Source: Clostridia bacterium
Lineage (GTDB): Bacteria; Bacillota; Clostridia; Christensenellales; UBA1242
DNA: 64,000 nucleotides
NCBI GenBank assembly: GCA_017468205.1
Contig: JAFUJK010000013.1
Location: forward strand, 2,020-66,019
Reading direction: 5' to 3'
Shown: piece after piece, positions 1 to 64,000 of the stretch
Layout of the letters: the number at the start of each line of letters is the position of its first letter
Position numbering within the stretch: position 1 is the stretch's first letter
Translations under genes and position numbers: made by a program
Notes under the pieces: model-generated
The model's input: only the letters and a program-made list of their open reading frames with translations
Told to the model about the DNA's origin: nothing
The model's database searches: none

Positions 1-1
1 A

Positions 2-1438
2 GCTCTTGCCGATTTGGTTGAGGTTCAAGCCAACAACTCAAACGCAACAATGAACTTCCCAGTTCCTGTAATGTTAAATGGTTCAAGTGTAAATGATATT
101 TACAAACAAATGAAATTTACTGGTGGATTCGATGGTGCTGGATATTCAATCACAAACTTCCAGACCGCTGGGGCACAAAGCTTTGGTTGGTGGAATAGTA
201 TTGAATCAGTCGTTCCTGTCAACCTTGATAGTGTGGGCGAAAACTTCTACTATCGTGGTGGTGTGATTAAGAACTTGACAATCGAGGCTTACTCAATCAA
301 TGTTTCTTCACTTATTTCAAATTCTTATAGCGGTCTATTCGCAAAAGAAAACTATGGTTGGATTGTGGATAGTAATGTAACAGGTGCAGAAAAGAGTGAT
401 GCGGACGGGTTTAAACTCGAAGTTGTAACAGGCGCAATCAATCAAGCAGATGTCTACATTGGTGGTTTGGTTGGTCTTGTTGGTCAACGTTCAGAAACAC
501 TAAATGGTGTTACAACTTACTATGGCGATGGTAGAATTGAAGGTTGTAACAATATGCTTAATATCAAGGTATATTCAGCAGAAAACAAGAACTTACGTTC
601 AATTGTCGGTGGTATCGCTGGATACAACTATCTAGGTATTATCATTGATTGTAGCAATGGTCAGACATCAATGCCAAACTTTAACAGCGCCCAAATCAGT
701 GGATTTGATGCCGGTGGAATCGTTGGACGCGTTAGTGGTATCGAAATTACAGCAGAAAGTGGCGAAAAGTCATATCGCTACGCTCGTATTTCAGGTTGTG
801 TCAACTATGGTACTATCACAAGCGTATCTCTCGTAAGTGAGAGTGTTGAAAGTTGTGTTAGCGGTGGTATTGCTGCAAACGTTCAAATCGGTTTTGTTAC
901 ATATTGTATTAACTATGGTCTTGTAACATCAAGCGGTTACTATCCAATTATGGGTGGTGTAGTAGGTTATACATTCGGCGGTGGCTTCGTATTAAGTTGT
1001 GTTAATATGGGTATCGTTCGTGGAAATATCTACTACGAAAGCAATGGCGTTGTAAACATTGAATATAGAACAGAGCCTACAATGGGTTCGTTGATTGGTA
1101 GTGCTTACAACGATAGTAGATTGTGTTATAGTTATCACGTTGCAAACAAGGTTGAAATTGTTGATAACAGCGTTTCTGGGGATAACACTGTTTGCACTTC
1201 TCCTGCATTTGGATATAGTGCAATCGAGCCAGACGGCGTTGAAACAGTAAACGACTTTGCGCTTCTTGATGGTGACGATGTGGCTACATTCTTGGCATCA
1301 GTTAACAAGAGCACAATCGTAATTAACAGTGAATCAGTTACATATATCTATCCAAGCACTTCTGGACTAGTTGCTCAATTTGCAATGCTAGTTGGCGGTT
1401 CACCAAGTCTTGAATGGGTTGTACCTGAAACTGAATAA
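2..1438 (+). CDS. GLUG-motif repeat protein, 5' end lies outside the window (secreted/surface protein candidate)
   Basis: The frame is open from the window edge, with no stop between nt 2 and the TTG at 14. A spaced pattern GG[IVL][AV]G...G.I..C.N.G.[IV] recurs, e.g. IGGLVGLVG..GRIEGCNNM, VGGIAGYNYLGIIIDCSNG, AGGIVGRVSG..ARISGCVNYG, SGGIAANVQIGFVTYCINYG, MGGVVGYTFGGGFVLSCVNMG. This matches the GLUG motif family as I remember it. Confidence 0.6.
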   Translation, partial: ALADLVEVQANNSNATMNFPVPVMLNGSSVNDIYKQMKFTGGFDGAGYSITNFQTAGAQSFGWWNSIESVVPVNLDSVGENFYYRGGVIKNLTIEAYSINVSSLISNSYSGLFAKENYGWIVDSNVTGAEKSDADGFKLEVVTGAINQADVYIGGLVGLVGQRSETLNGVTTYYGDGRIEGCNNMLNIKVYSAENKNLRSIVGGIAGYNYLGIIIDCSNGQTSMPNFNSAQISGFDAGGIVGRVSGIEITAESGEKSYRYARISGCVNYGTITSVSLVSESVESCVSGGIAANVQIGFVTYCINYGLVTSSGYYPIMGGVVGYTFGGGFVLSCVNMGIVRGNIYYESNGVVNIEYRTEPTMGSLIGSAYNDSRLCYSYHVANKVEIVDNSVSGDNTVCTSPAFGYSAIEPDGVETVNDFALLDGDDVATFLASVNKSTIVINSESVTYIYPSTSGLVAQFAMLVGGSPSLEWVVPETE

Positions 1439-1526
1439 AATTTGACTTCTTTGTTGTTGCCTTTGGAATATGCCCGAACTTTTTACATTTACTTGTAGAT
1501 AAATTATGAACGGGGGAGTTATCCTT

Positions 1527-4500
1527 ATGTCAAATTCAGTAAAAATTACAATAGCGATTGTTGTGGCAGTACTTGTGATAGCGAGTATTGTAGGTTTAAT
1601 ATTTGTTCTAACACCCGCATCAAAGCCGAACAACTCGCTTACTCAAAGGTTAGCAACCCCAGAAAACGTGAGGATTAATGAAGAAAACTGGGTGTTGAGT
1701 TTTGATAGCGTGGAAAATGCGCAAGGCTATCGCATTTATATCAATGACGCGGACACCTTTGTCTCGACCTCAACTAGCGTATCAGTTCAAAGTTATATTA
1801 CAAGATACGCAAAATATTCGTTTGAAGTTAGTGCTATTCACTCAACTCCTGACTATAACTCGGCTCGTAGTGCTCCTGTTTATGGATACAATACGACCAC
1901 ACTTTCGACACCTCTAAACCTTACGTGGGAAGGCGAGGAATTGTCGTGGCTTGCAGTTGAAAATGCATCAAGTTATTCTGTTATGCTTACTTATAAGCCA
2001 GATGGCTCTAATAATGAAATGACTACAAACATTTTAACCCACGGCAACACTTTTGACTTTGGTGCATTGCTTACACAAGCGCCATATTCGCAAATAAACT
2101 TCTTTGAACTCGCTGTAAAGGCAAGTTCAACTGATGCCTATGGCAACGAAAATGACTATATTTATGATAGCGCTTACAGCGACCCTGCGATTTATTTTAG
2201 AACTACATCAATTGATGCACCAACGATTAGAATAAGTCCAGACGTGAGAGGGCAAACTAGCCAGCAAGGCACAGAAAGAGTGCTTTCTTGGGACGTTGAT
2301 TTTGCAGTTGATAAATATCTAGTTTACGTAAATGGACAACTTCGCAAAACTGTTGCTAATGACGAACTTGAAGGCTTGTCATCATATAGTTTGAACCTTA
2401 ACGAAATTATGGTTGATGGTGTTTGCATTACGGATACTTTGGGCGCAAAAACAATCTTTGTAACCGCAGTTCCCAAAACTAACGACTATTATCATATTGA
2501 AAATCGTTCGAGCGACTTAATTGAATATACTGTGGTTCACACTCTTTCTGCTCCTGATGCTCAATCAATTAAAATGAGTAAGGAAGGGGAAAACCTTGTT
2601 ATTACTTGGGATACAGTTGAAGATACATATGGCGTGAATACTCGTTATACTCCAACTTCGTATAACCTCGTGTTGCTTGCAAATAGTGATATAGAAAATC
2701 CAACCTTTGTAGCGCGCGCCCCTGTAACCGAATTGCTTTTGCCTTATTACAGTATTCCACTGTCCGAACTCAGTGCCTTGGGTGTTTCATTTAAAGCAAT
2801 GATTTCTGCTGTTGAAAGTAAATCGGAATATATTTTGGATAGTGCGTATAGTGAAGAATCCGAGGCTTATGAGGCAATAACCCAACTTGAAACTCCTGAC
2901 GGCTTTGCACTTAACGAAAGCAACGGTGTTGATACATTGTCGTGGCGTGCTGTTGACAATGCAGGAAGTTATACCGTTATGGTTTATATGGGTACAATAG
3001 ATGCCGAAACTAATAACATTAATGCGATTGGTTCTGCCTTGGTAACTCAGGTTGTAACCGAAACAAAAATAACAATTTCAAATTATATGAAAGCGCACTT
3101 GCCAAACCCTCTTGGTCCAGGACTATATGCAATTCGCGTGATTGCAAATGGTGCGTCAAAATTCTACACATCATCAAATGCTAGTGAACCAGTAAAATAT
3201 GATTATAAGGTTCGTTTGACCGCTCCTGTAATTCATTCTGTGTCAAAGGTTGCTCAACTTGACAATAAGGGCGAAATTACATTCGTTTTTGATTATGTCG
3301 AGGGCGCAGAAAGATACCACATCAATGTTAACGGAATTTTGGCATTCTTGATTGACCAGCCAGCACTAGATAGTGAAATGATTTCTAGTGTTGAAGTTAA
3401 TGGCACTACATCTTATAGAATAGTTGATAAAACGCGCTTAACTGATTTTATAAATAATAACTATTCTTCACCAAAAGTGCATTCAATCACGGTTCAAGCG
3501 ATTATTCTTGACACTGAAAATGCAAATGGTTATATCAGCAGTCTTTTGTCAACAGAATATAAGTTTAGTGATTATTATACGCATCAAAAGCCAACAAATC
3601 TTGTTGCTTCTCAACAAGCAGGGCAGAATGGTGTAGTTCTAACTTGGGATAGCGTGCCAACTGTTGTTGCTGCTAACGGAACTTACGAAATCTTTGTAAT
3701 TGACGAAAACAACGGGCGCGTTGCTGTAAACACTAACGCTATCACAGGAAGCCGTGTAGCAGATTTGAGTCCTTACTTGCAACTTGGTATGAACACGATT
3801 GAAATGCGTTCTGCTCGTTCTGGTTTGTATCTTGCTAGTGATTACGTAACAACTACAATAAATTATGTTTATAACTTATCGGGAACTCTCAACACTACAA
3901 TCACTCCAATAAGTGGCTCCAAGAATAATAGACTTTTTATTGAGGCATCTAAAAATGTAGATTTCCGCTATATAACTGATTATTATGTAGAGTTTATCAA
4001 CAGCGCAGGAACTGTATTTAACAGCCTAAATATTCATACTGATGTTGCTGGTAGTGATATTGACGAAGTTATAACTGACGAATACTTACCTCTATACAAG
4101 ACGACGACAGTAAAAATTTACGCAGGTAAGACTAAATCTGGTGATAACATAATTAGTCAGAGCGTACATCTTAATTCTGATGGCTGTGAGTGGAGTTTGG
4201 ACTATGAAAGCAGTTCGTTTATGGACAGCCCTACAATCTCGCATAGCGAAACAGTAGTTGATTCTAAACCAAAGGTTTACGCAACGATTAATGTTTCAAA
4301 GGATTCACTTCCTTTTACAAAGAGCATTGAATGGACATTTGAAGGTACAACTGGTATAACTTATACAAGTTACATTGATATTACTGACACCACAACAAAT
4401 AGTTTTACAATTGATTTGACAGCATTGCAACTTGTAAATGATGATGAAAATGCCCTTTTAGGTGGTGGATACAATATCACTGCAACCGCTATTTCAAACA

Positions 4501-7500
4501 AATCTAGCGAATTGCGTTCAAGTCCAGCACAATATGCATTTGATATTATCATCGACCTTCAAGCACCTGCGGGCTTTGTTATGGCTGACGACCATTCATA
4601 TTTGCAATGGAATTATATTGCTTTTGTTGACCACTATGAGATAACGATGAACGGCGCAACAAAGTCTACAACTGTTAGTGAGTATACTGATTATGTTGAT
4701 GGCAAATATGTGCGTGTAATGCGTGCAAATACTACTGGCTGGTTCAGTGGGCTAAGCAAAGGCGCAAGTGTGGTATTTGGTGTTAAAGCGGTTGCACAAG
4801 CCAATGGATACTATCGTGATAGTAGTGCAGTTTACACTTGGGAATTTAACAATAGAATTTCCGCGCCACTTGTAGAAGTTGTTACTAAAAACAATCAACT
4901 CCACCTCCAAATTCTTTACAGCAAATTAGTTTCTAATTATTCAATTAGTTGTGAAGAATCAAGCGCAGGAGTTAGTGTAAATGCGACCGCTAATATTGTT
5001 GAAAACGGTTACGTTTACTTCAACCTTGAAAATGTGCTTGCGGATAAAGTGGCAGGTGAATATGGATTTAGTGTTGTTGCTAATCCACTTGATGCTTCAA
5101 CTTATAACACAAGCGACCCAACAGTTGTTAATGTTGAATGGCAAAAGCGTTTTGCTCAACCAAACATTACCGTAGCGCAGAATTTTGATAACAACACACT
5201 TTCATTTACTTGGAGTGATGTTAGTGTAGATGTGCTTGCAAATGGACAATTGACAAGAGTTGCGCCAAGTGGCTATCTTGTTACAATTACACAAGCATCA
5301 AGAACGGATAGTGTATATTCTCAAACATTGACAACAAATACACTTACATTAACCTCAACAGAACTTGCTTCTATGACAAGTGGTTACTACTTCGTAAGTG
5401 TTACAGCACTTGAAAATGCTCCGATGTTAGAAAGTTATGAAAGTGCATATCGCTTTGCTTATCAACAACAACTTCAAACTCCAATCATAGCCTTTGTTGC
5501 AGGTGATAGCCTAGCAAACGAGAATACTCTTGACGTACAGCAAACAAGCACACCTGATGCAAATGCTCCAAAATTTGACCTTAAAGTTATCAATTCAGCA
5601 AATGAAGAGAAGATTTTTGAGGGGATTGCTTGGAGTGGAAACGTAGCAACACTTCAAGGTGGTACGCACTTTGCCGAGCGCGGTTCTTATACCATTGCTA
5701 TTCGCAATGCACAGAACGGAAGTTTGGCTGCGAGTGCGTGGAGTAATTCTCTTGTAATTCGTTACGGCACTTCGTTTGATGTGGCTGAAAACATTACAAT
5801 GACTTATGACGACCCAACAACAACATATACTGTGAACTTTGACAAATTAGAATTGCCAAGTGAATTGACGGGTGAGGTAACATATACTGCAAGCGTAACT
5901 TACAACAATATTAAGCAAGCCATCACAAGCGACCAAATTACACTTGTTGCGGATAGTACATATTCATTTAGTTTCCAAAACGCGCAATGGGGTGATGCGT
6001 GGGCGGAAGGTTCGAGATTTACAATTGTGATTACAGCAAACACTACAGACGAACTTTACACTACGAGTAGCACAACCTATGTATTTGCTATCGGTGATAT
6101 GGTTGCACCATACGACATTGTGTTTACTGCTGATGGTGCAGATGCAACAATTACTTGGAAAGGTGATACACAATATGTCGGTGTTGTATATACCTATTCA
6201 ATCTATGTTGTTGACGCAAACGGCTCAAATTTATATCTTGCAAACGATGGTTCTTGGACAGCAGATAATGCTAATCAAGCAACATTGACAACGACAACAA
6301 CCGAAATTGCCTTTACTCTGCCAAGCGCACAAGTTTATGCAATTTACTTTACAATAATAGCAAGTGTTACAAACGGAGTTGACTCTGTTGCAAGTGCACC
6401 TCATACACACATCTTTATGAACACGCAAACACTTGCTGGGGTAAATGACTTTGCAGTTAATTATGATAAGACAACACAAACTTACACTGCAATTTGGACA
6501 AATAATCTTCAAAATTCAACCGCTTTCAATGGTGGCGCTTACACTCTTAAAATAAATGGAACTACTGTTCTCAATTCAAGTGTGGAAAGTGGCTCAATAG
6601 TTAGTGTTGACATTACGTCATTTGTTCCAACATTCCTTGCAAGCGGACGAATTGCATACTGGGAGATTACTGCAAGTGATGTTGTTTATACTGTTGGTGA
6701 ATCAAACTACATTGCTTATAAGGGTGGTGTATATGCTAACAGCCTTGAACTCCCAATCGTTATTAGCGATGCCCCAAACACTTTAGTTCTTGACGGGACT
6801 GTTGCAAAATGGAGTTATGTGGTGAATGCTACAAAATATAAACTCTACATCGCAGACAGCACAGGCATGCCACTCAACTTTGAGAACGGCTCTGCTCGCG
6901 AGATTGTAACAAATCAAAACACCTATGACTTCTCTGGACTTCTTGCTGGTTTGGAAGCAGGGGACTATCTCGTGGTTGTTCAAGTTGAGGAGGACGAGGC
7001 AAACGGCGTTTATGTAAGCGAAGATTTGGAAAAAACAACAGCAACATATCTACAAACTGCTCCATTAAACGCAATTACTGATTTGACATTTGAACAAAAT
7101 TACGTTGGTGGACAGGTTAGAACATATGCTAGATGGAATTACAACACAAACGGCGACTTTACGATTGAAAATATGAAGTTTAGCATTACAATTACCGATA
7201 AAAATGGTAAATCAGTTGCATACGACAATCTCAACCCAGCATTAAGTGGTACAAAGTTTACTTATTCTAACAGCGCAGGCGACACAACAAAAGGCTCATT
7301 CGTGTTTAGTTATATTGACCGCTCTGCTGACGATTTGACTGTTGACCTTGCAGGTGGCGAATGTGTGTTCACGGTCGTTGTAAGCGGTGTTGACGGAAGT
7401 GCATATTTCACTGCTTCAAACGGTGTGAGTGGCAACTTCAACAATATTTTTGGACTACAAGCAATCACTAACGACAACCTCTTTGCTGTTGCACCTGAAT

Positions 7501-10500
7501 GTTTCATTAAGGGTGTTGCGTACAACGAAATTGCAGGCTATGAGGAAGGTTTGAGAGATGACTTCGAAGAGTATGAAAGTACAATCGGCTTCAACGAAAA
7601 ATATCTCATAATAACAGATGACACGCTTTCATTTGCTCAATACTTCAAAGTGTATATCTCAACAACAACCGATGGTAACGGCGCAAATATTTACGAATAT
7701 GTCGGCGATATTAAGAATGAAGCAACAGAAATTAGTTTTGATGCAATTTCTAACACAACCGCAAAATTGCGCCTTCCAACAGCAATCGCTGGAATTAATA
7801 AGATTAAACTTATTCCATATGGCGAAGAAGAATACTACAAATATATTGATGGAGGCACTGTTTATGACTTGTCTTCTGATGTGGCTATCGAGAAAATTTC
7901 AAGCGAGTTCGATGTTGAGTTGTTTATGAGAAATGAGGCTCCAAACCTCAATATTCACTCTATAAAATTGGGCTATTCTGACAGCCAAGACAAGAAGAAT
8001 ATTAATTCTGTAAATCTTACATTTAGCAACCTTAAAATAGGCGGAATTTATCGAGTTACACCATACTACTATGACTATTACAACAATGGCGCGCTTGTTG
8101 AATGCGAGCCAACGGACATTGGACCTCTAACCGCAGACGACTTTAACGGAAGTGTCCCAAAAGGTCTTGACATCTACGACTTGATTAGTTTCTACGGTCC
8201 TCATCAATTCTACTTTACTGTGCAGTCTATCGTGCCACAAGGCGAGGGCTCAAACTACTGGCTCAACAGCCACATTTCAACAACTCCTAATAGTTTTGAA
8301 TTTGTTACAAAATTGATGGAATTTGCGCCAATACTTGATGGTGATAGTTCAGTCAACAGCCTTGTAAACCCAATTACAGTTAAAAATGCAGGTGGCACGC
8401 TTGAAAATGGCGACTTGTATTGGACTTTGCCAACACACCCATATAGTGTTCGTATAATCTACACTGTTACTTTGTGTGATGAAAACCAAACTTTGGGTAG
8501 CATTATGCAGTTTGGCGAGAAACATATCATTAAATATAGCGTAGTGCTTGATGTGATTGTTACAAAGGACAGCATTACATATCAAATTGGTGAGCAAAGT
8601 ATGCTCAAACAAAATGTAACGTCAACAATAACCGACGGATTTGTGCTTGACACGGATAATGGTATTTTAGTATTTGATATGACAAAATATTTTGAGGATA
8701 GCACTCGTGTTGCCGACAATCAAAATGGTGCTTGGTACTTGGCGGGAAGTTATACTTATATGATTACTGCTGATGTGTTTGCTATAAGTGAGCCATATAA
8801 TTGCACTAGGATTTCTAGTCCAGCATCATTTGGAACAGAAAGCGCAATGAATAAGTACAATTATACAAACATTCCATTCCCATATCAGCCTACAAACGTT
8901 CGCCTGAGCGAGAACGGCGACTTAACTTGGGACTATGCGGACAAAATCTACGACTCTGCATATCTTGATACTGCAATATTTGAAATTTGGGTGTATAACT
9001 GGGACGATGCTCACGAGAACTATACTATATCAAAACTCGATGACTATGTCTACGGTACAGTTGTAACTAACATTAGCCACTTGTTGACCGCTGGTGGTGC
9101 AAAGAGAAATGAGGTTGTTATCCGTACAGTTAGCCCTGATATTAACATCTATGAGCCTAGTGAATGGGTGAGTGTAAACGCAGGTGCATTACCTACAACA
9201 ACTGCCCTTCCAAACATTAGTGTAGTTTGGGGTAATGACGAAACACTCAAAAATAACGACCACCGCGTAGTTGCAATTACTCTTGACAATTACGTAAGTA
9301 ACGCAATTCTTGCAGACGTTGAAGCAAACAATTTTGATGTGCATATTAACGTTCACTTGCTCAAAGTTATTGATTGGGCACAGGGTAGCCCAGAACCAAC
9401 TTATGCTAACTATGATGAGGCAAGAGAAAGTGGCGACTATCCAACAATCAGTTGGAACCAGCCACTCACCGAACAATATTATAATTATATTACCTATAAG
9501 AACCACGAAGGTCTTGACTACAAATTTAATTTTGTAAACGCTATCAATGCACTTGTTAGTGCTGGATTAGAAAGCGAAACTTTGTGGCTTATTGGTGGCG
9601 ACTCTCTCGCTGGTGGGTACTACTATCTTAAAGTAGAACTCACAACAGGTCTTACTTGCTACTCTCCAAGCGTGGTTTATCAGTCAAAACTTGTTCGCGA
9701 AGTTTGGCGCAGTAGTCAAGAACAGGCAACTATAACTGGTCAACACCTTACTACAAAAACATTAGGTGTTGCAGCCGAGCCTGTGAACGGAAATGATAGA
9801 GAATGGGGAGCCGATGCTCACAAAGAAGCATTGCTTACAATCCCAGTTGACACGATTGACTACCGCATCGACGAGAATACGATTGCACCAAAACTTCCTT
9901 CTGAAATTACCGTTTACGCACGACTCTACACAGGAGTTGGCTATGATGCAGACCACAGTTATTCAATCACTTACTCAATACCTGATGTAAGTTTGATTAC
10001 TGGCGGAAAATATCAAAATGGCGACATAACTTTGTCAATGATTACTGATAATGATTATAGCCGTATTAATGTTACAATCGATATTCACGCTTTATTTGAT
10101 AAGAATATTTACGCGGGAGTATATGACATCTTCTGGGTGCTTAACGGCGACCAAGTCGGCGACAGCAGTCCAGTAGAAGCGCCATATCAGTTGCGTGAAG
10201 AAATTTGCCACTATGTAGTTTTCCCAACACCAATACTTGACTATCGTTTGGGCTACACTGGCACAAATAGCGACCAGTACGTAATTAACTGGGTTCTTAC
10301 TCCAAATAAATATACTCACGAAGTTAACGACACAATTGATTATAACATCAATTTGTATGCGTTCGTTGCTGATGAAAATGGTAACTTTGCAACTGATGAC
10401 GCGGAGGCAAATGACCCTAACTTCTTGAAAGCATCAAGTCAAGAAAAATATTTTGTTGGGAATGCAAATGCAAGCGGAACAACTTTAGAAAATTACAGCA

Positions 10501-13500
10501 ATATTCAAGTGCTTAATGGCAGAGATTGTTATATTCAACAAAATACAATCGCAGGATTTAGTTTGACACCAAACAAGACTTACAAAGTTTATATGTATCT
10601 TTCAACCTCTCGTTGGGGTGAAACTGATGATATGAATGCGTTCTATTACTTGAATAGTGATACTTCTGTTGGTGTTGAATACGTGTACAAGAAGATTTCA
10701 GGTCAGCACGTTGCTGATGATGTAGAGTCTCCAACAGCGGATTATCCATTAGAAAGATTTACCGCCAGTGATAGAGAAGTTGTTGAAAATGGTGCTTATT
10801 ACACATTTACATCAACTCAACCAGATTACAACAACAATGCACTTGAATTATTCGTGTACAACACGCAAGACCCTCGTGCTGGGTACGATGAACATTGGAC
10901 TGATGCACAAGAGAATGACGGCACATATCTTGCTCACTTCATTATCGGTACAAAGGATAATGCAAGTGCAAAGAACGGAAGACAAGACTTGTATATCTTG
11001 TATGACTACGAGGATAAAGTTGTCAACTCTGGAACTTGGGACTATTCGCGCTCGGTTGGATTTATGTCGGGCAAAAATATCACAATCAACAAACTCACTA
11101 TTAGCGAATTGCTTTATAATAAGGTAACCCAAGTTGCTGGACTCGACCTCAATAAAATGTGGACACCAATCACATATTATTGCAAAATCCAATCTTGGAT
11201 AAACAATAACGAAGTAAACAAGAATATGCCAACATATCTTGGTACGGACAACGTTGTAAGATACAAGGATAAGGATACAGTATTTGGCAGAGAATGGATT
11301 AAGAAACACATAGATTTCGTTCGCAATGAGGACGGAAGCATCAATTCAGAAGCGGTAGAGAAGTTGTATAACGATTTGCTTGAAGACAACAAGGTGTTCG
11401 ATGTTCCATACTTGAATGCAAACGCGTTAAATCTTGAATACTATTTCACATTCCAGCACACAATCCAATATGCAATGCCATATTTGTCTAGTGAAAATGG
11501 AATTGAAATTGTAAACAAGGACGGCACAAGTGATTATGTTGATTACTCAACAATCGACCTTGGCAATGGCGTGTTGCAATATAAGACTGATGGATATGTT
11601 AAGGCTACTTCAAACTTTAACTATTACTATCGCATTTGGCTTAACGACTTATATACAACTGACCCACTCATTAGAAGTGATAAGGAAATTAATGTAACCG
11701 TAAGTGCTACATTCTATGACGATACTACGGGTGGCTCGGGTAACTATGGCGACTATAACAATAGCCAATGGGGAACTTTTGATTCTGTAAACTTGTTTAT
11801 TCATTATGTTGATGAAGACAATGAGGATTTGAGCGCTGAATTTATCGCCGCGCACAAAGGACAAGCTTACATTGAATTAAAGTTTGATAGCCCAGAAAGT
11901 GGGGCGAGCGCGTTATATACCGCTATGGACCAATGGCTTCCTAACATCTTTACGTTTGAGTTTAGAGCGGTAACTAGTGGCAGTCCTGTGATTAACACGG
12001 GTGAAACAAATACTACAAATGCGTTTGTAACTTACAATAATGTAACTGGTGAAGTTAATTCTACAAAGAACGTGATTTCACGTATATATGCAGAGTCTAA
12101 CTCATCAGAACACCCAAATTATTTGACCGTTCGCAAGCAATACACCGCTCCAACAGTTGATTTAAGATTTGACTCAATGCAGACATCGCTTTCTGAATTT
12201 GGTGAAATGCAATCAATAAAGTTAGGTGAAACTTATTACACGACAAACCTTGTTGAAGAACTTACAAATTCAGACTATGTAGGACTTGCAAGTAACCCTT
12301 ATCTATTCTCAACAGCGGAGGCTTTGGATAGAACGGGCGGTCAAGCCTTTGAGTATGGTATGCTGAAAACTGATAAGCGTACACATTATGAAATCAAGTT
12401 GTACTACAAGGATGATAACGGAAATATTCTGAATACTTCAAATGTGATTAGTTTGCTTACAAATGACGTAAACAACACGCTCACACGCTTTACACAAGCC
12501 GTAAAAGGGCTTGATGTGGATTCAGCACGTTTTGACTATTCAAAATATAAAGATATCTATCCATACGAAGAAACTTGCTTGTACGAAGCAATGTATAGCC
12601 TTATCAATGGCGACCTCAAAACTGGCGCATATAAGGGCGGAAGAATTGATATTGACATTCGCGTTGTAACACCAAGCGAGGATAGAACGGACAAAAACAA
12701 TCAAAATTGGGTTACAAGTGCGTGGGCAAGTGCTGAACGAGCAGAATTATATACGTTCTATTTCCACCCTCGACTTGAAACCGTTGTAACTTCATTCAAT
12801 CAAAATGAATGTAACTTTACAACAGATTATGAGGGCGGTACATCTTCGTTCTATGTGCAAGACGGAAAGTATTATTACCACCAATCTTACGTTCCTTTGC
12901 ACTACACATCAATTAGTCGTACTGCACAATACTATGTATATCTGTCTCGTACACAGGGCGGAAGTGGTTATATTAATATGCCTTATAACATAAATAACTC
13001 TGTTGTAAGAGATTATTGTACACTTTCACCTCGTAACACTGATACAAAGAATACAAAGAACCTCGTTGATATCCTAAAACACGACCTAGTAGATGCTAAA
13101 ACTTATGATTCAAGTTCTTCTTCTGCCCACGCTAACCAATGGAGATTGCCAGAAAACGTAAATGATACGTGGCTTATCAACATTGTTGCAGCAGTTGGCG
13201 ATGATATGACTTATGTTGGTCGCGGATTTAATAGTAAAGACCAAAACTATACTGTTAAACTCAAAATCAAGATGGACATTCAATCACTTTCAATTGATAT
13301 GGAACCACTTGTAAACAAGTCAACAAATGTGCTTAATGAAAATTCATTCACTGCAACAACATTGAAAAATGGCTATGCAGGTAGTGCTTTGTGGAAAAAT
13401 TACAGCACTTCACAAGATTTAACTGGACAGGCTTTCAACAGGGCGGCTAACAAGGCGGTATTTAAATACTACTATCCTTATGGCAACACTATGAAAGCAA

Positions 13501-15233
13501 CAGGTACTTATACAATCGGCGATACTGACAATAGATACTACAAACTCTTCTATGACTTTATCAAAGGTTCACTTATGAGCGACCTCAACATTCGTGCTTC
13601 TGACGGATTTAGGGTTAACGTAATGTTCAAGTTTAATGATGGCACTTATGCAAGCGAGAATGTTGTCGATAGTGCATACTCCGTTGACTTGTATCTAAAT
13701 TACTATCGTAACTTGCCGTTTGATACAAGTAAAATTGTGTTCACACAAGATAGTAGCGGAATTAAAATGAACGCAAACTATTCAGTACACAACCAGTTTG
13801 CTGCATTGAATGTAACTATTGACCAATATGACTATTCAAATGGAAATAATTATACTTCAACCGCTATATACACTTCTAATAGTACAAGCGGAAGTACCAA
13901 GAACTATGTGGCTAAGGCAAGTTTTGATTACGATTATGCTGATTGTTTCAGTACAAAATCAATCCCAGCCGATGTTATTAGAAAAATGATAAATAACGGA
14001 TACACGCAGTACACGGGTTATGCACAAGGTGGTATGAACTACTTTACAATTACCCCTGTTCATGACGGATATGCAAAAGACCACAATTTGCTTGCGTATG
14101 GAACAAAGTATAATGACGATGTCGACTATACTGTTCGCATTAACCCAACTGTTTCAATATCTTACGACGAGGGTATGCATAATGACGAAAACACTGTAAT
14201 TTCTGACTCGTGGATTTGGGACCACTCATCAACAACTAATTCATATATTGAAAAAGAGTTGATTATGGATGAGTATTGGGGATATATTGAAAATATTACT
14301 GCTGATTATAGTTATATGAATGGCGCAACGGTAGAAGTTTATTATGCTTATGGCTTAACTATTGAAAATCCTGCTCACGTTGTTGATATCGTATCGGGTA
14401 CATCAACAAAAGCAATGACTTCATTTGGCTCGGGACAATATAATGATGTTGAAATTGAAATTCGAGTTTATTGTAAAGAAGGATTTGAAAGTGTGTTCGC
14501 GCGTTCAAGTGACAGCGATAGCATAGATATAAAACCGGGTAGCGATGTGCAAGAATATGTTCCTGTAAGAAAAGATTACTCTGAAAAGACAAATATATTA
14601 AGTTATGTTGAGCTTGAAGTTACTGACGGCTGGATGGGTGGCGGTAGTGTCGCTGATTATGTTGGAAGTATATTTAAAGGTGGTAATCGTGATGCTAGAT
14701 GTACTGTTTCATACGATACTAGTGAGTTACCAAGTGGATTTAGTTTCAATATTGATGTAAGCGCTAGATATAGAGTATCTTATTCTGAAAATGTAGCAGA
14801 AGAGGGAGAAGAAGAAAATATTAAAACTATTTATAGAACTGGTAATTTGAGCGGTAATACTACAATTTCAACAGGCGGTTCTGGTTCATTTAGACTTACA
14901 GGTCATTATTGGGAAACGGATGCTTACAAATGTCTTGCTTCGTTTAGCGATTTTGAAGGTGGAAGTGCCTCTATGAGTAATAGCACTTTTGAACGTGGTG
15001 CAGGTGCAACCGCAGGTGCAACAACTCCTTGTGTAACTTGTGGTGGTGACGGAAAAGTGGAAAGTGCTCACAAAGGTTCAAAAGTAATAACCATAACAGA
15101 TACCTATTACAAATGTTCTTGTGGTGAAACTATTGATGGTACTATTTGGGACGGCGATACAAAAACATGGGGTACTGGTTGTCCAAAACATTTGGCAGAT
15201 TGCTCTTCTTGTAATGGAACGGGATATATATAA
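1527..15233 (+). CDS. Giant (~4,570 aa) N-terminally membrane-anchored protein with FN3-like repeats and a C-terminal Cys-rich zinc-finger-like tail
   Basis: Single uninterrupted ORF 1506..15233. The ATG at 1527 is preferred because GGGGGAG lies 8 nt upstream. There is a hydrophobic anchor, ITIAIVVAVLVIASIVGLIFVL. Many ~90-100 aa modules have the pattern [LI]xxP...W...Y.[VI], e.g. LSTPLNLTWEGEELSWLAVENASSYSVMLTY. The last ~70 aa hold 7 Cys, including two CxxCxGxG motifs. Confidence 0.85.
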   Translation: MSNSVKITIAIVVAVLVIASIVGLIFVLTPASKPNNSLTQRLATPENVRINEENWVLSFDSVENAQGYRIYINDADTFVSTSTSVSVQSYITRYAKYSFEVSAIHSTPDYNSARSAPVYGYNTTTLSTPLNLTWEGEELSWLAVENASSYSVMLTYKPDGSNNEMTTNILTHGNTFDFGALLTQAPYSQINFFELAVKASSTDAYGNENDYIYDSAYSDPAIYFRTTSIDAPTIRISPDVRGQTSQQGTERVLSWDVDFAVDKYLVYVNGQLRKTVANDELEGLSSYSLNLNEIMVDGVCITDTLGAKTIFVTAVPKTNDYYHIENRSSDLIEYTVVHTLSAPDAQSIKMSKEGENLVITWDTVEDTYGVNTRYTPTSYNLVLLANSDIENPTFVARAPVTELLLPYYSIPLSELSALGVSFKAMISAVESKSEYILDSAYSEESEAYEAITQLETPDGFALNESNGVDTLSWRAVDNAGSYTVMVYMGTIDAETNNINAIGSALVTQVVTETKITISNYMKAHLPNPLGPGLYAIRVIANGASKFYTSSNASEPVKYDYKVRLTAPVIHSVSKVAQLDNKGEITFVFDYVEGAERYHINVNGILAFLIDQPALDSEMISSVEVNGTTSYRIVDKTRLTDFINNNYSSPKVHSITVQAIILDTENANGYISSLLSTEYKFSDYYTHQKPTNLVASQQAGQNGVVLTWDSVPTVVAANGTYEIFVIDENNGRVAVNTNAITGSRVADLSPYLQLGMNTIEMRSARSGLYLASDYVTTTINYVYNLSGTLNTTITPISGSKNNRLFIEASKNVDFRYITDYYVEFINSAGTVFNSLNIHTDVAGSDIDEVITDEYLPLYKTTTVKIYAGKTKSGDNIISQSVHLNSDGCEWSLDYESSSFMDSPTISHSETVVDSKPKVYATINVSKDSLPFTKSIEWTFEGTTGITYTSYIDITDTTTNSFTIDLTALQLVNDDENALLGGGYNITATAISNKSSELRSSPAQYAFDIIIDLQAPAGFVMADDHSYLQWNYIAFVDHYEITMNGATKSTTVSEYTDYVDGKYVRVMRANTTGWFSGLSKGASVVFGVKAVAQANGYYRDSSAVYTWEFNNRISAPLVEVVTKNNQLHLQILYSKLVSNYSISCEESSAGVSVNATANIVENGYVYFNLENVLADKVAGEYGFSVVANPLDASTYNTSDPTVVNVEWQKRFAQPNITVAQNFDNNTLSFTWSDVSVDVLANGQLTRVAPSGYLVTITQASRTDSVYSQTLTTNTLTLTSTELASMTSGYYFVSVTALENAPMLESYESAYRFAYQQQLQTPIIAFVAGDSLANENTLDVQQTSTPDANAPKFDLKVINSANEEKIFEGIAWSGNVATLQGGTHFAERGSYTIAIRNAQNGSLAASAWSNSLVIRYGTSFDVAENITMTYDDPTTTYTVNFDKLELPSELTGEVTYTASVTYNNIKQAITSDQITLVADSTYSFSFQNAQWGDAWAEGSRFTIVITANTTDELYTTSSTTYVFAIGDMVAPYDIVFTADGADATITWKGDTQYVGVVYTYSIYVVDANGSNLYLANDGSWTADNANQATLTTTTTEIAFTLPSAQVYAIYFTIIASVTNGVDSVASAPHTHIFMNTQTLAGVNDFAVNYDKTTQTYTAIWTNNLQNSTAFNGGAYTLKINGTTVLNSSVESGSIVSVDITSFVPTFLASGRIAYWEITASDVVYTVGESNYIAYKGGVYANSLELPIVISDAPNTLVLDGTVAKWSYVVNATKYKLYIADSTGMPLNFENGSAREIVTNQNTYDFSGLLAGLEAGDYLVVVQVEEDEANGVYVSEDLEKTTATYLQTAPLNAITDLTFEQNYVGGQVRTYARWNYNTNGDFTIENMKFSITITDKNGKSVAYDNLNPALSGTKFTYSNSAGDTTKGSFVFSYIDRSADDLTVDLAGGECVFTVVVSGVDGSAYFTASNGVSGNFNNIFGLQAITNDNLFAVAPECFIKGVAYNEIAGYEEGLRDDFEEYESTIGFNEKYLIITDDTLSFAQYFKVYISTTTDGNGANIYEYVGDIKNEATEISFDAISNTTAKLRLPTAIAGINKIKLIPYGEEEYYKYIDGGTVYDLSSDVAIEKISSEFDVELFMRNEAPNLNIHSIKLGYSDSQDKKNINSVNLTFSNLKIGGIYRVTPYYYDYYNNGALVECEPTDIGPLTADDFNGSVPKGLDIYDLISFYGPHQFYFTVQSIVPQGEGSNYWLNSHISTTPNSFEFVTKLMEFAPILDGDSSVNSLVNPITVKNAGGTLENGDLYWTLPTHPYSVRIIYTVTLCDENQTLGSIMQFGEKHIIKYSVVLDVIVTKDSITYQIGEQSMLKQNVTSTITDGFVLDTDNGILVFDMTKYFEDSTRVADNQNGAWYLAGSYTYMITADVFAISEPYNCTRISSPASFGTESAMNKYNYTNIPFPYQPTNVRLSENGDLTWDYADKIYDSAYLDTAIFEIWVYNWDDAHENYTISKLDDYVYGTVVTNISHLLTAGGAKRNEVVIRTVSPDINIYEPSEWVSVNAGALPTTTALPNISVVWGNDETLKNNDHRVVAITLDNYVSNAILADVEANNFDVHINVHLLKVIDWAQGSPEPTYANYDEARESGDYPTISWNQPLTEQYYNYITYKNHEGLDYKFNFVNAINALVSAGLESETLWLIGGDSLAGGYYYLKVELTTGLTCYSPSVVYQSKLVREVWRSSQEQATITGQHLTTKTLGVAAEPVNGNDREWGADAHKEALLTIPVDTIDYRIDENTIAPKLPSEITVYARLYTGVGYDADHSYSITYSIPDVSLITGGKYQNGDITLSMITDNDYSRINVTIDIHALFDKNIYAGVYDIFWVLNGDQVGDSSPVEAPYQLREEICHYVVFPTPILDYRLGYTGTNSDQYVINWVLTPNKYTHEVNDTIDYNINLYAFVADENGNFATDDAEANDPNFLKASSQEKYFVGNANASGTTLENYSNIQVLNGRDCYIQQNTIAGFSLTPNKTYKVYMYLSTSRWGETDDMNAFYYLNSDTSVGVEYVYKKISGQHVADDVESPTADYPLERFTASDREVVENGAYYTFTSTQPDYNNNALELFVYNTQDPRAGYDEHWTDAQENDGTYLAHFIIGTKDNASAKNGRQDLYILYDYEDKVVNSGTWDYSRSVGFMSGKNITINKLTISELLYNKVTQVAGLDLNKMWTPITYYCKIQSWINNNEVNKNMPTYLGTDNVVRYKDKDTVFGREWIKKHIDFVRNEDGSINSEAVEKLYNDLLEDNKVFDVPYLNANALNLEYYFTFQHTIQYAMPYLSSENGIEIVNKDGTSDYVDYSTIDLGNGVLQYKTDGYVKATSNFNYYYRIWLNDLYTTDPLIRSDKEINVTVSATFYDDTTGGSGNYGDYNNSQWGTFDSVNLFIHYVDEDNEDLSAEFIAAHKGQAYIELKFDSPESGASALYTAMDQWLPNIFTFEFRAVTSGSPVINTGETNTTNAFVTYNNVTGEVNSTKNVISRIYAESNSSEHPNYLTVRKQYTAPTVDLRFDSMQTSLSEFGEMQSIKLGETYYTTNLVEELTNSDYVGLASNPYLFSTAEALDRTGGQAFEYGMLKTDKRTHYEIKLYYKDDNGNILNTSNVISLLTNDVNNTLTRFTQAVKGLDVDSARFDYSKYKDIYPYEETCLYEAMYSLINGDLKTGAYKGGRIDIDIRVVTPSEDRTDKNNQNWVTSAWASAERAELYTFYFHPRLETVVTSFNQNECNFTTDYEGGTSSFYVQDGKYYYHQSYVPLHYTSISRTAQYYVYLSRTQGGSGYINMPYNINNSVVRDYCTLSPRNTDTKNTKNLVDILKHDLVDAKTYDSSSSSAHANQWRLPENVNDTWLINIVAAVGDDMTYVGRGFNSKDQNYTVKLKIKMDIQSLSIDMEPLVNKSTNVLNENSFTATTLKNGYAGSALWKNYSTSQDLTGQAFNRAANKAVFKYYYPYGNTMKATGTYTIGDTDNRYYKLFYDFIKGSLMSDLNIRASDGFRVNVMFKFNDGTYASENVVDSAYSVDLYLNYYRNLPFDTSKIVFTQDSSGIKMNANYSVHNQFAALNVTIDQYDYSNGNNYTSTAIYTSNSTSGSTKNYVAKASFDYDYADCFSTKSIPADVIRKMINNGYTQYTGYAQGGMNYFTITPVHDGYAKDHNLLAYGTKYNDDVDYTVRINPTVSISYDEGMHNDENTVISDSWIWDHSSTTNSYIEKELIMDEYWGYIENITADYSYMNGATVEVYYAYGLTIENPAHVVDIVSGTSTKAMTSFGSGQYNDVEIEIRVYCKEGFESVFARSSDSDSIDIKPGSDVQEYVPVRKDYSEKTNILSYVELEVTDGWMGGGSVADYVGSIFKGGNRDARCTVSYDTSELPSGFSFNIDVSARYRVSYSENVAEEGEEENIKTIYRTGNLSGNTTISTGGSGSFRLTGHYWETDAYKCLASFSDFEGGSASMSNSTFERGAGATAGATTPCVTCGGDGKVESAHKGSKVITITDTYYKCSCGETIDGTIWDGDTKTWGTGCPKHLADCSSCNGTGYI

Positions 15234-15365
15234 TTTCTTAAAACCACCAAGAAATTATGTTGTAGATAATCATACCATTGAGAACAATACACAAATCACA
15301 AAGATTTTAAGGCAAAACTATTGAAAGTAATGCTAGTCAAATTGCCAAGAAAGTAATGCAAAAAC

Positions 15366-15399
15366 AAAAAAGACGGAAAAATCCGTCTTTTTTGTGTAT
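15366..15399 (+). terminator. Rho-independent terminator, copy 1 of a reused terminator cassette
   Basis: AAAAAGACGG-aaaaat-CCGTCTTTTTTGTGTAT. The GACGG/CCGTC stem is extended by A/T runs and lies downstream of the giant gene. Confidence 0.7.
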
Positions 15400-15435
15400 A
15401 TCCCAGTATTATTAATATTTATTATTATTCTGCGT

Positions 15436-15604
15436 GTCATTGCGAGGTACCCGTGAGGGCAACGTGGCAATCTCGGCAATTTTATTGCCGTCACGAAGAA
15501 TGTTCTTTTTCAAAAGGCGAGATTGCCACGTCAACACTTTGTGTTTCCTCGCAATGACAAGTAATTTAATTGTTAAGTCGCTTCGCTCATTGTGGCAATC
15601 TCGC
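15436..15604. repeat. Cluster of three copies (forward, inverted, partial) of a dispersed intergenic repeat GTCATTGCGAGG-N(15-20)-CGTGGCAATCTCGCC
   Basis: Unit A is 15436..15476, forward. Unit B is 15516..15558 and is its reverse complement (ggcgagattgccacg...cctcgcaatgac). The 3' half-unit gtggcaatctcgc is at 15592..15604. Further copies are at 24695..24763 and 29344..29386. Confidence 0.8.
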
Positions 15605-15698
15605 TTTAAAAAAATATTAAAAAATTTGCGCACATCTGTCAATTTTATTTGATAAATTTCATTTTTTTATTTATAATAAGTATAGGAGAATAGGGGAT

Positions 15699-17054
15699 AT
15701 GGAAAAACAAAAGTTTAAATTAAACTACAAGCGCACTTTTTATATTGGAATGGCGTTTTTTACAATTATGATGTTGTGGCAAGTTTACAATACGTATTGC
15801 CCGCTATTTTTGACAGATTATTTTGTAAGTACATTAGGTGGACAATCCGAAGACCATTCATATTTGGTCGGCATTATTATGGCAATGGACAATGTTCTTG
15901 CTCTGTTTATGTTGCCTCTTTTTGGTAAGTTGTCCGATAGGACAAACACTCGCCTAGGGAAGAGAATGCCATTTATAATTGCAGGTGTTGCACTTGCTGT
16001 GGTGTTGTTCCCATTAATCCCAATGCTGTTTATTTTAAATAGTTATATTTGGATGATAGTTGTTATGGCAATGATTTTGATTGCTATGAATCTTTATCGT
16101 TCTCCCGCAGTATCGCTTATGCCAGATATTACTCCAAAACCATTGAGAAGTAAGGCTAATGCAGTAATAAATTTTGTGGGTTATCTGGGTGCCATTTTTG
16201 CGGGCGCGCTCGCAATTTTCTTCCCAGCAAAGACAGGAGACACAGGTAGACTTGTATATAATGCTGACACTATTTGGATTCCGTTTGTTATAACAGCGGT
16301 TTTGATGATTGTTGCACTGGTTATTTTACTCCTTAAAATTCGCGAAAACAAGTTGGCTGCTGAACTCGCGGACGAACTTGCCGAGGGCGAGAAACAAGCC
16401 GAGGTGGAAAGTGAACTCGTAGAAGATAAACCATTGTCAAAAGGCGATAAACGTAATCTAGCGATTTTGTTGCTTTCAATTTTCTTGTGGTTCTTCGCAT
16501 TCAATGCTATTGAAACTTTTGGTTCTTTATTTGGTGCCGAACGTCTTGGAATGGACACGGGGTGGTGGGGAACTGCTGTAATTGTGATGACCGTTTGTAG
16601 TCTTATTGGCTTTTTCCCAGGTGCGTGGATTTCGGAAAAATTGGGCAGAAAATGGACGGTTGTGCTTGGGCTTGCGTTGATGATTTTCAGTTTATTGATT
16701 GCTTGCTTTATTCTTAATCCGTGGGTGTTGTACGTGCTTATTGCAATAGCGGGCATCGGTTGGGCGTGGGTGAATGTAAACAGTTATCCAATGGTTGTTG
16801 AAATGGCTAGTAAGAAAAATGTCGGCAAACTTACAGGCTGGTATTATGCCGCTAGTATGCTTGCTCAAAGTTTGACCCCAATTTGTGTAGGCTTCTTCTT
16901 TAAAGCGTTGGGATTTGAATGGCTCTTCCCTTATGCAACAATCTTTGCAGGAATTGCTCTTCTAGTATTCTTGCTGTATAAAAGCCCCAAAAAAAATAAT
17001 ATTTCTACATCTACACCAGAATCTCAAAACAATATTGAAGAAACAAATGAATAA
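15699..17054 (+). CDS. MFS-type transporter (GPH/sugar-cation symporter-like)
   Basis: 451 aa with about 12 hydrophobic segments. The motif GKLSDRTNTRLGKRMPF lies in the loop after TM2, as is typical of MFS/GPH transporters. The central loop is charged. AGGAGAA precedes the ATG. Confidence 0.75.
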   Translation: MEKQKFKLNYKRTFYIGMAFFTIMMLWQVYNTYCPLFLTDYFVSTLGGQSEDHSYLVGIIMAMDNVLALFMLPLFGKLSDRTNTRLGKRMPFIIAGVALAVVLFPLIPMLFILNSYIWMIVVMAMILIAMNLYRSPAVSLMPDITPKPLRSKANAVINFVGYLGAIFAGALAIFFPAKTGDTGRLVYNADTIWIPFVITAVLMIVALVILLLKIRENKLAAELADELAEGEKQAEVESELVEDKPLSKGDKRNLAILLLSIFLWFFAFNAIETFGSLFGAERLGMDTGWWGTAVIVMTVCSLIGFFPGAWISEKLGRKWTVVLGLALMIFSLLIACFILNPWVLYVLIAIAGIGWAWVNVNSYPMVVEMASKKNVGKLTGWYYAASMLAQSLTPICVGFFFKALGFEWLFPYATIFAGIALLVFLLYKSPKKNNISTSTPESQNNIEETNE

Positions 17055-17055
17055 T

Positions 17056-17089
17056 AAAAAGACGGATTTTCCCCGTCTTTTTTGTGTAT
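17056..17089 (+). terminator. Rho-independent terminator, copy 2 of the cassette
   Basis: AAAAAGACGGATTTTCCCCGTCTTTTTTGTGTAT lies immediately after the transporter stop codon and is identical over 34 nt to the copy at 17492..17525. Confidence 0.75.
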
Positions 17090-17124
17090 AAATAAAAAAA
17101 TTTTAAAAAGGTGTCCTTGGTGTA

Positions 17125-17152
17125 TTGACAAAGATAAAAACTATGTTATAAT
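17125..17152 (+). promoter_or_regulatory. Sigma-70-type promoter (TTGACA, 16 nt, TGtTATAAT)
   Basis: Consensus -35 TTGACA at 17125..17130 and an extended -10 TGtTATAAT ending at 17152, upstream of the 17260 ORF. Confidence 0.55.
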
Positions 17153-17259
17153 GCCGGCAAGGCAACGAATTGTCTGAAATTTAGGAGGTTATATGAGTAG
17201 TTTTAATGGGTTTTTTATTAATAAAAAAGGAGAATTAGTACACCAATGGGGGATAGATA

Positions 17260-17544
17260 ATGAAGCAATATGATTTGGTTGAATTAATTTCGGATAAAGA
17301 TAAATATAAGAAATTTGGCGTAAAAAAAGGTGATTTTGGCGCAGTAATTGAAAAAGTTGATAGCGGGAAGTATCAAGTAATTTTTTCGGAATTTTACACA
17401 GGTAAGGATATAGCAGACATTATAGTTGACGAAGAAGATTTATTAGTACATGATTTTGTGCCAAAAGAAAATATCCACCTAAAAATTAGCAAAAAAGACG
17501 GATTTTCCCCGTCTTTTTTGTGTATGAAAAGTAAGATTCCATAA
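17260..17544 (+). CDS. Small hypothetical protein, DUF4926-like (SH3-like beta-barrel) by recollection
   Basis: 94 aa. The N-terminal pattern MKQYDLVELI...GVKKGDFGAVIEKVDSGKYQVIF resembles DUF4926 proteins. The 3' end overlaps the bidirectional terminator. Confidence 0.45.
   Translation: MKQYDLVELISDKDKYKKFGVKKGDFGAVIEKVDSGKYQVIFSEFYTGKDIADIIVDEEDLLVHDFVPKENIHLKISKKDGFSPSFLCMKSKIP
17492..17525. terminator. Bidirectional terminator, copy 3 of the cassette, shared by convergent transcription units
   Basis: AAAAAGACGGATTTTCCCCGTCTTTTTTGTGTAT has an A-run and a T-run on either side of the stem. It lies just beyond the stop (17545) of the minus-strand HTH operon and inside the last 17 codons of the plus-strand ORF. 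Confidence 0.65.
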
Positions 17545-17868
17545 TTAACTAACTTTTTTCTTTTGGATAAGAAAATTCATAAATTCAATAGTTTGGTCTT
17601 TATCCAAATTACTTAAATTTTCTGATAGTTCTAAAATCGTTTTAGATTTATCGTCTAAATACTTGATTTTTTGTTGCATTTCCGTTGTGTGGTCGCAAAG
17701 ATAATCCAATGTAACACCATAGAAATCAGCAATTTTGCATAATGTTTCAATAGTGGGTTGTGTGTTTTCAATTTCATAGTTTGCATAGGTCGATTGTTTT
17801 AAACCAAGCAATGGCGCCAATTCATATTGCGATAAGCCTTTTTGTTCTCTTAAATATTTAAGTTTCAT
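17545..17868 (-). CDS. XRE-family HTH transcriptional regulator (third gene of a three-gene tandem)
   Basis: MKLKYLREQKGLSQYELAPLLGLKQSTYANYE is a classic HTH_3 signature. The ATG at 17868 is preferred: it sits 1 nt after the upstream stop and has a GGTGA SD. Confidence 0.8.
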   Translation of the reverse strand: MKLKYLREQKGLSQYELAPLLGLKQSTYANYEIENTQPTIETLCKIADFYGVTLDYLCDHTTEMQQKIKYLDDKSKTILELSENLSNLDKDQTIEFMNFLIQKKKVS

Positions 17869-17869
17869 A

Positions 17870-18175
17870 TTAGTTATCACCATCAAGCAAGCCTTGGATA
17901 TATATAATTGCTTTTTCCGTTTTGTTGTCGCTTAATTTGTCGAACATTTCAATAGCAGTGCGCTTTCTTTCACTAAAATTTAAATAATTGCCTTCATATT
18001 TTCGTTCACATAAATAATCAAGCGAAACATTGAAACAATCTGCTATCTTAATCAACATCGTTATGTTAGGCTCGGTTTTTCCGTTTTCATAATTGCTATA
18101 ACTAGTTTGCGGAATGCCAAGCATTTCTGCGATTTCAACTTGCGTTTTTCTTCCTCTTAAATCTTTTAATCTCAA
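17870..18175 (-). CDS. XRE-family HTH transcriptional regulator (second of tandem)
   Basis: MRLKDLRGRKTQVEIAEMLGIPQTSYSNYENGKTEP. The TTG start lies 1 nt after the stop of the upstream HTH gene. Confidence 0.8.
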   Translation of the reverse strand: MRLKDLRGRKTQVEIAEMLGIPQTSYSNYENGKTEPNITMLIKIADCFNVSLDYLCERKYEGNYLNFSERKRTAIEMFDKLSDNKTEKAIIYIQGLLDGDN

Positions 18176-18176
18176 T

Positions 18177-18479
18177 TTATTTCCTTTTTAACAAAAGTGT
18201 AAGCGCTTGCAATTCCTCTTTTGAAAGTGATTTGATTATCTTTAATTGTTCTTTATCAATTTTATAGTTTTGAAAATCATCGTAGAAAAATTCTTCTGTA
18301 CTTATTTCAAGAGCATTCAAAATTTCAATGAATTTAGGCAAAGTTAAAATAATTGAACCATTTTCAATTTTATAAAAATAAGTTTCAGAATTTCCGAGCA
18401 TCAAGCCTAATTCTCTCGCTGATAAATTTTTAGAAGTTCTAATCAGCGATAATCTATCTACTATTTCTTTATATTCCAT
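18177..18479 (-). CDS. XRE-family HTH transcriptional regulator (first of tandem)
   Basis: LIRTSKNLSARELGLMLGNSETYFYKIENG is an HTH_3-like signature. 100 aa. Confidence 0.7.
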   Translation of the reverse strand: MEYKEIVDRLSLIRTSKNLSARELGLMLGNSETYFYKIENGSIILTLPKFIEILNALEISTEEFFYDDFQNYKIDKEQLKIIKSLSKEELQALTLLLKRK

Positions 18480-18631
18480 AATATTTTACCTCAATTAATT
18501 GTAACTGATTTTTCGCACTCTATATTGTATTATTGCGGTTATTTTTCTCTATAAAATTTCTTTTTAATCAAAATATATTATATTAATAGGGAAAATATGC
18601 TATTATATATGGAGTAAAAGGAGAAAATAAT

Positions 18632-18898
18632 ATGATTAAACCCTATAATTTAGAAAAAGAAATTCGTGAGAGAGGCTTTATTTTTAGATATAGAACTGAA
18701 CTGCTCACAACTTTTTTAGAAGCAAATGATATATCAGTGGAGCAACTTTGCAAAACATTAAACCTAAATCCAAATGATATCTACAAATTTTTAAATCAAG
18801 AAGCCATTTTGCTTGATATTTTGGAAACTTTAAGCGAATATTTGGAGATTGATATGCGAGCATTTTATGACTATATTCCAAAACCAGTAAAAAAATAA
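18632..18898 (+). CDS. Small HTH-like protein, divergent from the triple XRE operon
   Basis: 88 aa. NDISVEQLCKTLNLNPNDIYKFLN resembles a Cro/C1-type helix-turn-helix. AAGGAG SD. Confidence 0.5.
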   Translation: MIKPYNLEKEIRERGFIFRYRTELLTTFLEANDISVEQLCKTLNLNPNDIYKFLNQEAILLDILETLSEYLEIDMRAFYDYIPKPVKK

Positions 18899-18970
18899 AC
18901 ATAAACACTTGAAATTTACGTTTATTTGTTATATAATCATAAGATACAAGTATTTTTAGGAGATGATTAT

Positions 18971-20725
18971 ATGCAAACAACTTATCGCTCTCAATATTGC
19001 AACGATGTTACTGCAAGTTTCGAGGGCAAAATCGTAAAGGTGTGTGGTTGGGTCAGCACCATTCGCGACCACGGCGGAATTACGTTTATTGACTTGCGCG
19101 ACCAGTCGGGTATCGTGCAAATTGTTGTTGAGGACGACTCAAAGTTAAAGGGCGTTACTCGCGAAAGTGTTATTTCAGTTGAAGGAAAGGTTGTTAGTCG
19201 TGGCGAGGGAAACATTAACCCTAAACTTGCTACTGGCGCAATCGAAATTGTTGCCGACAGCGTAACCCTCCTTGGTCCTGTTACACAGCCACTTCCTTTT
19301 GAAGTTGACGAAAGCAAGAAAATTCGTGAGGACGTGCGCACAAAATTCCGTTTCCTTGATTTGAGAAATCCCGATGTTTTCAATAATATTTTGTTCCGTA
19401 GCAAGGTAAACTCTTGGATGCGTGCAAAAATGGAATCTTTGGGTTTTGTTGAAATTGCAACTCCAATTTTGACTGCCGACAGTCCAGAGGGCGCTCGCGC
19501 TTTCTTGGTTCCTGCTCGTCAGCACCCAGGCAAATTCTACGCACTCCCACAAGCACCTCAAATGTTTAAGCAATTGTTAATGGTTGGTGGTTTTGACCGC
19601 TATTTCCAAATTGCGCCTTGTTTCCGTGACGAGGATGCTCGTGCAGACCGTGCAGCGGGTGAGTTCTATCAGTTGGATATGGAAATGAGTTTTGCGACCC
19701 AAGAAGATATGTTTGAATTGGGCGACAGTGTTTTCTACGAACTTTTCAAAACATTTGGTAAGAAAGAAGTTAGCCAAGCGCCATTTAGACGAATTCCATT
19801 TAAAGAAAGTATGGAACGCTTTGGTACAGATAAGCCAGACCTCCGCAACCCTCTTGAAGTTGTGAATGTAACTGATGTTTTTGCTAACACTGGTTTCAAC
19901 GCATTTAAAAATAGCACTGTAAAGGCTATTGCTGTTCACGATATTGCAGGCAAGCCTCGTAGTTTCTATGACGGACTTACAAACAAAATGATTGAAGCAG
20001 GTAGCAAAGGTCTTGCGTGGATTAAGGTTGAGGAAAACAACGAATTCAATAGCCCAATCGCAAAATTCTTGACTGATGAAGAAAAAGCACAATTAATCGA
20101 AAAAATGGGCGTGCGTGAAGGTTCAAGCATTTTCTTGCTTGCTGGCAAGCCTGCCTTGACTACAAAACTTTCAGGTATTTTACGCAACTTGCTTGGTGAT
20201 GAACTTGAACTTTGTGACCCTAACAAATTTGAATTTTGTTGGATTACAGACTTCCCAATGTTCGACCTTGACGATGAGGGCGAAATTCAATTCTGTCACA
20301 ACCCGTTCAACAAACCAAATATGAGTTGTGAAAACCTTACAAAGGAAAACGCACTTGAATTGACTGCGAACCAGTTTGACCTTGTATGTAACGGAATTGA
20401 GTTGTTAAGTGGTGCAGAACGTAACAACGACGCAAGCGTTATGCTTAAACTTATGCAAATTGTAGGGCTCAGCGAAGAAGATTGTCTTGACCGCTTTGGC
20501 GCTTTGTACAACGCATTCCAATATGGTGCGCCACCTCACGCAGGTATGGCTCTTGGTATTGATAGAAGCATTATGCTTATGCTCGATGAGCCAAACGTTC
20601 GCGAAGTTATCGCGTTCCCACTCAACAAGTCTGCTTACGACCCGCTTATGAATGCGCCTAGTGTTGTTAGCGACAAGCAATTACGCGAATTAAGCATTAA
20701 AGTTGATATTAAAGAAAATAAATAA
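18971..20725 (+). CDS. aspS: Aspartate--tRNA ligase
   Basis: Class II aaRS motifs GGFDRYFQIAPCFRDEDARADR and GAPPHAGMALGIDR, plus an N-terminal OB fold (GWVSTIRDHGGITFIDLRD). The ATG at 18971 has an AGGAG SD; the upstream TTG at 18926 was rejected. Confidence 0.95.
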   Translation: MQTTYRSQYCNDVTASFEGKIVKVCGWVSTIRDHGGITFIDLRDQSGIVQIVVEDDSKLKGVTRESVISVEGKVVSRGEGNINPKLATGAIEIVADSVTLLGPVTQPLPFEVDESKKIREDVRTKFRFLDLRNPDVFNNILFRSKVNSWMRAKMESLGFVEIATPILTADSPEGARAFLVPARQHPGKFYALPQAPQMFKQLLMVGGFDRYFQIAPCFRDEDARADRAAGEFYQLDMEMSFATQEDMFELGDSVFYELFKTFGKKEVSQAPFRRIPFKESMERFGTDKPDLRNPLEVVNVTDVFANTGFNAFKNSTVKAIAVHDIAGKPRSFYDGLTNKMIEAGSKGLAWIKVEENNEFNSPIAKFLTDEEKAQLIEKMGVREGSSIFLLAGKPALTTKLSGILRNLLGDELELCDPNKFEFCWITDFPMFDLDDEGEIQFCHNPFNKPNMSCENLTKENALELTANQFDLVCNGIELLSGAERNNDASVMLKLMQIVGLSEEDCLDRFGALYNAFQYGAPPHAGMALGIDRSIMLMLDEPNVREVIAFPLNKSAYDPLMNAPSVVSDKQLRELSIKVDIKENK

Positions 20726-20792
20726 AATTAAAAGCGATATTTGGTGATTTTGACAAAATTTTCAACAAATATCCTTTTTTAAAGGAGAATAT

Positions 20793-22379
20793 ATGATTAC
20801 CATAACCGATTTGGAACTATCTTTTGGTGGCGCTCCGCTTTTTAAAGATGTAAATTTAAAATTTACACCAGGAAACTGCTACGGTGTTATTGGTGCTAAC
20901 GGCGCAGGAAAATCAACATTTTTAAAACTCATCAGCGGTGAGTTGGAGGCTAGCAAGGGAAGCATTGACATTCCAGCAAAACTTCGTATGTCTGTGTTGC
21001 GTCAGGACCACTTTGCATTTGACGAGTACACAATTATGGATACAGTTATAATGGGAAACAAGCGCCTTTATGAAATTATGAAACAAAAAGACGCACTCTA
21101 TGCGAAAGAGGACTTTACGGAAGAAGATGGCATTTTAGCGGCTGAATTAGAGGGTGAATTTGCTGAAATGGACGGCTGGAATGCTGAACTTGATGTTGCC
21201 AAACTCCTTAATGGTTTGGGAATTGATGAAAGTCTTCACTACGCGCCTATGGCAGAGCAAAATGGTGCTGTTAAAGTCAAAGTTATGCTTGCGCAAGCAC
21301 TTTTTGGTACTCCTGACATCTTGTTGCTCGACGAACCTACAAACCATATGGACCCAAAAAGCATTGAATGGTTGCAAGAGTTTATTATCAACTATCCAGG
21401 AACTGTTATTGTTGTATCACACGACCGCCACTTTTTGAACACTGTTTGTACTTACACTGTTGACATCGACTTTGGAAAAATCGCAATGTGGCCAGGAAAC
21501 TATGATTTCTGGTACGAGGCAAGCCAGTTGATGCAACAACAAATTAAACAACAAAACAAGAAAAAAGAAGAGCGAATTGAGGAGTTAAAAGAGTTTATTC
21601 GCCGTTTTGGTGCGAAAAAATCACTCGCAAAGCAGGCAACAAGTAGAAAGAAAATGCTTGATAAAATCCAAATTGAAGAACTTCCTGTATCAAACAGAAA
21701 ATATCCTTACATCAATTTTAAATATGAACGTGAATTGGGAAAGGATATTTTAGAGGTTGACAAACTTTGTTATGAATACGAAGGAAAAGTCATTCTTGAT
21801 AATATTTCATTTAGAATAAATCGCGATGACAAGGTTATCGTGCTTGGTAACAATGAATTGGCAGTGAGCGCGCTTTTGGGTATTGTTAGTGGCGAAATCA
21901 AGGACTACCAAGGTAGGGTGTCTTGGGGTACTACCGTAAACAAAGGTGATTTACCAAAGGATACTGCTCCGTATTTTGACAACGATTTTAACATTGTGGA
22001 ATGGCTTGCGCAATTTAGTAAAGAAAAAGATAGTACATACTTGCGTGGATTCCTCGGGCGTATGCTGTTTAGTGGCGACGACGGGCTTAAAAAGGTGCGC
22101 GTACTGTCTGGTGGTGAAAAAGTGCGTTGTATGCTTTCTCGCCTTATGGTAATGGGTTCAAATGTTTTGATTCTCGACCAACCAACTAACCACCTCGACC
22201 TTGAAAGTATTACTGCATTAAACGAAGGTATGGTTGATTTCAAGGGTGCTATGCTGTTTAGTACTCACGACCACGAGCTTGCTCAAAGTGTGGCTACTCG
22301 CGTGTTCGAGATTAAGGACGGCAAACTTATTGACCGTATGTGTAGTTATGAGGAATACCTTGAAAAATATCAAAATTAA
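20793..22379 (+). CDS. ABC-F family ATPase (two ABC domains, no transmembrane domain)
   Basis: Two Walker A / signature / Walker B sets (GANGAGKST ... LLLDEPTNHMD; LSGGEKVR ... LILDQPTNHLD) are separated by a charged linker (QQQIKQQNKKKEERIEELKEFI). Confidence 0.9.
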   Translation: MITITDLELSFGGAPLFKDVNLKFTPGNCYGVIGANGAGKSTFLKLISGELEASKGSIDIPAKLRMSVLRQDHFAFDEYTIMDTVIMGNKRLYEIMKQKDALYAKEDFTEEDGILAAELEGEFAEMDGWNAELDVAKLLNGLGIDESLHYAPMAEQNGAVKVKVMLAQALFGTPDILLLDEPTNHMDPKSIEWLQEFIINYPGTVIVVSHDRHFLNTVCTYTVDIDFGKIAMWPGNYDFWYEASQLMQQQIKQQNKKKEERIEELKEFIRRFGAKKSLAKQATSRKKMLDKIQIEELPVSNRKYPYINFKYERELGKDILEVDKLCYEYEGKVILDNISFRINRDDKVIVLGNNELAVSALLGIVSGEIKDYQGRVSWGTTVNKGDLPKDTAPYFDNDFNIVEWLAQFSKEKDSTYLRGFLGRMLFSGDDGLKKVRVLSGGEKVRCMLSRLMVMGSNVLILDQPTNHLDLESITALNEGMVDFKGAMLFSTHDHELAQSVATRVFEIKDGKLIDRMCSYEEYLEKYQN

Positions 22380-22520
22380 GTCTTAAATAGAAATAATTTA
22401 ATTGTTATCATATAAATAAAATGTGTTAAATTTGAGATTTAACGCATTTTTACTATACTTTTTCGATAGTTTTTGATAAAATTATTAAATATGGCTATAC
22501 TAAAAATGGAGATTTAATTT

Positions 22521-23186
22521 ATGCAAAGAAGACTTATTGTATCAGTTTTAGGTAATGCGGCTTGTTGTCGCAATGATTGCTCTGTGGAGCAAAGAAAAAA
22601 ATGGGAGTTGTCGTTTGAATTGGGCAAATGCCTTGTTGACCACGGTTGTCGTGTTTTGACTGGTGGAGGCAAGGGGGTTATGCGCGCAACATTTGCAGGC
22701 GCTCACGCAAGTAAGAATTATAAAGAGGGCGATACAATTGCTATTTGTCCGTCTTATGACTTCGACACTGCAAACGATTATGCAGATATTGCTATACCAA
22801 CAGGTTTTGACCTTGCTCGTGATATTATTGTTGCAAATAGTGAAGTGGTTATCGCTATGGGTGGTGGCGCAGGTACTTTAAACGAAATTAGTGCTGCTTG
22901 GAAAATGGGACGTATGGTTATCGCTTATAAGAATGTAGATGGGTGGAGCAGTAAACTCGCTGATATGGTTATTGACGATGCTGAACGTATTCCTGGTATT
23001 GGCGACCGTGTGTGGGGAGTTGAAAGCGCTGAAGAAGCGTGGGCTTTAATTGAAAAATTATTGCCATATTACAACAAAGCCTTTGATCGTATTCCTTTCG
23101 GTGTTCCTGTATTAAAGGATAAGGCTCCAAGCAACTGGGTTGGTCCAGTGAGAATAAAAAGTTCAAAAGACGTTGAAGAATTATAA
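22521..23186 (+). CDS. TIGR00725/LOG-like (SLOG Rossmann-fold) family protein
   Basis: LTGGGKGVMRA ... IAMGGGAGTLNEIS, the motif pair typical of the LOG / TIGR00725 family. Confidence 0.65.
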   Translation: MQRRLIVSVLGNAACCRNDCSVEQRKKWELSFELGKCLVDHGCRVLTGGGKGVMRATFAGAHASKNYKEGDTIAICPSYDFDTANDYADIAIPTGFDLARDIIVANSEVVIAMGGGAGTLNEISAAWKMGRMVIAYKNVDGWSSKLADMVIDDAERIPGIGDRVWGVESAEEAWALIEKLLPYYNKAFDRIPFGVPVLKDKAPSNWVGPVRIKSSKDVEEL

Positions 23187-23189
23187 TAT

Positions 23190-23214
23190 AAAACGAGATT
23201 TTTATCTCGTTTTT
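23190..23214 (+). terminator. Rho-independent terminator
   Basis: AAAACGAGAT-tttt-ATCTCGTTTT is a perfect 10 bp stem followed by a T run. Confidence 0.75.
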
Positions 23215-23339
23215 ATATTTTTGTAAAAGTGAATCTGTAAAAAATAAAATTTATCCTATTTTTGTTAGTAAATTTAATTAATTTGTGTTATAATATTGTT
23301 ATAAAAAATGAAAAAAGTGGAGGAAGTTTATGCAAAATA

Positions 23340-24602
23340 ATGAAAATTCCACCCCAAAAATCCCGCAGGGGGGGGGGGGCGCTAAATAGCGAAAAAATTG
23401 TTGAAAAACGCGTTAAAATCGCGGTTTTTAGCGTTTTTTTAACCCTAGTAATTGCCTCAATTGTAATGATTATATGGTTCTTTTTCCCAAGTGTGAAAGG
23501 TGCGCCTGAACAGATAGCGGGTGTAACTTTGGGAGTGGAACCTGCGGAAGGAGGATACATTATAGTTGAAGGGGTTATTATGGAAGCTGGATATTATAGT
23601 ACTTCCACATTTAGATTTGGATTCGATATAATAAGTGCTATGCCTAATGATGGTTATGCTTTTGTGAAATGGATTTATACTGTAAGTGGACCAGCTGAAT
23701 ATGAATCAACATCTCAATCTATGACGATGGATGAATATACGTTTGAATATATTGCTTACTTTGAGCAAATAAGTTTTAATGTAGGGGTTGCTACGAGTGA
23801 TACTTCCATGGGGGCTGTATCTGGTGGTGGTGTATATTCCTATGACGCAACGGAAAGCGCGACAATTACAGCGACACCAAGCGCAGGCTATGCCTTTTCG
23901 CATTGGTTGAATAGCGCGGGGGATATTGTTTCTACAAGCGCAATTTATACATTCACTGTTACAGCAACTGATACATATACAGCAGTATTTAGAGAGTACG
24001 CGCTATCAATTACAACAAATAATAGTGGTAGTGAAATTTCAAGCCAAAAGATTGATGAATTAAACACAATGACTACATATGCTCTTACTTTTACTACTGG
24101 TAAATACTTGTCTCAAATTCAGTTTAATAATGGTTCATTGCGCGATATAAAATATAATAGTGGAACATTTGGTGATGTTGAAGGCTGTACGGCTGTAACA
24201 TATTACGCAAATTCAAGTGGCTCGGAGTTGATTTTAAATGTGTACAATTACAATGGTGCACTAGATTTAGAAATTAAATTGTATTTTGTTAATACTGCAC
24301 AATCTTTGAAACAACCTAGCGGAAGCATTGAAACTACGGCTGTAAATGCTACTAATGGCGGGGAAGTCCGTTTGACTGGCTCGGATTTAATTGGTGAAAG
24401 CGATACGGTTGTATGTATTGCGGTACCTTATGCTGGCTATGTGTTTGACGGCTGGACAGACAGCGATGGAAACAATCTTGGCACTGATTTAAGTTTGCGT
24501 TTGACGAAGGAGCAAGTTCAAGGAAAAATTATAACAGCAAACTTTTCATTAAGCGGTACTAACGTAAATACTAATGTTAGTGATTTTGATAGTTTATCAT
24601 AA
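23340..24602 (+). CDS. Surface protein paralog 1: signal-anchor plus divergent InlB B-repeat-like domains, with a G12 tract in the 5' coding region
   Basis: Coordinates give the uninterrupted frame as sequenced. The SD-proximal ATG is at 23330 and is out of frame at G12. The TM anchor is IAVFSVFLTLVIASIVMIIWFFF. Repeated G.VSGGG.Y....A.ITA.P..GY.F..W modules match the divergent InlB B-repeat as I recall it. Confidence 0.7.
   Translation: MKIPPQKSRRGGGALNSEKIVEKRVKIAVFSVFLTLVIASIVMIIWFFFPSVKGAPEQIAGVTLGVEPAEGGYIIVEGVIMEAGYYSTSTFRFGFDIISAMPNDGYAFVKWIYTVSGPAEYESTSQSMTMDEYTFEYIAYFEQISFNVGVATSDTSMGAVSGGGVYSYDATESATITATPSAGYAFSHWLNSAGDIVSTSAIYTFTVTATDTYTAVFREYALSITTNNSGSEISSQKIDELNTMTTYALTFTTGKYLSQIQFNNGSLRDIKYNSGTFGDVEGCTAVTYYANSSGSELILNVYNYNGALDLEIKLYFVNTAQSLKQPSGSIETTAVNATNGGEVRLTGSDLIGESDTVVCIAVPYAGYVFDGWTDSDGNNLGTDLSLRLTKEQVQGKIITANFSLSGTNVNTNVSDFDSLS
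23368..23379 (+). repeat. G12 homopolymer (candidate slipped-strand phase-variation tract)
   Basis: 12 consecutive G counted directly, inside the first 20 codons of the gene. Confidence 0.95.
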
Positions 24603-24662
24603 AAATGCAATATACCCGCAAATTTTATTCACTATACTACATAAAATGATATAGGTACCAAC

Positions 24663-24690
24663 AAAAAAGAGCATAATGCTCTTTTTTTTT
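24663..24690 (+). terminator. Rho-independent terminator
   Basis: AAGAGCA-taa-TGCTCTT followed by a T run. Confidence 0.7.
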
Positions 24691-24694
24691 GTTA

Positions 24695-24763
24695 GGCGAG
24701 ATTGCCACAATATATAAATTAGAAAGGAAGGGAATGTCTTGAGTGATATTGTGTCATTACGAG
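24695..24763. repeat. Rearranged copy of the GTCATTGCGAGG/GGCGAGATTGCCAC repeat family
   Basis: ggcgagattgccac at 24695..24708 is the inverted 3' end. gtgtcattacgag at 24751..24763 is the forward 5' end with one mismatch. Confidence 0.6.
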
Positions 24764-24775
24764 AAGCCAAGAGCC

Positions 24776-25240
24776 TTAAATGCTTCCTAAAATAAGAGGG
24801 ACGCCGATATGAATTTGGTCATTTTGTTTTGCAATTTGTACATTAATTTTACTATTATTATAAGTCGTGTAGTTTTTAAAAGCGGGAGAATATCCGTATA
24901 AAAATTCAATTTTTTCGAGATGTTCCTGATAGATAACATTCAATTTTAAAACATCTTTTAATTGCATAATACTTTGCATAGTACCCTCAAAAACGGCACT
25001 AAAACCTCTAATTTGTGATTTATTTAATGATTTTAATGCTTTTTTACCGCTTTTTATATCACAAGTTATTATATAACTATTACCATTTTTGATTGTGTTT
25101 GTGTTTTTTATTTTTGCATATTCATAAGTATATATGTATAAAGTGCCATTTTCTCGTGCTACTGTGTCCACAATGGTGTATTGTGGCGCGAAAAATATAA
25201 TAATTAATAGTATAAATAATATAGATATAGTTTTTTTCAT
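24776..25240 (-). CDS. Secreted small protein, possibly YwmB-like
   Basis: Start at MKKTISILFILLIIIFFAP, a signal-like N-terminus with an AGAGG SD. The C-terminus NVQIAKQNDQIHIGVPLILGSI resembles YwmB-family proteins from memory. Confidence 0.45.
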   Translation of the reverse strand: MKKTISILFILLIIIFFAPQYTIVDTVARENGTLYIYTYEYAKIKNTNTIKNGNSYIITCDIKSGKKALKSLNKSQIRGFSAVFEGTMQSIMQLKDVLKLNVIYQEHLEKIEFLYGYSPAFKNYTTYNNSKINVQIAKQNDQIHIGVPLILGSI

Positions 25241-25360
25241 AATTGCCTCTGAAATGAAGTCTTGACTATTATTAAAAATATAAAACATAAAAAAATATTT
25301 TATTATATGTTTAATTTTTTGATTTGATGTCAACAATCATTTGCAGAGGAGGAATGAACA

Positions 25361-25948
25361 ATGCAAGCAAACAAAAAAACATTGATTCAAAAATTTTTCA
25401 AGAAATATGGTTATTATGTAGGATTGGCTATTAGCCTAGCAGTTCTGATTACAATTGTAACAATTGCGGTTACTATGAAGCCTGTTAGTGAGGTTGAAGA
25501 AAACTTTACACCAGTTGATACTCCAACAATAAGTTTTACAAGTCCTGTTACTGACTTGACTTTAATGAAAAATTATAGCAACAGCGCGCTTCAATATAAC
25601 AGCACTCTTAATCTTTGGCAAGCTCACAAGGCAGTAGACTTTGCTGCTGATGAGGGTACAGAAGTTTACGCTGTTATGGACGGCAAAATTACAGAAGTTA
25701 CTTACAACTATCTTATGGGCAACATTGTAAAACTTGATGTTGGTGGTGGAATTGTTGTTGTGTATGCATCTCTTGCTAGTGAAATCCCTGTAAAAGTTGG
25801 CGACGAAGTGGTAAAGGGTAGCGTTATTGGAAAAGTAAGTAACACTGCAAAATCAGAGGCTAGCGACGGTCCTCACTTGCATCTTGAAGTTTTGTTGAAT
25901 GGCGATTCTGTCGACCCTGCATTATATCTTGATATTTCTGAAAAATAA
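25361..25948 (+). CDS. M23/LytM-family metallopeptidase with N-terminal membrane anchor
   Basis: HxxxD (AHKAVDF) and HxH (GPHLHLEV) motifs. TM segment YYVGLAISLAVLITIVTIAV. Confidence 0.85.
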   Translation: MQANKKTLIQKFFKKYGYYVGLAISLAVLITIVTIAVTMKPVSEVEENFTPVDTPTISFTSPVTDLTLMKNYSNSALQYNSTLNLWQAHKAVDFAADEGTEVYAVMDGKITEVTYNYLMGNIVKLDVGGGIVVVYASLASEIPVKVGDEVVKGSVIGKVSNTAKSEASDGPHLHLEVLLNGDSVDPALYLDISEK

Positions 25949-26092
25949 AACAAGACCGCTTAAAAATAGCGGTTTTCTTGCTTGTTTAAATTCCTTATAA
26001 AATGGTTTAAAATACGTAAATTTGTTCTTTTTGCTTTACATTATGCCCTAAATATGATATAGTGATTATATATGCTAAAAGGAGATTATTTA

Positions 26093-26332
26093 ATGATTTA
26101 CGAAGAAATCACAGAATTGTTGGCTGAACAATTAAACATCGATAAGGAAATCATTACTCGCGATTCTCGCATTATCGAAGATTTGCACACTGATTCGCTT
26201 GATATGGTAGAAATGCTTATCGCTCTTGAAGACAAGTACGACATTACTGTGCCAGATGAGGATGCTAAAAACCTTGAAACAATTGGTAAACTTGTAGACT
26301 ATGTTGAAAATAAAGTAGCTAATAAAGAATAA
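26093..26332 (+). CDS. acpP: Acyl carrier protein
   Basis: About 80 aa and acidic, with the DSLD phosphopantetheine attachment motif (LHTDSLDMVEMLIALE). AGGAG SD before the ATG at 26093. Confidence 0.8.
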   Translation: MIYEEITELLAEQLNIDKEIITRDSRIIEDLHTDSLDMVEMLIALEDKYDITVPDEDAKNLETIGKLVDYVENKVANKE

Positions 26333-26367
26333 TAAGAAAGGGATATGCTGTGCATATCCTTTTTACT

Positions 26368-26805
26368 TTAAATGTCTTTCTGCAGAAACATTTTTAGGTA
26401 ATTAAAATGACTTTCTTCCATTTGAAGCAGTTTGCTACAAAGTTCAAGTAGTTCCTTGTTGGCTTCGCGATAATCGCTTAGGTCTTTGTAGCACTGCAAC
26501 GTACCCATAACTGTTCCTAACAACATCATCTCGGCAAGGTGGCGGGTAGATTTGTCGGTAAGGGTGGTCATCTTAATCGACGTCCACAAGCGCGCCTTTT
26601 CAAAGAAGTTGTTGTCAGGTAGAGGATTGTCATCTGATGCTAAATTTTTGCAATGTTCGGCAAATTCTTGATAGTGTTCAAGTTCTTCACGAAGTTCCGC
26701 ACGCAGTTCCTCATTTTCAACGGCACTTTCAATGTCGCGAATGCTTTGAATAGCCGTTTGACAGTTTTGGTACAAACTTGTCAGTAATTCGTAGTCTTTT
26801 TGCAT
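26368..26805 (-). CDS. Hypothetical all-helical protein (four-helix-bundle-like)
   Basis: 145 aa with heptad-like, E/L/Q-rich sequence. No family recognised. Confidence 0.5.
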   Translation of the reverse strand: MQKDYELLTSLYQNCQTAIQSIRDIESAVENEELRAELREELEHYQEFAEHCKNLASDDNPLPDNNFFEKARLWTSIKMTTLTDKSTRHLAEMMLLGTVMGTLQCYKDLSDYREANKELLELCSKLLQMEESHFNYLKMFLQKDI

Positions 26806-26945
26806 TTTATATACCTCCGCAAGTATATTTTGCTAAAATTTATTTTTTATGTATAATGGTAGAAATTTCCAATACTTTAAAATCGCTTTACATTTTGATT
26901 AATTTTCGTGTATAATTTAAAAATATCTCAAAATAGGAGTCAAAT

Positions 26946-27875
26946 ATGAACGAGTTTGATGTGATTATAATTGGTGGTGGTCCTGCTGGAATGACTGCGG
27001 GCATATATGCCTCTCGCGCTGGGGCCAAGGTGCTAATGCTTGAAAAGGCGGGTGTTGGTGGACAGGTTGCTTTAACAAGTAGTATTGCAAATTATCCTGG
27101 ATTTAAACATATTGATGGATTTGAACTTAGCCAATCTATGTGGGAACAGGCGACAGAGTTGGGCGTAACGACTGTCTTTTCACAAGTGGATAAATTGGAA
27201 CTTGACGGCGAAACCAAAAAAGTTGTTGCTGGTGGTGTAACATATAGCGCGCCTGCTGTCATATTAAGTATGGGGGCGTGTTCGCGTGGGCTCGGTGTTA
27301 CGGGCGAAAAAGAATTCATCGGAAGAGGCGTAAGTTACTGCGCGGTTTGTGATGGGGCATTCTATCGTGGAAAAACTGTCGCAGTTGTAGGCGGTGGAAA
27401 TACTGCGCTCGGCGATGTCTTATATCTTGCTCCTTTGGTGAATAAAGTTATTTTAGTTCATCGTAGGGAGGGGTTTAGAGCCGAGCAATCAGTGATTGAT
27501 GGCGTTGAGAAAATGAAAGAGTCGCAAGGTAACATTGAGTATAAATTGGACAGTGTTGTAGATGGTATTGAAGGTAATGGCAAAGTTGAAAAGTTGAATA
27601 TACACAATGTAAACACAAACGAAACTGAAACGCTTGATGTTGACGGTGTTTTTATTGCTGTTGGGCGTAGTCCTAACACAGAATTGCTTGATGGAATTGT
27701 TGAGTTGGACGGCGGAAATATCGTGGCAAATGACCGTATGGAAACAAACGTTGCGGGCGTTTTTGCTGCTGGTGATGTTGTGAAAAAATCGCTCCGCCAA
27801 ATCGCTACTGCCATTTCAGATGGTGCTATCGCTGGCACGAACGCAGCCCTATATGCTAAAAAATTAAAAGGATAG
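26946..27875 (+). CDS. trxB: Thioredoxin-disulfide reductase
   Basis: FAD motif IIIGGGPAGMTAG, redox-active CAVCDG, NADPH motif VVGGGNTA, and the C-terminal GVFAAGDV. Confidence 0.92.
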   Translation: MNEFDVIIIGGGPAGMTAGIYASRAGAKVLMLEKAGVGGQVALTSSIANYPGFKHIDGFELSQSMWEQATELGVTTVFSQVDKLELDGETKKVVAGGVTYSAPAVILSMGACSRGLGVTGEKEFIGRGVSYCAVCDGAFYRGKTVAVVGGGNTALGDVLYLAPLVNKVILVHRREGFRAEQSVIDGVEKMKESQGNIEYKLDSVVDGIEGNGKVEKLNIHNVNTNETETLDVDGVFIAVGRSPNTELLDGIVELDGGNIVANDRMETNVAGVFAAGDVVKKSLRQIATAISDGAIAGTNAALYAKKLKG

Positions 27876-27879
27876 GCTT

Positions 27880-29214
27880 ATGGGAAAATTGTTCGGCACG
27901 GACGGAATAAGAGGAATTGCAAATGAGAAAATGACGGCTGAATTGTCGTTTAATTTAGGGAAATCATTTGCAATTTTTCTTTTAAATTCAGCAAAACATA
28001 AGAAAATATTGCTAGGACAAGACACGCGAGTTTCGGGGCAAATGTTGAGTTTTGCGTTCGTTGCTGGGCTTAATTCGATGGGATTTTCGGTGATTATGGC
28101 GGGAATTATGCCTACACCAGCATTGAGTTTTTTGGTTAATTCACTTGATGTAGATGGGGGCGTAATGATAACTGCAAGCCATAATCCTGCTGAATTTAAT
28201 GGGCTAAAATTATATGATGCCAATGGTCTAAAATTGACAGAGAGTGCGCAAGCGGAAATTGAAAAAATTTATTGTGAAATTGATAGTTATCGAGGCTGTC
28301 CTCCTATGGAAGTTGGGCATTGCGAACAGCACGATTTGCTAAAAAAATGGGTTGACCATATTGCCATATCTCTTGGTAATCCAAAACTTGATGGGCTAAA
28401 AATTGCTCTTGATACTGCCAACGGCGCAAGTAGTTTAGTTGCTCCTTATGTGTTCAAAATGCTAGGCGCGATAACTACGACTTATCATAATTCTACCGAT
28501 GGAAAATTCATTAATAAAGATTGCGGAAGTACTTATATAGAGAATTTTGTCGATATTTGCATAAAAAATAAGTTTGATTATGGAATTAGTTTTGACGGTG
28601 ATGCGGACAGAGTTGCGGTAGTATGTGGGGACGGAAAAATTTTGGACGGCGCGGATTTGTTGTGGATTTTTGCCAATTATATGCACCAAAAAGGTGAACT
28701 TGCTGGTGATTGTGTTGTTTCAACTGTTATAACTAATTGTGGACTTGAAGAAAGCCTAAAAAAACGCGGAATAAGTATGATTCGTACCCCTGTTGGCGGT
28801 TTGTTTGTTCAACAAGAAATGATAAAGCAAAATTGCGTTTTGGGTGTCGAGGAAAGCGGGCATATAATGTTGAGAAAAGTGAATTTTGAGGCTTGTGGCA
28901 TTACTTCTGCTGTGTTTTTGCTTAAAATTTTGCTAGAAACAGGAAAAAGTGTCAACGAATTGTTAGAGGGCTTTGAAAGAACGGCGGTTGTTAAAGCTGA
29001 TGTTGATGTGAGTGAACGACAAAAACGAATAGTAGAGGAGGGCGTGCTTGAAGATTTGTGTGCGGAACTTGAAAATGAATTAAATAGTTTTGGGCGGATT
29101 GTTTTGCGTACAAGTGGTACGGAAAGTGTCGCGCGCGTTCTAGTCGAAGGAAAAGACAAGGAAATCTTGCAAAAAATTTGCAATCAAATCGTTTCTTCTA
29201 TTAAGAGTTTATAA
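27880..29214 (+). CDS. glmM: Phosphoglucosamine mutase (alpha-D-phosphohexomutase family)
   Basis: MGKLFGTDGIRG N-terminus, active-site TASHNPAEFNGLK, metal site FDGDADR, and a length of 444 aa typical of GlmM. Confidence 0.8.
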   Translation: MGKLFGTDGIRGIANEKMTAELSFNLGKSFAIFLLNSAKHKKILLGQDTRVSGQMLSFAFVAGLNSMGFSVIMAGIMPTPALSFLVNSLDVDGGVMITASHNPAEFNGLKLYDANGLKLTESAQAEIEKIYCEIDSYRGCPPMEVGHCEQHDLLKKWVDHIAISLGNPKLDGLKIALDTANGASSLVAPYVFKMLGAITTTYHNSTDGKFINKDCGSTYIENFVDICIKNKFDYGISFDGDADRVAVVCGDGKILDGADLLWIFANYMHQKGELAGDCVVSTVITNCGLEESLKKRGISMIRTPVGGLFVQQEMIKQNCVLGVEESGHIMLRKVNFEACGITSAVFLLKILLETGKSVNELLEGFERTAVVKADVDVSERQKRIVEEGVLEDLCAELENELNSFGRIVLRTSGTESVARVLVEGKDKEILQKICNQIVSSIKSL

Positions 29215-29343
29215 TCGTGAAATTTCACGATTTTTTTGCTATAATCGAAAAAAGATTGTATACTAAAAATATTTCAAAAATAAGTGAAAATTGTTAGTAA
29301 TTTGTCGCAAAATATGGTATAATAAGAGTAAATAAAATAGCTT

Positions 29344-29386
29344 GTCATTGCGAGGAGCGAGTTGCTTGCTCCGTGGCAATCTCGCC
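29344..29386 (+). repeat. Complete copy of the GTCATTGCGAGG...CGTGGCAATCTCGCC repeat in the 5' UTR of surface paralog 2
   Basis: gtcattgcgaggagcgagttgcttgctccgtggcaatctcgcc lies between the TGgTATAAT promoter element and the GGAGG SD. Confidence 0.85.
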
Positions 29387-29416
29387 TTTTAAATAATAAA
29401 AATCGGAGGAAAAACA

Positions 29417-31190
29417 ATGAAAAAAGACCATTTATCCACCCCTAAAAATCCGCAGGGGGGGGGGGGCGCTAAATAGCCAAAAAATTGTTGAAAATGGCTT
29501 AAATAAAGGCTTTTCGGACAATTTCAAAAATGAAAAAAGTTATAAAAAAGATAGTGAAATAAAACTATTTTCAATTATATTTACAAGTATTTTTTTATGC
29601 GCTTGTGTAGTAAGTGTAAGTGTATTTTTTGCTCTGTATTCAAAGGCTTTGTATGACTACAATAATACAGATTATTATATTGGCGATATGCTTAACAATA
29701 ACTCTGTGAATATTGATACATATAATACGCTGATTTCAAAAATTTCGGGTGATACGGGTGGACGTGCTTCAATTAATGGGGGAACACCGATATCATTTAA
29801 AATGGGGGACTACTATTGGCAGGTAGTGTATGTGGACCCATATAATACAGATATAGTTTCTGTTTGGATGACGGACGTTACGGAGTATAAGTCGATTTGG
29901 TATGAATCATCAGCAATAAAGGAATATTCTGAATCTGTATTATATAGCACGGTAAATACAATTTACGCTGCACAAAAAAATGCATATCCAGTTTTGGATA
30001 ATATAACAGTTTCGCAAACAAATATGAGCAGTGATTATAAGGCGAAACAAGATAGTTTGGCTGTTACTAACATAGGTTTTGATGTAGTTACCAAATCTGG
30101 GACATTATCCACTTTGACTGATAAATTTTGGGCTCCCAGCACTCACGAACTTATCACATATTGGGAAATTGATGCATCAGATATGTATGCCTCAGATACT
30201 AGTTGGTTGCGTAATTGTTTGTTTTATGGACCAGATGGTGGTGTTTATATGGCTGGCTGGGTTAGTGGTGATGGAGATATGGGTAAAGCGACCCTTCCTA
30301 ATTCAATGTATGTGCGTCCAGCGTGTCATTTATCATTGGCACAGTTAAAAAGCAATGCTTGTTTTAATGTTATAGTAAATTCTGACAATACCTCTATGGG
30401 GACAGTTTCTGGTGGTGGTGAATATTCCAATGACGGAACGGAAAGCGCGACAATTACAGCGACCCCAAGCGCAGGCTATGCTTTTTCGCATTGGTTGAAT
30501 AGTGCGGGGGATATTGTTTCTACAAGCGCAACTTATACATTCACAGTTACCGCAACTGATACATATACGGCAGTATTTAGAGAGTACGCGCTATCAATTA
30601 CAACAGATAATGGTGGAAGCGAAATATCTACTCAAAAGTTTGACCAACTTAACACTATGACTACTTACGCGCTCACTTTCACATCAGGCAATTATATATC
30701 CCAAATACAATTTAATGGTGGTACTTTACGAGATATTAAATGTAACAGCGGAACTTTCAGTGATGTGGGAGGTTGTACGGCTGTAACATATTATGCAAAT
30801 ACAAATGGCTCCGAATTAGTGTTGAATTTATATAATTATAATGGTTTACAAGATTTGGTTATAAAATTATATTTCGTTAACACAGCACAAGCACTAAAAG
30901 CACCTAGTGGTGGTGTTGAAACAACAGCGGTTTATGCTACAAATGGTGGCGAAGTGCGCCTTACTGGCTCGGACTTGGCAGATGAAAGCGACACGGTTGT
31001 GTGTATGGCGGTGGCGTATGCAGGTTATCAATTTGACGGCTGGACTGATAGCGATGGCAACAATCTTGGCACTGCTTTAAGCATTCGCCTCACAAAAGAA
31101 CAAGTTGAAGGAAAAGTCATAACTGCGAATTTTTCGCAAATTAGTACAAATGTTAATACTGAAACAAACAATACGGAAAATTTAACATAA
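29417..31190 (+). CDS. Surface protein paralog 2: DUF6273-like N-terminal domain plus InlB B-repeat-like C-terminal module, frameshifted at the G12 tract (phase-OFF as sequenced)
   Basis: ATG 29417 has GGAGG 7 nt upstream. It reads MKKDHLSTPKNPQGGGGAK and then stops at G12. The main ORF frame is open from the tract through 31190 and encodes a TM anchor (LFSIIFTSIFLCACVVSVSVFFAL), but has no ATG before the TTG at 29649. FWAPSTHELITYWE...SWLRN...VRPACHLSL resembles DUF6273. Confidence 0.65.
29455..29466 (+). repeat. G12 homopolymer (candidate phase-variation tract)
   Basis: 12 consecutive G counted directly. The flanking sequence ccgcag-G12-cgctaaatagc is identical to the tract at 23368. Confidence 0.95.
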
Positions 31191-31219
31191 GGGTGCTTTA
31201 AAAGCCATTTTATAAAAAC

Positions 31220-31245
31220 AAAAAAGCGCAGTTGCGCTTTTTTTA
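31220..31245. terminator. Bidirectional terminator between convergent genes
   Basis: AAAAAAGCGCA-gt-TGCGCTTTTTTT. Confidence 0.7.
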
Positions 31246-32565
31246 ATAATGTATTTTTGAGCGGTGAGTTTGGCGGAGAGTACGCTTTTTGTTGCCTAGT
31301 TTAGAGCCTCCACGAACGTTTACGCTTCCGCTTTTTGAATTTGTGCGTTCACCGCGTCCACACATAATTGCGCGTTTTTCGCGTGATTTTATATTGAGTT
31401 TTTTGCCTTGTTTTTGTGGCTTTTGCGGACGTGCGCTTTCTGTGTTTCCGTTTAGTGTCAAGGTTGAAAGAGTGATTTTAGATTTTGTTTTCTTCTCAAT
31501 TTCTTGCAAATCTTGCACTTGTTCTGGGGTGTTAAGAAGTGTGTAAGCATTTCCGCTAGCACCTGCGCGTCCCGTTCTACCTACGCGGTGAATGTAATAT
31601 TCATTGTTTTGAGGAAGGTCAAAGTTAATAACAGAAATAATGTCTTTTACATCAATTCCGCGTGCGGCGATGTCGGTTGTAACCAAAATGTTATTAGGTT
31701 CTGATTTATATTCGTTCATAACGCGCTTGCGCACATTTTGAGGCATATCGCCGTGCAATGCGAGCGCCATAAATCCCATTTTGCGCAAATAAACTTGAAC
31801 ACCGTCCACCATTTTTTTAGTGTTACAGAATACAATTGTTCGGCCACGAGGTAGTTCGTTAAGCAACGCGTGAAGTGCGCGCTTTTTCTTGTCCTTTGGG
31901 CAAATGAAATATGTTTGCTTGATGTTTGAAATTGTCGCGTTTGGCGTACCAACTTGAATTGTTTCAGGCTTGTTCATATATTTTTTTGTAATCGCCAAAA
32001 TATCTTTGGACATTGTTGCGCTGAACATAATTGTTTGTCTTTCCTCTGGGGTTGCACGCAAGATTGTTTCAATATCATTTCTAAATCCCATATTCAACAT
32101 CTCGTCAGCTTCGTCAAGCACAACCGTTGAAACAAGACCTAATTTTAGCGTTTTTCTTGAAATGTGGTCAAGCACGCGTCCAGGTGTTCCAATAACAATG
32201 TTTGCCCCGCGTTTTAATGAATAAATCTGACGTTGTATATCAGCGCCACCATAAACTGCAACCGCGCGCAATCCGCTGTTTTTGCTGATTACTTTGCGCA
32301 CTTCGAGTAAAATTTGCTCGGCAAGTTCACGAGTAGGGCAGAGAACAAGCGCCTGAACATAGCGCTCTTCATTTACTTTTTGCAAGATTGGAAGAGAAAA
32401 AGCCAAAGTTTTGCCTGTTCCAGTTTGTGAAAGTCCAATTAAGTCCTTGCCGTTTAAAATTGTAGGAATTGCGCGGGTTTGAATTTCTGTTGGCGCACTA
32501 AAACCTTGCTCGTGCAACGCAGAAACCAAATCTGGGCGCAAGCCAAGATTTTCAAATGTTTTCAT
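31243..32565 (-). CDS. DEAD-box ATP-dependent RNA helicase with basic C-terminal tail
   Basis: Q motif, GTGKT, DEAD (VLDEADEML), SAT, HRVGRTGRAG, and a K/R-rich tail. Confidence 0.92.
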   Translation of the reverse strand: MKTFENLGLRPDLVSALHEQGFSAPTEIQTRAIPTILNGKDLIGLSQTGTGKTLAFSLPILQKVNEERYVQALVLCPTRELAEQILLEVRKVISKNSGLRAVAVYGGADIQRQIYSLKRGANIVIGTPGRVLDHISRKTLKLGLVSTVVLDEADEMLNMGFRNDIETILRATPEERQTIMFSATMSKDILAITKKYMNKPETIQVGTPNATISNIKQTYFICPKDKKKRALHALLNELPRGRTIVFCNTKKMVDGVQVYLRKMGFMALALHGDMPQNVRKRVMNEYKSEPNNILVTTDIAARGIDVKDIISVINFDLPQNNEYYIHRVGRTGRAGASGNAYTLLNTPEQVQDLQEIEKKTKSKITLSTLTLNGNTESARPQKPQKQGKKLNIKSREKRAIMCGRGERTNSKSGSVNVRGGSKLGNKKRTLRQTHRSKIHY

Positions 32566-32744
32566 AATATTACCTCATATAAGTTTTTCCAAAGTGGGGA
32601 AATCCCAGATTTACATCGGCTAAATGTAGCCCAGCACTTAACTGATATAAATCAAAAAACAAATAGAGTATTTGCCAAGTGCTTATAAATAAATCAATTT
32701 CTTTGATTATTTAAGTATATCATATATAATGTGATTTGTCAAGT

Positions 32745-32948
32745 TTAAATAAATTTATACAATAGTTCGAGTGGTTCGATGTCTAGAACCTCGGCAATGC
32801 TTAAAAAATGAGTGAGAGGGAATTTTATGGATTTTCGCTTGATTGCATTTAGTGTGCGCTTGGTGATTTTGCATTTTTCGCAAAATTCTTCTTCTGTAAT
32901 ATTGTTTTTCTCCATAAATTTTAAAATGCATTTATATGCTCTGTTCAT
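32745..32948 (-). CDS. Small XRE/Cro-like HTH protein
   Basis: 67 aa. ITEEEFCEKCKITKRTLNAIKRK is an HTH-like segment. Divergent from a second HTH gene. Confidence 0.6.
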   Translation of the reverse strand: MNRAYKCILKFMEKNNITEEEFCEKCKITKRTLNAIKRKSIKFPLTHFLSIAEVLDIEPLELLYKFI

Positions 32949-32977
32949 ATTGTTCTCCTTATATTAATTATCAAGAT

Positions 32978-33017
32978 TTCCACTTGTGGAAAATATTATA
33001 TCATTCCACTTGTGGAA
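32978..33017. promoter_or_regulatory. Two identical inverted-repeat operators TTCCAC-TT-GTGGAA in a divergent promoter region
   Basis: ttccacttgtggaa occurs at 32978..32991 and again at 33004..33017. The 6 bp arms are exact reverse complements, and the two sites are 26 bp apart centre to centre. Confidence 0.65.
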
Positions 33018-33052
33018 AGTCAAATACTTTTTTAAATTTTTTTGCTATAATA

Positions 33053-33265
33053 ATGCTTATGAGAAAATTAAGTGCAAAATTAAAAGAATTGCGGTTAGAT
33101 AAGGGCTTATCTATGAATGAATTGAGCAAGGAGTTGGGCGTTGGAATAGCGACAATTAGTCGTTGGGAAAACGGGCAAGCAGATGTAAAAAGTGACCAAT
33201 TATTGTTATTGGCAAAGTATTTCAAAGTTACAACAGATTATTTGCTGGGAATTGAGGACGATTAA
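33053..33265 (+). CDS. XRE-family HTH transcriptional regulator
   Basis: LKELRLDKGLSMNELSKELGVGIATISRWENGQ. The start at ATG 33053 or 33059 is preferred over the upstream ORF-track start, which overlaps the operators. Confidence 0.8.
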   Translation: MLMRKLSAKLKELRLDKGLSMNELSKELGVGIATISRWENGQADVKSDQLLLLAKYFKVTTDYLLGIEDD

Positions 33266-33292
33266 AAAAAGTTTAGCAAAGTGCTAAACTTT

Positions 33293-34240
33293 TTACTTAT
33301 TTACAACGCTTATGAAATTGTTTTCATAATAAAATGTTACATCTTCATTTGTTACTTTAACTTGAAAATTTGTGTAAATTGGTTGTGTGCTTGTTTCTTC
33401 TATTTTGTGTACATTAAAAGTGTCGGTAGTGTTTTCTACGTGTACAATTTCATATTTTGTTATTCTTAAAGCAGAGCCGTTTTTTGATTCAAATTCAAGA
33501 TATAATTCTCGTTCCTCATTTTCTTTTGAGGTTTCAACGTGCATTGCTTTTAACACAAATTCGCAATCGCTGTTAGGGTGCTCTTCAATGTGATATTCAT
33601 ATTCAATTTCGTCTTCTTCAATAGTTTGTTTTACAATAACTTCATTGCCACTTGGGGAAACAGTAGTAAATTCAATTTCAGTTTCGCGTTCGCCTTTTTC
33701 GTTGATTTCAACTTCACGAGTGCCGATAACGTCGTACTCATCGCCAATGATTACAAGTTTACCTGTTAGGGTTGAAGATATGTTCACTTCGTGTTCTTGA
33801 ACATCGCGGTTATTTTCCGTGTTTGTTTCAGTAAAGTATAAGATATATTCTCTTATTTGGTTTGTTATTGTTGGGATTGTTATGTTCATTTTGTTTTTGT
33901 AATTATGATATCTTTCTGGGTCGTTTGAGGTAACGCGGGAAGTTGTGTGCGATATGCTGTCGTCCTGCAAAATTTCATCGAACATTCCAAGATAAGTTGC
34001 GAGGTTTTTCTCGTCAGCTTCGCTAATTGATTCAGGGCGGGAAATGTTGCTGGTTAGGATAGTGCTAGATGTTACAAGGTCGCTTTCCATTTCAAATAAG
34101 TATTGCGCACTGGAAACGGCAGCAAAAGAATAAATATCGCGGGCGCTTATAGAATCCGTTTCTCCACAGCCTGTAAAGCAAAGGGTAGTAGGAGCAACAA
34201 GAGCCACTGCCATAAGTGCGCCGACAAATTTTTTCTTCAT
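33293..34240 (-). CDS. Putative lipoprotein, acidic, unknown function
   Basis: MKKKFVGALMAVALVAPTTLCFTGCGE is a signal peptide with a lipobox-like FTGC. GGAGG SD before the ATG at 34240. Confidence 0.6.
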   Translation of the reverse strand: MKKKFVGALMAVALVAPTTLCFTGCGETDSISARDIYSFAAVSSAQYLFEMESDLVTSSTILTSNISRPESISEADEKNLATYLGMFDEILQDDSISHTTSRVTSNDPERYHNYKNKMNITIPTITNQIREYILYFTETNTENNRDVQEHEVNISSTLTGKLVIIGDEYDVIGTREVEINEKGERETEIEFTTVSPSGNEVIVKQTIEEDEIEYEYHIEEHPNSDCEFVLKAMHVETSKENEERELYLEFESKNGSALRITKYEIVHVENTTDTFNVHKIEETSTQPIYTNFQVKVTNEDVTFYYENNFISVVNK

Positions 34241-34415
34241 ATCATATCCTCCCAAAAATGCTTTTAATAATTTTACACTATTTAAAATTTTAGAGCAAAC
34301 AAAATTGCATATTTTGTTAAAAATTTTCATATATGATTTTATTAGGTAAATCATTAGGCAATTTAACAGCTTTTTGTTGACATTTGAACTTGAATTTGAT
34401 ATACTAAAAAAGTAT

Positions 34416-34503
34416 GGAAAGGTGTCAGAGTGGTTGAATGAGCCGGCCTCGAAATTCGGTATGCTTCACGGCATCGAGGGTTCAAATCCCTCCCTTTCCG
34501 CCA
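34416..34503 (+). tRNA. tRNA-Ser (anticodon CGA), class II with long variable arm, CCA encoded
   Basis: Acceptor GGAAAGG/CCTTTCC. 3 bp D-stem with GG in the loop. Anticodon loop CTCGAAA. Variable arm ATGC-ttcacg-GCAT. T-arm GAGGG-TTCAAAT-CCCTC. Discriminator G plus CCA. Confidence 0.85.
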
Positions 34504-34526
34504 AAATTAAAAGGAGTGAATTTAGT

Positions 34527-35345
34527 TCATTCCTTTTTTAAAATTGGGATTACTTTAATTAATAGGGCGATTACACACATTAGACTTCCCCAGAGTAGAT
34601 AGTAGATTTTAAACGGAACAATAAAACTTGTCGCGAGTAACAAAAATCCAAATAGTAGATAGTGTCGTGCGCGTGCAGGATTTAGCGCGTAGGCAATAAT
34701 TTCTTTGCGTTGTAATTTCGGCTTATCAACATCAAGCACAGCGGGGAGCGGGGATTTATCTTTTGCGTATTGTCCATAAAACTCAAGAGTATCCATAAAA
34801 GAAAATTTCCAGCCGTTTAGTTGTTTTGTAAAAATTTTCACATCAGATTCGACCTCGTCCGCGCAAATTATCACTTCGCTAATGCCTTTTGCTTTTGCGA
34901 GTTTAAAGACGGTGGAAAGATGAGAGAGTGCGAATTTTTTATTCTCGTAAAACGGCACAAAAAGGGTGCTATGCATAGTACTATGCGCGCTATTTTGCGC
35001 AGAGTTGGGGGTTAAAACAAGGGAATTTGCGCAAATTTCACTTATTTGATAGTCTTTGTCAAGACATGCGCTGAAAAATTCTAAAACTTGTGATATTGGA
35101 GTGAAATTAAGGTTGAGTGCGAGTGTTTGGGCATTCTTTTTTTCTGTCTTGGAAAGATTAATTTTTAGATTTCGCTTGTATCCCAAAAAGAAAACTAGAT
35201 AGACAATCAATCCTGAAAGTGTCGCGCCCGCTAGTGCCGATATTGCTACTGTTTTTGCGTAAAAACGAATCCACGCAAAAAATAAAAGCCATAAAGCAAG
35301 AAATAAGATAATCGCATCAACAAACAAACTAAACCTACTGCGCAT
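34527..35345 (-). CDS. Hypothetical membrane protein (2 N-terminal and 2 C-terminal TM helices around a soluble core)
   Basis: 272 aa with hydrophobic segments at both ends. It carries an in-frame copy of the triple 12-mer repeat, encoding NSAQNSAHSTMHST. Confidence 0.6.
   Translation of the reverse strand: MRSRFSLFVDAIILFLALWLLFFAWIRFYAKTVAISALAGATLSGLIVYLVFFLGYKRNLKINLSKTEKKNAQTLALNLNFTPISQVLEFFSACLDKDYQISEICANSLVLTPNSAQNSAHSTMHSTLFVPFYENKKFALSHLSTVFKLAKAKGISEVIICADEVESDVKIFTKQLNGWKFSFMDTLEFYGQYAKDKSPLPAVLDVDKPKLQRKEIIAYALNPARARHYLLFGFLLLATSFIVPFKIYYLLWGSLMCVIALLIKVIPILKKE
34965..35006 (+). repeat. Triple 12-mer repeat element, copy A (inside a CDS)
   Basis: ggtgc TATGCATAGTAC TATGCGCGCTAT TTTGCGCAGAGT. 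Near-identical to 41046..41086 and related to 53614..53648. Confidence 0.8.
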
Positions 35346-35524
35346 ACGTAACTCCTCGTTTACTTTTGGCTTAATTATTGCCTAAATTAGATGCGTTTAT
35401 GCTAAAATAATTGACTAAATGAGTAAAATAGGTTATACTATGCTAAATAGTAATGAACTGCGAAATTGAAGCGTATTTTGCTTTAAAATCACATCACTAT
35501 TCACTTTTAATTAAGGAGGCTTAT

Positions 35525-35950
35525 ATGAAAGTTAAACAATTTAGTAATGACACAACGCTTGCGATAAAGGCTAGCGAAATTTTAGATGAAAATAAGGCTG
35601 AAAATATTGCATTGATTGATGTATCTTATCTTTCAAATATCGCAGATTATTTTATTATCGCAACCGCAAATAGTACAGTACACGCGCGTGCACTTGAAGG
35701 GCATATTGAGGACGCGCTTGAAGAGATAGATGCAAAGGTGATTAGACGCGATGGTACAGGTGATAATCGTTGGATAGTACTTGATTTTGGCTCACTCATA
35801 GTGCATATTTTAACGGCAGAAATGCGTGAGTTTTATAACATTGAAAAACTTTGGAGTGATGGAAAAAATACGCTGAATTTGGTGGGAATTAGAAAATTAG
35901 CCGAAACTCCAAAGGAAGCAACTGCAAGTGTCGAGGAGAGCACCGCGTAA
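35525..35950 (+). CDS. rsfS: Ribosome silencing factor RsfS (iojap family)
   Basis: IALIDVSYLSNIADYFIIATANSTVHARAL ... WIVLDFGSLIVHILTAEMREFYNIEKLW. AAGGAGG SD before the ATG at 35525. Confidence 0.88.
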   Translation: MKVKQFSNDTTLAIKASEILDENKAENIALIDVSYLSNIADYFIIATANSTVHARALEGHIEDALEEIDAKVIRRDGTGDNRWIVLDFGSLIVHILTAEMREFYNIEKLWSDGKNTLNLVGIRKLAETPKEATASVEESTA

Positions 35951-36369
35951 TGGAAAAAATTGTGGAAAATGTGGAAGATTTAGGAAAAGTGGCTCGTGAA
36001 TTTGCTCAAACACTAAATGAAGGTGATGTTGTATTGCTTACAGGCGATTTGGGCGCTGGCAAAACTACATTTGTAAAAGCCGTTGCCAAGGCTTTGGGCT
36101 TTGATGGACTTGTAACAAGCCCAACTTTTACTATTCTAAATGAATATGCAGGAAAAATGCCAATTTATCACTTTGATATGTATAGGCTAAAATCGTGTGC
36201 CGAGGCGGTTGAAAGTGGGCTTGACGAAGTATTGCGTTCGGGAGAAGGTGTTTGCTTTGTCGAATGGCCTCAAAAGGTCGCAGGTATTTTGCCTAAAAAT
36301 AGCATTATGATTGATATTTCCGTCATTGACGAAAACGCAAGAAAAATCAGGATTTCGGAGGCAAAATGA
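35950..36369 (+). CDS. tsaE: tRNA t6A37 biosynthesis ATPase TsaE
   Basis: LTGDLGAGKTTFVK P-loop and HFDMYRL motif. TAATG overlap with rsfS. Confidence 0.88.
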   Translation: MEKIVENVEDLGKVAREFAQTLNEGDVVLLTGDLGAGKTTFVKAVAKALGFDGLVTSPTFTILNEYAGKMPIYHFDMYRLKSCAEAVESGLDEVLRSGEGVCFVEWPQKVAGILPKNSIMIDISVIDENARKIRISEAK

Positions 36370-37466
36370 AATTATTAGCGTTAAATACAGCAGGAAAAGA
36401 TACGCAAATCGCTTTTGTTTTAGAAGAGCGCGAGATTGTGAAATCGGCAGGCTTTTCTCGTCATAGCGAAACGCTTTTTCCATTGTTGAATGAACTAAAA
36501 GAAGAAAATAACATCAACCTTTCTGACCTTGATGCATTGGTGTGTGTGATTGGGCCTGGCTCTTTTACTGGAATCCGTATTGGAATGAGTGTGGTTAAAG
36601 GTTTTGCTCTTGCATTAAATAAGCCGATTATTGCAATTAATTCGCTTGAATTGTTGGCTTACAATAGGATAGACAGCGCAAAAAATCCAATTTGCGCAGT
36701 AATAAATGCAGGTGCTGGGCTTGTGTATCATCAAACTTTTGTAAAAAATGGAGCAAGGCTTGAACAAATTGTTGCGCCACGTGTGGATAAATTTGAGCAT
36801 TTTGTGGGATATTTAAAGGCAAATTATAATGGTGAAGTTGACATTATTTATAACCATAATGGCGAGAAAGGGACGAATTTTGCCGACTCGTTGGGCGAAA
36901 GCGAGGAATATAAACTTGACAGCCTTGTGGCAATTTCAAAATATAAGTTTGAAGCGAAAGAATTTACTGACGCAGTCAATGCTTCACCCTTGTATTTGCG
37001 TGTTAGCCAAGCCGAGCAAATGATTGGCGATTTTGAGTTAAAACGCGCCAGTTTAGAGGATATTAATGACATTTTGACTCTTGAAAGTCAAGGCGATGAA
37101 TGGGATTTAAGTTGGAACGAAACTGCTGTGCGTCAGAGTTTTGATAACCCAAACTATCGTTGTTTTTTGGGTAGGGCTAATGGCGAAGTCAAAGCGCTAG
37201 TGGCTGTTATGCTAGTCGCTGGAGAAGCCGAAATTTTGCGTGTTGTGGTGCATCGTAGCGTGAGACTTATGGGTGTGGCAACTAAAATGCTGAATGCATT
37301 AATTGAAGAATTAAGAGTAAATTGCAAAACTATATTTTTAGAAGTAAACTCATTAAACTTCCCAGCATACTCTTTGTATAAAAAATTAGGGTTTAGTGAA
37401 GTTGGTAGACGCGCCGACTATTACAAAAAAGGCGAAGATGCTGTGCTAATGCGTCGCGATTTATAG
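36366..37466 (+). CDS. tsaB: TsaB (t6A dimerisation subunit) fused to a RimI-type GNAT acetyltransferase
   Basis: The N-terminal half has GPGSFTGIRIG (M22/TsaB). The C-terminal ~150 aa has a GNAT core (ILRVVVHRSVRLMGVATKMLNALIEE ... A..LYKKLGF). Confidence 0.8.
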   Translation: MKLLALNTAGKDTQIAFVLEEREIVKSAGFSRHSETLFPLLNELKEENNINLSDLDALVCVIGPGSFTGIRIGMSVVKGFALALNKPIIAINSLELLAYNRIDSAKNPICAVINAGAGLVYHQTFVKNGARLEQIVAPRVDKFEHFVGYLKANYNGEVDIIYNHNGEKGTNFADSLGESEEYKLDSLVAISKYKFEAKEFTDAVNASPLYLRVSQAEQMIGDFELKRASLEDINDILTLESQGDEWDLSWNETAVRQSFDNPNYRCFLGRANGEVKALVAVMLVAGEAEILRVVVHRSVRLMGVATKMLNALIEELRVNCKTIFLEVNSLNFPAYSLYKKLGFSEVGRRADYYKKGEDAVLMRRDL

Positions 37467-37506
37467 CAAAATTTGATGTTTTGGCATATATATCCACGAG
37501 GTGATT

Positions 37507-38229
37507 ATGCCAAGTTTTCTAGGAATGAATTATGTTGCGTCAGGCGCGGGGTCTTGTGTTTTGTTGTTACACGGCTGGGGTTCGGACTTGACTTGTTGGA
37601 ATAGAGTACGCGCAGAACTTGAAAACGATTTTGAAGTTTTTGCGATTGATTTTTGGGGCTTTGGTCAAAGCGAATTGCCGAAAGAAAGCGCAGGGATTTA
37701 TGATTATGCGGAAGCAATAAAGCAATTCGTTGAAAAGGTTATAAGAAAACCTGTTTGCATTGTTGGGCATAGTTTTGGTGGACGCGTGGCTTTGATACTT
37801 GCGGGAAAATGTTCCTTTGTGTCCGATGTCGTTTTGGTTGACAGCGCTGGACTTCGTCCCAAATTAACATTAAAGCAAAAGCGAAAACAAAATAAATATA
37901 AAAAGATGAAAGCAAAAGTGTTAGCAGGCGAGGTCGATGAAAGCGAACTAAATAAGTTTGGTTCAAAGGATTACAAGGCACTTAATGCTGTTATGAGAGG
38001 GGTTTTTGTCCGCGTTGTTAATGAAGATTTGACGAGTTTTGCTAGAAAGGTTACTCAACGAACTTTGCTGATTTGGGGGCGTTCGGACAAGGATACCCCA
38101 ATGTATATGGCGCACAAATTTCGCAAATTGATAGAACGAAGCGAACTGGTTACACTCAATGGCGGTCATTTTAGTTTCATTGACGACCATAATGCTTTTA
38201 TGAGAGCGGTGTACAATTTTATTAAGTAA
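37507..38229 (+). CDS. Alpha/beta-fold hydrolase
   Basis: Nucleophile elbow GHSFGG and HGWG oxyanion region. C-terminal GGHF. Confidence 0.8.
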   Translation: MPSFLGMNYVASGAGSCVLLLHGWGSDLTCWNRVRAELENDFEVFAIDFWGFGQSELPKESAGIYDYAEAIKQFVEKVIRKPVCIVGHSFGGRVALILAGKCSFVSDVVLVDSAGLRPKLTLKQKRKQNKYKKMKAKVLAGEVDESELNKFGSKDYKALNAVMRGVFVRVVNEDLTSFARKVTQRTLLIWGRSDKDTPMYMAHKFRKLIERSELVTLNGGHFSFIDDHNAFMRAVYNFIK

Positions 38230-38238
38230 GGTGAAGCG

Positions 38239-39870
38239 ATGATAGATTTTTTTGACTTTTCAAACTGGCATTTTTACATAGCTTTGATGATTTCGCTTAT
38301 CAACTCGATTGTGATGTGCTTGGAGGGCTATAAGTTCTTGCAGGTTATCCAGTTGTCAGGCTATCATACCCGAGGCTATTTTGAGTGGTTCAAAGGCTCG
38401 GGCGGTATGTATGTCGGCAGGCTCGCGATGGTTACGATTCTGTCGTGCTTGTGTTTGATTGTAACAAATGTAATTTTAGATGGATATAATGAATATTTGT
38501 CTTATCTAGGACTAATTTTTTACTTGTTGTTTAGTTATATTTATATTATAAATGTGCATTTTGCGCCAAAGAAAACTCCACTTAAAATGACAAATCGAAT
38601 GAATAGAGCGGTGATTTTATTGTTTATTTTGTGTTTCGCCGTGTCGTTTGGTTTGATAATTCTTTCAAGTTTGTTTTTAAGTTTCTTCCGATTTGGTGCT
38701 GTTGCGCTTTCGCCGTTGCTTATCCCTGTGCTTGTGCCTTTCGTCCACTGGTTATTAAAGCCAATTGAAAGTTCGATTAGTCGTGGTTATGTAAAGCGCG
38801 CGAAAAAGAAGTTAAATCAGCATTCAAAATTAATCAAAATTGGAATTACTGGAAGTTTTGGAAAAACAAGTACAAAGAATTTTCTTGCAACTATTCTTTC
38901 AGAAAAGTATAGCGTATGCGCTACACCATTTAATTTTAATACGCCAATGGGCATTACAAAAACAATTTTGCAAAATTTGACCATCGGGCATCAAGTGCTG
39001 ATTGCTGAAATGGGGGCAAGACAAATGGGCGATATTCGCGAACTTTGTGAACTTGTCGAGCCTAAATATGGAATTTTAACTTCTGTTGGGGCTCAACATA
39101 TCGCAACGTTTAAGTCCCTTGAAAATGTAAAACGCACAAAGTCAGAATTGCCTGATTATTTGGGCGAAAACGGCTTCTGCGTGTTTAATGCCGATTGTGA
39201 GTATGTGGAAGAAATTGCTCAAAAAAGTAAATGTCGCAAATGCTGTGTTTCAATTAGCAATATTGCAGATATTTGGGCAAGTGATATTGAAACATCAAGC
39301 GCTGGAACGAAATTTTTGTTGCATATAGGCAATGAAGAATTGAGTTGCAACACAAAATTACTTGGACTTCACAACATCACTAATTTGGTGCTGTGTGTTG
39401 CTATTGCAAAAGAATTGGGACTTAATAACGAGCAAATTTTGGCGGGAATTGCAAAGGTTAGTCCAGTAGAACATCGCTTGCAGTTGATTAATGCGGAAAA
39501 TGATGTTGTAATTTTAGATGATACGTATAACGCAAGTATTGAAGGTAGTCAGCGCGCACTTGAAGTGCTTGAAATGTTTGAGGAGCGTAGAAAAATAGTA
39601 ATAACGCCGGGGCTTGTCGAGTTGGGAACGCTCGAAAGATTGGAAAATTATAACTTTGGGACAAGAATTGGAAAAGTTGCTGACATTGTCGTGATTGTGA
39701 ATAAAAGTAATTATCTTTCAATTAAGCAAGGTTTGCTCGATAGCGGTTTTGACGAAACCAAGATATACGAGGCGGAAAATTTGCTCGCAACACAGGAAGT
39801 ACTGAAAGATGTTCTTATGCCAAAAGATGTAATTCTATGGGAAAATGATTTGCCTGATAATTATATTTAA
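38239..39870 (+). CDS. murF: UDP-MurNAc-tripeptide--D-alanyl-D-alanine ligase (MurF) with a ~180 aa polytopic membrane N-terminal extension
   Basis: Mur ligase P-loop GITGSFGKTSTKNF. DDTYNAS in the C-terminal domain. Adjacent to ddl. The first ~175 aa contain about five hydrophobic helices. Confidence 0.8.
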   Translation: MIDFFDFSNWHFYIALMISLINSIVMCLEGYKFLQVIQLSGYHTRGYFEWFKGSGGMYVGRLAMVTILSCLCLIVTNVILDGYNEYLSYLGLIFYLLFSYIYIINVHFAPKKTPLKMTNRMNRAVILLFILCFAVSFGLIILSSLFLSFFRFGAVALSPLLIPVLVPFVHWLLKPIESSISRGYVKRAKKKLNQHSKLIKIGITGSFGKTSTKNFLATILSEKYSVCATPFNFNTPMGITKTILQNLTIGHQVLIAEMGARQMGDIRELCELVEPKYGILTSVGAQHIATFKSLENVKRTKSELPDYLGENGFCVFNADCEYVEEIAQKSKCRKCCVSISNIADIWASDIETSSAGTKFLLHIGNEELSCNTKLLGLHNITNLVLCVAIAKELGLNNEQILAGIAKVSPVEHRLQLINAENDVVILDDTYNASIEGSQRALEVLEMFEERRKIVITPGLVELGTLERLENYNFGTRIGKVADIVVIVNKSNYLSIKQGLLDSGFDETKIYEAENLLATQEVLKDVLMPKDVILWENDLPDNYI

Positions 39871-39951
39871 TAAAAAAGAGGTAATCCCTCTTTTTTCACT
39901 TTTTAGTTGATATTTGCATATAAAATATGTAGTTTTTGTGAGGGGGCAAGT

Positions 39952-41046
39952 ATGCAAAATATTGCGGTTGTATTTGGTGGGCGGACGGTTGAGCATGACA
40001 TTTCAATCATTACAGGTCTGGGAATAATTAAAAATATTAGTTCAAAATTTAATGTAATTCCGATTTACATTACCCGTTCGGGAGAGTGGATAACTGGCGA
40101 ACATTTGGGGAATGCGGAATGTTATAATACGGAACCAAAAGGCAAAATTTGTGGGTTGGTTATGAATGAACCTTGGCTTGAAATTAAGGGCTGGAAAAAG
40201 CGAAAAATTTTCATAGATTGTGCAGTTCTTGCGCTTCATGGCGGGGAATATGAGGGAGGGGCAGTTGCGGGCTTATTTTCTCTTTCTCACATTCCCACGA
40301 CTTCGGCTGGGGTGCTTGGGAGTAGCTTATGTATGGATAAAGTGGCAACAAAGCGCATATTAGAAAGTTTGAAAATTGAAACTCCAAATTACGTTTGGGG
40401 AACTGATTGTGCCGAGATTGTAAAAAACGTTGAAAACAGTGAACTAAATTATCCGCTTATTGTTAAACCCGCGCGCGCTGGTAGTAGTATTGGAATAACG
40501 AAAATCAAAGATAACAAAAGCCTCAAAAAAGCAATCGAATATGCTCAAAATTTTGATAAAAAAGTTATTATAGAACAGTGCATAATGGATTTTCGCGAAC
40601 TCAATATTTCAGCAATCAAAATTAAAGACGAAATTAAATGTTCGAGTATTGAGGAAGTGGCGACTACGGGGCTATTTGGCTTTGAACAAAAGTATATGAA
40701 TGACAAAAATACAAAGCGCAAAGTGCCAGCAGATTTGCCAAAGTGGGTGGTAGAAAAAGTGGAGGAAATTGCAAAAAAAGTCTATGCCGAATTTGATTTG
40801 GCGGGGGTGGTTCGAATTGATTTTTTATTTGCTGATGACATAGTTTATCTAAATGAAATTAATACAATTCCGGGAAGTTTTGCATTCTACCTTTGGCGAG
40901 ATAAAGGGGTAAGTTTTGGTAAGTTAATTTCGCTTGCAATAAACGAGGCGATAGAACAAAATTTGGCTCAAAAAAACATCACTTATGAATACAACTCCAA
41001 TGTTCTCGCTGACCTTGGCTCAATAGATAAAATAGTCGAAAAATAG
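39952..41046 (+). CDS. ddl: D-alanine--D-alanine ligase
   Basis: VVFGGRTVEHDISI N-terminus and ATP-grasp motifs (PLIVKPARAGSSIGI, NEINTIPG). The ATG at 39952 is preferred over the TTG at 39907. Confidence 0.88.
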   Translation: MQNIAVVFGGRTVEHDISIITGLGIIKNISSKFNVIPIYITRSGEWITGEHLGNAECYNTEPKGKICGLVMNEPWLEIKGWKKRKIFIDCAVLALHGGEYEGGAVAGLFSLSHIPTTSAGVLGSSLCMDKVATKRILESLKIETPNYVWGTDCAEIVKNVENSELNYPLIVKPARAGSSIGITKIKDNKSLKKAIEYAQNFDKKVIIEQCIMDFRELNISAIKIKDEIKCSSIEEVATTGLFGFEQKYMNDKNTKRKVPADLPKWVVEKVEEIAKKVYAEFDLAGVVRIDFLFADDIVYLNEINTIPGSFAFYLWRDKGVSFGKLISLAINEAIEQNLAQKNITYEYNSNVLADLGSIDKIVEK

Positions 41047-41086
41047 GTGCTATGCATATACTATGCGCGTTATTTTGCGCATAGTT
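41046..41086 (+). repeat. Triple 12-mer repeat element, copy B (starts at the ddl stop codon)
   Basis: ggtgc TATGCATATAC TATGCGCGTTAT TTTGCGCATAGT. Confidence 0.8.
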
Positions 41087-41147
41087 TAGTGCTTTTTATG
41101 GGGTAAAATAATTATTTAAGTATAAAAAAAGAGTAGAGAATTTTTCT

Positions 41148-41354
41148 CTAATCTTCCAATCCTACAAGATATTCTAATGTAACATCAAAGTATTGAGCGA
41201 TTTTCACAACATAACTAATTTTAGGCTCATTTATGCCTTTTTCCCAAAAGTCGACCGCTTTTTGAGTTGCTCCTATATTATGTGCAAGAGTGAGTTGCGA
41301 AATTCCTTTTTCTTGCCTCAGTTCTTTTAATCGTATACAAAAAATTTCAATCAT
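41148..41354 (-). CDS. XRE-family HTH transcriptional regulator
   Basis: LKELRQEKGISQLTLAHNIGATQKAVDFWEKG. Confidence 0.8.
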   Translation of the reverse strand: MIEIFCIRLKELRQEKGISQLTLAHNIGATQKAVDFWEKGINEPKISYVVKIAQYFDVTLEYLVGLED

Positions 41355-41387
41355 AACTTCATTATAGTAGAAAAATACTAAAAAAAC

Positions 41388-41416
41388 TTGACAAAGTAGA
41401 ACTCTACTTATATAAT
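41388..41416 (+). promoter_or_regulatory. Consensus promoter (TTGACA-17-TATAAT) with an inverted repeat AGTAGA-ac-TCTACT in the spacer
   Basis: TTGACA at 41388..41393, TATAAT at 41411..41416, palindrome at 41395..41408. A related TAGTA-gaaaaa-TACTA lies at about 41366..41381. Confidence 0.6.
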
Positions 41417-41445
41417 ATTAAAAATTTTCAACAAAAGGGAAAAAA

Positions 41446-41772
41446 GTGAGCAAAGATTACTTAAGATTAGAAAAAGATGGTGTGTTGTATTATAAATTTT
41501 ATGGGAAAATTTTGGACAAAAATTTGAATGAAGTAAGTCAAAAGAAAGCCAAAGAAATTTCCGACATTTTATTCAAAGGGATAAAATTTGATAAATTCTC
41601 AAAGGAAAGATTAAAGGATTTAGTGGTGGAATTGAAATCTTTGGGGCAAATTTCACGGGCAATAGAGGCTTGCGAAGTATGTTTTAAAAGGTTTGGAGAT
41701 GATAGTAAATATATAGAGAGTATTTTGCCTGTATATCGTAGTTGTTGCCAAATAGAACAAAAAGACGGTTAG
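41446..41772 (+). CDS. Hypothetical protein (GTG start)
   Basis: 108 aa ORF downstream of the consensus promoter. No family recognised. Its 3' end overlaps the murG stop by 4 nt. Confidence 0.4.
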   Translation: MSKDYLRLEKDGVLYYKFYGKILDKNLNEVSQKKAKEISDILFKGIKFDKFSKERLKDLVVELKSLGQISRAIEACEVCFKRFGDDSKYIESILPVYRSCCQIEQKDG

Positions 41773-42836
41773 TCCGCCTTTTTATTTTTTAGAATTATGG
41801 AAAGGATTTTTTCAAGGCTATCTTTTGGGACTGCGTGGCGCGTTTGGGCGCGTATTAGTGGGGCGCGTTCGATTAGTTTTGTAAATGTTGAAGCGAGTGT
41901 ATCAGGTGTAAGTTCGCTTTCAAGTAAAGTGAGGGAGTAGCCCTTTTGTTCAAAATATTCGGCATTTTCAACTTGGTCGCCACGACTGCCTTTGGATAGC
42001 GGGATTATCAGCATTGGAATAGAATGTGCCAGCAATTCAAAAATCATATTAGACCCGCCACGCGTGATTGCGACATCGGCAATTTCAAGAAGTGCGGGCA
42101 TATTACTCACAAACTCCACTTGTGTGTATCCCTCGCGCTTGATTTCAGAATTTAACTTTCCTTTGCCTGTGATGTGTAGAACTTGGTGAGTTTTTAGGAG
42201 TGTATCAAGTGCGCCCCAAACATTTTTATTAATGCTTTCTGCGCCAAGACTTCCGCCGACAATTAGACATAGGGGCTTATCGCTATTGAGATTGTACATT
42301 TGTCGCGCACGCATTTTGTCTTGTTGCGATACAGCAGTGCAGGGCAGGGGTGCGCCAACATAAATACCATTTTTAAGTCTTTCTGCTGTATCTTTAAATG
42401 TTGTGCAAATTGCAGTGCTATAATTTTGGGTTAGTTTGTTCGCAAGCCCCAATGTGTAGTCGCTTTCGTGCGAAATGAGAGGAATATTTAACTTTTTGCT
42501 GGCAAGTGCAACAGGAACGGAAACAAACCCGCCTTTGCTGAAAATCACGCTTGGCTCAATCTCTTTAAGAAGGCGGATTGCTTGCTTTCGTCCTGTCATA
42601 AGTTTTGCTGGAATTAGTAAATTTTGTAGGCTTAAACTTCGCTTTAATTTTACGGTTTCAATAGGGAAAAACTCAATTTGAGGATACTCTGAAATTAATG
42701 CATGCTCAATTCCGTTCTTGCTACCAATGTATACAATACGGTCAAAATGTTCTAGGAGCAATGGCAGTAAATTTAGGTTAGGAATAACGTGTCCAGCCGT
42801 TCCGCCACCAGTCAAAACAATCGTGTTTTTAGCCAT
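41769..42836 (-). CDS. murG: Undecaprenyldiphospho-muramoylpentapeptide beta-N-acetylglucosaminyltransferase
   Basis: LTGGGTAGHVIPNL N-terminal motif, GT28 architecture, 355 aa. Confidence 0.88.
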   Translation of the reverse strand: MAKNTIVLTGGGTAGHVIPNLNLLPLLLEHFDRIVYIGSKNGIEHALISEYPQIEFFPIETVKLKRSLSLQNLLIPAKLMTGRKQAIRLLKEIEPSVIFSKGGFVSVPVALASKKLNIPLISHESDYTLGLANKLTQNYSTAICTTFKDTAERLKNGIYVGAPLPCTAVSQQDKMRARQMYNLNSDKPLCLIVGGSLGAESINKNVWGALDTLLKTHQVLHITGKGKLNSEIKREGYTQVEFVSNMPALLEIADVAITRGGSNMIFELLAHSIPMLIIPLSKGSRGDQVENAEYFEQKGYSLTLLESELTPDTLASTFTKLIERAPLIRAQTRHAVPKDSLEKILSIILKNKKAD

Positions 42837-43031
42837 AAAATTACCTCTTAAAGTGTTTTTGATAAATTTTAAAAATTTTTGAAAATGTTTCTAAATCTCA
42901 CATATATCCTTATAATTTTATGCAATTTTGGCGAAAAATATTAAAAAAAGTCTAAAATTATGCGTAAAATAATTTTTTATTTTTGTAGTTTTGTGCTAAA
43001 ATATAGGCTATAAAGCAAGAGGAGAATTATT

Positions 43032-44984
43032 TTGTCTAAAAGTTATGAGTCTAAAGATATCGTAGTTCTTGAAGGTCTTGATGCGGTGCGTATGCGCCCG
43101 GGTATGTACATCGGTACAACGGGACCAAAAGGACTTCACCACTTGTTGTGGGAAATTGTTGATAACTCGGTCGATGAGATTGCAAACGGCTTTGGTGATA
43201 CCATTACCGTTACATTAGAGGAGGACGGCAGTGCGCAGGTCGAGGATAACGGTCGCGGAATCCCTGTTGATATTCACCCTCAAATGAAAGTTAGTGGTGT
43301 GGAGGTTGTATTCACGCAGTTGCACGCGGGCGGTAAGTTTGGCAATGATAACTATGGCTTCTCGGGAGGTCTTCACGGTGTTGGTGCGTCGGTTACAAAT
43401 GCGCTTTCTCGCTGGTTAAGTGTTTCGGTTTTCCGTGAAGGATATGAATATGAAATGCAGTTTGAGAGCAAGGGAAGCGGTAGTAAAATTAAGAGCGGTG
43501 TAACTGTTGCACCACTTAAAAAAGTTGGGAAAACAACTAGAACAGGTACGCTCGTTCGCTTTATGCCTGATGATAGAGTTTTTGAGGACATTGTTTTTGA
43601 TTTGGAAACAGTATCAAAACGTTTACGCGAAATTGCGTTTTTGAACAAGGGTATTAGAATTATCCTTGTTGACGAGCGCAAACTAACCGATGGCGAGGCG
43701 TTTAAGCAGGAATTTAAGTATGACGGTGGTTTAAGTGACTTTGTTAAGTATCTTAATGAAAACAAAAGTACCGAGCATTCTAAACCAATTTATTTTGAAG
43801 CAAAGAGCGACCTAGTGCAAATTGCTTGTGCAATGCAGTACACCAATAGTTATACGGAAAATACGTTTAGTTATGTTAATAACATTCCAACAAGCGAGGG
43901 TGGTACGCACGAAACGGGATTGAAATCTGCAATAACCCACGCATTTAACGACCTTGGAAAACGCTATGGATTAATCAAGGATAAGGACCCGGCTCTTATT
44001 GGTGAGGACTATCGCGAGGGGCTTACAATCGTGCTAGCAATTAAGATGCGTAATGTTCAGTTTGAAGGTCAGACAAAGACAAAATTGGGTAACACCGAAA
44101 TTAAGCCAGAGGTTGAAAATCTTTCGTACGCGAAGTTGATGGAATTCTTTGACCAGAATGCAAACAAGAATATCCTTGAACTAGCAATTAACAAGGGTAA
44201 AAATGCGGCGAAAGTTCGTGAAGCAGCGAGAAAAGCAAAAGAAATCACTCGCGCTAAAAACAGCATTGAAAACAGTAACCTCGTGGGTAAGTTGAGCAGT
44301 TGCTCGGGAAGAAAAGCCGAACTTAATGAGTTGTTTATCGTTGAGGGTGATAGTGCGGGCGGAAGCGCAAAAATGGCGCGCGACAGAAGTTTCCAAGCGA
44401 TTTTACCACTTCGTGGTAAGCCTCTAAATGCAGAGAAGAAACGTCTTGCGCAAGTGCTTGCGAACGAGGAAATTCGCACAATCATAAGCGCACTTGGAAC
44501 AGGTATTGGTGAGGACTTTAATTTGTCGAACTTAAAATATCACAAAGTAATCATTTTGAGTGATGCCGACCAAGACGGTGCACACATTCGTGCAATTTTG
44601 CTAACATTCTTCTTTAGATATATGAAAGAACTTGTGTTAAATGGACACGTTTATATCGGGCTTCCACCGCTGTACAAAGTTGCAAAGCGCGACACTGTGG
44701 AATATGTGTATTCTGATGCAGAACTTCCAGAGGCTATTGAGCGTATTGGAAAAGGTTATACAATGCAACGTTACAAGGGTCTTGGTGAAATGAACCCAGA
44801 ACAACTTTGGGACACAACAATGGACCCAAAATCTCGCTCGTTGATGCGTGTTACACTTGAAGATGCTGCAAATGCAGAACTTATGATAACAACACTTATG
44901 GGCGATAATATTGAAGCGCGCAAGGCTTATATCAGCACGCACGCGAATTTTAACAAAGAAGATAATTTCAAGCCAGTAAATTAG
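43032..44984 (+). CDS. Type IIA DNA topoisomerase subunit B (GyrB/ParE family; cannot be assigned to gyrase or topo IV from sequence alone)
   Basis: GHKL ATPase motifs (LEGLDAVRMRPGMYIG, LHHLLWEIVDNSVDE, GGLHGVGASV). Toprim EGDSAGGS and PLRGK. TTG start with GAGGAG SD. Confidence 0.9.
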   Translation: MSKSYESKDIVVLEGLDAVRMRPGMYIGTTGPKGLHHLLWEIVDNSVDEIANGFGDTITVTLEEDGSAQVEDNGRGIPVDIHPQMKVSGVEVVFTQLHAGGKFGNDNYGFSGGLHGVGASVTNALSRWLSVSVFREGYEYEMQFESKGSGSKIKSGVTVAPLKKVGKTTRTGTLVRFMPDDRVFEDIVFDLETVSKRLREIAFLNKGIRIILVDERKLTDGEAFKQEFKYDGGLSDFVKYLNENKSTEHSKPIYFEAKSDLVQIACAMQYTNSYTENTFSYVNNIPTSEGGTHETGLKSAITHAFNDLGKRYGLIKDKDPALIGEDYREGLTIVLAIKMRNVQFEGQTKTKLGNTEIKPEVENLSYAKLMEFFDQNANKNILELAINKGKNAAKVREAARKAKEITRAKNSIENSNLVGKLSSCSGRKAELNELFIVEGDSAGGSAKMARDRSFQAILPLRGKPLNAEKKRLAQVLANEEIRTIISALGTGIGEDFNLSNLKYHKVIILSDADQDGAHIRAILLTFFFRYMKELVLNGHVYIGLPPLYKVAKRDTVEYVYSDAELPEAIERIGKGYTMQRYKGLGEMNPEQLWDTTMDPKSRSLMRVTLEDAANAELMITTLMGDNIEARKAYISTHANFNKEDNFKPVN

Positions 44985-44993
44985 GAGTAAATT

Positions 44994-47441
44994 ATGAAAG
45001 ATGAAAATAAGAAAAAGGCTAGCACAGGCAAGATTGATTTGGCTTCGTCTGGCGGTATTATCGAGTGCGGTATGGACCAAGTGCTTCACAATAGTATGAT
45101 GCCATACAGTGAGTTCGTTATTCTTGACCGCGCGCTCCCTCGTGTTGAAGACGGATTAAAGCCTGTTCAGCGCCGAATTCTATATGCAATGATGGAACTC
45201 GGGCTTACACCTGATAAGCCTTTCAAGAAGTCAGCGCGTATCGTTGGTGAGTGTTTGGGTAAATATCACCCTCACGGCGACACATCTGTTTATGATGCAA
45301 TGGTACGTATGGCGCAACCACACAATATGCGTGAGTGTCTTGTTCAAGGACACGGAAACTTTGGTAGCAATGACGGCGATAGTGCCGCTGCTATGCGTTA
45401 TACAGAAGCGCGTCTTGCGCCTCTCGCGCTTGAACTTTTGCGCGATTTGGATAAGGATACTGTTCGTTGGAGTCTTAACTTTGACGACACTATCAAAGAG
45501 CCTGATATGCTCCCTGGTCGTTTCCCAAATTTGCTTGTAAATGGTGCTAGCGGTATTGCCGTTGGTCTTGCAACAAATATTCCGCCACACAATTTGGCAG
45601 AAGTTATTGATGGTGTTGTTGCTTATATAGACAACCCAAAAATCACTTTAAAGCAAATGATGAAAATCATTAAAGGTCCAGACTTCCCAACAGGCGCTTT
45701 AATGACGACCGATGAACTTGAAAAAGCGTATCAGACGGGTAAGGGTAAGATTATGATGATTGCCAAATACCACATCGAGGAAGGCAAGAACGACAAGAAA
45801 AACATCGTAATCACAGAATTGCCTTATCAGGTCAACAAGGCGAAACTTTTGCAAAACATTGTTGAACTCAGCGACGAGAAAACGGGGGTTTTGACTGATA
45901 TTGCTGAAGTGCGTGATGAGTCTGACAGAAATGGAATGCGCGCCGTTATTACAATTAAGAAGGACGGCAACGTGAAGGCTGTTGTTGATAGTCTTATGAA
46001 AAGTACAGATATGCGTTGCAGTTTTGCAATTAATATGGTTGCCATTGCTGGTGCAAAACCAAAAACTTTGGGATTGATGGAGATTATCAGTTACTACGTC
46101 GAGTATCAACGTCAAATAATTTTGCGTCGTAGTAAATATGACCTTGAAGTAGCAAAAGAACGCAGTCATATTTTAGAAGGCTTGCTAATTGCGATTAAGA
46201 ATATTGATGAAGTTGTTAAAATAATTAAGAAAGCAGTTTCAACTGCTGATGCTAAAATGAAGTTAAAGGAAAGGTTTATTCTTTCTGAACGACAGGCGCA
46301 GGCAATTTTGGATATGCGTCTTGCTCGACTTACAAGCCTTGAAGTAAACAAAATAACTGACGAATTGAAGGAACTCAAACTTTTAATTGCAAAACTTACC
46401 GCAATTATCAAGAGCGAAGCTTTGCAATTTCAAACAGTTAAGGAAGAAATTCTCGATATTAAGAAAAAATATAAAAATCCACGCAGAACGCAAATCCTTG
46501 GCAAAGAGGAAACAATCGAGATTGAAACAGTTAAAGTTGATGTCCCTGTGCCAATGGTGTTAGGTCTTACAGCCGAAGGATATTTAAAGTGTTTTGAAGC
46601 CAAGACTTATAGTTCAGCGCAAAAAGACTTTAAGAATGGTGGCAATCTTTCACAAGTGCATACACAAATTCTTAATGTGAAGTCTGATAGTGATATTTTG
46701 GCATTTACAAGTGCTGGTTATATGATGAGATTTAACGTTTCAGACCTCCAACGCAACAAATATCGCGACAAGGGAACAAATCCAAGAGATATTTTTGTCG
46801 AATTTGGTTTTAATGAAAGAGTTGTGGCGTTAATTCCAGCCGAATTTGCAGAGGACGAAAAGCGCAATTTGCTTTTCTTTACTCGTGGCGGTATGGTTAA
46901 GAAAACAGCTTTCGCTGAATACAACACGGTAAAGAGTTATATCCAAGCTGTTAAGGTTCATGACGATGACGAAGTTACAAATGTCGAATTTGATGTGGAC
47001 GGGCACGATATGATTTTTGCGACTGCATATGGTCAAGTATTGTTTGCAACAAAGGACGATGTGCCAACACAGGGTAGAGTGTCTGGTGGTGTTAAGGGAG
47101 TGAATTTCTACGAAGGCGACTATTGTGTCTACGCAGGACTTACACCTGATGAGGGCGAAATGGTTGTTGTTACAGAACAAGGACTTGCAAAACGAGTTAT
47201 TCTTGCGCAAATTGACAAGTTGCCACGTTATCGTAAGGGTGTAAGATTAATCTTGTTGAGTAAGGACGATAAAATCACTTTTGCAACTTGTATCACAAAT
47301 CCAGCAGACCTCGTGTTGATTACGAACGCTGAAACAGTTGGATTAAATTCTGAAAAGATTGCAATTATCCCTCGTGAAAAGAAGGGTAATCCGCTTAAAA
47401 ATGTTGATAAGACTGTTTGCGGTTATAAAAATGTTAAATAA
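44994..47441 (+). CDS. Type IIA DNA topoisomerase subunit A (GyrA/ParC family, ParC-like features)
   Basis: Active-site region [20 protein letters not shown] and NFDDTIKEP resemble ParC more than GyrA (PVHRRVLYAM, NYDGSEREP) as I recall them. No QRRGGKG-type GyrA box is visible at the start of the C-terminal domain. Confidence 0.88.
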
Positions 47442-47482
47442 TATCAAAAATGCATAAGTCTTAATTTAATAAACTAAAACAT

Positions 47483-47510
47483 AAAAAACGGCGTGAGTGC
47501 CGTTTTTTTT
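47483..47510 (+). terminator. Rho-independent terminator
   Basis: AAAAAACGGC-gtgagt-GCCGTTTTTTTT. Confidence 0.75.
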
Positions 47511-47663
47511 GTGCTAATTTGATTTAGTGGTGAATATAAATAAGTTAGAACAGCAAAATATTCGACACCTAACACAAAAATTTGTCAATTTACGACAAAT
47601 ATCGTCAGTTCTCTTATTGAAATGGTGCGAAAATTTTTGCTAAACTATTTGTGTGAGGATTTT

Positions 47664-48437
47664 ATGAAATTTCTTGTAATAAAGCGAACAGTTATCTGGT
47701 CAGCGCTGACAGTGATTGTTCTTTGCGCTATTCTTGCGATGCCTCTCGGAGAAAATTCAATATCAGCGGTATTTTTCGGCGATAATTTGCGAAAAATTCC
47801 TGTATATAATGTTGCTACAACGGAAAAGCGCGTTGCAATTAGTTTTGATGCGGCGTGGGGCGCGGATAAAACTGAAAAGATTATGGAAATACTTAAAGAA
47901 TATGACGTAAACGCAACGTTTTTCTTGGTCGGTTTCTGGGCTGAAAAATATCCCGAGATTGTTAAGAAAATTCACGAAAATGGTTACGAAATAGGAACTC
48001 ACAGTAATACACACCCAGATATGACGAAATTGAGCGAAGAGCAAATCAGATTGGAATTGGAGCAATCCATAGCAAAGATTAAAAACGCGTCCCAAGAGGT
48101 TGATGTAAAACTTTTCCGTGCTCCTTATGGTGCTTATAACAACACACTAATTGATGTTGCGGAAAGTTTGAACTTGCAAACTATTCAATGGGATGTGGAC
48201 AGTCTTGACTGGAAAGGAATAAGCGGAAGCGAAATTTCAAACCGCATTTTGTCAAAAGTCAAGGAAGGCTCAATTATACTTTGCCATAACAATTCTGACC
48301 ACATTCTTGACGCATTACCAATCGTACTTGATAGGCTAAAATTACAAGGCTACACTGTTGGCTGTATTGGAGACCTTGTGTACAAGGATAATTTCACCAT
48401 TGACCGCGCGGGCGTGCAACATTTAAATACAAACTAA
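47664..48437 (+). CDS. Polysaccharide deacetylase (NodB homology domain, PdaA/PdaB-like) with signal anchor
   Basis: SFDAAWG ... ATFFLVG ... GTHSNTHPDM ... LFRAPYG are NodB motifs. The ATG at 47664 has a GAGGA SD. Confidence 0.85.
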   Translation: MKFLVIKRTVIWSALTVIVLCAILAMPLGENSISAVFFGDNLRKIPVYNVATTEKRVAISFDAAWGADKTEKIMEILKEYDVNATFFLVGFWAEKYPEIVKKIHENGYEIGTHSNTHPDMTKLSEEQIRLELEQSIAKIKNASQEVDVKLFRAPYGAYNNTLIDVAESLNLQTIQWDVDSLDWKGISGSEISNRILSKVKEGSIILCHNNSDHILDALPIVLDRLKLQGYTVGCIGDLVYKDNFTIDRAGVQHLNTN

Positions 48438-48454
48438 AAAACGGAGATTAACTT

Positions 48455-49135
48455 ATGACTTTTGAATTTAACAACAACAGAGTATATTTATGTGGCGAAA
48501 TTGCCAGTGAACCAGTTTTTAGCCACGAAGTTTACGGGGAAGGCTTTTACGACATCAATTTGCAAGTTGATAGATTGTCCGAGCAATACGACATTATCCC
48601 AATTACAATTTCAGAACGTTTGTTTAAAGATTGTGAACTTAAAATTGGCAATGTTTTAGCAATAAATGGTCAATTTCGTAGTTACAATAAGTTTGTGGAC
48701 GGTAAGAGTAAACTTATGCTTACTGTATTTGTACGAGAGATTATCGAACCAATCGCAAACCAAAATTGCAATATTATCGAACTTACAGGCTATATTTGCA
48801 AAGAACCTATCTATCGCACAACTCCTTTTAAACGTGAAATTTGTGATTGCTTACTTGCTGTTAATCGCGCTTACAACAAATCGGACTATTTGCCGTGCAT
48901 CGCGTGGGGTCGCAACGCACGTTTTGTGAGTGGCCTGACTGTTGGTGAAAAATTGTATCTTACAGGTAGAATTCAAAGCAGAGCATATCAAAAACGTCTT
49001 GATGACGATACGATAGAAACAAGAACCGCCTATGAAGTTTCTGTCAGCAAAGTATCCGACCAAGATAATCTGCAATATATTCTAAAACACGATGATGCAA
49101 GTTTTGATAATGTTGCAGAGGTTGCAAACAACTAA
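48455..49135 (+). CDS. SSB-like protein with two OB-fold-like halves
   Basis: Two halves show similar patterns (NRVYLCGEIASEPVF...INGQFRSY and IELTGYICKEPIYR...LTGRIQSRAY) typical of SSB/PriB OB folds. No acidic SSB tail. Confidence 0.5.
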   Translation: MTFEFNNNRVYLCGEIASEPVFSHEVYGEGFYDINLQVDRLSEQYDIIPITISERLFKDCELKIGNVLAINGQFRSYNKFVDGKSKLMLTVFVREIIEPIANQNCNIIELTGYICKEPIYRTTPFKREICDCLLAVNRAYNKSDYLPCIAWGRNARFVSGLTVGEKLYLTGRIQSRAYQKRLDDDTIETRTAYEVSVSKVSDQDNLQYILKHDDASFDNVAEVANN

Positions 49136-49301
49136 TCCCTTTAATAGATTTTTATATTGACGCGCCAGTTTGGCGTGTTTTTTTGTATATTTGGGCTTTT
49201 CTTGAATAAAAATACACGATGTTTTATCAAAAAGTAGACATAGTGTTATCTTTGTGGTATAATTTGTAATATAATTACATAAAAATGTGGAGAGGTTGAT
49301 T

Positions 49302-50969
49302 ATGGCTGATGAAATTAGTTTTGGTAAGAACATCGTTCGCAGAGTGAGTAATTTGGGCGTTTACACTCTGCCTGCAAATTCGTATAGTTTTGAAAAACTA
49401 ACTGATGCAGACAAAAAGTATTGTACTAGAATTGATATGAATAATGATGTCGTTGAAATTGGCGAGGGCTTTGCTAAAAATGCCAAGTTTGTGCGTACTG
49501 TTAACGTATCTGAAAATTTGAAGGGCATTGAAAAAGATGCTTTTAGTGGTTGTTCAAGAATTAAGAATATCAAACTTCCAAAAGGGCTTGAATACATCAA
49601 GGAAAATGCATTTTTTGAAACAAAGATAAATAACATCAGTCTTGGAAAAAGAGTGAAATTTATTGGCGAAAATGCTTTTGAAAACTGCAAGAAATTAAAA
49701 AGTTTTACAATTGACCCATTGAATGTTGAAATGACCTTAATAGGAGAGAATGCTTTTGCGGGGTGTAAAAATTTAAGACCTTTTGAGTTGCCTCAAACGA
49801 TTGAGGAAATTGGGGCAGGCGCGTTTGCTGGTTGTCGTAAGATTAAGTCGCTTACTGTCCCTGCTGAATGTCGCCTGATTGACGGAAACCCGTTCACTTC
49901 ATCTGCAATTAATAAGGATAACGGCAAGAAGCGCTTGCGCGACCGTTGGCACGCATATAATGCAAAAATTTATATTGACGGAATGCACCCAAATCCAATC
50001 AAAGCACGCAAATTTGAGTCAATGGTAACTTCTTTTGATGGTCGCCGTTTGATAAGAGCAAATGGACAAGTTTATATTGAGAATGACAAGGGCGGTTTTG
50101 ATGTCAAAACTCCAGAAACTTATGCTAAAATGGTGCTTGAACAACAAGAGGAAATGACAAACACGCAAATTTCCCCTGAGGCGTTTATTGCCTTTACAAA
50201 ACAACGATTTGGTGTCGAACTTGATGCGAGTCGAATTAGTGAAGCGCAAATGAAAGTCTTTGACACAAATAAGGAAGTTTTGAATATTGCGTTAACAAGC
50301 AAGTTAACGCAAAAAATTAATGTTGAGGAATTGAGGGAATTTGCCTATGGCTATCAAAAGAGTAAAGAATGCGAAGAATTAGCAAAGCAACGCGCAGACC
50401 AACGTTCGGAACGTGCACAACAAATTTATGACCAAAAGAAAGCTCAACTAGACGAAATTGAACATCAAAAGCAGTTAGAAGAAGACAAAAAACGCCAAGC
50501 AGAGGCAAACGCGCGTGAGCAGGCAGAGATTGCTAGACAGAAAAAACTAGACCAAATTAACAAAGAGAAGGAAGCAAAGAAGCAAGCTAAAGCCGAGAAA
50601 GAGAAAAAAGCAAGGGAAAGGGCGGAAAAGAAAAATTCAAAAAATAATGGTGAAGTTGAACTTCCACCGCATAGGAAACAAGCCGTTGATAGGGCAAGAG
50701 CTAATCAAGAGAAGTTTGAAGAATTGAAGAGGTTGGAGCGCGAGAAGGCAGAGCGTGAAGCGTTGGCGGCTGCTACGAATGCAGAAGCTGTGGTTGAAGA
50801 ATTTCCAGAACAAATAGTTAGCGAACAACCAATGATGCCTAATTATAATGGACAATCAACTCTAACCGCAAGTGCAGATTTAGGAAATAATGCAGAATTT
50901 TTTAGTGGCGAGTTGGATATGGGGAATCAAACCACTACAACAACAACTGAACGAGAAATGGGGCAGTAA
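49302..50969 (+). CDS. BspA-type leucine-rich-repeat protein with a long K/E/A/R-rich coiled-coil C-terminal region
   Basis: Repeats of IGE.AF..C..L..I.LP (e.g. IGENAFENCKKLKSFTI, IGENAFAGCKNLRPFELP, IGAGAFAGCRKIKSLTVP). The C-terminal part reads KKRQAEANAREQAEIARQKKLDQINKEKEAKKQAKAEKEKKARERAEKK. No signal peptide is seen. Confidence 0.7.
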   Translation: MADEISFGKNIVRRVSNLGVYTLPANSYSFEKLTDADKKYCTRIDMNNDVVEIGEGFAKNAKFVRTVNVSENLKGIEKDAFSGCSRIKNIKLPKGLEYIKENAFFETKINNISLGKRVKFIGENAFENCKKLKSFTIDPLNVEMTLIGENAFAGCKNLRPFELPQTIEEIGAGAFAGCRKIKSLTVPAECRLIDGNPFTSSAINKDNGKKRLRDRWHAYNAKIYIDGMHPNPIKARKFESMVTSFDGRRLIRANGQVYIENDKGGFDVKTPETYAKMVLEQQEEMTNTQISPEAFIAFTKQRFGVELDASRISEAQMKVFDTNKEVLNIALTSKLTQKINVEELREFAYGYQKSKECEELAKQRADQRSERAQQIYDQKKAQLDEIEHQKQLEEDKKRQAEANAREQAEIARQKKLDQINKEKEAKKQAKAEKEKKARERAEKKNSKNNGEVELPPHRKQAVDRARANQEKFEELKRLEREKAEREALAAATNAEAVVEEFPEQIVSEQPMMPNYNGQSTLTASADLGNNAEFFSGELDMGNQTTTTTTEREMGQ

Positions 50970-51001
50970 TTAGAAAAGAGAACGAATTTCGTCCTCTTTT
51001 T

Positions 51002-52753
51002 TTATTCAAGTGCTTGCTTTTTTTTGCGCTTTTTCACAATAGCGATGCAAACAGCAATGCATATTGCGAGAATTAATGTAACACCAACTAGAATGATACC
51101 AAGAATTTGCGTTCCGCTTAAAGTTCCATCATTTACAAAAGATTTGTGGCAATAACCGCTCTTAACTTCACCGTCAAGAATGTATTCAATTTTGCATACG
51201 TCATCTTTAATTTCGAGTAAAGTAATGCTAAAATTCTTTTCTAAATTATCAATCTCTTGTGTTAATGCACTATCTTGATATATAGTGGTTTTTGCACGTG
51301 TGCTTGCATTGCTAACCAACACATTTGCAAGCGCATTGTCGTCCGCAGAATTAATCACAGTTCTACTATCAACATAGCAAACAAAATTTTGCTCATTATC
51401 AATGACTTTTACTGCAATAAAGTTTGTCCCGTTTTTGTCGGTAGGATAGAGTGGTGAAGCGATAGTTTCTAAAATTGTACCATAACTAACTTTCTTCAAA
51501 CTTGGTGCGTAGGTTGTTTCACTTGGCTTAACACTATTTGGAAGGTTAAAAAGTTTTACATTAGATACAATAACAGTCAAGTTTTCGACTTCGTTTGCGT
51601 TATGAGTGAGGAGAGTGCTTTGATTTTTCAAAACATAGCCAGTTTTATATCCGTTTTCAAAGTTTGAATCAAGTACGTAATAGAATTTTTCATCATTATC
51701 GTCAAGAACTATCAAGTTTTTGGCTGACGAATAAGTGTGAATTGGTGTTTCTAGGCTTCTATACCCATAAAGAATGGCATTCTCATTTGTTGAAATTGCA
51801 TCAACCACTTCATTTTTCGTTGAGTATGTTGTTACATCAACAAGAGCAGGAAGAGAGAAATAATCAGTTACAAATTTAGTTTCATTTTGATAAAGCACTG
51901 TTTTTTTGCAGTTTTGATTTGTAGTAGAGTATATTGTTCCTGTTGTAAAGTCAAATGAGATATTATCAGCAGACAAAGCGATGCTGGTGGTGCTTTCACC
52001 AACTTTATATAGTGTGTTTTCGCTTAAATAAAAGATATTACCCAAAACGTCTACGGCAATGTCTGTAATTTCAGTAGTACTTTCAGCAACTTTTTCAAAT
52101 GTATTTTCACTAACATTGTATTTATAAATAGATGTATCAATACTAAAATATAAACTTGAACCGTCCTCATAAGCATAGAATCCGCCACCTGTGTAAGTCG
52201 CAGGAGTGCCTGAACCGTTAACATTTAGTGCTGTAAGGTAGAGAAGTTTGCTGTTTATTTTGTCAAGTTTTGTTAAATATGAACCAATGATTACAAAAGC
52301 CTCACCATTTGCTGTAACTGCAATATTTTTTTTATCCGTATGTGTTATTGCATTTTGTACTTCAGAGCCTGTGTCAGTTGTGTAATAGTGCGCAAGTTCG
52401 TCCAAACGCTCTTCCTCAATTGTTTCAAATGGGTCGTACAAGAACACAAAATCGTCTGATTGTGTAAAGAGCAATTTTTCGTCAATTACTCCAATTGAAA
52501 CAATAGGATTGCCAGTAGCCGAGAATAGTATTTCACTTTCTCCATCAACTGTTTTTGCGATATTTACACCATCAGTTGTGTACACCGCATCATCATAAGT
52601 TACATCATAAAAAGTCGAGAAAGTGGTCGTACCATCACTAACAGTAATGTCTTCACTGATTGTTGATGTCGCAAACAAAGGGGCAGAGCCAAGCCCAAGT
52701 GCTAGAATAAGCACACCAAAAAACATACTAATATAAGTTAATATCTTTTTCAT
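51002..52753 (-). CDS. Type I membrane protein: signal peptide, large ectodomain, SH3b-like pair, TM helix, basic tail
   Basis: N-terminus MKKILTYISMFFGVLILALGLGSAPLFA. C-terminus ILGIILVGVTLILAICIAVCIAIV followed by KKRKKKQALE. Confidence 0.65.
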   Translation of the reverse strand: MKKILTYISMFFGVLILALGLGSAPLFATSTISEDITVSDGTTTFSTFYDVTYDDAVYTTDGVNIAKTVDGESEILFSATGNPIVSIGVIDEKLLFTQSDDFVFLYDPFETIEEERLDELAHYYTTDTGSEVQNAITHTDKKNIAVTANGEAFVIIGSYLTKLDKINSKLLYLTALNVNGSGTPATYTGGGFYAYEDGSSLYFSIDTSIYKYNVSENTFEKVAESTTEITDIAVDVLGNIFYLSENTLYKVGESTTSIALSADNISFDFTTGTIYSTTNQNCKKTVLYQNETKFVTDYFSLPALVDVTTYSTKNEVVDAISTNENAILYGYRSLETPIHTYSSAKNLIVLDDNDEKFYYVLDSNFENGYKTGYVLKNQSTLLTHNANEVENLTVIVSNVKLFNLPNSVKPSETTYAPSLKKVSYGTILETIASPLYPTDKNGTNFIAVKVIDNEQNFVCYVDSRTVINSADDNALANVLVSNASTRAKTTIYQDSALTQEIDNLEKNFSITLLEIKDDVCKIEYILDGEVKSGYCHKSFVNDGTLSGTQILGIILVGVTLILAICIAVCIAIVKKRKKKQALE

Positions 52754-53061
52754 AGGTACAATTCCTTTAAATAATGGTTGTTATAAATATATTATATCAT
52801 AAAATTTAAAATTAAAAAACAAATAATAAGTAATTTTATAAAATTTTAAATAATTATTTAATAAAAAAAGTATTTATAAATATAAATTTTTTAGTTTACA
52901 AATTTTCAATTTTTAAAAAATAAAAATAAAATATGCAAAAATTTTCAAAAATTTTCAAAAAACATGTCCCAAGGTATTGACAAATGGTTTTTATATAGGA
53001 TAGAATGTTTGGCACAAGGGGGAAATTTTATTATATTTTGTCAAAAATTGGAGGAAACAAA

Positions 53062-53613
53062 ATGAGAAGATTAATTTGGGGAAAGACTTTGTTCGAGTCT
53101 TATAAATATATCGGTCGAGTTGTCGGGAGCATTGATAGGCTTGTCCTTGAATCAAGTGCTAATAGTTACACAACTTGTAGCAATACAAATGAAACACTTG
53201 ACAAAATGGAAGCAGTAATTGACTTAATTGAAAGAAAAAAACGCCTGCTAACAATCAAAATGATTATTGAAGAAGGCGTAAAAAATATGGATTACGATAG
53301 TGCAAAACTTTTGATTAGATATTACGTTGACAAGATGGATTCTAATTCAATAGCAGAGGAATTTGAGATGAATCGCAGAACGATTAATCGAAGAATTAAC
53401 AACGCAGTTTGTGATTGTATGCAAAAAATTTACAACCTAGGTTATAACTTAAAATTTTTTGAAACATTGCTTGAAAATGAGGGCTGGATTGTGGGATTGT
53501 ATAACAGTTATGTTGCAAGATACTTGCATAAAGATAAAACACTTGTTCCACTCTCGATTCCAAAATTGAAAAAAATTGACCGCCTCATAAACTCGGTTTA
53601 TGGACGAGTTTAG
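53062..53613 (+). CDS. Sigma-70 region-4-like / ArpU-RinA-like putative transcription regulator
   Basis: SAKLLIRYYVDKMDSNSIAEEFEMNRRTINRRINNAV resembles a region-4 HTH. GGAGGA SD before the ATG at 53062. Located just left of the phage head module. Confidence 0.45.
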   Translation: MRRLIWGKTLFESYKYIGRVVGSIDRLVLESSANSYTTCSNTNETLDKMEAVIDLIERKKRLLTIKMIIEEGVKNMDYDSAKLLIRYYVDKMDSNSIAEEFEMNRRTINRRINNAVCDCMQKIYNLGYNLKFFETLLENEGWIVGLYNSYVARYLHKDKTLVPLSIPKLKKIDRLINSVYGRV

Positions 53614-53648
53614 TATGTATAGTACTGTGCATAATACTTGCATAGTAC
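53614..53648 (+). repeat. Triple 12-mer repeat element, diverged copy C (starts directly after a TAG stop)
   Basis: TATGTATAGTAC TGTGCATAATAC TTGCATAGTAC. Confidence 0.55.
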
Positions 53649-53669
53649 TTTAATTTATCGTAAAAATGG

Positions 53670-54485
53670 CTAAAAATCAAAGTCATCACTATCTTTTTTG
53701 TCTGGAAGTGATAATTTATTGAGTTGCGCAATTTGACGAGAGGCTTCGCGTTTTTTCTTGCGTCGTTCAGGTCTAAATACCAAAATTAACAAAATTATAG
53801 CAGGGATTGATAGTCCCAATATTAATAAAATATTTGACCCTGTTTGAAGTTCGGGAGCAATTATCGTGTCAGTATTTACTGATGCACTTGGTTCCGTTTC
53901 GACTTCTTCATAATTAGGTGAGATTTCGGTTAAGTCTTTTGTGAGTGGCGCGTAAACATATCCCGTTAAGACGCCTTGTTCAAAACTCACATAGCGACAA
54001 AAATACCATATATCACTTAATTGAGAATTTGATTGCTCGCCCGCAATGCTTCCGAAGTATTCAATTTCTGTGGCATTGAAAGGTATTGTCCCAATATAGT
54101 CTCCATTAGTCGTAGGCTCATTGCGCATTACTAAATTTGCTACACCTTGAACGCTAAAATTTTGTGTTGGCGCATATGGAGTTTGTGGGGTGGAATATAT
54201 GCGTTGTACATCACTAGCGAGGACATAGCCAGTGAAGTCTTTGTACGTTACATTCAAAAATTGTTCGTCAAATGTTGAATTAAAAAGTACAAAATACGTG
54301 GTTGGCAAATAGAAATAAACGTTACTGCTTTCGTTGCTTTCAAGCGGGGTGCGATATAAAACTGTATTCTCACTTATGACCCTATAGTAAATCGGTTCGC
54401 TTGCTTTTGATGGCACAATATTACAAAAATATGAGAAATTAAAAATGCATAAAAATGCAAGTGCAGTAAATAAAATTTTGCGCAT
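53670..54485 (-). CDS. Type I membrane protein with two SH3b-like domains, TM helix and basic/acidic tail
   Basis: Signal-like MRKILFTALAFLCIFNF, with GGAG 6 nt before the ATG at 54485. SH3b-like patterns: YRVISENTVLYRTP...GYVLASDV and ANLVMRNEPTT...GYVYAPL. TM helix ILLILGLSIPAILLILVF followed by RPERRKKKRE. Confidence 0.6.
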   Translation of the reverse strand: MRKILFTALAFLCIFNFSYFCNIVPSKASEPIYYRVISENTVLYRTPLESNESSNVYFYLPTTYFVLFNSTFDEQFLNVTYKDFTGYVLASDVQRIYSTPQTPYAPTQNFSVQGVANLVMRNEPTTNGDYIGTIPFNATEIEYFGSIAGEQSNSQLSDIWYFCRYVSFEQGVLTGYVYAPLTKDLTEISPNYEEVETEPSASVNTDTIIAPELQTGSNILLILGLSIPAIILLILVFRPERRKKKREASRQIAQLNKLSLPDKKDSDDFDF

Positions 54486-54600
54486 AGTAAACTCCATTTA
54501 TATTTTAGCAGATAGTAATTGTTACTATATATGCAATTATTGTTATTTTTACGAATTTTAAACCTATTGTTGACGAATTTTATAAATTTTGGTGGATTAA

Positions 54601-56049
54601 GTGAAAGTGGGAAATGATGAGGCGTTAAAAAAATTATTTTTAATCGAAAAGGAAATTAAAAGACGAAGGGAGAATAATAAACTTGCTGATTATAATACGA
54701 CAAAAATTCATAAGAAGCAAATGCAATTTCATAAGTGCAAAAAGCGTAACAAGTGGGTGTTCGGTGGGAACCGAAGCGGAAAAACACAATGCGGTGCCGT
54801 TGAAGCGGTCTGGCTAGCGCGCGGAATTCACCCCTTCCGCGAAAATAAAAAAAATTGTGATGGTTGGGTTGTAAGCTTAAGTCAACAGGTTCAGCGCGAT
54901 GTCGCACAAAGTAAAGTTTTATACTATCTCAATCCTGATTGGATTGTGGATATTGTGATGTTGAATGGGCGAAAAGACTCAGCTCAAAATGGGGTAATTG
55001 ATTATATTCTTATAAATAATGTTTTCGGTGGAGTAAGTAAAATTGGGTTTAAAACCTGTGACCAAGGGCGCGAGAAGTTTCAAGGGACAAGTTTAGATTG
55101 GGTTTGGTTTGATGAAGAGCCACCATTTGATATTTATCTTGAGTGTCGAATGCGTGTACTCGACCGTGAGGGTAGTATATTTGGAACGATGACTCCACTA
55201 AAAGGTTTGACGTGGGTTTATGACAAAATTTATTTAAATGAAGGGGGTGATGACGAAGTGTGGTGCATTGAAATGGAATGGGCGGACAACCCATATCTTT
55301 CAAAAGCTGAAATAGATTCGCTGACAAAAAGTTTAAGTGCTGATGAACTTGAAAGTCGTAGATTTGGTAAGTTTACCGCATCGGGTGGGCTGGTTTATAG
55401 CGAATTTGAACCGAATGTGCATATAATAGAGCCTTTTTCTGTGCCTCACGATTGGTATGATAACATCAGTATAGACCCGGGTTTACATAATCCGTTGAGT
55501 GCTCATTGGTATGCAGTGGATTTTGATGGCAATATTTATGTAATTGCCGAACACTATGAGGCTGGTCAGCCAATAGAATATCATGCTAACAAAATTATTG
55601 AAAAATGTCAAAATTTGGGCTGGCATACTGGTTTTGATGGGAAGTATGGCGCATTGATAGACTCTGCTGCAAATCAAAAAACTCTCGCATCTTCAAAAAG
55701 TGTCAGTGAACTTTTTTTGGAGTATGGTATAAATGTCAATCCAAATGTTAATAAAGATTTATTTTCAGGTATTTCGCGAGTAAAGAGTTATCTAAAAAAT
55801 GCAAAAGGTGAGGCAAGATTATTTATTTTTTCTACTTGTGTTAATATGATTCGCGAAATTAAGGGTTATTGGTGGGGAAAGGCTGATGCTCCAATAAAAA
55901 AGGACGACCACGCAATGGACGAATTGAGATATTACATAATGTCGCGCCCAGAAGCTCCATTGCAGACAGGCCCACCACTAACAATGATTCAAAAACATAA
56001 GTATAAATTAATTGCACAGCATAGGCGTTCGATAAATAGGAGGTTTTGA
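54601..56049 (+). CDS. terL: Phage terminase large subunit
   Basis: Walker A GGNRSGKTQCG, Walker B LDWVWFDEEP, and a C-terminal nuclease region with DDHAMDELRY. Confidence 0.88.
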   Translation: MKVGNDEALKKLFLIEKEIKRRRENNKLADYNTTKIHKKQMQFHKCKKRNKWVFGGNRSGKTQCGAVEAVWLARGIHPFRENKKNCDGWVVSLSQQVQRDVAQSKVLYYLNPDWIVDIVMLNGRKDSAQNGVIDYILINNVFGGVSKIGFKTCDQGREKFQGTSLDWVWFDEEPPFDIYLECRMRVLDREGSIFGTMTPLKGLTWVYDKIYLNEGGDDEVWCIEMEWADNPYLSKAEIDSLTKSLSADELESRRFGKFTASGGLVYSEFEPNVHIIEPFSVPHDWYDNISIDPGLHNPLSAHWYAVDFDGNIYVIAEHYEAGQPIEYHANKIIEKCQNLGWHTGFDGKYGALIDSAANQKTLASSKSVSELFLEYGINVNPNVNKDLFSGISRVKSYLKNAKGEARLFIFSTCVNMIREIKGYWWGKADAPIKKDDHAMDELRYYIMSRPEAPLQTGPPLTMIQKHKYKLIAQHRRSINRRF

Positions 56050-56339
56050 TGGAAGATAAGGAAAGTGAAAAACTTGCAAAATCACTTCTAAAAAAAGCAA
56101 TGGGGTATACCGTTGACGAAGTTGTTGAGGAATATGTGAGCGATGAAAATGAAATGAAATTAGTCAAAAAAAAGGTTACAACAAAGCATATCCCACCTGA
56201 TATAAATGCAGCACGCGCGCTTCTTGAAAAATGCTTGGATAATGATATGGACCATTTGCGAGATTTGAGCGATGCAGAACTGGACGAGTTGAGAAATAAA
56301 GTGTTAGAAGAAATAAAGTTAAAAGGAGGTGTAAAATGA
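56049..56339 (+). CDS. Small phage protein resembling the C-terminal part of Firmicute-phage small terminase subunits
   Basis: LLKKAMGYTVDEVVEEY...KKKVTTKHIPPDINAARALLEK matches a motif (..TKHVPPD..A...L) that I recall from TerS proteins. TGATG overlap with terL. Confidence 0.4.
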   Translation: MEDKESEKLAKSLLKKAMGYTVDEVVEEYVSDENEMKLVKKKVTTKHIPPDINAARALLEKCLDNDMDHLRDLSDAELDELRNKVLEEIKLKGGVK

Positions 56340-56530
56340 TAGTTAGCAGTGCAAATCGTCGAGCAAAATGTTCTGGCAACACAATGTGTACTAACAGAGT
56401 TTGCTTTAATCTGCGGTTTAGTAAATCTAGTATATATTTGTGCGAAAAATGCGCTCGCGAACTATACGAAAGTTTAGGGAAAAATCTAGTGCCTAGGTCG
56501 ATAAAAAACAAATTTAATTTTGAAAAGTAG
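56336..56530 (+). CDS. Small Cys-rich (zinc-ribbon-like) phage protein
   Basis: 64 aa. CSGNTMCTNRVC ... CEKC. ATGA overlap with the upstream gene. Confidence 0.45.
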   Translation: MIVSSANRRAKCSGNTMCTNRVCFNLRFSKSSIYLCEKCARELYESLGKNLVPRSIKNKFNFEK

Positions 56531-56548
56531 TAAAAGAGAGGAATTTTT

Positions 56549-58468
56549 ATGCAAAAAAACGCAAAAAACGTGTCAAAATCGAAAGAAACGCACGAAAAAG
56601 AATTAGTAAGTGAAGTTCGTGCTGATTTTGAGCGCCGTCAAGAAGAGCGAAAAGCATTTGATGCGCAGTGGCAACTTAATCTGAATTTTGTTATGGGAAA
56701 TCAGTATTGCGGTATCGGAGCAAATGATACGCTTGACGATTTTGACAAGCAATATTTTTGGCAGGAACGCGAAGTGTACAATCACGTTGCGCCTATTGTT
56801 GAAACGCGCCTTTCAAAACTTGCGAAAGTGCGCCCATCAATGACAGTTTTGCCTGCTAGTAGTGATGAAGATGATGTGAGTAATGCTCACGTTTGTAAAA
56901 ATATTTTGCAATCAGTTTCAACAAAACTTAATTTAAGTCAGTTGATAGCACAGGCGACATATTGGAGTGAAATCTGCGGAACTGCATTTTACAAAGTGAT
57001 TTGGAATGATGATGCTGGTTCGCTACTCGGTCTTACGACTGTCGGTGAACGAATTTATGAGGGTGATGTTAATGTGTTAGTGTGTTCGCCTTTTGAAATT
57101 TATCCCGATAGCAACTCGTGTGAGTCAATTGAAAATTGCCGTAGTTTAATTCACGCTCGTGCTTATCATGTTGATGCTATTAAAAAGCATTGGGGAGTTG
57201 ATGTAAAGGGTGAAGATATTGATACATATAACCTATCTAACTCGCAAGTGGCTGGTGGTTTGGGATATAGCACTCGTTCCGCTAAAATGACTAAAATGAC
57301 CAAACACAATCAAGCGATGGTAATTGAACGTTACGAAATGCCAAATAGTGAATTTCCTGATGGAAGACTTGTGATTATTGCAGGCAACAAATTACTTTAT
57401 GAAGGAATTTTGCCTTATCAAAATATGCAAAGCGGTGAGCGTGGATTGCCTTTTATTCGTCAAATCAGTGTTGGACAGCCTTCACTTTTTTGGGGTACTA
57501 GCATTGTCGAACGCACAATCCCCGTTCAACGTGCATACAACGCAATTAAAAATCGTAAACACGAATTTATAAATAGATTATGTATGGGTGTTATGACTGT
57601 TGAGGACGGGTCCGTTGATGTTGATAATCTTGAAGATGAGGGGCTAAGCCCGGGTAAAGTGTTGATATATCGTCAAGGTTCTCGCGCTCCGCAACTGCTT
57701 TCTTCGGCTAGTTTGCCAGTGGATTTTCGAGATGAAGAGGAACGCTTGTTAAATGAATTTTTGAATGTTAGCGGTGTTAGTGATTTGTTCGGTTCTAATG
57801 CTTCTGCGATATCAAATATGAGTGGTGTCGCGCTTCAAATTTTGCTTGAACAAGAAGATATGCGTGTTTCTGCTAGTGGTGAATTTATAAAACACTCAAT
57901 AAAGGAAATTGGTAGACAAATTTTAAGAATGTATAAGCAGTTTGCTAAAACGCAACGTATGAACAAACTTGTCGGTGCCAATGGGGATAGTCAACTTTTC
58001 TACTGGGATAACAGGTCAATTACTTCAGATGATGTTATTTTTGAAACAGAAGCAGAGCTTGGCGAAACGGTCGCTCAAAAACGTTCAATGGTGTTCGACT
58101 TACTGAATGCTGGCCTTCTTCATGATGAAAATGGCAAACTTTCCAACGCAATGCGTCTAAAAGTTTTGGAATTGCTTGGTTTTGGTATTTGGGAAGATGC
58201 GCTTGATAATAATAGTTTGCAAATTGAGAAAGCGCGTCGAGAAAATATTGATTTTGTTGAGGGTAAAGAACCCGAGGTCATCGAAATTCACGACCACGAT
58301 TTACATATTTCAGCGCATATCGCATTTATGTTAAGTGGTGATTTTGATAAAAATGATAAAAGCGGAAAATTGCGTGAAAAGATGCTAAAACACATTAGAA
58401 CACATAAACAATTCAAACGAATTACACAATTGGCAGAACAGGGGGCAATGCCTATTGAACAATCATAA
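56549..58468 (+). CDS. Phage portal protein
   Basis: 639 aa, positioned after terL and before the scaffold and capsid genes. The acidic, helical sequence is typical of portals. Confidence 0.75.
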   Translation: MQKNAKNVSKSKETHEKELVSEVRADFERRQEERKAFDAQWQLNLNFVMGNQYCGIGANDTLDDFDKQYFWQEREVYNHVAPIVETRLSKLAKVRPSMTVLPASSDEDDVSNAHVCKNILQSVSTKLNLSQLIAQATYWSEICGTAFYKVIWNDDAGSLLGLTTVGERIYEGDVNVLVCSPFEIYPDSNSCESIENCRSLIHARAYHVDAIKKHWGVDVKGEDIDTYNLSNSQVAGGLGYSTRSAKMTKMTKHNQAMVIERYEMPNSEFPDGRLVIIAGNKLLYEGILPYQNMQSGERGLPFIRQISVGQPSLFWGTSIVERTIPVQRAYNAIKNRKHEFINRLCMGVMTVEDGSVDVDNLEDEGLSPGKVLIYRQGSRAPQLLSSASLPVDFRDEEERLLNEFLNVSGVSDLFGSNASAISNMSGVALQILLEQEDMRVSASGEFIKHSIKEIGRQILRMYKQFAKTQRMNKLVGANGDSQLFYWDNRSITSDDVIFETEAELGETVAQKRSMVFDLLNAGLLHDENGKLSNAMRLKVLELLGFGIWEDALDNNSLQIEKARRENIDFVEGKEPEVIEIHDHDLHISAHIAFMLSGDFDKNDKSGKLREKMLKHIRTHKQFKRITQLAEQGAMPIEQS

Positions 58469-58511
58469 CCTATAAGTTTTTTCGTCAACAAACTAATAAG
58501 GAGATAAGAAA

Positions 58512-59318
58512 ATGGAAGAAAAATTACCTTTTGAATTACCTACATTCGATAATGTTAAAGAGGATAACATCGATTTAGGTACATTTAAATCTGTAAAAAC
58601 CCTAAAAGAAGCATATGACAGTTTGCGCTCGTGTTTTACTAAAAATGCTATGGAATTGGCTGAAATTAAGAAAAATATGACTCAAAACGAGAGTTTAGAA
58701 CAAAATAGCGAAAAACAGGAAGAATTATGCGTAAAATCAGATAAAGACTGCGTAAAATCAATAAAAACAAGTGAAAATGATGCAAAAAATGATGATTTTA
58801 ATGCTTTTAAAGCCGATATTTTAGAAAATAATGAGGAAGAGTCCGCGGAAAAATTGACGTCAGACAAGGCTTTTGTAGCCCCTGACAATTCGGATAAGGT
58901 GCAAGCCCCCGAGCAAAAAGTGGGTTTTTGGGACAATGCGGAATGGTCGCAAAAGGTAGAAAAATTTTTTATAGATAATCCGTCAGCGCAAAAATATTCT
59001 AATGAAATCGCAAAAGAATTAATGCAAGATAAGGAAATGCTTTCAAGTGTTGACCCCTTGCTACAAGCTTGGGCGAGAGTTCTAGAAAAAAGTTCAAAAA
59101 ACATTGATTTAAGTGACGAATTTATTGAAAAAAATATCATTTCTAACCCTAAAATCAAAAATCTTATCATTCAAAATTATTTGAGTGAGTTAAAAACTTA
59201 TAGGTCCGCACCGTCAGTAATTGCTAGCGTTCAGGGAAGCGCAAACCGCGCAAGTCCGCGAAAAAATGTCGCTGATATGGCGCAAGCAAAGGAGCTGGCT
59301 AAAAAACTTTTTCAATAG
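58512..59318 (+). CDS. Phage scaffolding protein (putative)
   Basis: 268 aa, acidic, low-complexity and helical, lying directly between the portal and capsid genes. Confidence 0.55.
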   Translation: MEEKLPFELPTFDNVKEDNIDLGTFKSVKTLKEAYDSLRSCFTKNAMELAEIKKNMTQNESLEQNSEKQEELCVKSDKDCVKSIKTSENDAKNDDFNAFKADILENNEEESAEKLTSDKAFVAPDNSDKVQAPEQKVGFWDNAEWSQKVEKFFIDNPSAQKYSNEIAKELMQDKEMLSSVDPLLQAWARVLEKSSKNIDLSDEFIEKNIISNPKIKNLIIQNYLSELKTYRSAPSVIASVQGSANRASPRKNVADMAQAKELAKKLFQ

Positions 59319-59327
59319 GAGATAAAA

Positions 59328-60503
59328 ATGATTACTTTACAAACTGCTCAAAATGCTTTAAAGACAGTTTATCTTGAAGCAATTAGCAATCAACTTAACA
59401 ACAAAATTGACCCAGTTTTTAGTATGATTAAGCAAAGTAGCACTGATGTATATGGTAGAAATATTATAAAATTGGTGCCATTTGGGCTTAATGGTGGAAT
59501 TGGGGCTGGTACGGAAGATGGGCTTCTTCCTGAAAGTTGCGATAGTCGTTATGTAAATTTTAGCACAACATTAAAAAACCTTTATGGTACAATTGAAATT
59601 TCTGATAAAGCGATTCGTGCGTCAACTAATGACGAAGGCGCTTTTGTAAATTTGCTAACAGCAGAAATGGACGGCTTGTTGCAATCGAGTAAGTTCAATA
59701 TTAGTCGTATGTTTTATGGTGATGGTTCAGGTGAAATAGGTGGAACTATTACTGCTGTCGACACTTCTAACAAAACTATAAAAGTTACAAATGCAACAGG
59801 TTTTATGGAAGGAATGCTTCTTGATTTTTATTTAAGTGATGTGCTTGATGCGGGTATGCAAGGCGTTGAAGTTTTGCGCGTAGATAGGGCAAATGGAATT
59901 GTTTATTTAAGTGCAGTTTCTTCGTCTTTGACATCAAGCAGTATGGGGAACTATACTATCTGTGTACAAGGCAGTAAGGATAAAGAAATAACAGGACTTG
60001 GTGCAATTTTTGGTGAAAGCGAAACTTTATATGGTTTGAATAGGGCAGAATATGCTAGCCTTATGCCGTATAAATATGCAAAAAAATCTTCTGAAACTCT
60101 TGACGAAATGTTCATTCAAAAGATGATGGATAATATCGAAAACAAATCTAACTATCAACCAAATGTGATTTTGTGTGGTGGTGATATGATTTATACAGTT
60201 ATGGGTTTGCTCGCTGGTTACACTAAAAATCTTGATACTACACACCTAAATGGCGGTTTTACAAGCGTTTCTTTCTGTGGTGTGCCACTATTACGCAATA
60301 GATTTGAAACAACGAACAATTTTATTATGTTGAATACAAATGAATTTACCTTGCATCAACTTTGTGATTGGGAATGGCTTACGCATAGCGATGGTTCTAT
60401 TCTTAAACAAAAAGAAGGTTATGCAACTTATTCAGCAACTTTGGTTAAATATGCAGATTTGGTATGTAATAGACCAAACGCGCAAGGAATTATAACGGTT
60501 TAG
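59328..60503 (+). CDS. Phage major capsid protein (paralog 1)
   Basis: 391 aa, positioned after the scaffold gene. Clear paralog of the next gene: shared VYLEAISNQLN, GINGGIGAGTE, LKNLYGTIEISDKA, LHQLCDW.WLT, ATLVKY.DL.C.RP. Confidence 0.7.
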   Translation: MITLQTAQNALKTVYLEAISNQLNNKIDPVFSMIKQSSTDVYGRNIIKLVPFGLNGGIGAGTEDGLLPESCDSRYVNFSTTLKNLYGTIEISDKAIRASTNDEGAFVNLLTAEMDGLLQSSKFNISRMFYGDGSGEIGGTITAVDTSNKTIKVTNATGFMEGMLLDFYLSDVLDAGMQGVEVLRVDRANGIVYLSAVSSSLTSSSMGNYTICVQGSKDKEITGLGAIFGESETLYGLNRAEYASLMPYKYAKKSSETLDEMFIQKMMDNIENKSNYQPNVILCGGDMIYTVMGLLAGYTKNLDTTHLNGGFTSVSFCGVPLLRNRFETTNNFIMLNTNEFTLHQLCDWEWLTHSDGSILKQKEGYATYSATLVKYADLVCNRPNAQGIITV

Positions 60504-60522
60504 GAAAGGAGGAAATAGGATT

Positions 60523-61689
60523 ATGATTTCATTGTCAACGGCTGATAGCGCTTTGAAAAATGTATATTTAGAGGCTATTAGCAATCAATTAAACAAAAAT
60601 ATTGACCCATTTTTTGCAAAAATTGGGGCAACCTCGCAAGATGTTGCAGGAAATGAAGTAAAAAAACTAGTTTCTCTCGGCATTAATGGTGGTATTGGCG
60701 CTGGTACTGAAATTGGCGCTTTGCCAACATCTCGCGAAAACAATTATGTTAGTCTTACTTCAAAACTTAAAAATTTATATGGTACAATCGAAATTTCAGA
60801 CAAGGCTCTTCGTGCAAGTCGTGATGAGGCTGGTGCATTCCTGAATTTATTGAATGCGGAAATGGAGAATTTGATTGAATCTAGTAAATTTAATCTTCGC
60901 CGTATGGTATATGGCTATGGAAACGGCTTTATTGGAAAAATTAGCGAAGGAGTGGTTGGTTCAAAAGAGTATTTTGTATATAATGCAGGACCTTTTGTTG
61001 TTGGAATGCGTTTAAGAGGTAGATTATACGATGAAAATATCGACTTTTTGAACAATGCGACTGTAATTGATGTAAATTACGAGACTAACATTATTACACT
61101 TGATGTTGAATTTCCAGAAGAATATGACGGTGAAGCTGATTTTGAGTTGTATTTGTATGATAGTGCGGAGGGATATGAACCACTTGGCATTAGAGGGCTT
61201 TGTGATTCTGATATAACAAATGTTTATGGTATTGACCGTACAACTACATCTGCATTTACGCCTGCAACTGCAAAAGCGGATTATACAATTCCAACATTAA
61301 TGAAAATTATCGATGATACTCGAATTAACACAAATTCTGAAACAGATTTTATACTTTGTAGTTACTTCTTCCGTCGTCAAATTCAAAACTTGTTAAAAGC
61401 ACAAAGTATGAATACTGACATTTTGGATTTGGAAGGCGGGTTTAAATCAATTAGTTTTGCTGGTATTCCTGTTGTCGCAAGCCGTTTTGTTGATGAAAAA
61501 TATGGCTTTTTCGTTGATTCGTCAGTTTGGCACTTGCATCAGCTATGCGATTGGACTTGGTTGACTAACAATAAGGGCGAGGTCCTACATCAGCGTGAGG
61601 GGTATCCTACACACCTTGCAACTTTGGTTAAGTATTGCGACTTAATTTGCGATAGACCTACAACAATAACACAAGCAGTTTGGAGTTAA
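60523..61689 (+). CDS. Phage capsid protein paralog 2 (second major capsid or vertex/penton protein)
   Basis: 388 aa. The N- and C-terminal thirds align with paralog 1; the central ~130 aa are divergent. Confidence 0.7.
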   Translation: MISLSTADSALKNVYLEAISNQLNKNIDPFFAKIGATSQDVAGNEVKKLVSLGINGGIGAGTEIGALPTSRENNYVSLTSKLKNLYGTIEISDKALRASRDEAGAFLNLLNAEMENLIESSKFNLRRMVYGYGNGFIGKISEGVVGSKEYFVYNAGPFVVGMRLRGRLYDENIDFLNNATVIDVNYETNIITLDVEFPEEYDGEADFELYLYDSAEGYEPLGIRGLCDSDITNVYGIDRTTTSAFTPATAKADYTIPTLMKIIDDTRINTNSETDFILCSYFFRRQIQNLLKAQSMNTDILDLEGGFKSISFAGIPVVASRFVDEKYGFFVDSSVWHLHQLCDWTWLTNNKGEVLHQREGYPTHLATLVKYCDLICDRPTTITQAVWS

Positions 61690-61694
61690 TAATT

Positions 61695-62075
61695 ATGGCA
61701 TTAATCAAAATTAGTAACGATGCTTTTAATATTGCTGAACGCATAAAAGCATTAAATCCGCATTATTTTATCGTTTTTAACACTAAAAAACAGCTTTTTG
61801 AAGTGCATAATGCAAAACAACATTCAAATACTTTTTGCATAACTTGCGAAAATGGTTTGAATTTTAATGTTATTAATAAGTTAAGAAAAACTCGCATAGA
61901 GAATATAGAAAAACTTATAAAAGAAATTGAGATTAATAATCAATTGATTGAGCGTGAAGCAAGTGAACAAGTGAAAGATGTTGCTCAATATAAAGCTCGT
62001 GAAATGTTTGATTATGCAAAACATAGAGTCGAAGATTGTAATTTCGATGATAGTTATTCTACCAAATGGGTTTAA
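61695..62075 (+). CDS. Phage hypothetical protein
   Basis: 126 aa ORF with a GGAG SD, in the structural operon. Confidence 0.5.
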   Translation: MALIKISNDAFNIAERIKALNPHYFIVFNTKKQLFEVHNAKQHSNTFCITCENGLNFNVINKLRKTRIENIEKLIKEIEINNQLIEREASEQVKDVAQYKAREMFDYAKHRVEDCNFDDSYSTKWV

Positions 62076-62090
62076 AAGGAGAATTCGCAA

Positions 62091-62660
62091 ATGACCGTTG
62101 CGGAAGTATTAAAATTGGCTGTTTTGTATATGGGGGAGCCTGATTTGGAAAAAACGACAACATTGGGCGGTACGGAAACCCCAAGCGAACAGCAAACGGA
62201 AAAATTAAATCGTCTACTAACATGTGTAAATGATACTGTCCAAACGCTCGCATTAATGTATTTTCCGTTAAAAAAAGAAGAAAGCGTTGAAAATCCTTCT
62301 GGTCAAGTCAATTTCTCAAATCTTACACGAAAAGTGTGCGATATTGTAAAAATTATTGATAAACACGGTTTTGATGCTGATTTTACATCATTTCCTACAT
62401 ATTTTGAGACAATTAAAGGTAAATTGCGAGTTATTTATAACTTTATTCCTGAATATGTATATAATTTTACTGACTCAATTGAGATTGCAATGGATAAGGT
62501 AAATTTGCGTCTAGTTGCTCTTGGAGTGGTAAGTCGTTATTTTCTAATTTCGGGAATGTACACTGATGCGCAAGCGTGGGAAAATATGTTTGAACGCGCT
62601 ATTCTTGTTGCACAAGGTACCAGAAAATCTAAAACAATAAAGAAAAGAAGGTGGTTATAG
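62091..62660 (+). CDS. Phage hypothetical protein (head completion/connector position)
   Basis: 189 aa with an AAGGAG SD. Function is suggested by position only. Confidence 0.5.
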   Translation: MTVAEVLKLAVLYMGEPDLEKTTTLGGTETPSEQQTEKLNRLLTCVNDTVQTLALMYFPLKKEESVENPSGQVNFSNLTRKVCDIVKIIDKHGFDADFTSFPTYFETIKGKLRVIYNFIPEYVYNFTDSIEIAMDKVNLRLVALGVVSRYFLISGMYTDAQAWENMFERAILVAQGTRKSKTIKKRRWL

Positions 62661-64000
62661 TGTTTTATAGTGAAAAAATACCAAACACTACAAAATCTAG
62701 CCTTCGAATTAGTTTAAGTGATTTTTCAAAGGGGTTAAATACACTTGCTACAGAAAACTTATTGCCCTTAAATTATGCAGTGAATACTTTTAATTTTGAT
62801 TTCAATCACGGTGGTTTAAAAACAGGATTAGGTATTAGAGAGCTCACATTTTATAATGGCGAGTATTCCAAAAATATGATAGTTCCATCTGGCAAAAAAG
62901 TGTTAAAATTCTGGCATTTTAAGCGTTTTGATAAGACAATTAACGATTTTTCACCTTTTTTAATGATTTATTGTGATGATGGTGTGATTTATGCTGGACG
63001 ATTAGCAACGCAGGATACTGCTTTTTACGATGTTGGAATTTCATTTGATACAAAGCCAAACGCGCTAAACTATCGTATTGATGGGGTGGATAATTTCTTG
63101 TGTCTTGCTCCTAATAAAATGATAACCTATAATGGGCTGGGTGAACCAAAAGTGTTTACTGAAAATATTCCATCTATAACCTCCGTAGCATTGCACGCTG
63201 AAAGGCTTTTTGCTACAACGGGTGGCGACCAAAGTCAACTTTGGTTTAGTGATGACTTAAATCCGACAAATTGGAATGTAGACCAATTTGATGGCGGTTA
63301 TATTGAATTAACTGATGAACGCGGAACTTTGAAGAAAGTTATTGAATCCAATAATTATTTATACATTATTAGGGAGTTTGGAATATCTCGCGTATCAGGT
63401 TGGGGTTTGCAAGATGATTTTACAGTAAAAAATCTATATCTTTCAACTGGAAAAATTTATTACAATAGTGCAGTATTGTGTGGTGATGTAATAATGATGA
63501 TGTGTCGTGATGGTGTCTATTGTTTTAATGGTGCAAGTATGCAAAGATTAAATCTTGGCATAGATAAGTACATAAAAGATGTTGAAAACAATAATGCGTG
63601 CGGGGCGTTTTTAGATGGTAAATATTATCTAGCGTGTAGGTTAAATTTTGATGATTCAAGGGAGATTGCTAGTGAAACCGACTATTCAAGTGTTAATAAT
63701 GCTTTAATTGAATATAATTTGACAACGGGGGCAATTAACATTATGCGAGGTATAGATATATGTGATATGGCACCATTTCAAACAGAATGGTTTAGTAAAT
63801 TGGTGGTGTGTTTAAGAAATGAAGGGGCACTTTATGAGATAACTCATCTAGGGCGTTCTTTGGGGATACCTACAACAAAAGTTTGGACAAGCCCTTACAC
63901 TGATATGGGGTATGCATTGTATAAGAAAAATATTAAAGCAATATATTTAAACACAAAAAGTAACATTACGCTGATTATTAATGCAGACGGGAAAGAGTAC
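62660..64000 (+). CDS. Large phage structural protein, 3' end outside the window
   Basis: A GTG at 62660 overlaps the previous TAG by 1 nt, and GAAGGTGG lies upstream. I translated the frame by hand and found it open to nt 64000 (about 447 codons: MFYSEKIPNTTKSSLRISLSDFSKGLNTLATENLLPLNYAVNTFNFDF...). It is not in the supplied ORF track, presumably because it has no stop. Confidence 0.6.
   Translation, partial: MFYSEKIPNTTKSSLRISLSDFSKGLNTLATENLLPLNYAVNTFNFDFNHGGLKTGLGIRELTFYNGEYSKNMIVPSGKKVLKFWHFKRFDKTINDFSPFLMIYCDDGVIYAGRLATQDTAFYDVGISFDTKPNALNYRIDGVDNFLCLAPNKMITYNGLGEPKVFTENIPSITSVALHAERLFATTGGDQSQLWFSDDLNPTNWNVDQFDGGYIELTDERGTLKKVIESNNYLYIIREFGISRVSGWGLQDDFTVKNLYLSTGKIYYNSAVLCGDVIMMMCRDGVYCFNGASMQRLNLGIDKYIKDVENNNACGAFLDGKYYLACRLNFDDSREIASETDYSSVNNALIEYNLTTGAINIMRGIDICDMAPFQTEWFSKLVVCLRNEGALYEITHLGRSLGIPTTKVWTSPYTDMGYALYKKNIKAIYLNTKSNITLIINADGKEY

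Follow-up and report, generated by a model that had tools for sequence, protein, structure and literature searches.

A conserved giant gene of small-genome gut Clostridia encodes a candidate membrane-anchored surface fibre with a stalk of divergent FN3-like modules

The window, a stretch of 64,000 nucleotides from a metagenome-assembled Clostridia genome, contains a single uninterrupted frame of 13.7 kb on the plus strand (1527-15233), which makes up 1.1% of the genome. In the list of open reading frames, it was given as 1506..15233 (+), one open frame of 4,575 codons with a stop-free translation. The start was assigned to the ATG at 1527 on the basis of the upstream Shine-Dalgarno motif and of the N-termini of relatives, all of which open with MSK... 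or MSR... at the aligned position. The initial annotation had described an uninterrupted gene for a protein of about 4,570 aa starting at this ATG, and the stop-free frame of 4,568 codons plus stop bears this out. The product of 4,568 aa has a mass of 507 kDa and a pI of 4.45, and it is acidic, poor in cysteine (0.6%), and rich in serine, threonine, asparagine and tyrosine. The features of the locus are compiled in Table 1.

Table 1. Features of the giant gene and its surroundings (positions in the window; residues of the giant protein).
Feature	Position	Strand	Basis
Upstream partner gene, 3' part; lipoprotein of ~2,500 aa, N-terminal Big_2	2..1438	+	Alignment to L016 orthologue
Shine-Dalgarno motif GGGGGAG	1512..1518	+	8 nt before ATG 1527; sequence read directly
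Giant gene, 4,568 codons + stop	1527..15233	+	Full-length relatives of 23-69% identity; dN/dS 0.09-0.11 among close orthologues
Predicted transmembrane helix serving as signal anchor, residues 7-29, preceded by an N-terminal tail of 6 residues	1545..1613	+	Only hydrophobic segment
Stalk, 18 tandem, mutually divergent FN3 modules, residues 42-1971	1650..7439	+	Self-comparison, HMM matches, PDB FN3 chains
Divergent FN3/Ig-like beta-sandwich region with helical inserts, residues 1976-2722	7452..9692	+	AF2, Foldseek, module HMM
Conserved non-repetitive orphan region ("head"), residues 2723-4220	9693..14186	+	Highest orthologue identity; dN/dS 0.03-0.07
Variable C-terminal region, residues 4221-4501	14187..15029	+	Large-indel site in relatives
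Putative DnaJ-type zinc-knuckle tail, CVTCGGDG ... CSC ... CPKH ... CSSCNGTG	15030..15230	+	Sequence
Hairpin terminator after the giant gene	15364..15395		Terminator prediction

The source genome is a fragmented assembly of 92 contigs and the gene upstream is cut by a contig end, which leaves room for the explanation that the giant gene is an artefact of assembly, or a pseudogene in decay whose frame is open merely by chance. However, an open frame of this length would arise by chance with a probability of about 1e-151 at this base composition, collinear intact genes are present in independent assemblies from different studies, dN/dS is about 0.1, and the profile self-comparison revealed no near-identical internal repeats that could be mis-assembled. 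The probability of this explanation is negligible. Phase variation of the gene was also rejected, because homopolymer tracts of at least 7 G/C or at least 9 A/T were not found in 1301-15700.

The truncated gene upstream encodes the lipoprotein of about 2,500 aa, and contig C82 ends with its 5' part. In alignments to the lipoprotein orthologue at locus L016, the ORF of C82 covers residues 1-1328 and the 5' ORF of contig C89 covers residues 1338-2496. The orthologues of this lipoprotein have lipobox N-termini, Big_2 matches and weak fn3 matches. In the relatives, too, the giant gene is always preceded by a lipoprotein gene of this size, and the order giant lipoprotein, giant gene, MFS, aspS, ABC-F is conserved at every locus with sufficient upstream sequence. 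The 88-nt gap between the lipoprotein gene and the giant gene (1439-1526) contains no promoter or terminator match. The two giant proteins would probably be produced together. Downstream, the gaps between the stop codon of the giant gene and the MFS gene are about 300 nt in the orthologues.

The protein had been called a giant orphan, and it had been proposed to search for orthologues and to compare gene order. Besides the conserved gene order, the search revealed collinear relatives of 4,090-4,620 aa in 15 of the 16 species of the same genus, all of them represented by gut metagenome-assembled genomes of 0.9-1.4 Mb that are labelled uncultured Clostridia or Christensenella. One further relative, with 23% identity, was found in one species of another genus. 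Of the 58 genera of this small-genome family that were sampled, 56 lack the gene, and a scan of the JGI metagenome_contigs yielded no relatives. The dN/dS ratio is close to 0.1 along the whole length, and every 400-codon window is below 0.4. By sequence comparison, the giant protein is therefore not a lone orphan but belongs to a conserved family whose length is fixed and whose synteny is maintained; the earlier designation holds for the distal region, which matched family members only among 1.84 billion representative proteins.

A single N-terminal hydrophobic anchor had been noted, and a 19-residue hydrophobicity scan indeed found one segment above the threshold, in windows starting at residues 1-16, with an uncharged core comprising residues 7-29. 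Across 14 family members, the segment is 22-25 residues long. The topology had been considered uncertain because the charges on either side of the anchor are nearly balanced. This balance is real in the window protein (+1 versus +2), but the N-terminal flank carries a charge of +2 or +3 in 13 of the 14 family members and the C-terminal flank ranges from -3 to +2, which favours an N-in/C-out orientation and largely resolves the doubt, as far as flank charges can predict it. In agreement with the initial annotation, the window protein contains no LPXTG motif, and searches of its tiles with Pfam gave no match to an SLH domain. Sortase (PF04203) was not found in the genome, whereas the positive controls were detected. 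A sortase substrate was therefore rejected, and attachment to the cell surface would occur via the predicted anchor with its positive N-terminal flank. Among the other ORFs of at least 1,200 aa in the genome, several start with a lipobox-like sequence, and some contain a hydrophobic segment at the N- or C-terminus.

The initial annotation had recognized more than a dozen FN3-like modules behind the anchor. Profile self-comparison aligned residues 39-1851 with residues 123-1981, i.e. with a shift of one module (E = 6.9e-38), and 18 modules of 83-125 aa (mean about 107) were delimited between residues 42 and 1971. The modules are only about 15-25% identical to each other. Each of them is unique within the protein and yet orthologously conserved, and the modules are collinear among relatives down to 23-30% identity. 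Pfam fn3 (PF00041) did not reach its gathering score, the best match in the window protein having 14.1 bits versus a cut-off of 25 (E = 0.054, residues 54-106); one relative reached E = 1.2e-05. A module profile was built from 67 module sequences of the family and run against the PDB. It matched titin (8.6e-12), fibronectin (3.5e-10), tenascin-R (1.4e-09), and single FN3 or monobody chains (4.5e-05 to 1e-03). This similarity to established FN3 domains supports the FN3-like nature of the modules and their assignment to the FN3 superfamily. No paralogue of the stalk or of the head was found among all ORFs of the genome with phmmer.

The distal half had been described as non-repetitive and impossible to place in any family. 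Up to about residue 2720, this description had to be modified. Weak matches of the module HMM were obtained at residues 2019-2118, 2152-2261, 2454-2551 (in 11 of 14 members) and 2641-2722. Structure prediction with AF2 covered the distal region in two tiles; the pLDDT values were mostly 70-93 across residues 1976-2722, and the Foldseek matches of this region were chains of FN3, Ig and MG domains. The FN3/Ig-like array thus appears to extend weakly to about residue 2720. Beyond this point, the description stands at the sequence level. Past about residue 2600, the profile self-comparison detected no internal repeat of significance, and the distal part contains 8-11% Tyr, 9-10% Asn and 8-10% Asp.

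With Pfam, the whole protein matched zero families at E ≤ 1, its ten 457-aa tiles gave noise only, and 15 relatives gave almost nothing. NCBIfam and PHROGs searches with tiles yielded nothing significant, a PDB sequence search with the giant protein gave no match, and a 13-sequence profile of residues 1976-4568 had no PDB match at E ≤ 10. Membership in a characterised adhesin family, which tiled profile searches could have revealed, was thus not detected in Pfam, NCBIfam, PHROGs or the PDB. A profile search of the head against 1.84 billion representative proteins matched family members only, and the BFVD viral fold library contributed only generic tail proteins bearing Ig/FN3 domains. In the AF2 models of both distal tiles, Foldseek found FN3, Ig and MG sandwich chains; the TM-scores of 0.1-0.17 indicate the type of domain and not the overall fold. 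Much of the distal part beyond about residue 2720 is predicted to be rich in beta-sandwiches. The confidence for the head was mixed, being good for about residues 3910-4210 and low for residues 2895-3420. The latter lie within the best conserved core of the head (about 2850-3420), which was modelled poorly (pLDDT about 40-60), probably in part because the tile boundary at residue 3150 cut through this conserved stretch. The roughly 1,500 well conserved residues of the head, which have no relatives beyond the family among the 1.84 billion representative proteins and no confident fold, represent a defined target for structure determination.

This core could also be read as a new catalytic domain held out on an FN3 stalk, in which case the protein would be a surface-displayed enzyme, directed, for example, at glycans or at other cells' walls. 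The residues that are invariant in this core include H2854, D2858, C2894, H2895, D2905, R2907, C3001, E3076, E3107, H3137 and H3311, and AF2 models it, with low confidence, as a mixture of helices and strands and not as plain sandwiches. Moreover, a preprint on giant genes, from Omnitrophota and further uncultured bacteria, associates them in its title with the degradation of cell walls by predatory bacteria (10.1101/2023.11.21.568195). However, no enzyme family was matched in Pfam, NCBIfam or the PDB by sequence or profile, the top Foldseek matches of both tiles were non-enzymatic chains of receptor or complement-type domains, and most of the invariant residues are aromatics, Gly, Pro or Asn, as is usual in structural cores. 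We consider an enzymatic function to be improbable.

In contrast to the conserved body, the last approximately 350 residues are variable across the family. In the variable region, identity drops to 14-32% with many gaps, and relatives carry a 164-column insertion at about residue 4225-4250. The window protein ends in a putative DnaJ-type zinc-knuckle tail with two canonical CxxCxGxG motifs plus CxC and CxxH, whereas a DnaJ domain contains four motifs and two zinc sites; relative L018 has four canonical motifs at its C-terminus. Pfam DnaJ_CXXCXGXG (PF00684) matched the window protein only weakly, with E = 0.57 and 10.9 bits versus a cut-off of 32.7, and two relatives match it at E = 2.8e-06. 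The motif is patchy, being limited to some members and located at either of two positions. Since zinc knuckles are usually found in the cytosol, the tail counts against a location at the cell surface. The only other CxxCxGxG cluster in the genome lies in a 377-aa ORF with four motifs in the DnaJ pattern.

A conserved body with a sharply variable end and modular gain and loss at the C-terminus is reminiscent of polymorphic toxins or contact-dependent delivery proteins, in which a giant stalk would carry a variable effector. However, toxin or pre-toxin families were not matched by the window protein or its relatives in Pfam, neither the present locus nor those of the orthologues have an immunity-like ORF between the stop codon and the terminator or MFS gene, and the variable tails consist of G/S/T-rich beta-like sequence or zinc knuckles and not of enzymes. 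A polymorphic toxin was rejected on the basis of the missing toxin match and immunity ORF, and we regard this possibility as very remote.

The explanation that we favour, with moderate confidence, is that the giant protein is a fibrillar surface protein with a type II (N-in/C-out) signal anchor and serves as an adhesin-like tether. A six-residue cytoplasmic tail and one transmembrane helix would anchor it in the membrane. The 18 unique FN3 modules and about six more divergent FN3/Ig-like sandwiches would form the stalk. As an FN3 domain is about 3.5 nm long, the stalk could reach roughly 80-90 nm, enough to span the wall. It would bear the distal region, about 1,500 aa that are conserved and specific to the lineage, and, at the far end, a variable tip that ends, in the present species, in the putative DnaJ-type zinc-knuckle module. 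The protein would most likely tether a gut bacterium with a reduced genome to a surface, be it a partner cell, a host glycan or a feed particle.

Classical adhesin stalks consist of near-identical repeats, vary in copy number and evolve fast, whereas the modules of the giant protein are all different and fixed in number, and its gene is under strong purifying selection. Module count and total length are fixed, and a structural role fits these features equally well. The protein might be an envelope element or molecular spacer instead of an adhesin, i.e. a fibre of fixed length that, perhaps with the upstream lipoprotein, builds or spaces an outer surface layer and substitutes for an S-layer or wall-bound proteins in a sortase-free lineage. 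The narrow length range, the collinearity of unique modules, the presence in nearly all species of the genus, the lack of a sortase and the co-conservation with the lipoprotein would all be expected. However, the variable C-terminus with its gained and lost zinc-knuckle modules is more like a tip facing a ligand than part of a lattice, and the absence from most genera of the family argues against a general need of the envelope. We therefore regard the structural role as possible, though unlikely.

A more specific form of the tether can tentatively be proposed, although we consider it unlikely: giant protein and lipoprotein might form a tether of fixed length, on the order of 100 nm, by which these gut Clostridia with genomes of 1 Mb, living as epibionts or in dependence on a host, would attach to a partner cell, the head might contain one or more new folds recognising the partner, and the exchangeable extracellular zinc-knuckle tip might tune specificity. 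The bacteria that carry the gene belong to a large family of uncultured Clostridia from gut and rumen, whose genomes measure only 0.7-1.6 Mb. The retention of 13.7 kb in a genome as streamlined as this, with strong purifying selection acting on it, points to an important surface function, probably tied to dependence on a host or neighbour. The combination of an N-terminal membrane anchor, a stalk with a constant number of repeats and predicted extracellular DnaJ-type zinc knuckles is unusual, and tools based on Pfam domains would overlook the protein entirely.

Among known systems, fibrillar adhesins as defined by Monzon and Bateman (10.1101/2020.12.07.414375 = PMC8286594; PMC9210967) would match the giant protein in general layout, with an anchor, a stalk of repeats and a non-repeat region at the distal end. 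Like fibrillar adhesins, the giant protein would be a long, multidomain, surface-attached protein whose tandem beta-sandwich (FN3) stalk, detected here by self-comparison and HMM, projects a non-repeat region. In contrast to them, it has no recognised adhesive domain in residues 1976-4568 according to Pfam, NCBIfam and the PDB. In addition, the usual arrangement of Gram-positive adhesins, with an N-terminal adhesive domain and a C-terminal LPXTG, would be inverted, with an N-terminal anchor and a distal C-terminus.

The giant extracellular proteins Giant1-5 of Apilactobacillus kunkeei have several thousand residues and are also encoded in a small genome (PMC12863079). Their ORFs occupy 6% of 1.5 Mb, and ORFs of at least 1,200 aa about 8% of the 1.23 Mb genome analysed here. 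Both systems share consecutive genes, elongated models and a lineage-restricted distribution. However, Giant1-5 lack a transmembrane segment and are thought to be attached via C-terminal SH3b-like domains, whereas the present protein has a predicted membrane-anchor helix. Giant1-5 carry N-terminal beta-solenoid binding domains, Giant1-3 have rods of alpha-helical repeats (PMC12863079), and no sequence relationship to the present protein was found. The Omnitrophota preprint likewise concerns very long genes from metagenome-derived genomes; its proteins are much larger, and the present protein has neither an enzyme or toxin signal nor a sequence relationship to them (10.1101/2023.11.21.568195).

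The FN3 arrays of titin and fibronectin are also long strings of non-identical modules with a conserved count; they are eukaryotic and have no such membrane anchor, and the likeness is confined to the level of the domain family. The nested C-terminal CxxCxGxG motifs are shared with the cysteine-rich domain of DnaJ/Hsp40 (PF00684) and with zinc-hairpin modules such as BSD2, but the module is located in a cytosolic chaperone in DnaJ and at the presumed extracellular tip in the giant protein. Overall, the giant protein would seem to be a new type of fibre for bacterial attachment.

On its + strand, the window contains one open frame whose translation is free of stops, so that the uninterrupted giant reading frame described in the initial annotation was recovered as such. 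The start codon proposed there, ATG 1527, is correct: a GGGGGAG sequence lies 8 nt upstream, and the aligned starts of the relatives all read MSK or MSR. The product comprises 4,568 aa (507 kDa, pI 4.45); Cys is scarce in it (0.6%), and T, S, N, Y, and D are abundant, the last three each reaching 8-11% in residues 2750-4250. With the base composition of the window, an open frame of this length would occur by chance with a probability of about 1e-151. For practical purposes, an artefact is excluded. The giant gene is a real feature, correctly described at the outset. The window comes from the chromosome of a metagenome-assembled genome (MAG; 1.23 Mb, 92 contigs, 94.6% complete). It also bears housekeeping genes, among them aspS, an ABC-F gene, a phosphoglucosamine-mutase-like gene, and a gene for a thioredoxin-reductase-like pyridine-nucleotide disulphide oxidoreductase.

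Features of the giant gene and its surroundings
Feature	Position in window	Position on contig	Remark
Upstream gene, first part		30710-34918 (C82)	last ORF of contig C82; matches orthologue residues 1-1328
Upstream gene, second part	2-1438	2-3454 (C89)	first ORF of contig C89; matches residues 1338-2496 of the same orthologue
Open frame of the giant gene	1506-15233		+ strand; from the six-frame ORF list
Putative DnaJ-type zinc-knuckle tail	15030-15230		CVTCGGDG…CSC…CPKH…CSSCNGTG at the end of the window protein
Strong hairpin	15364-15395		3' of the giant gene

When 5.8 billion proteins were searched by word index, five further clusters with full-length collinear matches emerged. Four of them showed identities of 68%, 45%, 42%, and 39% at lengths of 4,444-4,568 aa, and the fifth was a fragment of 3,457 aa. 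In whole-genome searches, 15 of 16 species from the genus of the window organism had the distal half, always within an open frame of 4,200-4,620 aa; it was found in none of 20 other genera of the family or 24 other families of the order. In some species, including G008, G004, G011, and G015, there are two paralogues, which share 26-36% identity with the window protein; the G015 pair is arranged in tandem on one contig (L020 and L021, C4 26500-60000). A search with the stalk, the N-terminal module array, revealed a distant full-length relative of 4,092 aa in a second genus (L026, G109:C3:43000-56500). It is 23% identical to the window protein over residues 23-3753, matches the profile of the head (residues 2723-4220) at 2.8e-57 and 1.9e-41, and retains the layout of anchor, stalk, and head; the head query had no match in G034, another species of that genus. 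The giant-protein family is thus present in 2 of the 58 genera sampled and, given the relative in the second genus, is older than the genus, though very patchy.

Public records label the genomes carrying the family as uncultured Clostridia bacterium or uncultured Christensenella sp., and their isolate names indicate human-gut and animal sources. All 119 other genomes sampled from the taxonomic family have sizes of 0.7-1.6 Mb, and the giant genes are useful for understanding such tiny-genome gut Clostridia. For three close orthologues, the dN/dS ratio was 0.09-0.11 over the whole gene and 0.03-0.07 for codons 2001-3200, and the highest value in any 400-codon window did not exceed 0.38. Purifying selection acts over the entire giant gene, including its distal part. 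The gene belongs to a conserved, lineage-restricted family encoding predicted membrane-anchored FN3 fibre proteins of 0.5 MDa.

The stalk was delineated by profile self-comparison of a 14-sequence alignment. Residues 39-1851 align with residues 123-1981 (E = 6.9e-38), and many further shifted alignments were obtained, which together define 18 modules between residues 42 and 1971. The modules share only about 15-25% identity with one another, and each is conserved at its orthologous position. The Pfam fn3 model stayed below threshold on the window protein. In the PDB, a profile of 67 modules matched the FN3 chains of titin (8.6e-12), fibronectin (3.5e-10), and tenascin-R (1.4e-09), along with single-domain FN3 or monobody chains (at best 4.5e-05), bearing out the FN3-like character assigned earlier. 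The module HMM gave weak matches further downstream, at residues 2019-2118, 2152-2261, 2454-2551 (in 11 of 14 members), and 2641-2722. An AlphaFold2 model of residues 1976-3150 (mean pLDDT 74.8, mostly 70-93 up to tile residue 920) consists mainly of beta-strands with short helices, and its strand groups coincide with these matches. The best Foldseek matches of this model in the PDB were FN3, Ig, or MG sandwich chains, led by the leptin receptor ectodomain (2.7e-11), with complement C5, CD109, gp130, contactin FN1-3, and fibronectin as further matches; because TM-scores were just 0.1-0.17, they reveal the kind of domain rather than the shape of the whole. Other genera of the small-genome family hold unrelated giant open frames of 5,362, 3,595, and 2,371 aa (G101:C2 ~92974, G030:C7 ~109693, and G114:C8 ~39051), each matching the stalk query within about residues 18-158, the region of the first FN3 module.

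The head is the best conserved part: it shares 42-56% identity with relatives whose identity over the whole protein is about 40%, and it contains long invariant motifs such as IDIHxLFD, CHYVVLPTPILDYRLDYTG, QPDNYNNAFELYVYNTQDPRAGT, GTYLAHxIIGT, TPITYYCKIKTWINNN, and YYFTFQH. A 13-sequence profile of residues 1976-4568 found no sequence match in the PDB even at E <= 10. When a profile of residues 2700-3850 was compared with one representative per 50% cluster of about 15 billion proteins, 15 proteins were matched, 11 of 4,179-4,609 aa and four apparent fragments of the same family. The distal part, which the initial annotation could not place, therefore still finds only members of its own family, and on these searches the 1,500-residue conserved region is without known relative. 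AlphaFold2 predicted a mixed helix/strand structure with low confidence for residues 2895-3420, a stretch that includes the modelling tile cut at 3150, and a beta-rich structure with good confidence for about 3910-4210. With the second distal tile, Foldseek again retrieved FN3 or MG chains, more weakly (gp130 at 1.1e-07, mastigoneme, complement C3/C4), and the matches in a viral fold library were confined to generic tail proteins of Ig/FN3 type. That the low-confidence conserved core holds a new catalytic domain is quite improbable.

The single N-terminal hydrophobic segment noted before is the only one in the window protein. Its uncharged core spans 22-25 residues in 14 members. In 13 of the 14 members, the six residues preceding it carry a charge of +2 or +3; the window protein has +1 there. 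The 15 residues following it range from -3 to +2. Taken alone, the window protein is indeed as ambiguous in topology as first stated, its flank charges being balanced (+1 against +2); across the family, the flank charges favour an N-in/C-out orientation, as the positive-inside rule gives. Because no conserved AxA-like cleavage site was seen and the stretch is longer than expected of a cleaved signal peptide, we read the segment as a probable signal-anchor. No sortase gene was found in the genome, which contains 17 ORFs of at least 1,200 aa (7.9% of 1.23 Mb). Apart from the giant gene, several of these ORFs begin with a lipobox-like sequence, and hydrophobic segments occur at the N- or C-terminus of some, so that membrane anchoring appears to be common among these giant proteins.

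In the tip (residues 4221-4568), identity collapses and the relatives differ by large indels. All eight candidate ligands of the putative zinc-knuckle tail are kept in the 68% relative, and a 44% relative (L018) has four canonical CxxCxGxG motifs at its C-terminal end. In five members that are more distant, 4-6 motifs lie in an insertion that precedes the end by about 100-300 residues, and the remaining members have none. DnaJ-type modules thus recur in roughly half of the members (relatives L018, L021, L025, P0008, P0010, and P0017), either at the extreme C-terminus or in that insertion, and the two positions suggest that modules are gained and lost at a tip presumed to be extracellular. Pfam DnaJ_CXXCXGXG matches two relatives at 2.8e-06. 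The sole other clustered CxxCxGxG set in the genome is in a 377-aa ORF with four motifs in the DnaJ pattern. In L022 (G013:C64), a run of masked bases (X) lies near the 3' end of the giant gene, and its C-terminus was left out of the comparison. That the variable end makes the protein a polymorphic toxin is a weak alternative: there was no toxin family match, and neither in the window nor in the orthologues is the giant gene followed by an immunity-like ORF.

The order of a gene of 2,330-2,537 aa, the giant gene, an MFS transporter gene, aspS, and the ABC-F gene is conserved. The upstream product has an N-terminal lipoprotein signal (…L-x-x-C-G-E), one clear Big_2 domain, and weak fn3 matches, and is otherwise without Pfam match. 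Taken together, the last ORF of C82 and the first of C89 span the orthologue with about 10 residues missing; the contigs therefore adjoin, and nothing but an assembly gap divides the lipoprotein gene. Since the 88-nt gap before the giant gene contains no promoter-like or terminator-like site and a hairpin follows the giant gene, the two genes are likely co-transcribed. Among species, this gap ranges from about 90 to about 390 nt, and in L003 a 133-aa ORF was called within it (7512-7913).

In bacteria, arrays of FN3, Big_2, and Ig-like domains lie outside the cytoplasm, and one FN3 domain spans roughly 3.5 nm. The N-terminal helix would serve as a membrane anchor with the bulk of the protein outside, and about 24 FN3-type units would form a stalk of about 80-90 nm that could traverse the wall of a monoderm cell and keep the distal 1,850 residues beyond it. 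Such a layout matches what fibrillar adhesins do, which project their binding region away from the cell (10.1101/2020.12.07.414375). By this analogy, the window protein is probably an adhesin-like tether. The main rival, a structural or spacing role, agrees with the fixed number of modules, their uniqueness, and a dN/dS ratio of about 0.1, given that adhesins evolve fast and vary in repeat number; however, the hypervariable tip and the patchy distribution of the family argue for ligand recognition, and we consider this role unlikely.

Adhesin-like proteins of giant size are well known, and the possession of giant FN3 surface proteins may extend across the taxonomic family as a whole. Among described systems, the nearest is the Giant1-5 cluster of Apilactobacillus kunkeei, whose proteins of 3,000-8,000 aa make up 6% of a 1.5 Mb genome (PMC12863079). 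Giant1-5 have N-terminal beta-solenoids but no transmembrane segments, and attachment is thought to occur via C-terminal SH3b-like domains (PMC12863079); there is no sequence-level link to the window protein. The tether would work in the same manner as fibrillar adhesins, but it is without a recognised adhesive domain, which is a defining feature of that class, and its N-terminal membrane anchor and C-terminal tip would invert the usual Gram-positive polarity.

Follow-up and report, generated by a model that had tools for sequence, protein, structure and literature searches.

The window (the whole stretch of DNA that was analysed, 64,000 nucleotides in length, from a Clostridia metagenome-assembled genome with locus tags beginning IJ301_) contains two paralogous genes for membrane-anchored repeat proteins, each of which has a run of 12 G residues close behind its first codons (Table 1). 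The neighbours of both genes are housekeeping genes, i.e., aspS, an ABC-F gene, an M23 peptidase gene, trxB, glmM and a DEAD-box helicase gene. Terminator-like hairpins lie before and after each of the two paralogs, and the hairpin that ends the upstream SLOG/LDcluster4 gene implies that paralog 1 is its own transcription unit. Both products contain divergent domains of PF18998 (Flg_new_2, the InlB B-repeat), with E values of 1e-27 for paralog 1 and 1e-21 for paralog 2. Paralog 1 belongs to this family with a score of 96.3 bits against a gathering cut-off of 23.6 bits, distributed over three stretches of the protein, and the scores of the paralogs range from 75.8 to 99.3 bits. In both proteins the leader is followed by a hydrophobic anchor, which in paralog 1 is directly preceded by the residues EKRVK, and a conserved C-terminal module is common to the surface-protein family. 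The PF18998 domains and the N-terminal anchor suggest a product that faces the environment of the cell and is probably exposed on its surface.

Table 1. Features of paralogs 1 and 2 and their surroundings (positions counted from the first nucleotide of the window).
Feature	Position	Strand	Basis or remark
Terminator-like hairpin ending the upstream SLOG/LDcluster4 gene	23190..23213	+	terminator scan; Pfam for the gene
Promoter-like motif, paralog 1 (putative promoter)	23262..23294	+	TTGTTAGTA, 21-nt spacer, extended -10 TGTTATAAT (23286-23294)
Shine-Dalgarno (SD) GGAGG, paralog 1	23319..23323	+	6 nt 5′ of ATG 23330, 16 nt 5′ of ATG 23340
SD-proximal start and 19-codon dead-end ORF (G12 state), paralog 1	23330..23389	+	MQNNENSTPKIPQGGGGAK, then stop TAG 23387-23389
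Long ORF of paralog 1, 420 aa	23340..24602	+	public annotation (MBQ7977183.1 / IJ301_01095); InlB B-repeat (PF18998) domains
Conserved leader cassette of about 60 nt, paralog 1	23348..23407	+	TCCACCCC..CCGCA-G12-CGCTAAATAGC.AAAAAATTG.TGAAAA
G12 homopolymer, proposed hypermutable switch of paralog 1	23368..23379	+	sequence and run-length census
Dual-frame stop segment CGCTAAATAGC	23380..23390	+	one stop in each non-productive frame (TAA 23383-85, TAG 23387-89); identical in three paralogs
Hydrophobic 23-residue segment, putative signal anchor or signal peptide	23418..23486	+	translation, IAVFSVFLTLVIASIVMIIWFFF; topology predicted
Terminator-like hairpin after paralog 1	24663..24687	+	terminator scan
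Promoter-like motif, paralog 2 copy	29291..29323	+	TTGTTAGTA ... TGGTATAAT
Shine-Dalgarno GGAGG, paralog 2	29405..29409	+	7 nt 5′ of ATG 29417
SD-proximal start and 19-codon dead-end ORF (G12 state), paralog 2	29417..29476	+	MKKDHLSTPKNPQGGGGAK, then stop; same TAG as paralog 1
Open frame of paralog 2	29421..31190	+	membrane segment 29565-29639
Leader cassette, paralog 2 copy	29435..29494	+	alignment to paralogs
Second G12 tract, paralog 2	29455..29466	+	G11 in assembly L007
Terminator-like hairpin separating paralog 2 from the convergent DEAD-box helicase gene	31220..31243	.	terminator scan

Direct reading of paralog 1 bore out every element that the original prediction had placed there: the GGAGG, the well-positioned ATG 23330, the G12 run, the early stop and the second start at ATG 23340. 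The frame of the long ORF had been described as −1 relative to ATG 23330; this was a misnaming, as for a ribosome the shift is +1, the codons of the long ORF lying 1 nt downstream of those read from ATG 23330. The rule drawn from it, that the loss of one G or the gain of two fuses the two frames, is correct, as G11 and G14 both fuse them in silico. With G8, G11 or G14, paralog 1 would encode fusions of 422–424 aa from ATG 23330, beginning MQNNENSTPKIPQGG(G)ALNSEKIVEK, and with G9, G10, G12, G13 or G15 the same start would give peptides of 17–20 aa. In paralogs 1 and 2 alike, the tract lies inside the reading frame, and the gain or loss of a single G toggles between a full-length and a truncated product. 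In the frame of the long ORF there is no other ATG, GTG or TTG from the Shine-Dalgarno sequence to position 23340, which leaves ATG 23340 as the sole route into the long ORF at G12, as had been anticipated. Because this ATG, despite having no Shine-Dalgarno sequence of its own, could still yield a low-level product, the G12 state of paralog 1 is better called OFF/low, with ATG 23340 possibly giving a little full-length protein.

The situation in paralog 2 is simpler. At G12 its open frame has no start codon before TTG 29649 and, because this first start codon comes after the membrane segment, the gene is truly OFF; with G11, a 590-aa protein would be read in silico from ATG 29417. Of the two public versions of paralog 2, MBQ7977190.1 (500 aa) begins at an internal Met and the other (513 aa) at a TTG; as the gene was annotated while OFF, neither version includes the membrane anchor.

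The two tracts far exceed what chance would give. The window has a GC content of 37%, and the numbers of its G/C runs fall off smoothly up to a length of 5, after which there are none of 6–11 and two of 12. A first-order model predicts 4e-4 G/C runs of at least 12 in the window, versus the two that are observed, both of which lie inside the same conserved block in paralogous genes. The 28-mer at the tracts occurs twice in the window versus not at all in shuffled sequences. Codon choice is also atypical, GGG being the rarest glycine codon (10%), such that three GGG in a row have a probability of about 1e-3. A G12 run is a repeat of hypermutable length (for homopolymers, about 8 or more) and stands far above the background of the window.

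The conserved block that surrounds the tracts is a leader cassette of about 60 nt, which a single genome carries in at least three paralogous genes for surface proteins. Among the three copies the identity of the cassette is 93–97%, and the flanking regions align poorly. Immediately after the tract, CGCTAAATAGC carries a stop in both of the wrong frames, and therefore the OFF frames end within 2–4 codons of the tract. A promoter-like motif is also common to all three leader-bearing paralogs; the consensus promoter scan did not call this shared motif, owing to its 21-nt spacing. Two further paralogs (P0007 and P0008) were considered as possible carriers of hidden upstream tracts; they have none, and both start directly at the signal anchor.

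The third copy of the cassette is in the gene for P0003 (IJ301_03490, locus L002), on another contig of the same metagenome-assembled genome. Here the cassette is in frame (ON), and the gene has a complete ORF of 730 aa with the start MEKDLISTPKIPRGGGALNSEKI / MEKDLISTPKIPRGGGALNSEKIAEK. At the DNA level, paralog 3 reads CCGC-G12-CGCT, without an A before the tract, and is one base shorter overall. Being in frame and one base shorter, paralog 3 shows that the productive frame is the SD-proximal one (..STPKxPxGGGALNS..). The states of the cassette are thus mixed within one genome, paralog 3 being in frame and paralogs 1 and 2 being one base too long. Furthermore, as the three paralogs have A+G12, A+G12 and G12, respectively, no uniform sequencing bias puts all three in frame.

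The data in which the locus is found come from a survey of the ruminant gastrointestinal tract [see Xie et al. 2021 (PMC8199421)], and one run with the locus, SRR12529362 (“Colon-2”), is from a colon sample. In that survey, PCR-free TruSeq libraries were sequenced as NovaSeq 150-bp reads and assembled with MEGAHIT and IDBA-UD; because the libraries were PCR-free, stutter from library PCR is absent as a source of length differences. Tract lengths were taken from consensus assemblies (Table 2).

Table 2. Length of the G tract and state of the reading frame in each paralog and assembly.
Paralog	Assembly and sample	Tract	State
Paralog 1	window, NCBI MAG	G12	OFF/low
Paralog 1	L001 / L008, SAMN15829982	G12	OFF/low
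Paralog 1	L009, SAMN15829952	G12	OFF/low
Paralog 2	window, NCBI MAG	G12	OFF
Paralog 2	L001, SAMN15829982	G12	OFF
Paralog 2	L011 (Logan), SRR12529362	G12	OFF
Paralog 2	L007, SAMN15829952	G11	ON
Paralog 3	L002, SAMN15829952	G12, no preceding A	ON

Every tract except that of paralog 2 in L007 is exactly 12 G long, a uniformity that counts against a switch. The assemblies come from near-identical strains: L001 is 99.98% identical to the window across 17.5 kb, with G12 at both tracts, and L007 is 99.97% identical across 17.2 kb, from which it differs by four SNPs and one indel. This sole indel is in the tract of paralog 2, and none of the 19 A/T runs of at least 7 in the compared stretch of L007 and the window has an indel. 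The L007 gene encodes P0051, which is identical to the 590-aa ON product that had been predicted for G11. Within the sample SAMN15829952, paralog 1 has A+G12, paralog 2 has A+G11 and paralog 3 has G12; as the lengths differ by paralog, the difference is locus-specific rather than a uniform length bias. In the comparison across metagenomes that had been proposed, tract length varies at paralog 2, with G11 in L007 versus G12 in the window, L001 and L011, and not at paralog 1, which has G12 in all three of the assemblies read (window, L008, L009) and whose ON form is absent from the 90% protein cluster of its product. Paralog 3, being in frame, and paralog 2 in its G11 form both show the SD-proximal frame to be productive; this upholds the earlier view that ATG 23330 opens the productive frame of paralog 1. 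The Logan contig L011 ends 7 nt past the tract of paralog 2 (its other end lies within the M23 peptidase gene and is unremarkable in position). This end was considered as a sign of heterogeneity within the sample and was rejected, as it is not where a length bubble at k=31 breaks.

An unlikely explanation of these observations is that the frameshifts are dead ends or artefacts, i.e., that paralogs 1 and 2 are decaying pseudogenes, or that G12 is a consensus error for an in-frame G11. Long runs of G are error-prone, the single G11/G12 difference could in principle be such an error, and the Logan contig ends 7 nt past the tract; against this, assembly of three or four datasets arrived independently at the same G12, at two loci, and no uniform error model brings A+G12, A+G12 and G12 all in frame. 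Decay would be consistent with the SNPs in paralogs 1 and 2 between assemblies, four of four of which are nonsynonymous (F91L, I224M, Q123P and S234*), as expected under relaxed constraint, and one of which, S234* at position 24040 in L007, is a nonsense change. However, S234* is unreliable because it is 59 nt from the end of the contig in a region repeated among the paralogs, the ORFs past the tracts are otherwise intact for 1.2–1.7 kb, and three paralogs have conserved the leader block together with its tract and its dual stops.

It is also improbable that the G12 of paralog 1 is fixed and functional, with ATG 23340 being the true start of a 420-aa protein and ATG 23330 opening only a short leader peptide. 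The constant G12 of paralog 1 in three of three assemblies and the missing ON form in the protein collection would be expected in that case, and the N-terminus read from ATG 23340 has K/R residues ahead of its hydrophobic segment. However, ATG 23340 has no Shine-Dalgarno sequence at a suitable distance, being 16 nt from the GGAGG and 10 nt downstream of a well-placed competitor ATG, and it has no counterpart in the other paralogs. An identical G12 is found in paralog 2, where no other start is available, and the frame in which STPKxPxGGGALNS is read is productive both in paralog 3 and in paralog 2 at G11.

Recoding at G12, whether by +1 ribosomal frameshifting on GGG codons or by slippage of RNA polymerase, such that the gene is never genetically OFF, is very improbable: the homopolymer would allow tRNA-Gly to re-pair in any frame and there is conservation at the nucleotide level around the tract, yet the need for a frameshift is not conserved (paralog 3 and paralog 2 of L007 being in frame), there is no slow, rare or stop codon at the shift site or inside the tract, folding of the RNA gave z-scores of -1.5, +0.2 and -0.8 and hence no significant structure that could serve as a stimulatory element, there is no Rfam match, and transcriptional slippage has been documented mainly for A/T runs.

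The G12 tract is therefore probably a hypermutable simple-sequence repeat (SSR), acting as a translational phase-variation switch of a membrane-anchored InlB-B-repeat surface protein. The slipped-strand phase variation that was originally proposed is supported by the presence of the cassette in at least three paralogs, by their mixed states, by the G11/G12 difference at paralog 2 and by the productive SD-proximal frame. Transcription would proceed from the promoter common to the family, and ribosomes would load at the GGAGG and initiate at ATG 23330. With 11, 14 or 8 G, translation would continue past the leader (..STPKIPQGGGALNSEKIVEK..) and into the membrane segment and repeat domains (ON), whereas with 12 G (the state in the window) or 13 G the ribosomes would meet the built-in TAG or TAA 2–4 codons past the tract. 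In paralog 1 only, the weak ATG 23340 may allow a low output of full-length protein at G12. During replication, slipped-strand mispairing would add or remove single G residues, flipping each gene independently, presumably at high frequency and reversibly within a population. With at least three paralogs carrying the cassette, different combinations of the proteins could be displayed within one clonal population. The selective agent may be host immunity, phage or an adhesion niche.

A further proposal is more doubtful and can only be offered tentatively. Perhaps, the block of about 60 nt is a portable “switch cassette”, comprising leader codons, the G tract and overlapping TAA/TAG codons that close both wrong frames, which at least three paralogs have retained or acquired by copying and which gives a combinatorial, SSR-driven surface “phasome” in a Clostridia bacterium of the ruminant hindgut. 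Paralog 1 might then have three levels of output: a high one from ATG 23330, a low one from ATG 23340, and a state without product.

The distribution of the cassette appears to be narrow. The DNA pattern CGCTAAATAGCNAAAAAATTG had two matches in GTDB species genomes, both due to chance and without a tract, and the pattern GGGGGCGCTAAATAGCNAAAA had no match in JGI metagenomes and none in IMG/VR. The 64-aa post-tract leader of paralog 2 had no match among 1.84 billion representative proteins in a phmmer search, and a profile of the C-terminal module found no confirmed relative in JGI metagenomes. Neither a leader profile built from three sequences nor the first 80 aa of paralog 3 recovered anything from a word-indexed set of 5.8 billion proteins, a search which also missed the known members and is thus insensitive rather than a sign of absence. 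As far as these searches see, the cassette and the protein subfamily occur only in the ENA, NCBI and Logan assemblies of this lineage of ruminant-gut Clostridia.

Phase variation in Clostridia is known mainly from DNA inversions. In the opa genes of Neisseria, CTCTT repeats are located in the region coding for the signal peptide. The poly-C tract of the sialidase gene nanH3 of Gardnerella is near the 5′ end of the gene. In its tract, the present locus resembles the poly-G contingency loci of Campylobacter jejuni, which constitute a “phasome” [see PMC6321876, PMC8437040]. In both, long poly-G tracts are found in an AT-rich genome otherwise without G runs, they lie within the reading frames of genes for surface determinants such that changes of one base toggle the frame, and there are several loci per genome in a mixture of ON and OFF states. 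The differences are that Campylobacter jejuni is an epsilonproteobacterium and the host here belongs to the uncultured Clostridia; that its targets are mostly glycan-modifying enzymes, whereas those here are membrane-anchored repeat proteins; that the tract here is within a leader cassette of about 60 nt common to paralogs; and that the tract lengths here show less scatter.

For Gardnerella, the poly-C tract of nanH3 and homopolymers in other surface genes have been described (bioRxiv 10.1101/2020.09.16.300947; PMC11287997). As described there, a G/C homopolymer in a gene for a cell-wall or surface protein of a Gram-positive mucosal commensal changes in length to give either the full-length protein or short truncated peptides, which resembles the situation here. 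Gardnerella is an Actinobacterium, in contrast to the Clostridia host here. In the nanH3 study, variation within cultures was demonstrated by cloning and sequencing, and its abstract deals with a single gene, whereas here the variation is seen between assemblies only and the cassette is common to paralogs. The likeness to opa of Neisseria, a genus covered by repeat catalogues [see PMC5320596], is one of organization: surface proteins are encoded by a multigene family, every copy has its own repeat in the leader, and switching is independent, with combinatorial display. There is no sequence relationship, as the opa repeat is a pentanucleotide and the products are outer-membrane proteins of a Gram-negative organism. 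More generally, homopolymers in coding genes have been put forward as a switch of prokaryotes that inactivates genes reversibly, as set out in Orsi, Bowen & Wiedmann 2010 (PMC2831843), and the tract here, lying within a coding gene, follows that principle. According to PMC11287997, which cites PMC2831843, it is the A/T homopolymers that are relatively abundant in the genomes of prokaryotes; unlike these, the two G12 runs stand alone in 64 kb, and three copies are in one conserved cassette.

Thus, the tract of paralog 1 is very probably an SSR contingency locus of a known type, one of at least three that share a leader cassette. Its unusual features are the class of the host, the exactly shared cassette of about 60 nt with both wrong frames stopped, and the visibility of ON and OFF states between public metagenome assemblies. 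The best-known poly-G contingency loci are those of Campylobacter, Helicobacter and Neisseria; the present locus extends them to an uncultured bacterium of the gut Clostridia, and ON/OFF differences between animals can be detected from metagenome assemblies alone. The locus also flags a problem of annotation: paralog 1 has been given a start without a Shine-Dalgarno sequence, and paralog 2 internal starts that omit the anchor. Should the cassette prove to be a switch, its proteins would become candidates for determinants that face the host, phages or substrates and that experience fluctuating selection in the hindgut of ruminants.

Paralog 1 is called by gene callers from an ATG that has no SD (window 23340-24602; MBQ7977183.1), and paralog 2 is called from an internal start (window 29649-31190; MBQ7977190.1), giving a product of 500 or 513 aa from which the membrane anchor is missing. 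The public annotation conceals the OFF state of the proposed G-tract switch.

When assemblies were compared over about 21.7 kb, four of the seven SNP positions were located in paralogs 1 and 2, which make up ~14% of that sequence, and all four (window 23612, 24011 and 24040 in paralog 1; 30016 in paralog 2) alter the protein (F91L, I224M, S234* and Q123P). The premature stop occurs in contig L007, the start of which is 59 nt away; a strain bubble or a contig-end artefact may account for it. L007 and L009, both from sample SAMN15829952, end at one point inside paralog 1 (window about 23981-23985). As this part of paralog 1 shares 80-92% identity with paralog 2, the assembly was apparently broken there by the repeated sequence or by strain differences.

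A C-terminal module of ~100 aa (..ATNGGEVRLTGSDL..VVCMAVAYAGY.F.GWTDSDGNNLG..RLTKEQ..GK.ITANF..NVNTETNNT) is common to at least eight proteins, with 57-75% identity to the copy in paralog 1, and its conservation is far above that of the remainder of these proteins. The Pfam InlB B-repeat model (PF18998) aligns to part of the module in P0007, a related paralog lacking the G tract; inspection of the module by eye revealed no evident LPXTG motif. At the start of the window, an ORF of 4575 aa (1506-15233, +) had no Pfam match at E <= 0.01; the 474-aa ORF ahead of it (14-1438) lacked a Pfam match as well.

The 5′ UTR of paralog 2 holds, between promoter and SD, one copy of a dispersed intergenic repeat, in which TGTCATT(G/T)CGAG is followed by a variable stem-loop of ~15-60 nt and then by GTGGCAATCTCGCC. 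Copies occur in both strand orientations, and in some of them the arms covary, with ATTGC/GCAAT changing together to ATTTC/GAAAT. An Rfam search with the repeat gave no match. In appearance it resembles REP or MITE elements, and it is not confined to genes of the surface-protein family.

Locations of the upstream elements, regulator genes, C-terminal modules and intergenic repeat copies
Feature	Location	Strand	Context
TTGTTAGTA + extended -10	window 23262-23294		paralog 1
TTGTTAGTA + extended -10	window 29291-29323		paralog 2
TTGTTAGTA + extended -10	L002 4773-4805		paralog 3
XRE/HTH_31 genes	L005 5282-5617; L006 4471-4743	-	upstream of P0007/P0008
C-terminal module	window about 24300-24602		paralog 1
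C-terminal module	window about 30890-31190		paralog 2
C-terminal module	C-termini		P0003, P0006-P0008, P0011, P0013
Repeat	window 29343-29386	+	
Repeat	window 15435-15478	+	
Repeat	window about 15516-15559	-	
Repeat	L002 4847, 7259; L005 5908, 8139, 8204, 8246, 11327; L006 4316		

Common to the three leader-bearing paralogs (1, 2 and P0003, IJ301_03490, in the same MAG) is the upstream motif TTGTTAGTA, followed 21 nt on by an extended -10 element (TGnTATAAT). This gap exceeds standard -35 spacing, and the motif could be a regulator site. Directly upstream of each tract-less paralog (P0007 and P0008, which start at the signal anchor) lies a divergently transcribed XRE/HTH_31 regulator gene, which suggests that paralogs without the poly-G cassette are under conventional regulation.

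Follow-up and report, generated by a model that had tools for sequence, protein, structure and literature searches.

Paralog 2, the second of two related genes in the 64,000-nucleotide stretch of DNA analysed here (the window), is most probably a translational phase-variable contingency gene for a surface protein, in which slipped-strand mispairing at a homopolymeric G tract would leave the gene OFF at G12, the length present in the window, and ON at G11 or G14. The gene depends on a single start codon that lies upstream of the tract, the frame encoding its membrane anchor has no start of its own, and the tract differs by one G between otherwise almost identical assemblies.

The window is chromosomal, with ~37 % GC, and the genes around both paralogs are housekeeping genes. 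Their order is aspS, ABC-F protein, SLOG protein, paralog 1, M23 peptidase, acpP, trxB, glmM (identified by Pfam), paralog 2, DEAD-box helicase, gyrB, and gyrA. Judging by the names of samples and scaffolds, the material comes from ruminant gut metagenomes. Elsewhere in the window, a giant ORF of 4575 amino acids (1506–15233, + strand) and the 474-amino acid ORF preceding it (14–1438, + strand) gave no Pfam match at E ≤ 0.001.

Reading Frames and G Tract of Paralog 2

The leader and body of paralog 2 comprise the following elements.

29405–29409, + strand: Shine-Dalgarno sequence GGAGG, read from the sequence
29417–29476, + strand: OFF-state ORF at G12, 19 codons, reading MKKDHLSTPKNPQGGGGAK and ending at TAG 29474–29476
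29455–29466, + strand: G12 homopolymer (the proposed switch), 38 nt past ATG 29417
29467–29477, + strand: conserved CGCTAAATAGC after the tract, with TAA 29470 and TAG 29474 in the two non-coding frames
29466–31190, + strand: body in the main frame, with cytoplasmic tail, transmembrane (TM) anchor, DUF6273-like region, InlB B-repeats, and stop 31188–31190
29565–29639, + strand: TM anchor, residues 50–74 of the ON protein
30378–30581, + strand: first InlB B-repeat

ATG 29417–29419 is separated from GGAGG by a 7-nt spacer and is the only start able to serve paralog 2. The main frame (coordinate mod 3 = 0) has no stop between TGA 29418, which overlaps this ATG, and 31188–31190, a frame of 590 codons, and its first ATG, GTG, or TTG is TTG 29649, downstream of the hydrophobic segment. 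Because the anchor frame lacks a start of its own, paralog 2 would be OFF at G12. In a series of tract lengths from G10 to G14 generated in silico, ATG 29417 opened an ORF of 590 or 591 amino acids at G11 and G14 only and was not joined to the main frame at G10, G12, or G13, so that within this series a change in tract length toggles the product between full-length and truncated forms.

The tract, a homopolymer of 12 compared with the ~7 or more expected of a contingency repeat, is situated inside the coding region of paralog 2 and near its 5′ end, and the motif with stops that follows it is kept in all cassettes described below. Runs of at least six G or C are limited in the 64-kb window to two G12 tracts, one in each paralog, and shuffles gave an expectation of 0.03 G runs of nine or more per window; the two G12 tracts are far beyond chance.

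A first-pass annotation of the same DNA had already placed the GGAGG, the 7-nt spacer, ATG 29417, the stop at 29474, and the G12 tract, and all of these readings were exact. It had also held that the anchor frame contains no start before TTG 29649, and a search of this interval for ATG, GTG, and TTG returned none. Its further claim, that translating the anchor requires the G run to change by −1 or +2, is supported by the ORF logic and confirmed by a natural G11 allele, and the reading it proposed across the tract, PQGGGALNSQKI, recurs as the ON reading in a third paralog, P0004, whose tract is G11.

Upstream Region and Predicted Product of Paralog 2

Three elements were located between glmM and the leader.

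29213–29232, + strand: intrinsic terminator of glmM, an 8-bp stem followed by a T run
29315–29323, + strand: putative extended −10 element TGGTATAAT, read from the sequence
29346–29383, + strand: REP-like hairpin (CATTGCGAGG-N-GTGGCAATCTC) of a dispersed family, located in the paralog 2 5′ UTR

The position of the glmM terminator indicates that paralog 2 is its own transcription unit with its own short upstream region. An analogue of the extended −10, TGTTATAAT, is found upstream of paralog 1 at 23288–23296. As a promoter scan returned no classical −35/−10 pair for paralog 2 and did not list the extended −10, the latter is proposed here as a candidate element. A promoter-spacer mechanism, with the tract lying between −35 and −10, was rejected since no start codon is present between the tract and the TM segment, and an internal promoter would therefore be unable to rescue the anchor. 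Phase variation by an invertible promoter or a recombinase was likewise rejected, on the basis that 28900–29900 contains no inverted repeats of at least 12 nt that could flank such an element.

The predicted fold of 29332–29480 is of ordinary stability (z = −0.08), and its centroid contains only the REP-like hairpin. No riboswitch or leader RNA was detected by Rfam at the gathering threshold in the window, L005, or L007, the window giving only a tRNA, and the best local matches in 29150–29700 under an E-value threshold had E > 1.

The hydrophobic stretch LFSIIFTSIFLCACVVSVSVFFALY has Kyte-Doolittle values above 2 over residues 47–76 and is K-rich on its N-terminal side. Both paralogs match Pfam PF18998 (Flg_new_2, a divergent InlB B-repeat), paralog 2 scoring 75.7 bits and paralog 1 scoring 96.3 bits where the gathering threshold is 23.6. 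From the TM segment, the K-rich N-terminal side, and the InlB B-repeat/DUF6273 domains, the product of paralog 2 is predicted to be a surface protein with an N-in, C-out orientation. An AF2 model of the ectodomain (pLDDT 70.5) produced no significant match to the PDB with Foldseek, where faint C-type-lectin-like rows appeared at E > 1. In the NCBI annotation (IJ301_ locus tags), paralog 2 is a 500-amino acid remnant that starts at M91, past the anchor.

Comparison with Paralog 1

23320–24602, + strand: paralog 1, with Shine-Dalgarno sequence 23320–23324, ATG1 23330, ATG2 23340, G12 tract 23368–23379, and stop 24600–24602

The first-pass annotation had reported an identical G12 in paralog 1; this was confirmed, and the flanks of the two tracts are near-identical. 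The leader core of ~60 nt is ~95 % identical between the two paralogs and the C-terminal 750 nt are 80 % identical; the anchors, TM regions, and N-terminal ectodomains cannot be aligned. At G11 and G14 the main frame is entered from ATG1; at G12 it is entered from ATG2, 15 nt from the Shine-Dalgarno sequence, with a product of 420 amino acids. Gene callers and NCBI (MBQ7977183.1, 420 amino acids) also start paralog 1 at ATG 23340. As the main frame is in frame with this start at G12, paralog 1 is probably not OFF in the window. Consequently, the proposal that the shifted reading is the native ON frame of both genes stands for paralog 2 and was too strong for paralog 1.

The paralog 1 tract was G12 in all three sequences that reach the locus (the window, L016, and L017). 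Two open ATG frames occurred in 4.7 % of composition-matched shuffles, and the second ATG of paralog 1 could be there by chance.

The Leader Cassette across the Gene Family

A homolog search identified the third paralog, P0004 (MBQ7977441.1), in the same metagenome-assembled genome (MAG) at another locus (proS ... ABC exporter). Its N terminus reads MKSKKLSTLKTPQGGGALNSQKIAENGLNNGF, its G11 tract is in frame, and the gene is ON with 641 amino acids. A profile of the leader peptides, searched against 5.8 billion proteins, returned two short matches only and identified a fourth leader in this MAG, IJ301_03010 (P0109), which reads MKNEKLSTAQTRGGGGALNSQKIAEK... and is a 49-amino acid call on a 3.7-kb contig outside the window. 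Scanning a single genome from each GTDB species for the cassette pattern gave six matches, all in the Hadza human-gut Clostridia MAG CAKVLR01, with three tracts of G10 and three of G11; a further Hadza contig from another assembly (L028) has G12. A scan of JGI metagenomes with the cassette pattern yielded one true match, the human-type contig L014 with G10, which is too few for a length distribution. The other candidate from that scan, L015, was a chance match on a high-GC contig and was discarded.

The cassettes share an invariant core, CCGCA-Gn-CGCT(T)AAATAGC and then a short run rich in A, and the remainder is divergent. All tract-bearing genes that can be read through encode a TM anchor together with DUF6273 and/or InlB B-repeats, a readout that covers the three full-length rumen-MAG genes and five of the six Hadza loci, with L008 running off the fetched stretch and P0109 comprising only its 49-amino acid leader. 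The distant homologs P0007 and P0029 (~33–36 % identity) have an ordinary Shine-Dalgarno sequence and ATG followed at once by the anchor, and carry no G tract; the leader is therefore an added module and does not belong to the ancestral protein.

The Hadza motif CGCTTAAATAGC has the same arrangement of stops as CGCTAAATAGC, with the frames permuted. The number of upstream ATGs varies, with one in paralog 2, P0004, and L009, two in paralog 1, and three in most Hadza cassettes. Hadza-type L007/L010, L011, L012, and L014 have open ATGs in all three frames, at −61, −54, and −29 from the tract, and two of the three have their own AAAGGAG. With starts in three frames, every tract length leaves an in-frame ATG, and the N-terminal peptide differs according to the start used (RRGGG, PAGGG, or PQGGG). 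Three open ATG frames arose in 0.1 % of composition-matched shuffles, which makes it unlikely that the triple start of the Hadza cassettes is due to chance. L013 has a TAA after its first ATG, which leaves this copy OFF at its G11.

REP-like Palindromes

The hairpin in the 5′ UTR of paralog 2 is one of several copies of a REP-like repeat (CATTGCGAGG-N18-20-GTGGCAATCTC) in the window and related loci.

15438–15473, + strand: REP-like repeat
15520–15556, − strand: REP-like repeat
~15594, + strand: REP-like repeat
~24698, − strand: REP-like repeat
29346–29383, + strand: REP-like repeat, the paralog 2 copy
L009 4690–4840, reverse complement: composite REP-like copy
L011 1700–1870, reverse complement: composite REP-like copy
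L014 800–900, reverse complement: composite REP-like copy

The copies in the window, where none would be expected, are intergenic or in the paralog 2 5′ UTR, and the repeat has no match to an Rfam family. The composite copies of L009, L011, and L014, ~110–190 nt long, separate the G tract from the TM segment, keep the reading frame without a stop codon, and read through as ...FLSLRGSVATAAIS...HCERSVAIS...; the paralogous loci L012 and L013 are without such inserts.

A different hairpin repeat (GTCATTCTGAGC...GACGAAGAATC) was observed at 810–870 and 1420–1470 of L020, in the long region upstream of the tract-less homolog P0029, and palindromic repeats of a related type seem to occur commonly upstream of genes of this family.

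A broader reading of the family is put forward only tentatively. The promoter, the Shine-Dalgarno sequence with one or more ATGs, the G tract, and the wrong-frame stops might form a portable, self-contained switch module that has spread over a surface-protein family in a small-genome lineage of gut and rumen Clostridia, in versions with one, two, or three starts. In that case the tract might switch paralog 2 ON and OFF, serve paralog 1 as a two-of-three switch, and be in the Hadza cassette a three-gear selector of start codon and N terminus that is never fully off, with in-frame REP-like palindromes remodelling the cytoplasmic tail.

Possible Recoding of the Tract

Tract length in the DNA would not be the regulator if G12 were decoded constitutively, either through RNA polymerase slipping during transcription or through a −1/+2 frameshift of the ribosome on the G run. 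A homopolymer of 12 nt allows realignment in principle, Gly codons should re-pair in any frame, and the shift required is the same for the two paralogs of the window. The wider family argues against this explanation, since in-frame alleles exist that need no shift (P0004 and, at the paralog 2 locus itself, L002, both G11), and the shift is not conserved, the Hadza cassettes being in frame at G10 or G11 by way of different ATGs. Obligatory recoding, which would be expected to leave a conserved out-of-frame arrangement, was rejected on the same in-frame loci (L002, P0004, and the Hadza loci). Moreover, well-documented transcriptional slippage in bacteria takes place on A/T runs, and no stimulatory structure stands out in the fold around the paralog 2 tract. 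Recoding as the normal mode of expression is therefore considered improbable, and the data are better accounted for by phase variation through tract length.

Tract Length and Gene Presence in Related Strains

The flanking proteins GlmM and the helicase were used as unbiased probes for the paralog 2 locus. The loci recovered (L001–L004 and L023) share at least 99.9 % identity with the window. In ERZ28654056 (L001) and in a Logan assembly (L004), the contig of which ends 7 nt beyond the tract, the run is G12. In ERZ28654190 (L002, P0105) it is G11, the locus is otherwise 99.95 % identical, and a 590-amino acid gene has been called from the predicted ATG. The assembly ERZ28653727 breaks inside the tract from both sides, with L003 ending in ...CAGGGGG and L023 starting with GGGGGGCGCT. 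The paralog 2 tract is polymorphic, G11 (L002) versus G12 (the window, L001, and L004), and has the ON length in one of the four resolved assemblies, these lengths being those of assembly consensus sequences and the variation being known from differences between assemblies and from contig breaks.

The first-pass annotation had asked whether the two tracts vary independently, and ERZ28654190 provides a case in which they do, with G12 in paralog 1 and G11 in paralog 2. That tracts with almost identical flanks differ within one assembly supports independent variation and speaks against a systematic miscall. The latter would hold that the tract is truly G11 everywhere, that the gene is ON, and that G12 is an artefact of Illumina sequencing or assembly. 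The difference is of one base only, errors are frequent in long runs of G, contigs are broken at this tract, and the G11/G12 difference between Illumina assemblies could in part be due to homopolymer miscalling. As a full explanation, a miscall is nevertheless very improbable. Three further records give G12, namely L001, L004, and the 500-amino acid call at NCBI, which fits that length; as the window may itself be one of those assemblies, the independent calls number two to four. The same pipeline and sample, moreover, resolve paralog 3 as G11 and paralogs 1 and 2 as G12. Even under this explanation, the locus would remain a gene with a hypermutable tract at its 5′ end.

The paralog 2 unit (29262–31241, + strand) is absent from two related strains, L024 and L027 (98.5–99.6 % identity), which have ~92 nt of unrelated filler between glmM and the DEAD-box helicase; the unit is a strain-variable segment. 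Its absence there, together with the OFF length of three of the four resolved alleles, would fit a decaying pseudogene that is being lost and in which the frameshift is a one-way inactivation, an explanation that is highly improbable given that the 590-codon frame is, tract aside, intact in every strain, that the sole lesion falls exactly in a tract conserved across paralogs and two species, and that an ON allele exists (L002).

Proposed Mechanism and Significance

In the preferred explanation, phase variation of paralog 2, slipped-strand mispairing during replication would change the length of the G tract. At G11 or G14, translation from ATG 29417 would cross the tract as ...NPQGGGALNSQK... 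and continue into the anchor and ectodomain, leaving the gene ON. At G10, G12 (the window), or G13, the stops of CGCTAAATAGC in both non-coding frames would terminate out-of-frame ribosomes at TAG or TAA 2–4 codons past the tract, and the gene would be OFF. The OFF state may not be absolute, as slippage of RNA polymerase or of the ribosome on G12 may allow leaky expression. With its own copy of the leader, each paralog would switch independently, giving a population with mixed combinations of surface proteins. The leader anatomy with its frames, the natural G11 and G12 alleles, and the conserved cassette are observed; replication slippage and the switching rate are inferred, as are the exposure of the protein at the surface and the agent of selection, be it phage, host immunity, or niche adhesion.

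If real, the system would represent a lineage "phasome" of at least four to six independently switching adhesin-like surface proteins, with a bearing on how commensal Firmicutes evade phage or host responses. It would also bear on annotation, paralog 2 being recorded at NCBI as an anchor-less protein, and on the handling of such loci in strain-resolved metagenomics, since contigs break at these tracts. A search of the literature found no homopolymer contingency loci reported for Clostridiales, for uncultured gut or rumen Clostridia, or for Firmicutes commensals. Phenomena of this kind are well known, but as far as the searchable literature shows, they have not been described in the host lineage of uncultured small-genome Clostridia from rumen and human gut, nor has the protein family or its duplicated leader cassette been described.

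Comparison with Known Systems

Homopolymer contingency loci are textbook features of Campylobacter, Neisseria, Haemophilus, and the mycoplasmas. The opa genes of Neisseria form a surface-protein multigene family in which CTCTT repeats in the region coding for the signal peptide switch the translation of each copy independently. The genes described here resemble them in that each copy has its own repeat in leader-coding sequence, with combinatorial expression as the expected outcome; they differ in that the opa repeat is a pentamer and the Opa proteins are outer-membrane β-barrels, and there is no sequence homology. The vlp genes of Mycoplasma hyorhinis, which has a small, low-GC, Firmicute-related genome, likewise combine a conserved 5′ cassette bearing a homopolymer with divergent surface-protein bodies, although the vlp poly-A tract is located in the promoter and acts on transcription, whereas the tract of the present genes is located in the coding leader and would act on translation.

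The palindromic elements of Rickettsia are short palindromic repeats inserted in frame, and without stops, inside ORFs (PMC10969869), and the REP-like hairpins read through in the L009, L011, and L014 leaders are similar in this respect. They belong to another element family and another host, and are inserted in the cytoplasmic tail adjoining the switch tract.

In licA of Haemophilus influenzae, which contains CAAT repeats, upstream ATGs in different frames allow more than one repeat class to be expressed (PMC2212159). Paralog 1, with ATG 23330 and ATG 23340, and the Hadza cassette follow a similar arrangement. The starts of licA occupy two of the three frames, whereas those of the Hadza cassette occupy all three and paralog 2 has one; the three-frame design, if real, would make an unusual variation on the principle known from licA.

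The polyG/C genes of Campylobacter jejuni include surface-protein genes with a G tract of 8–12 in the 5′ coding region, where changes of ±1 toggle translation, and several such loci are present per low-GC genome (PMC3401435, PMC4965091). In capA, G11 is ON and G10 and G12 are OFF, with switching at ~1.6 × 10^-3 per division (PMC3401435). Paralog 2 and its relatives share with capA the G tract in the 5′ coding region, the toggling by ±1, the presence of several loci, and the low GC content. Campylobacter jejuni is an Epsilonproteobacterium, and both the phylum and the proteins are unrelated to those described here, where, unlike in C. jejuni, the tracts are carried in a conserved, duplicated leader cassette.
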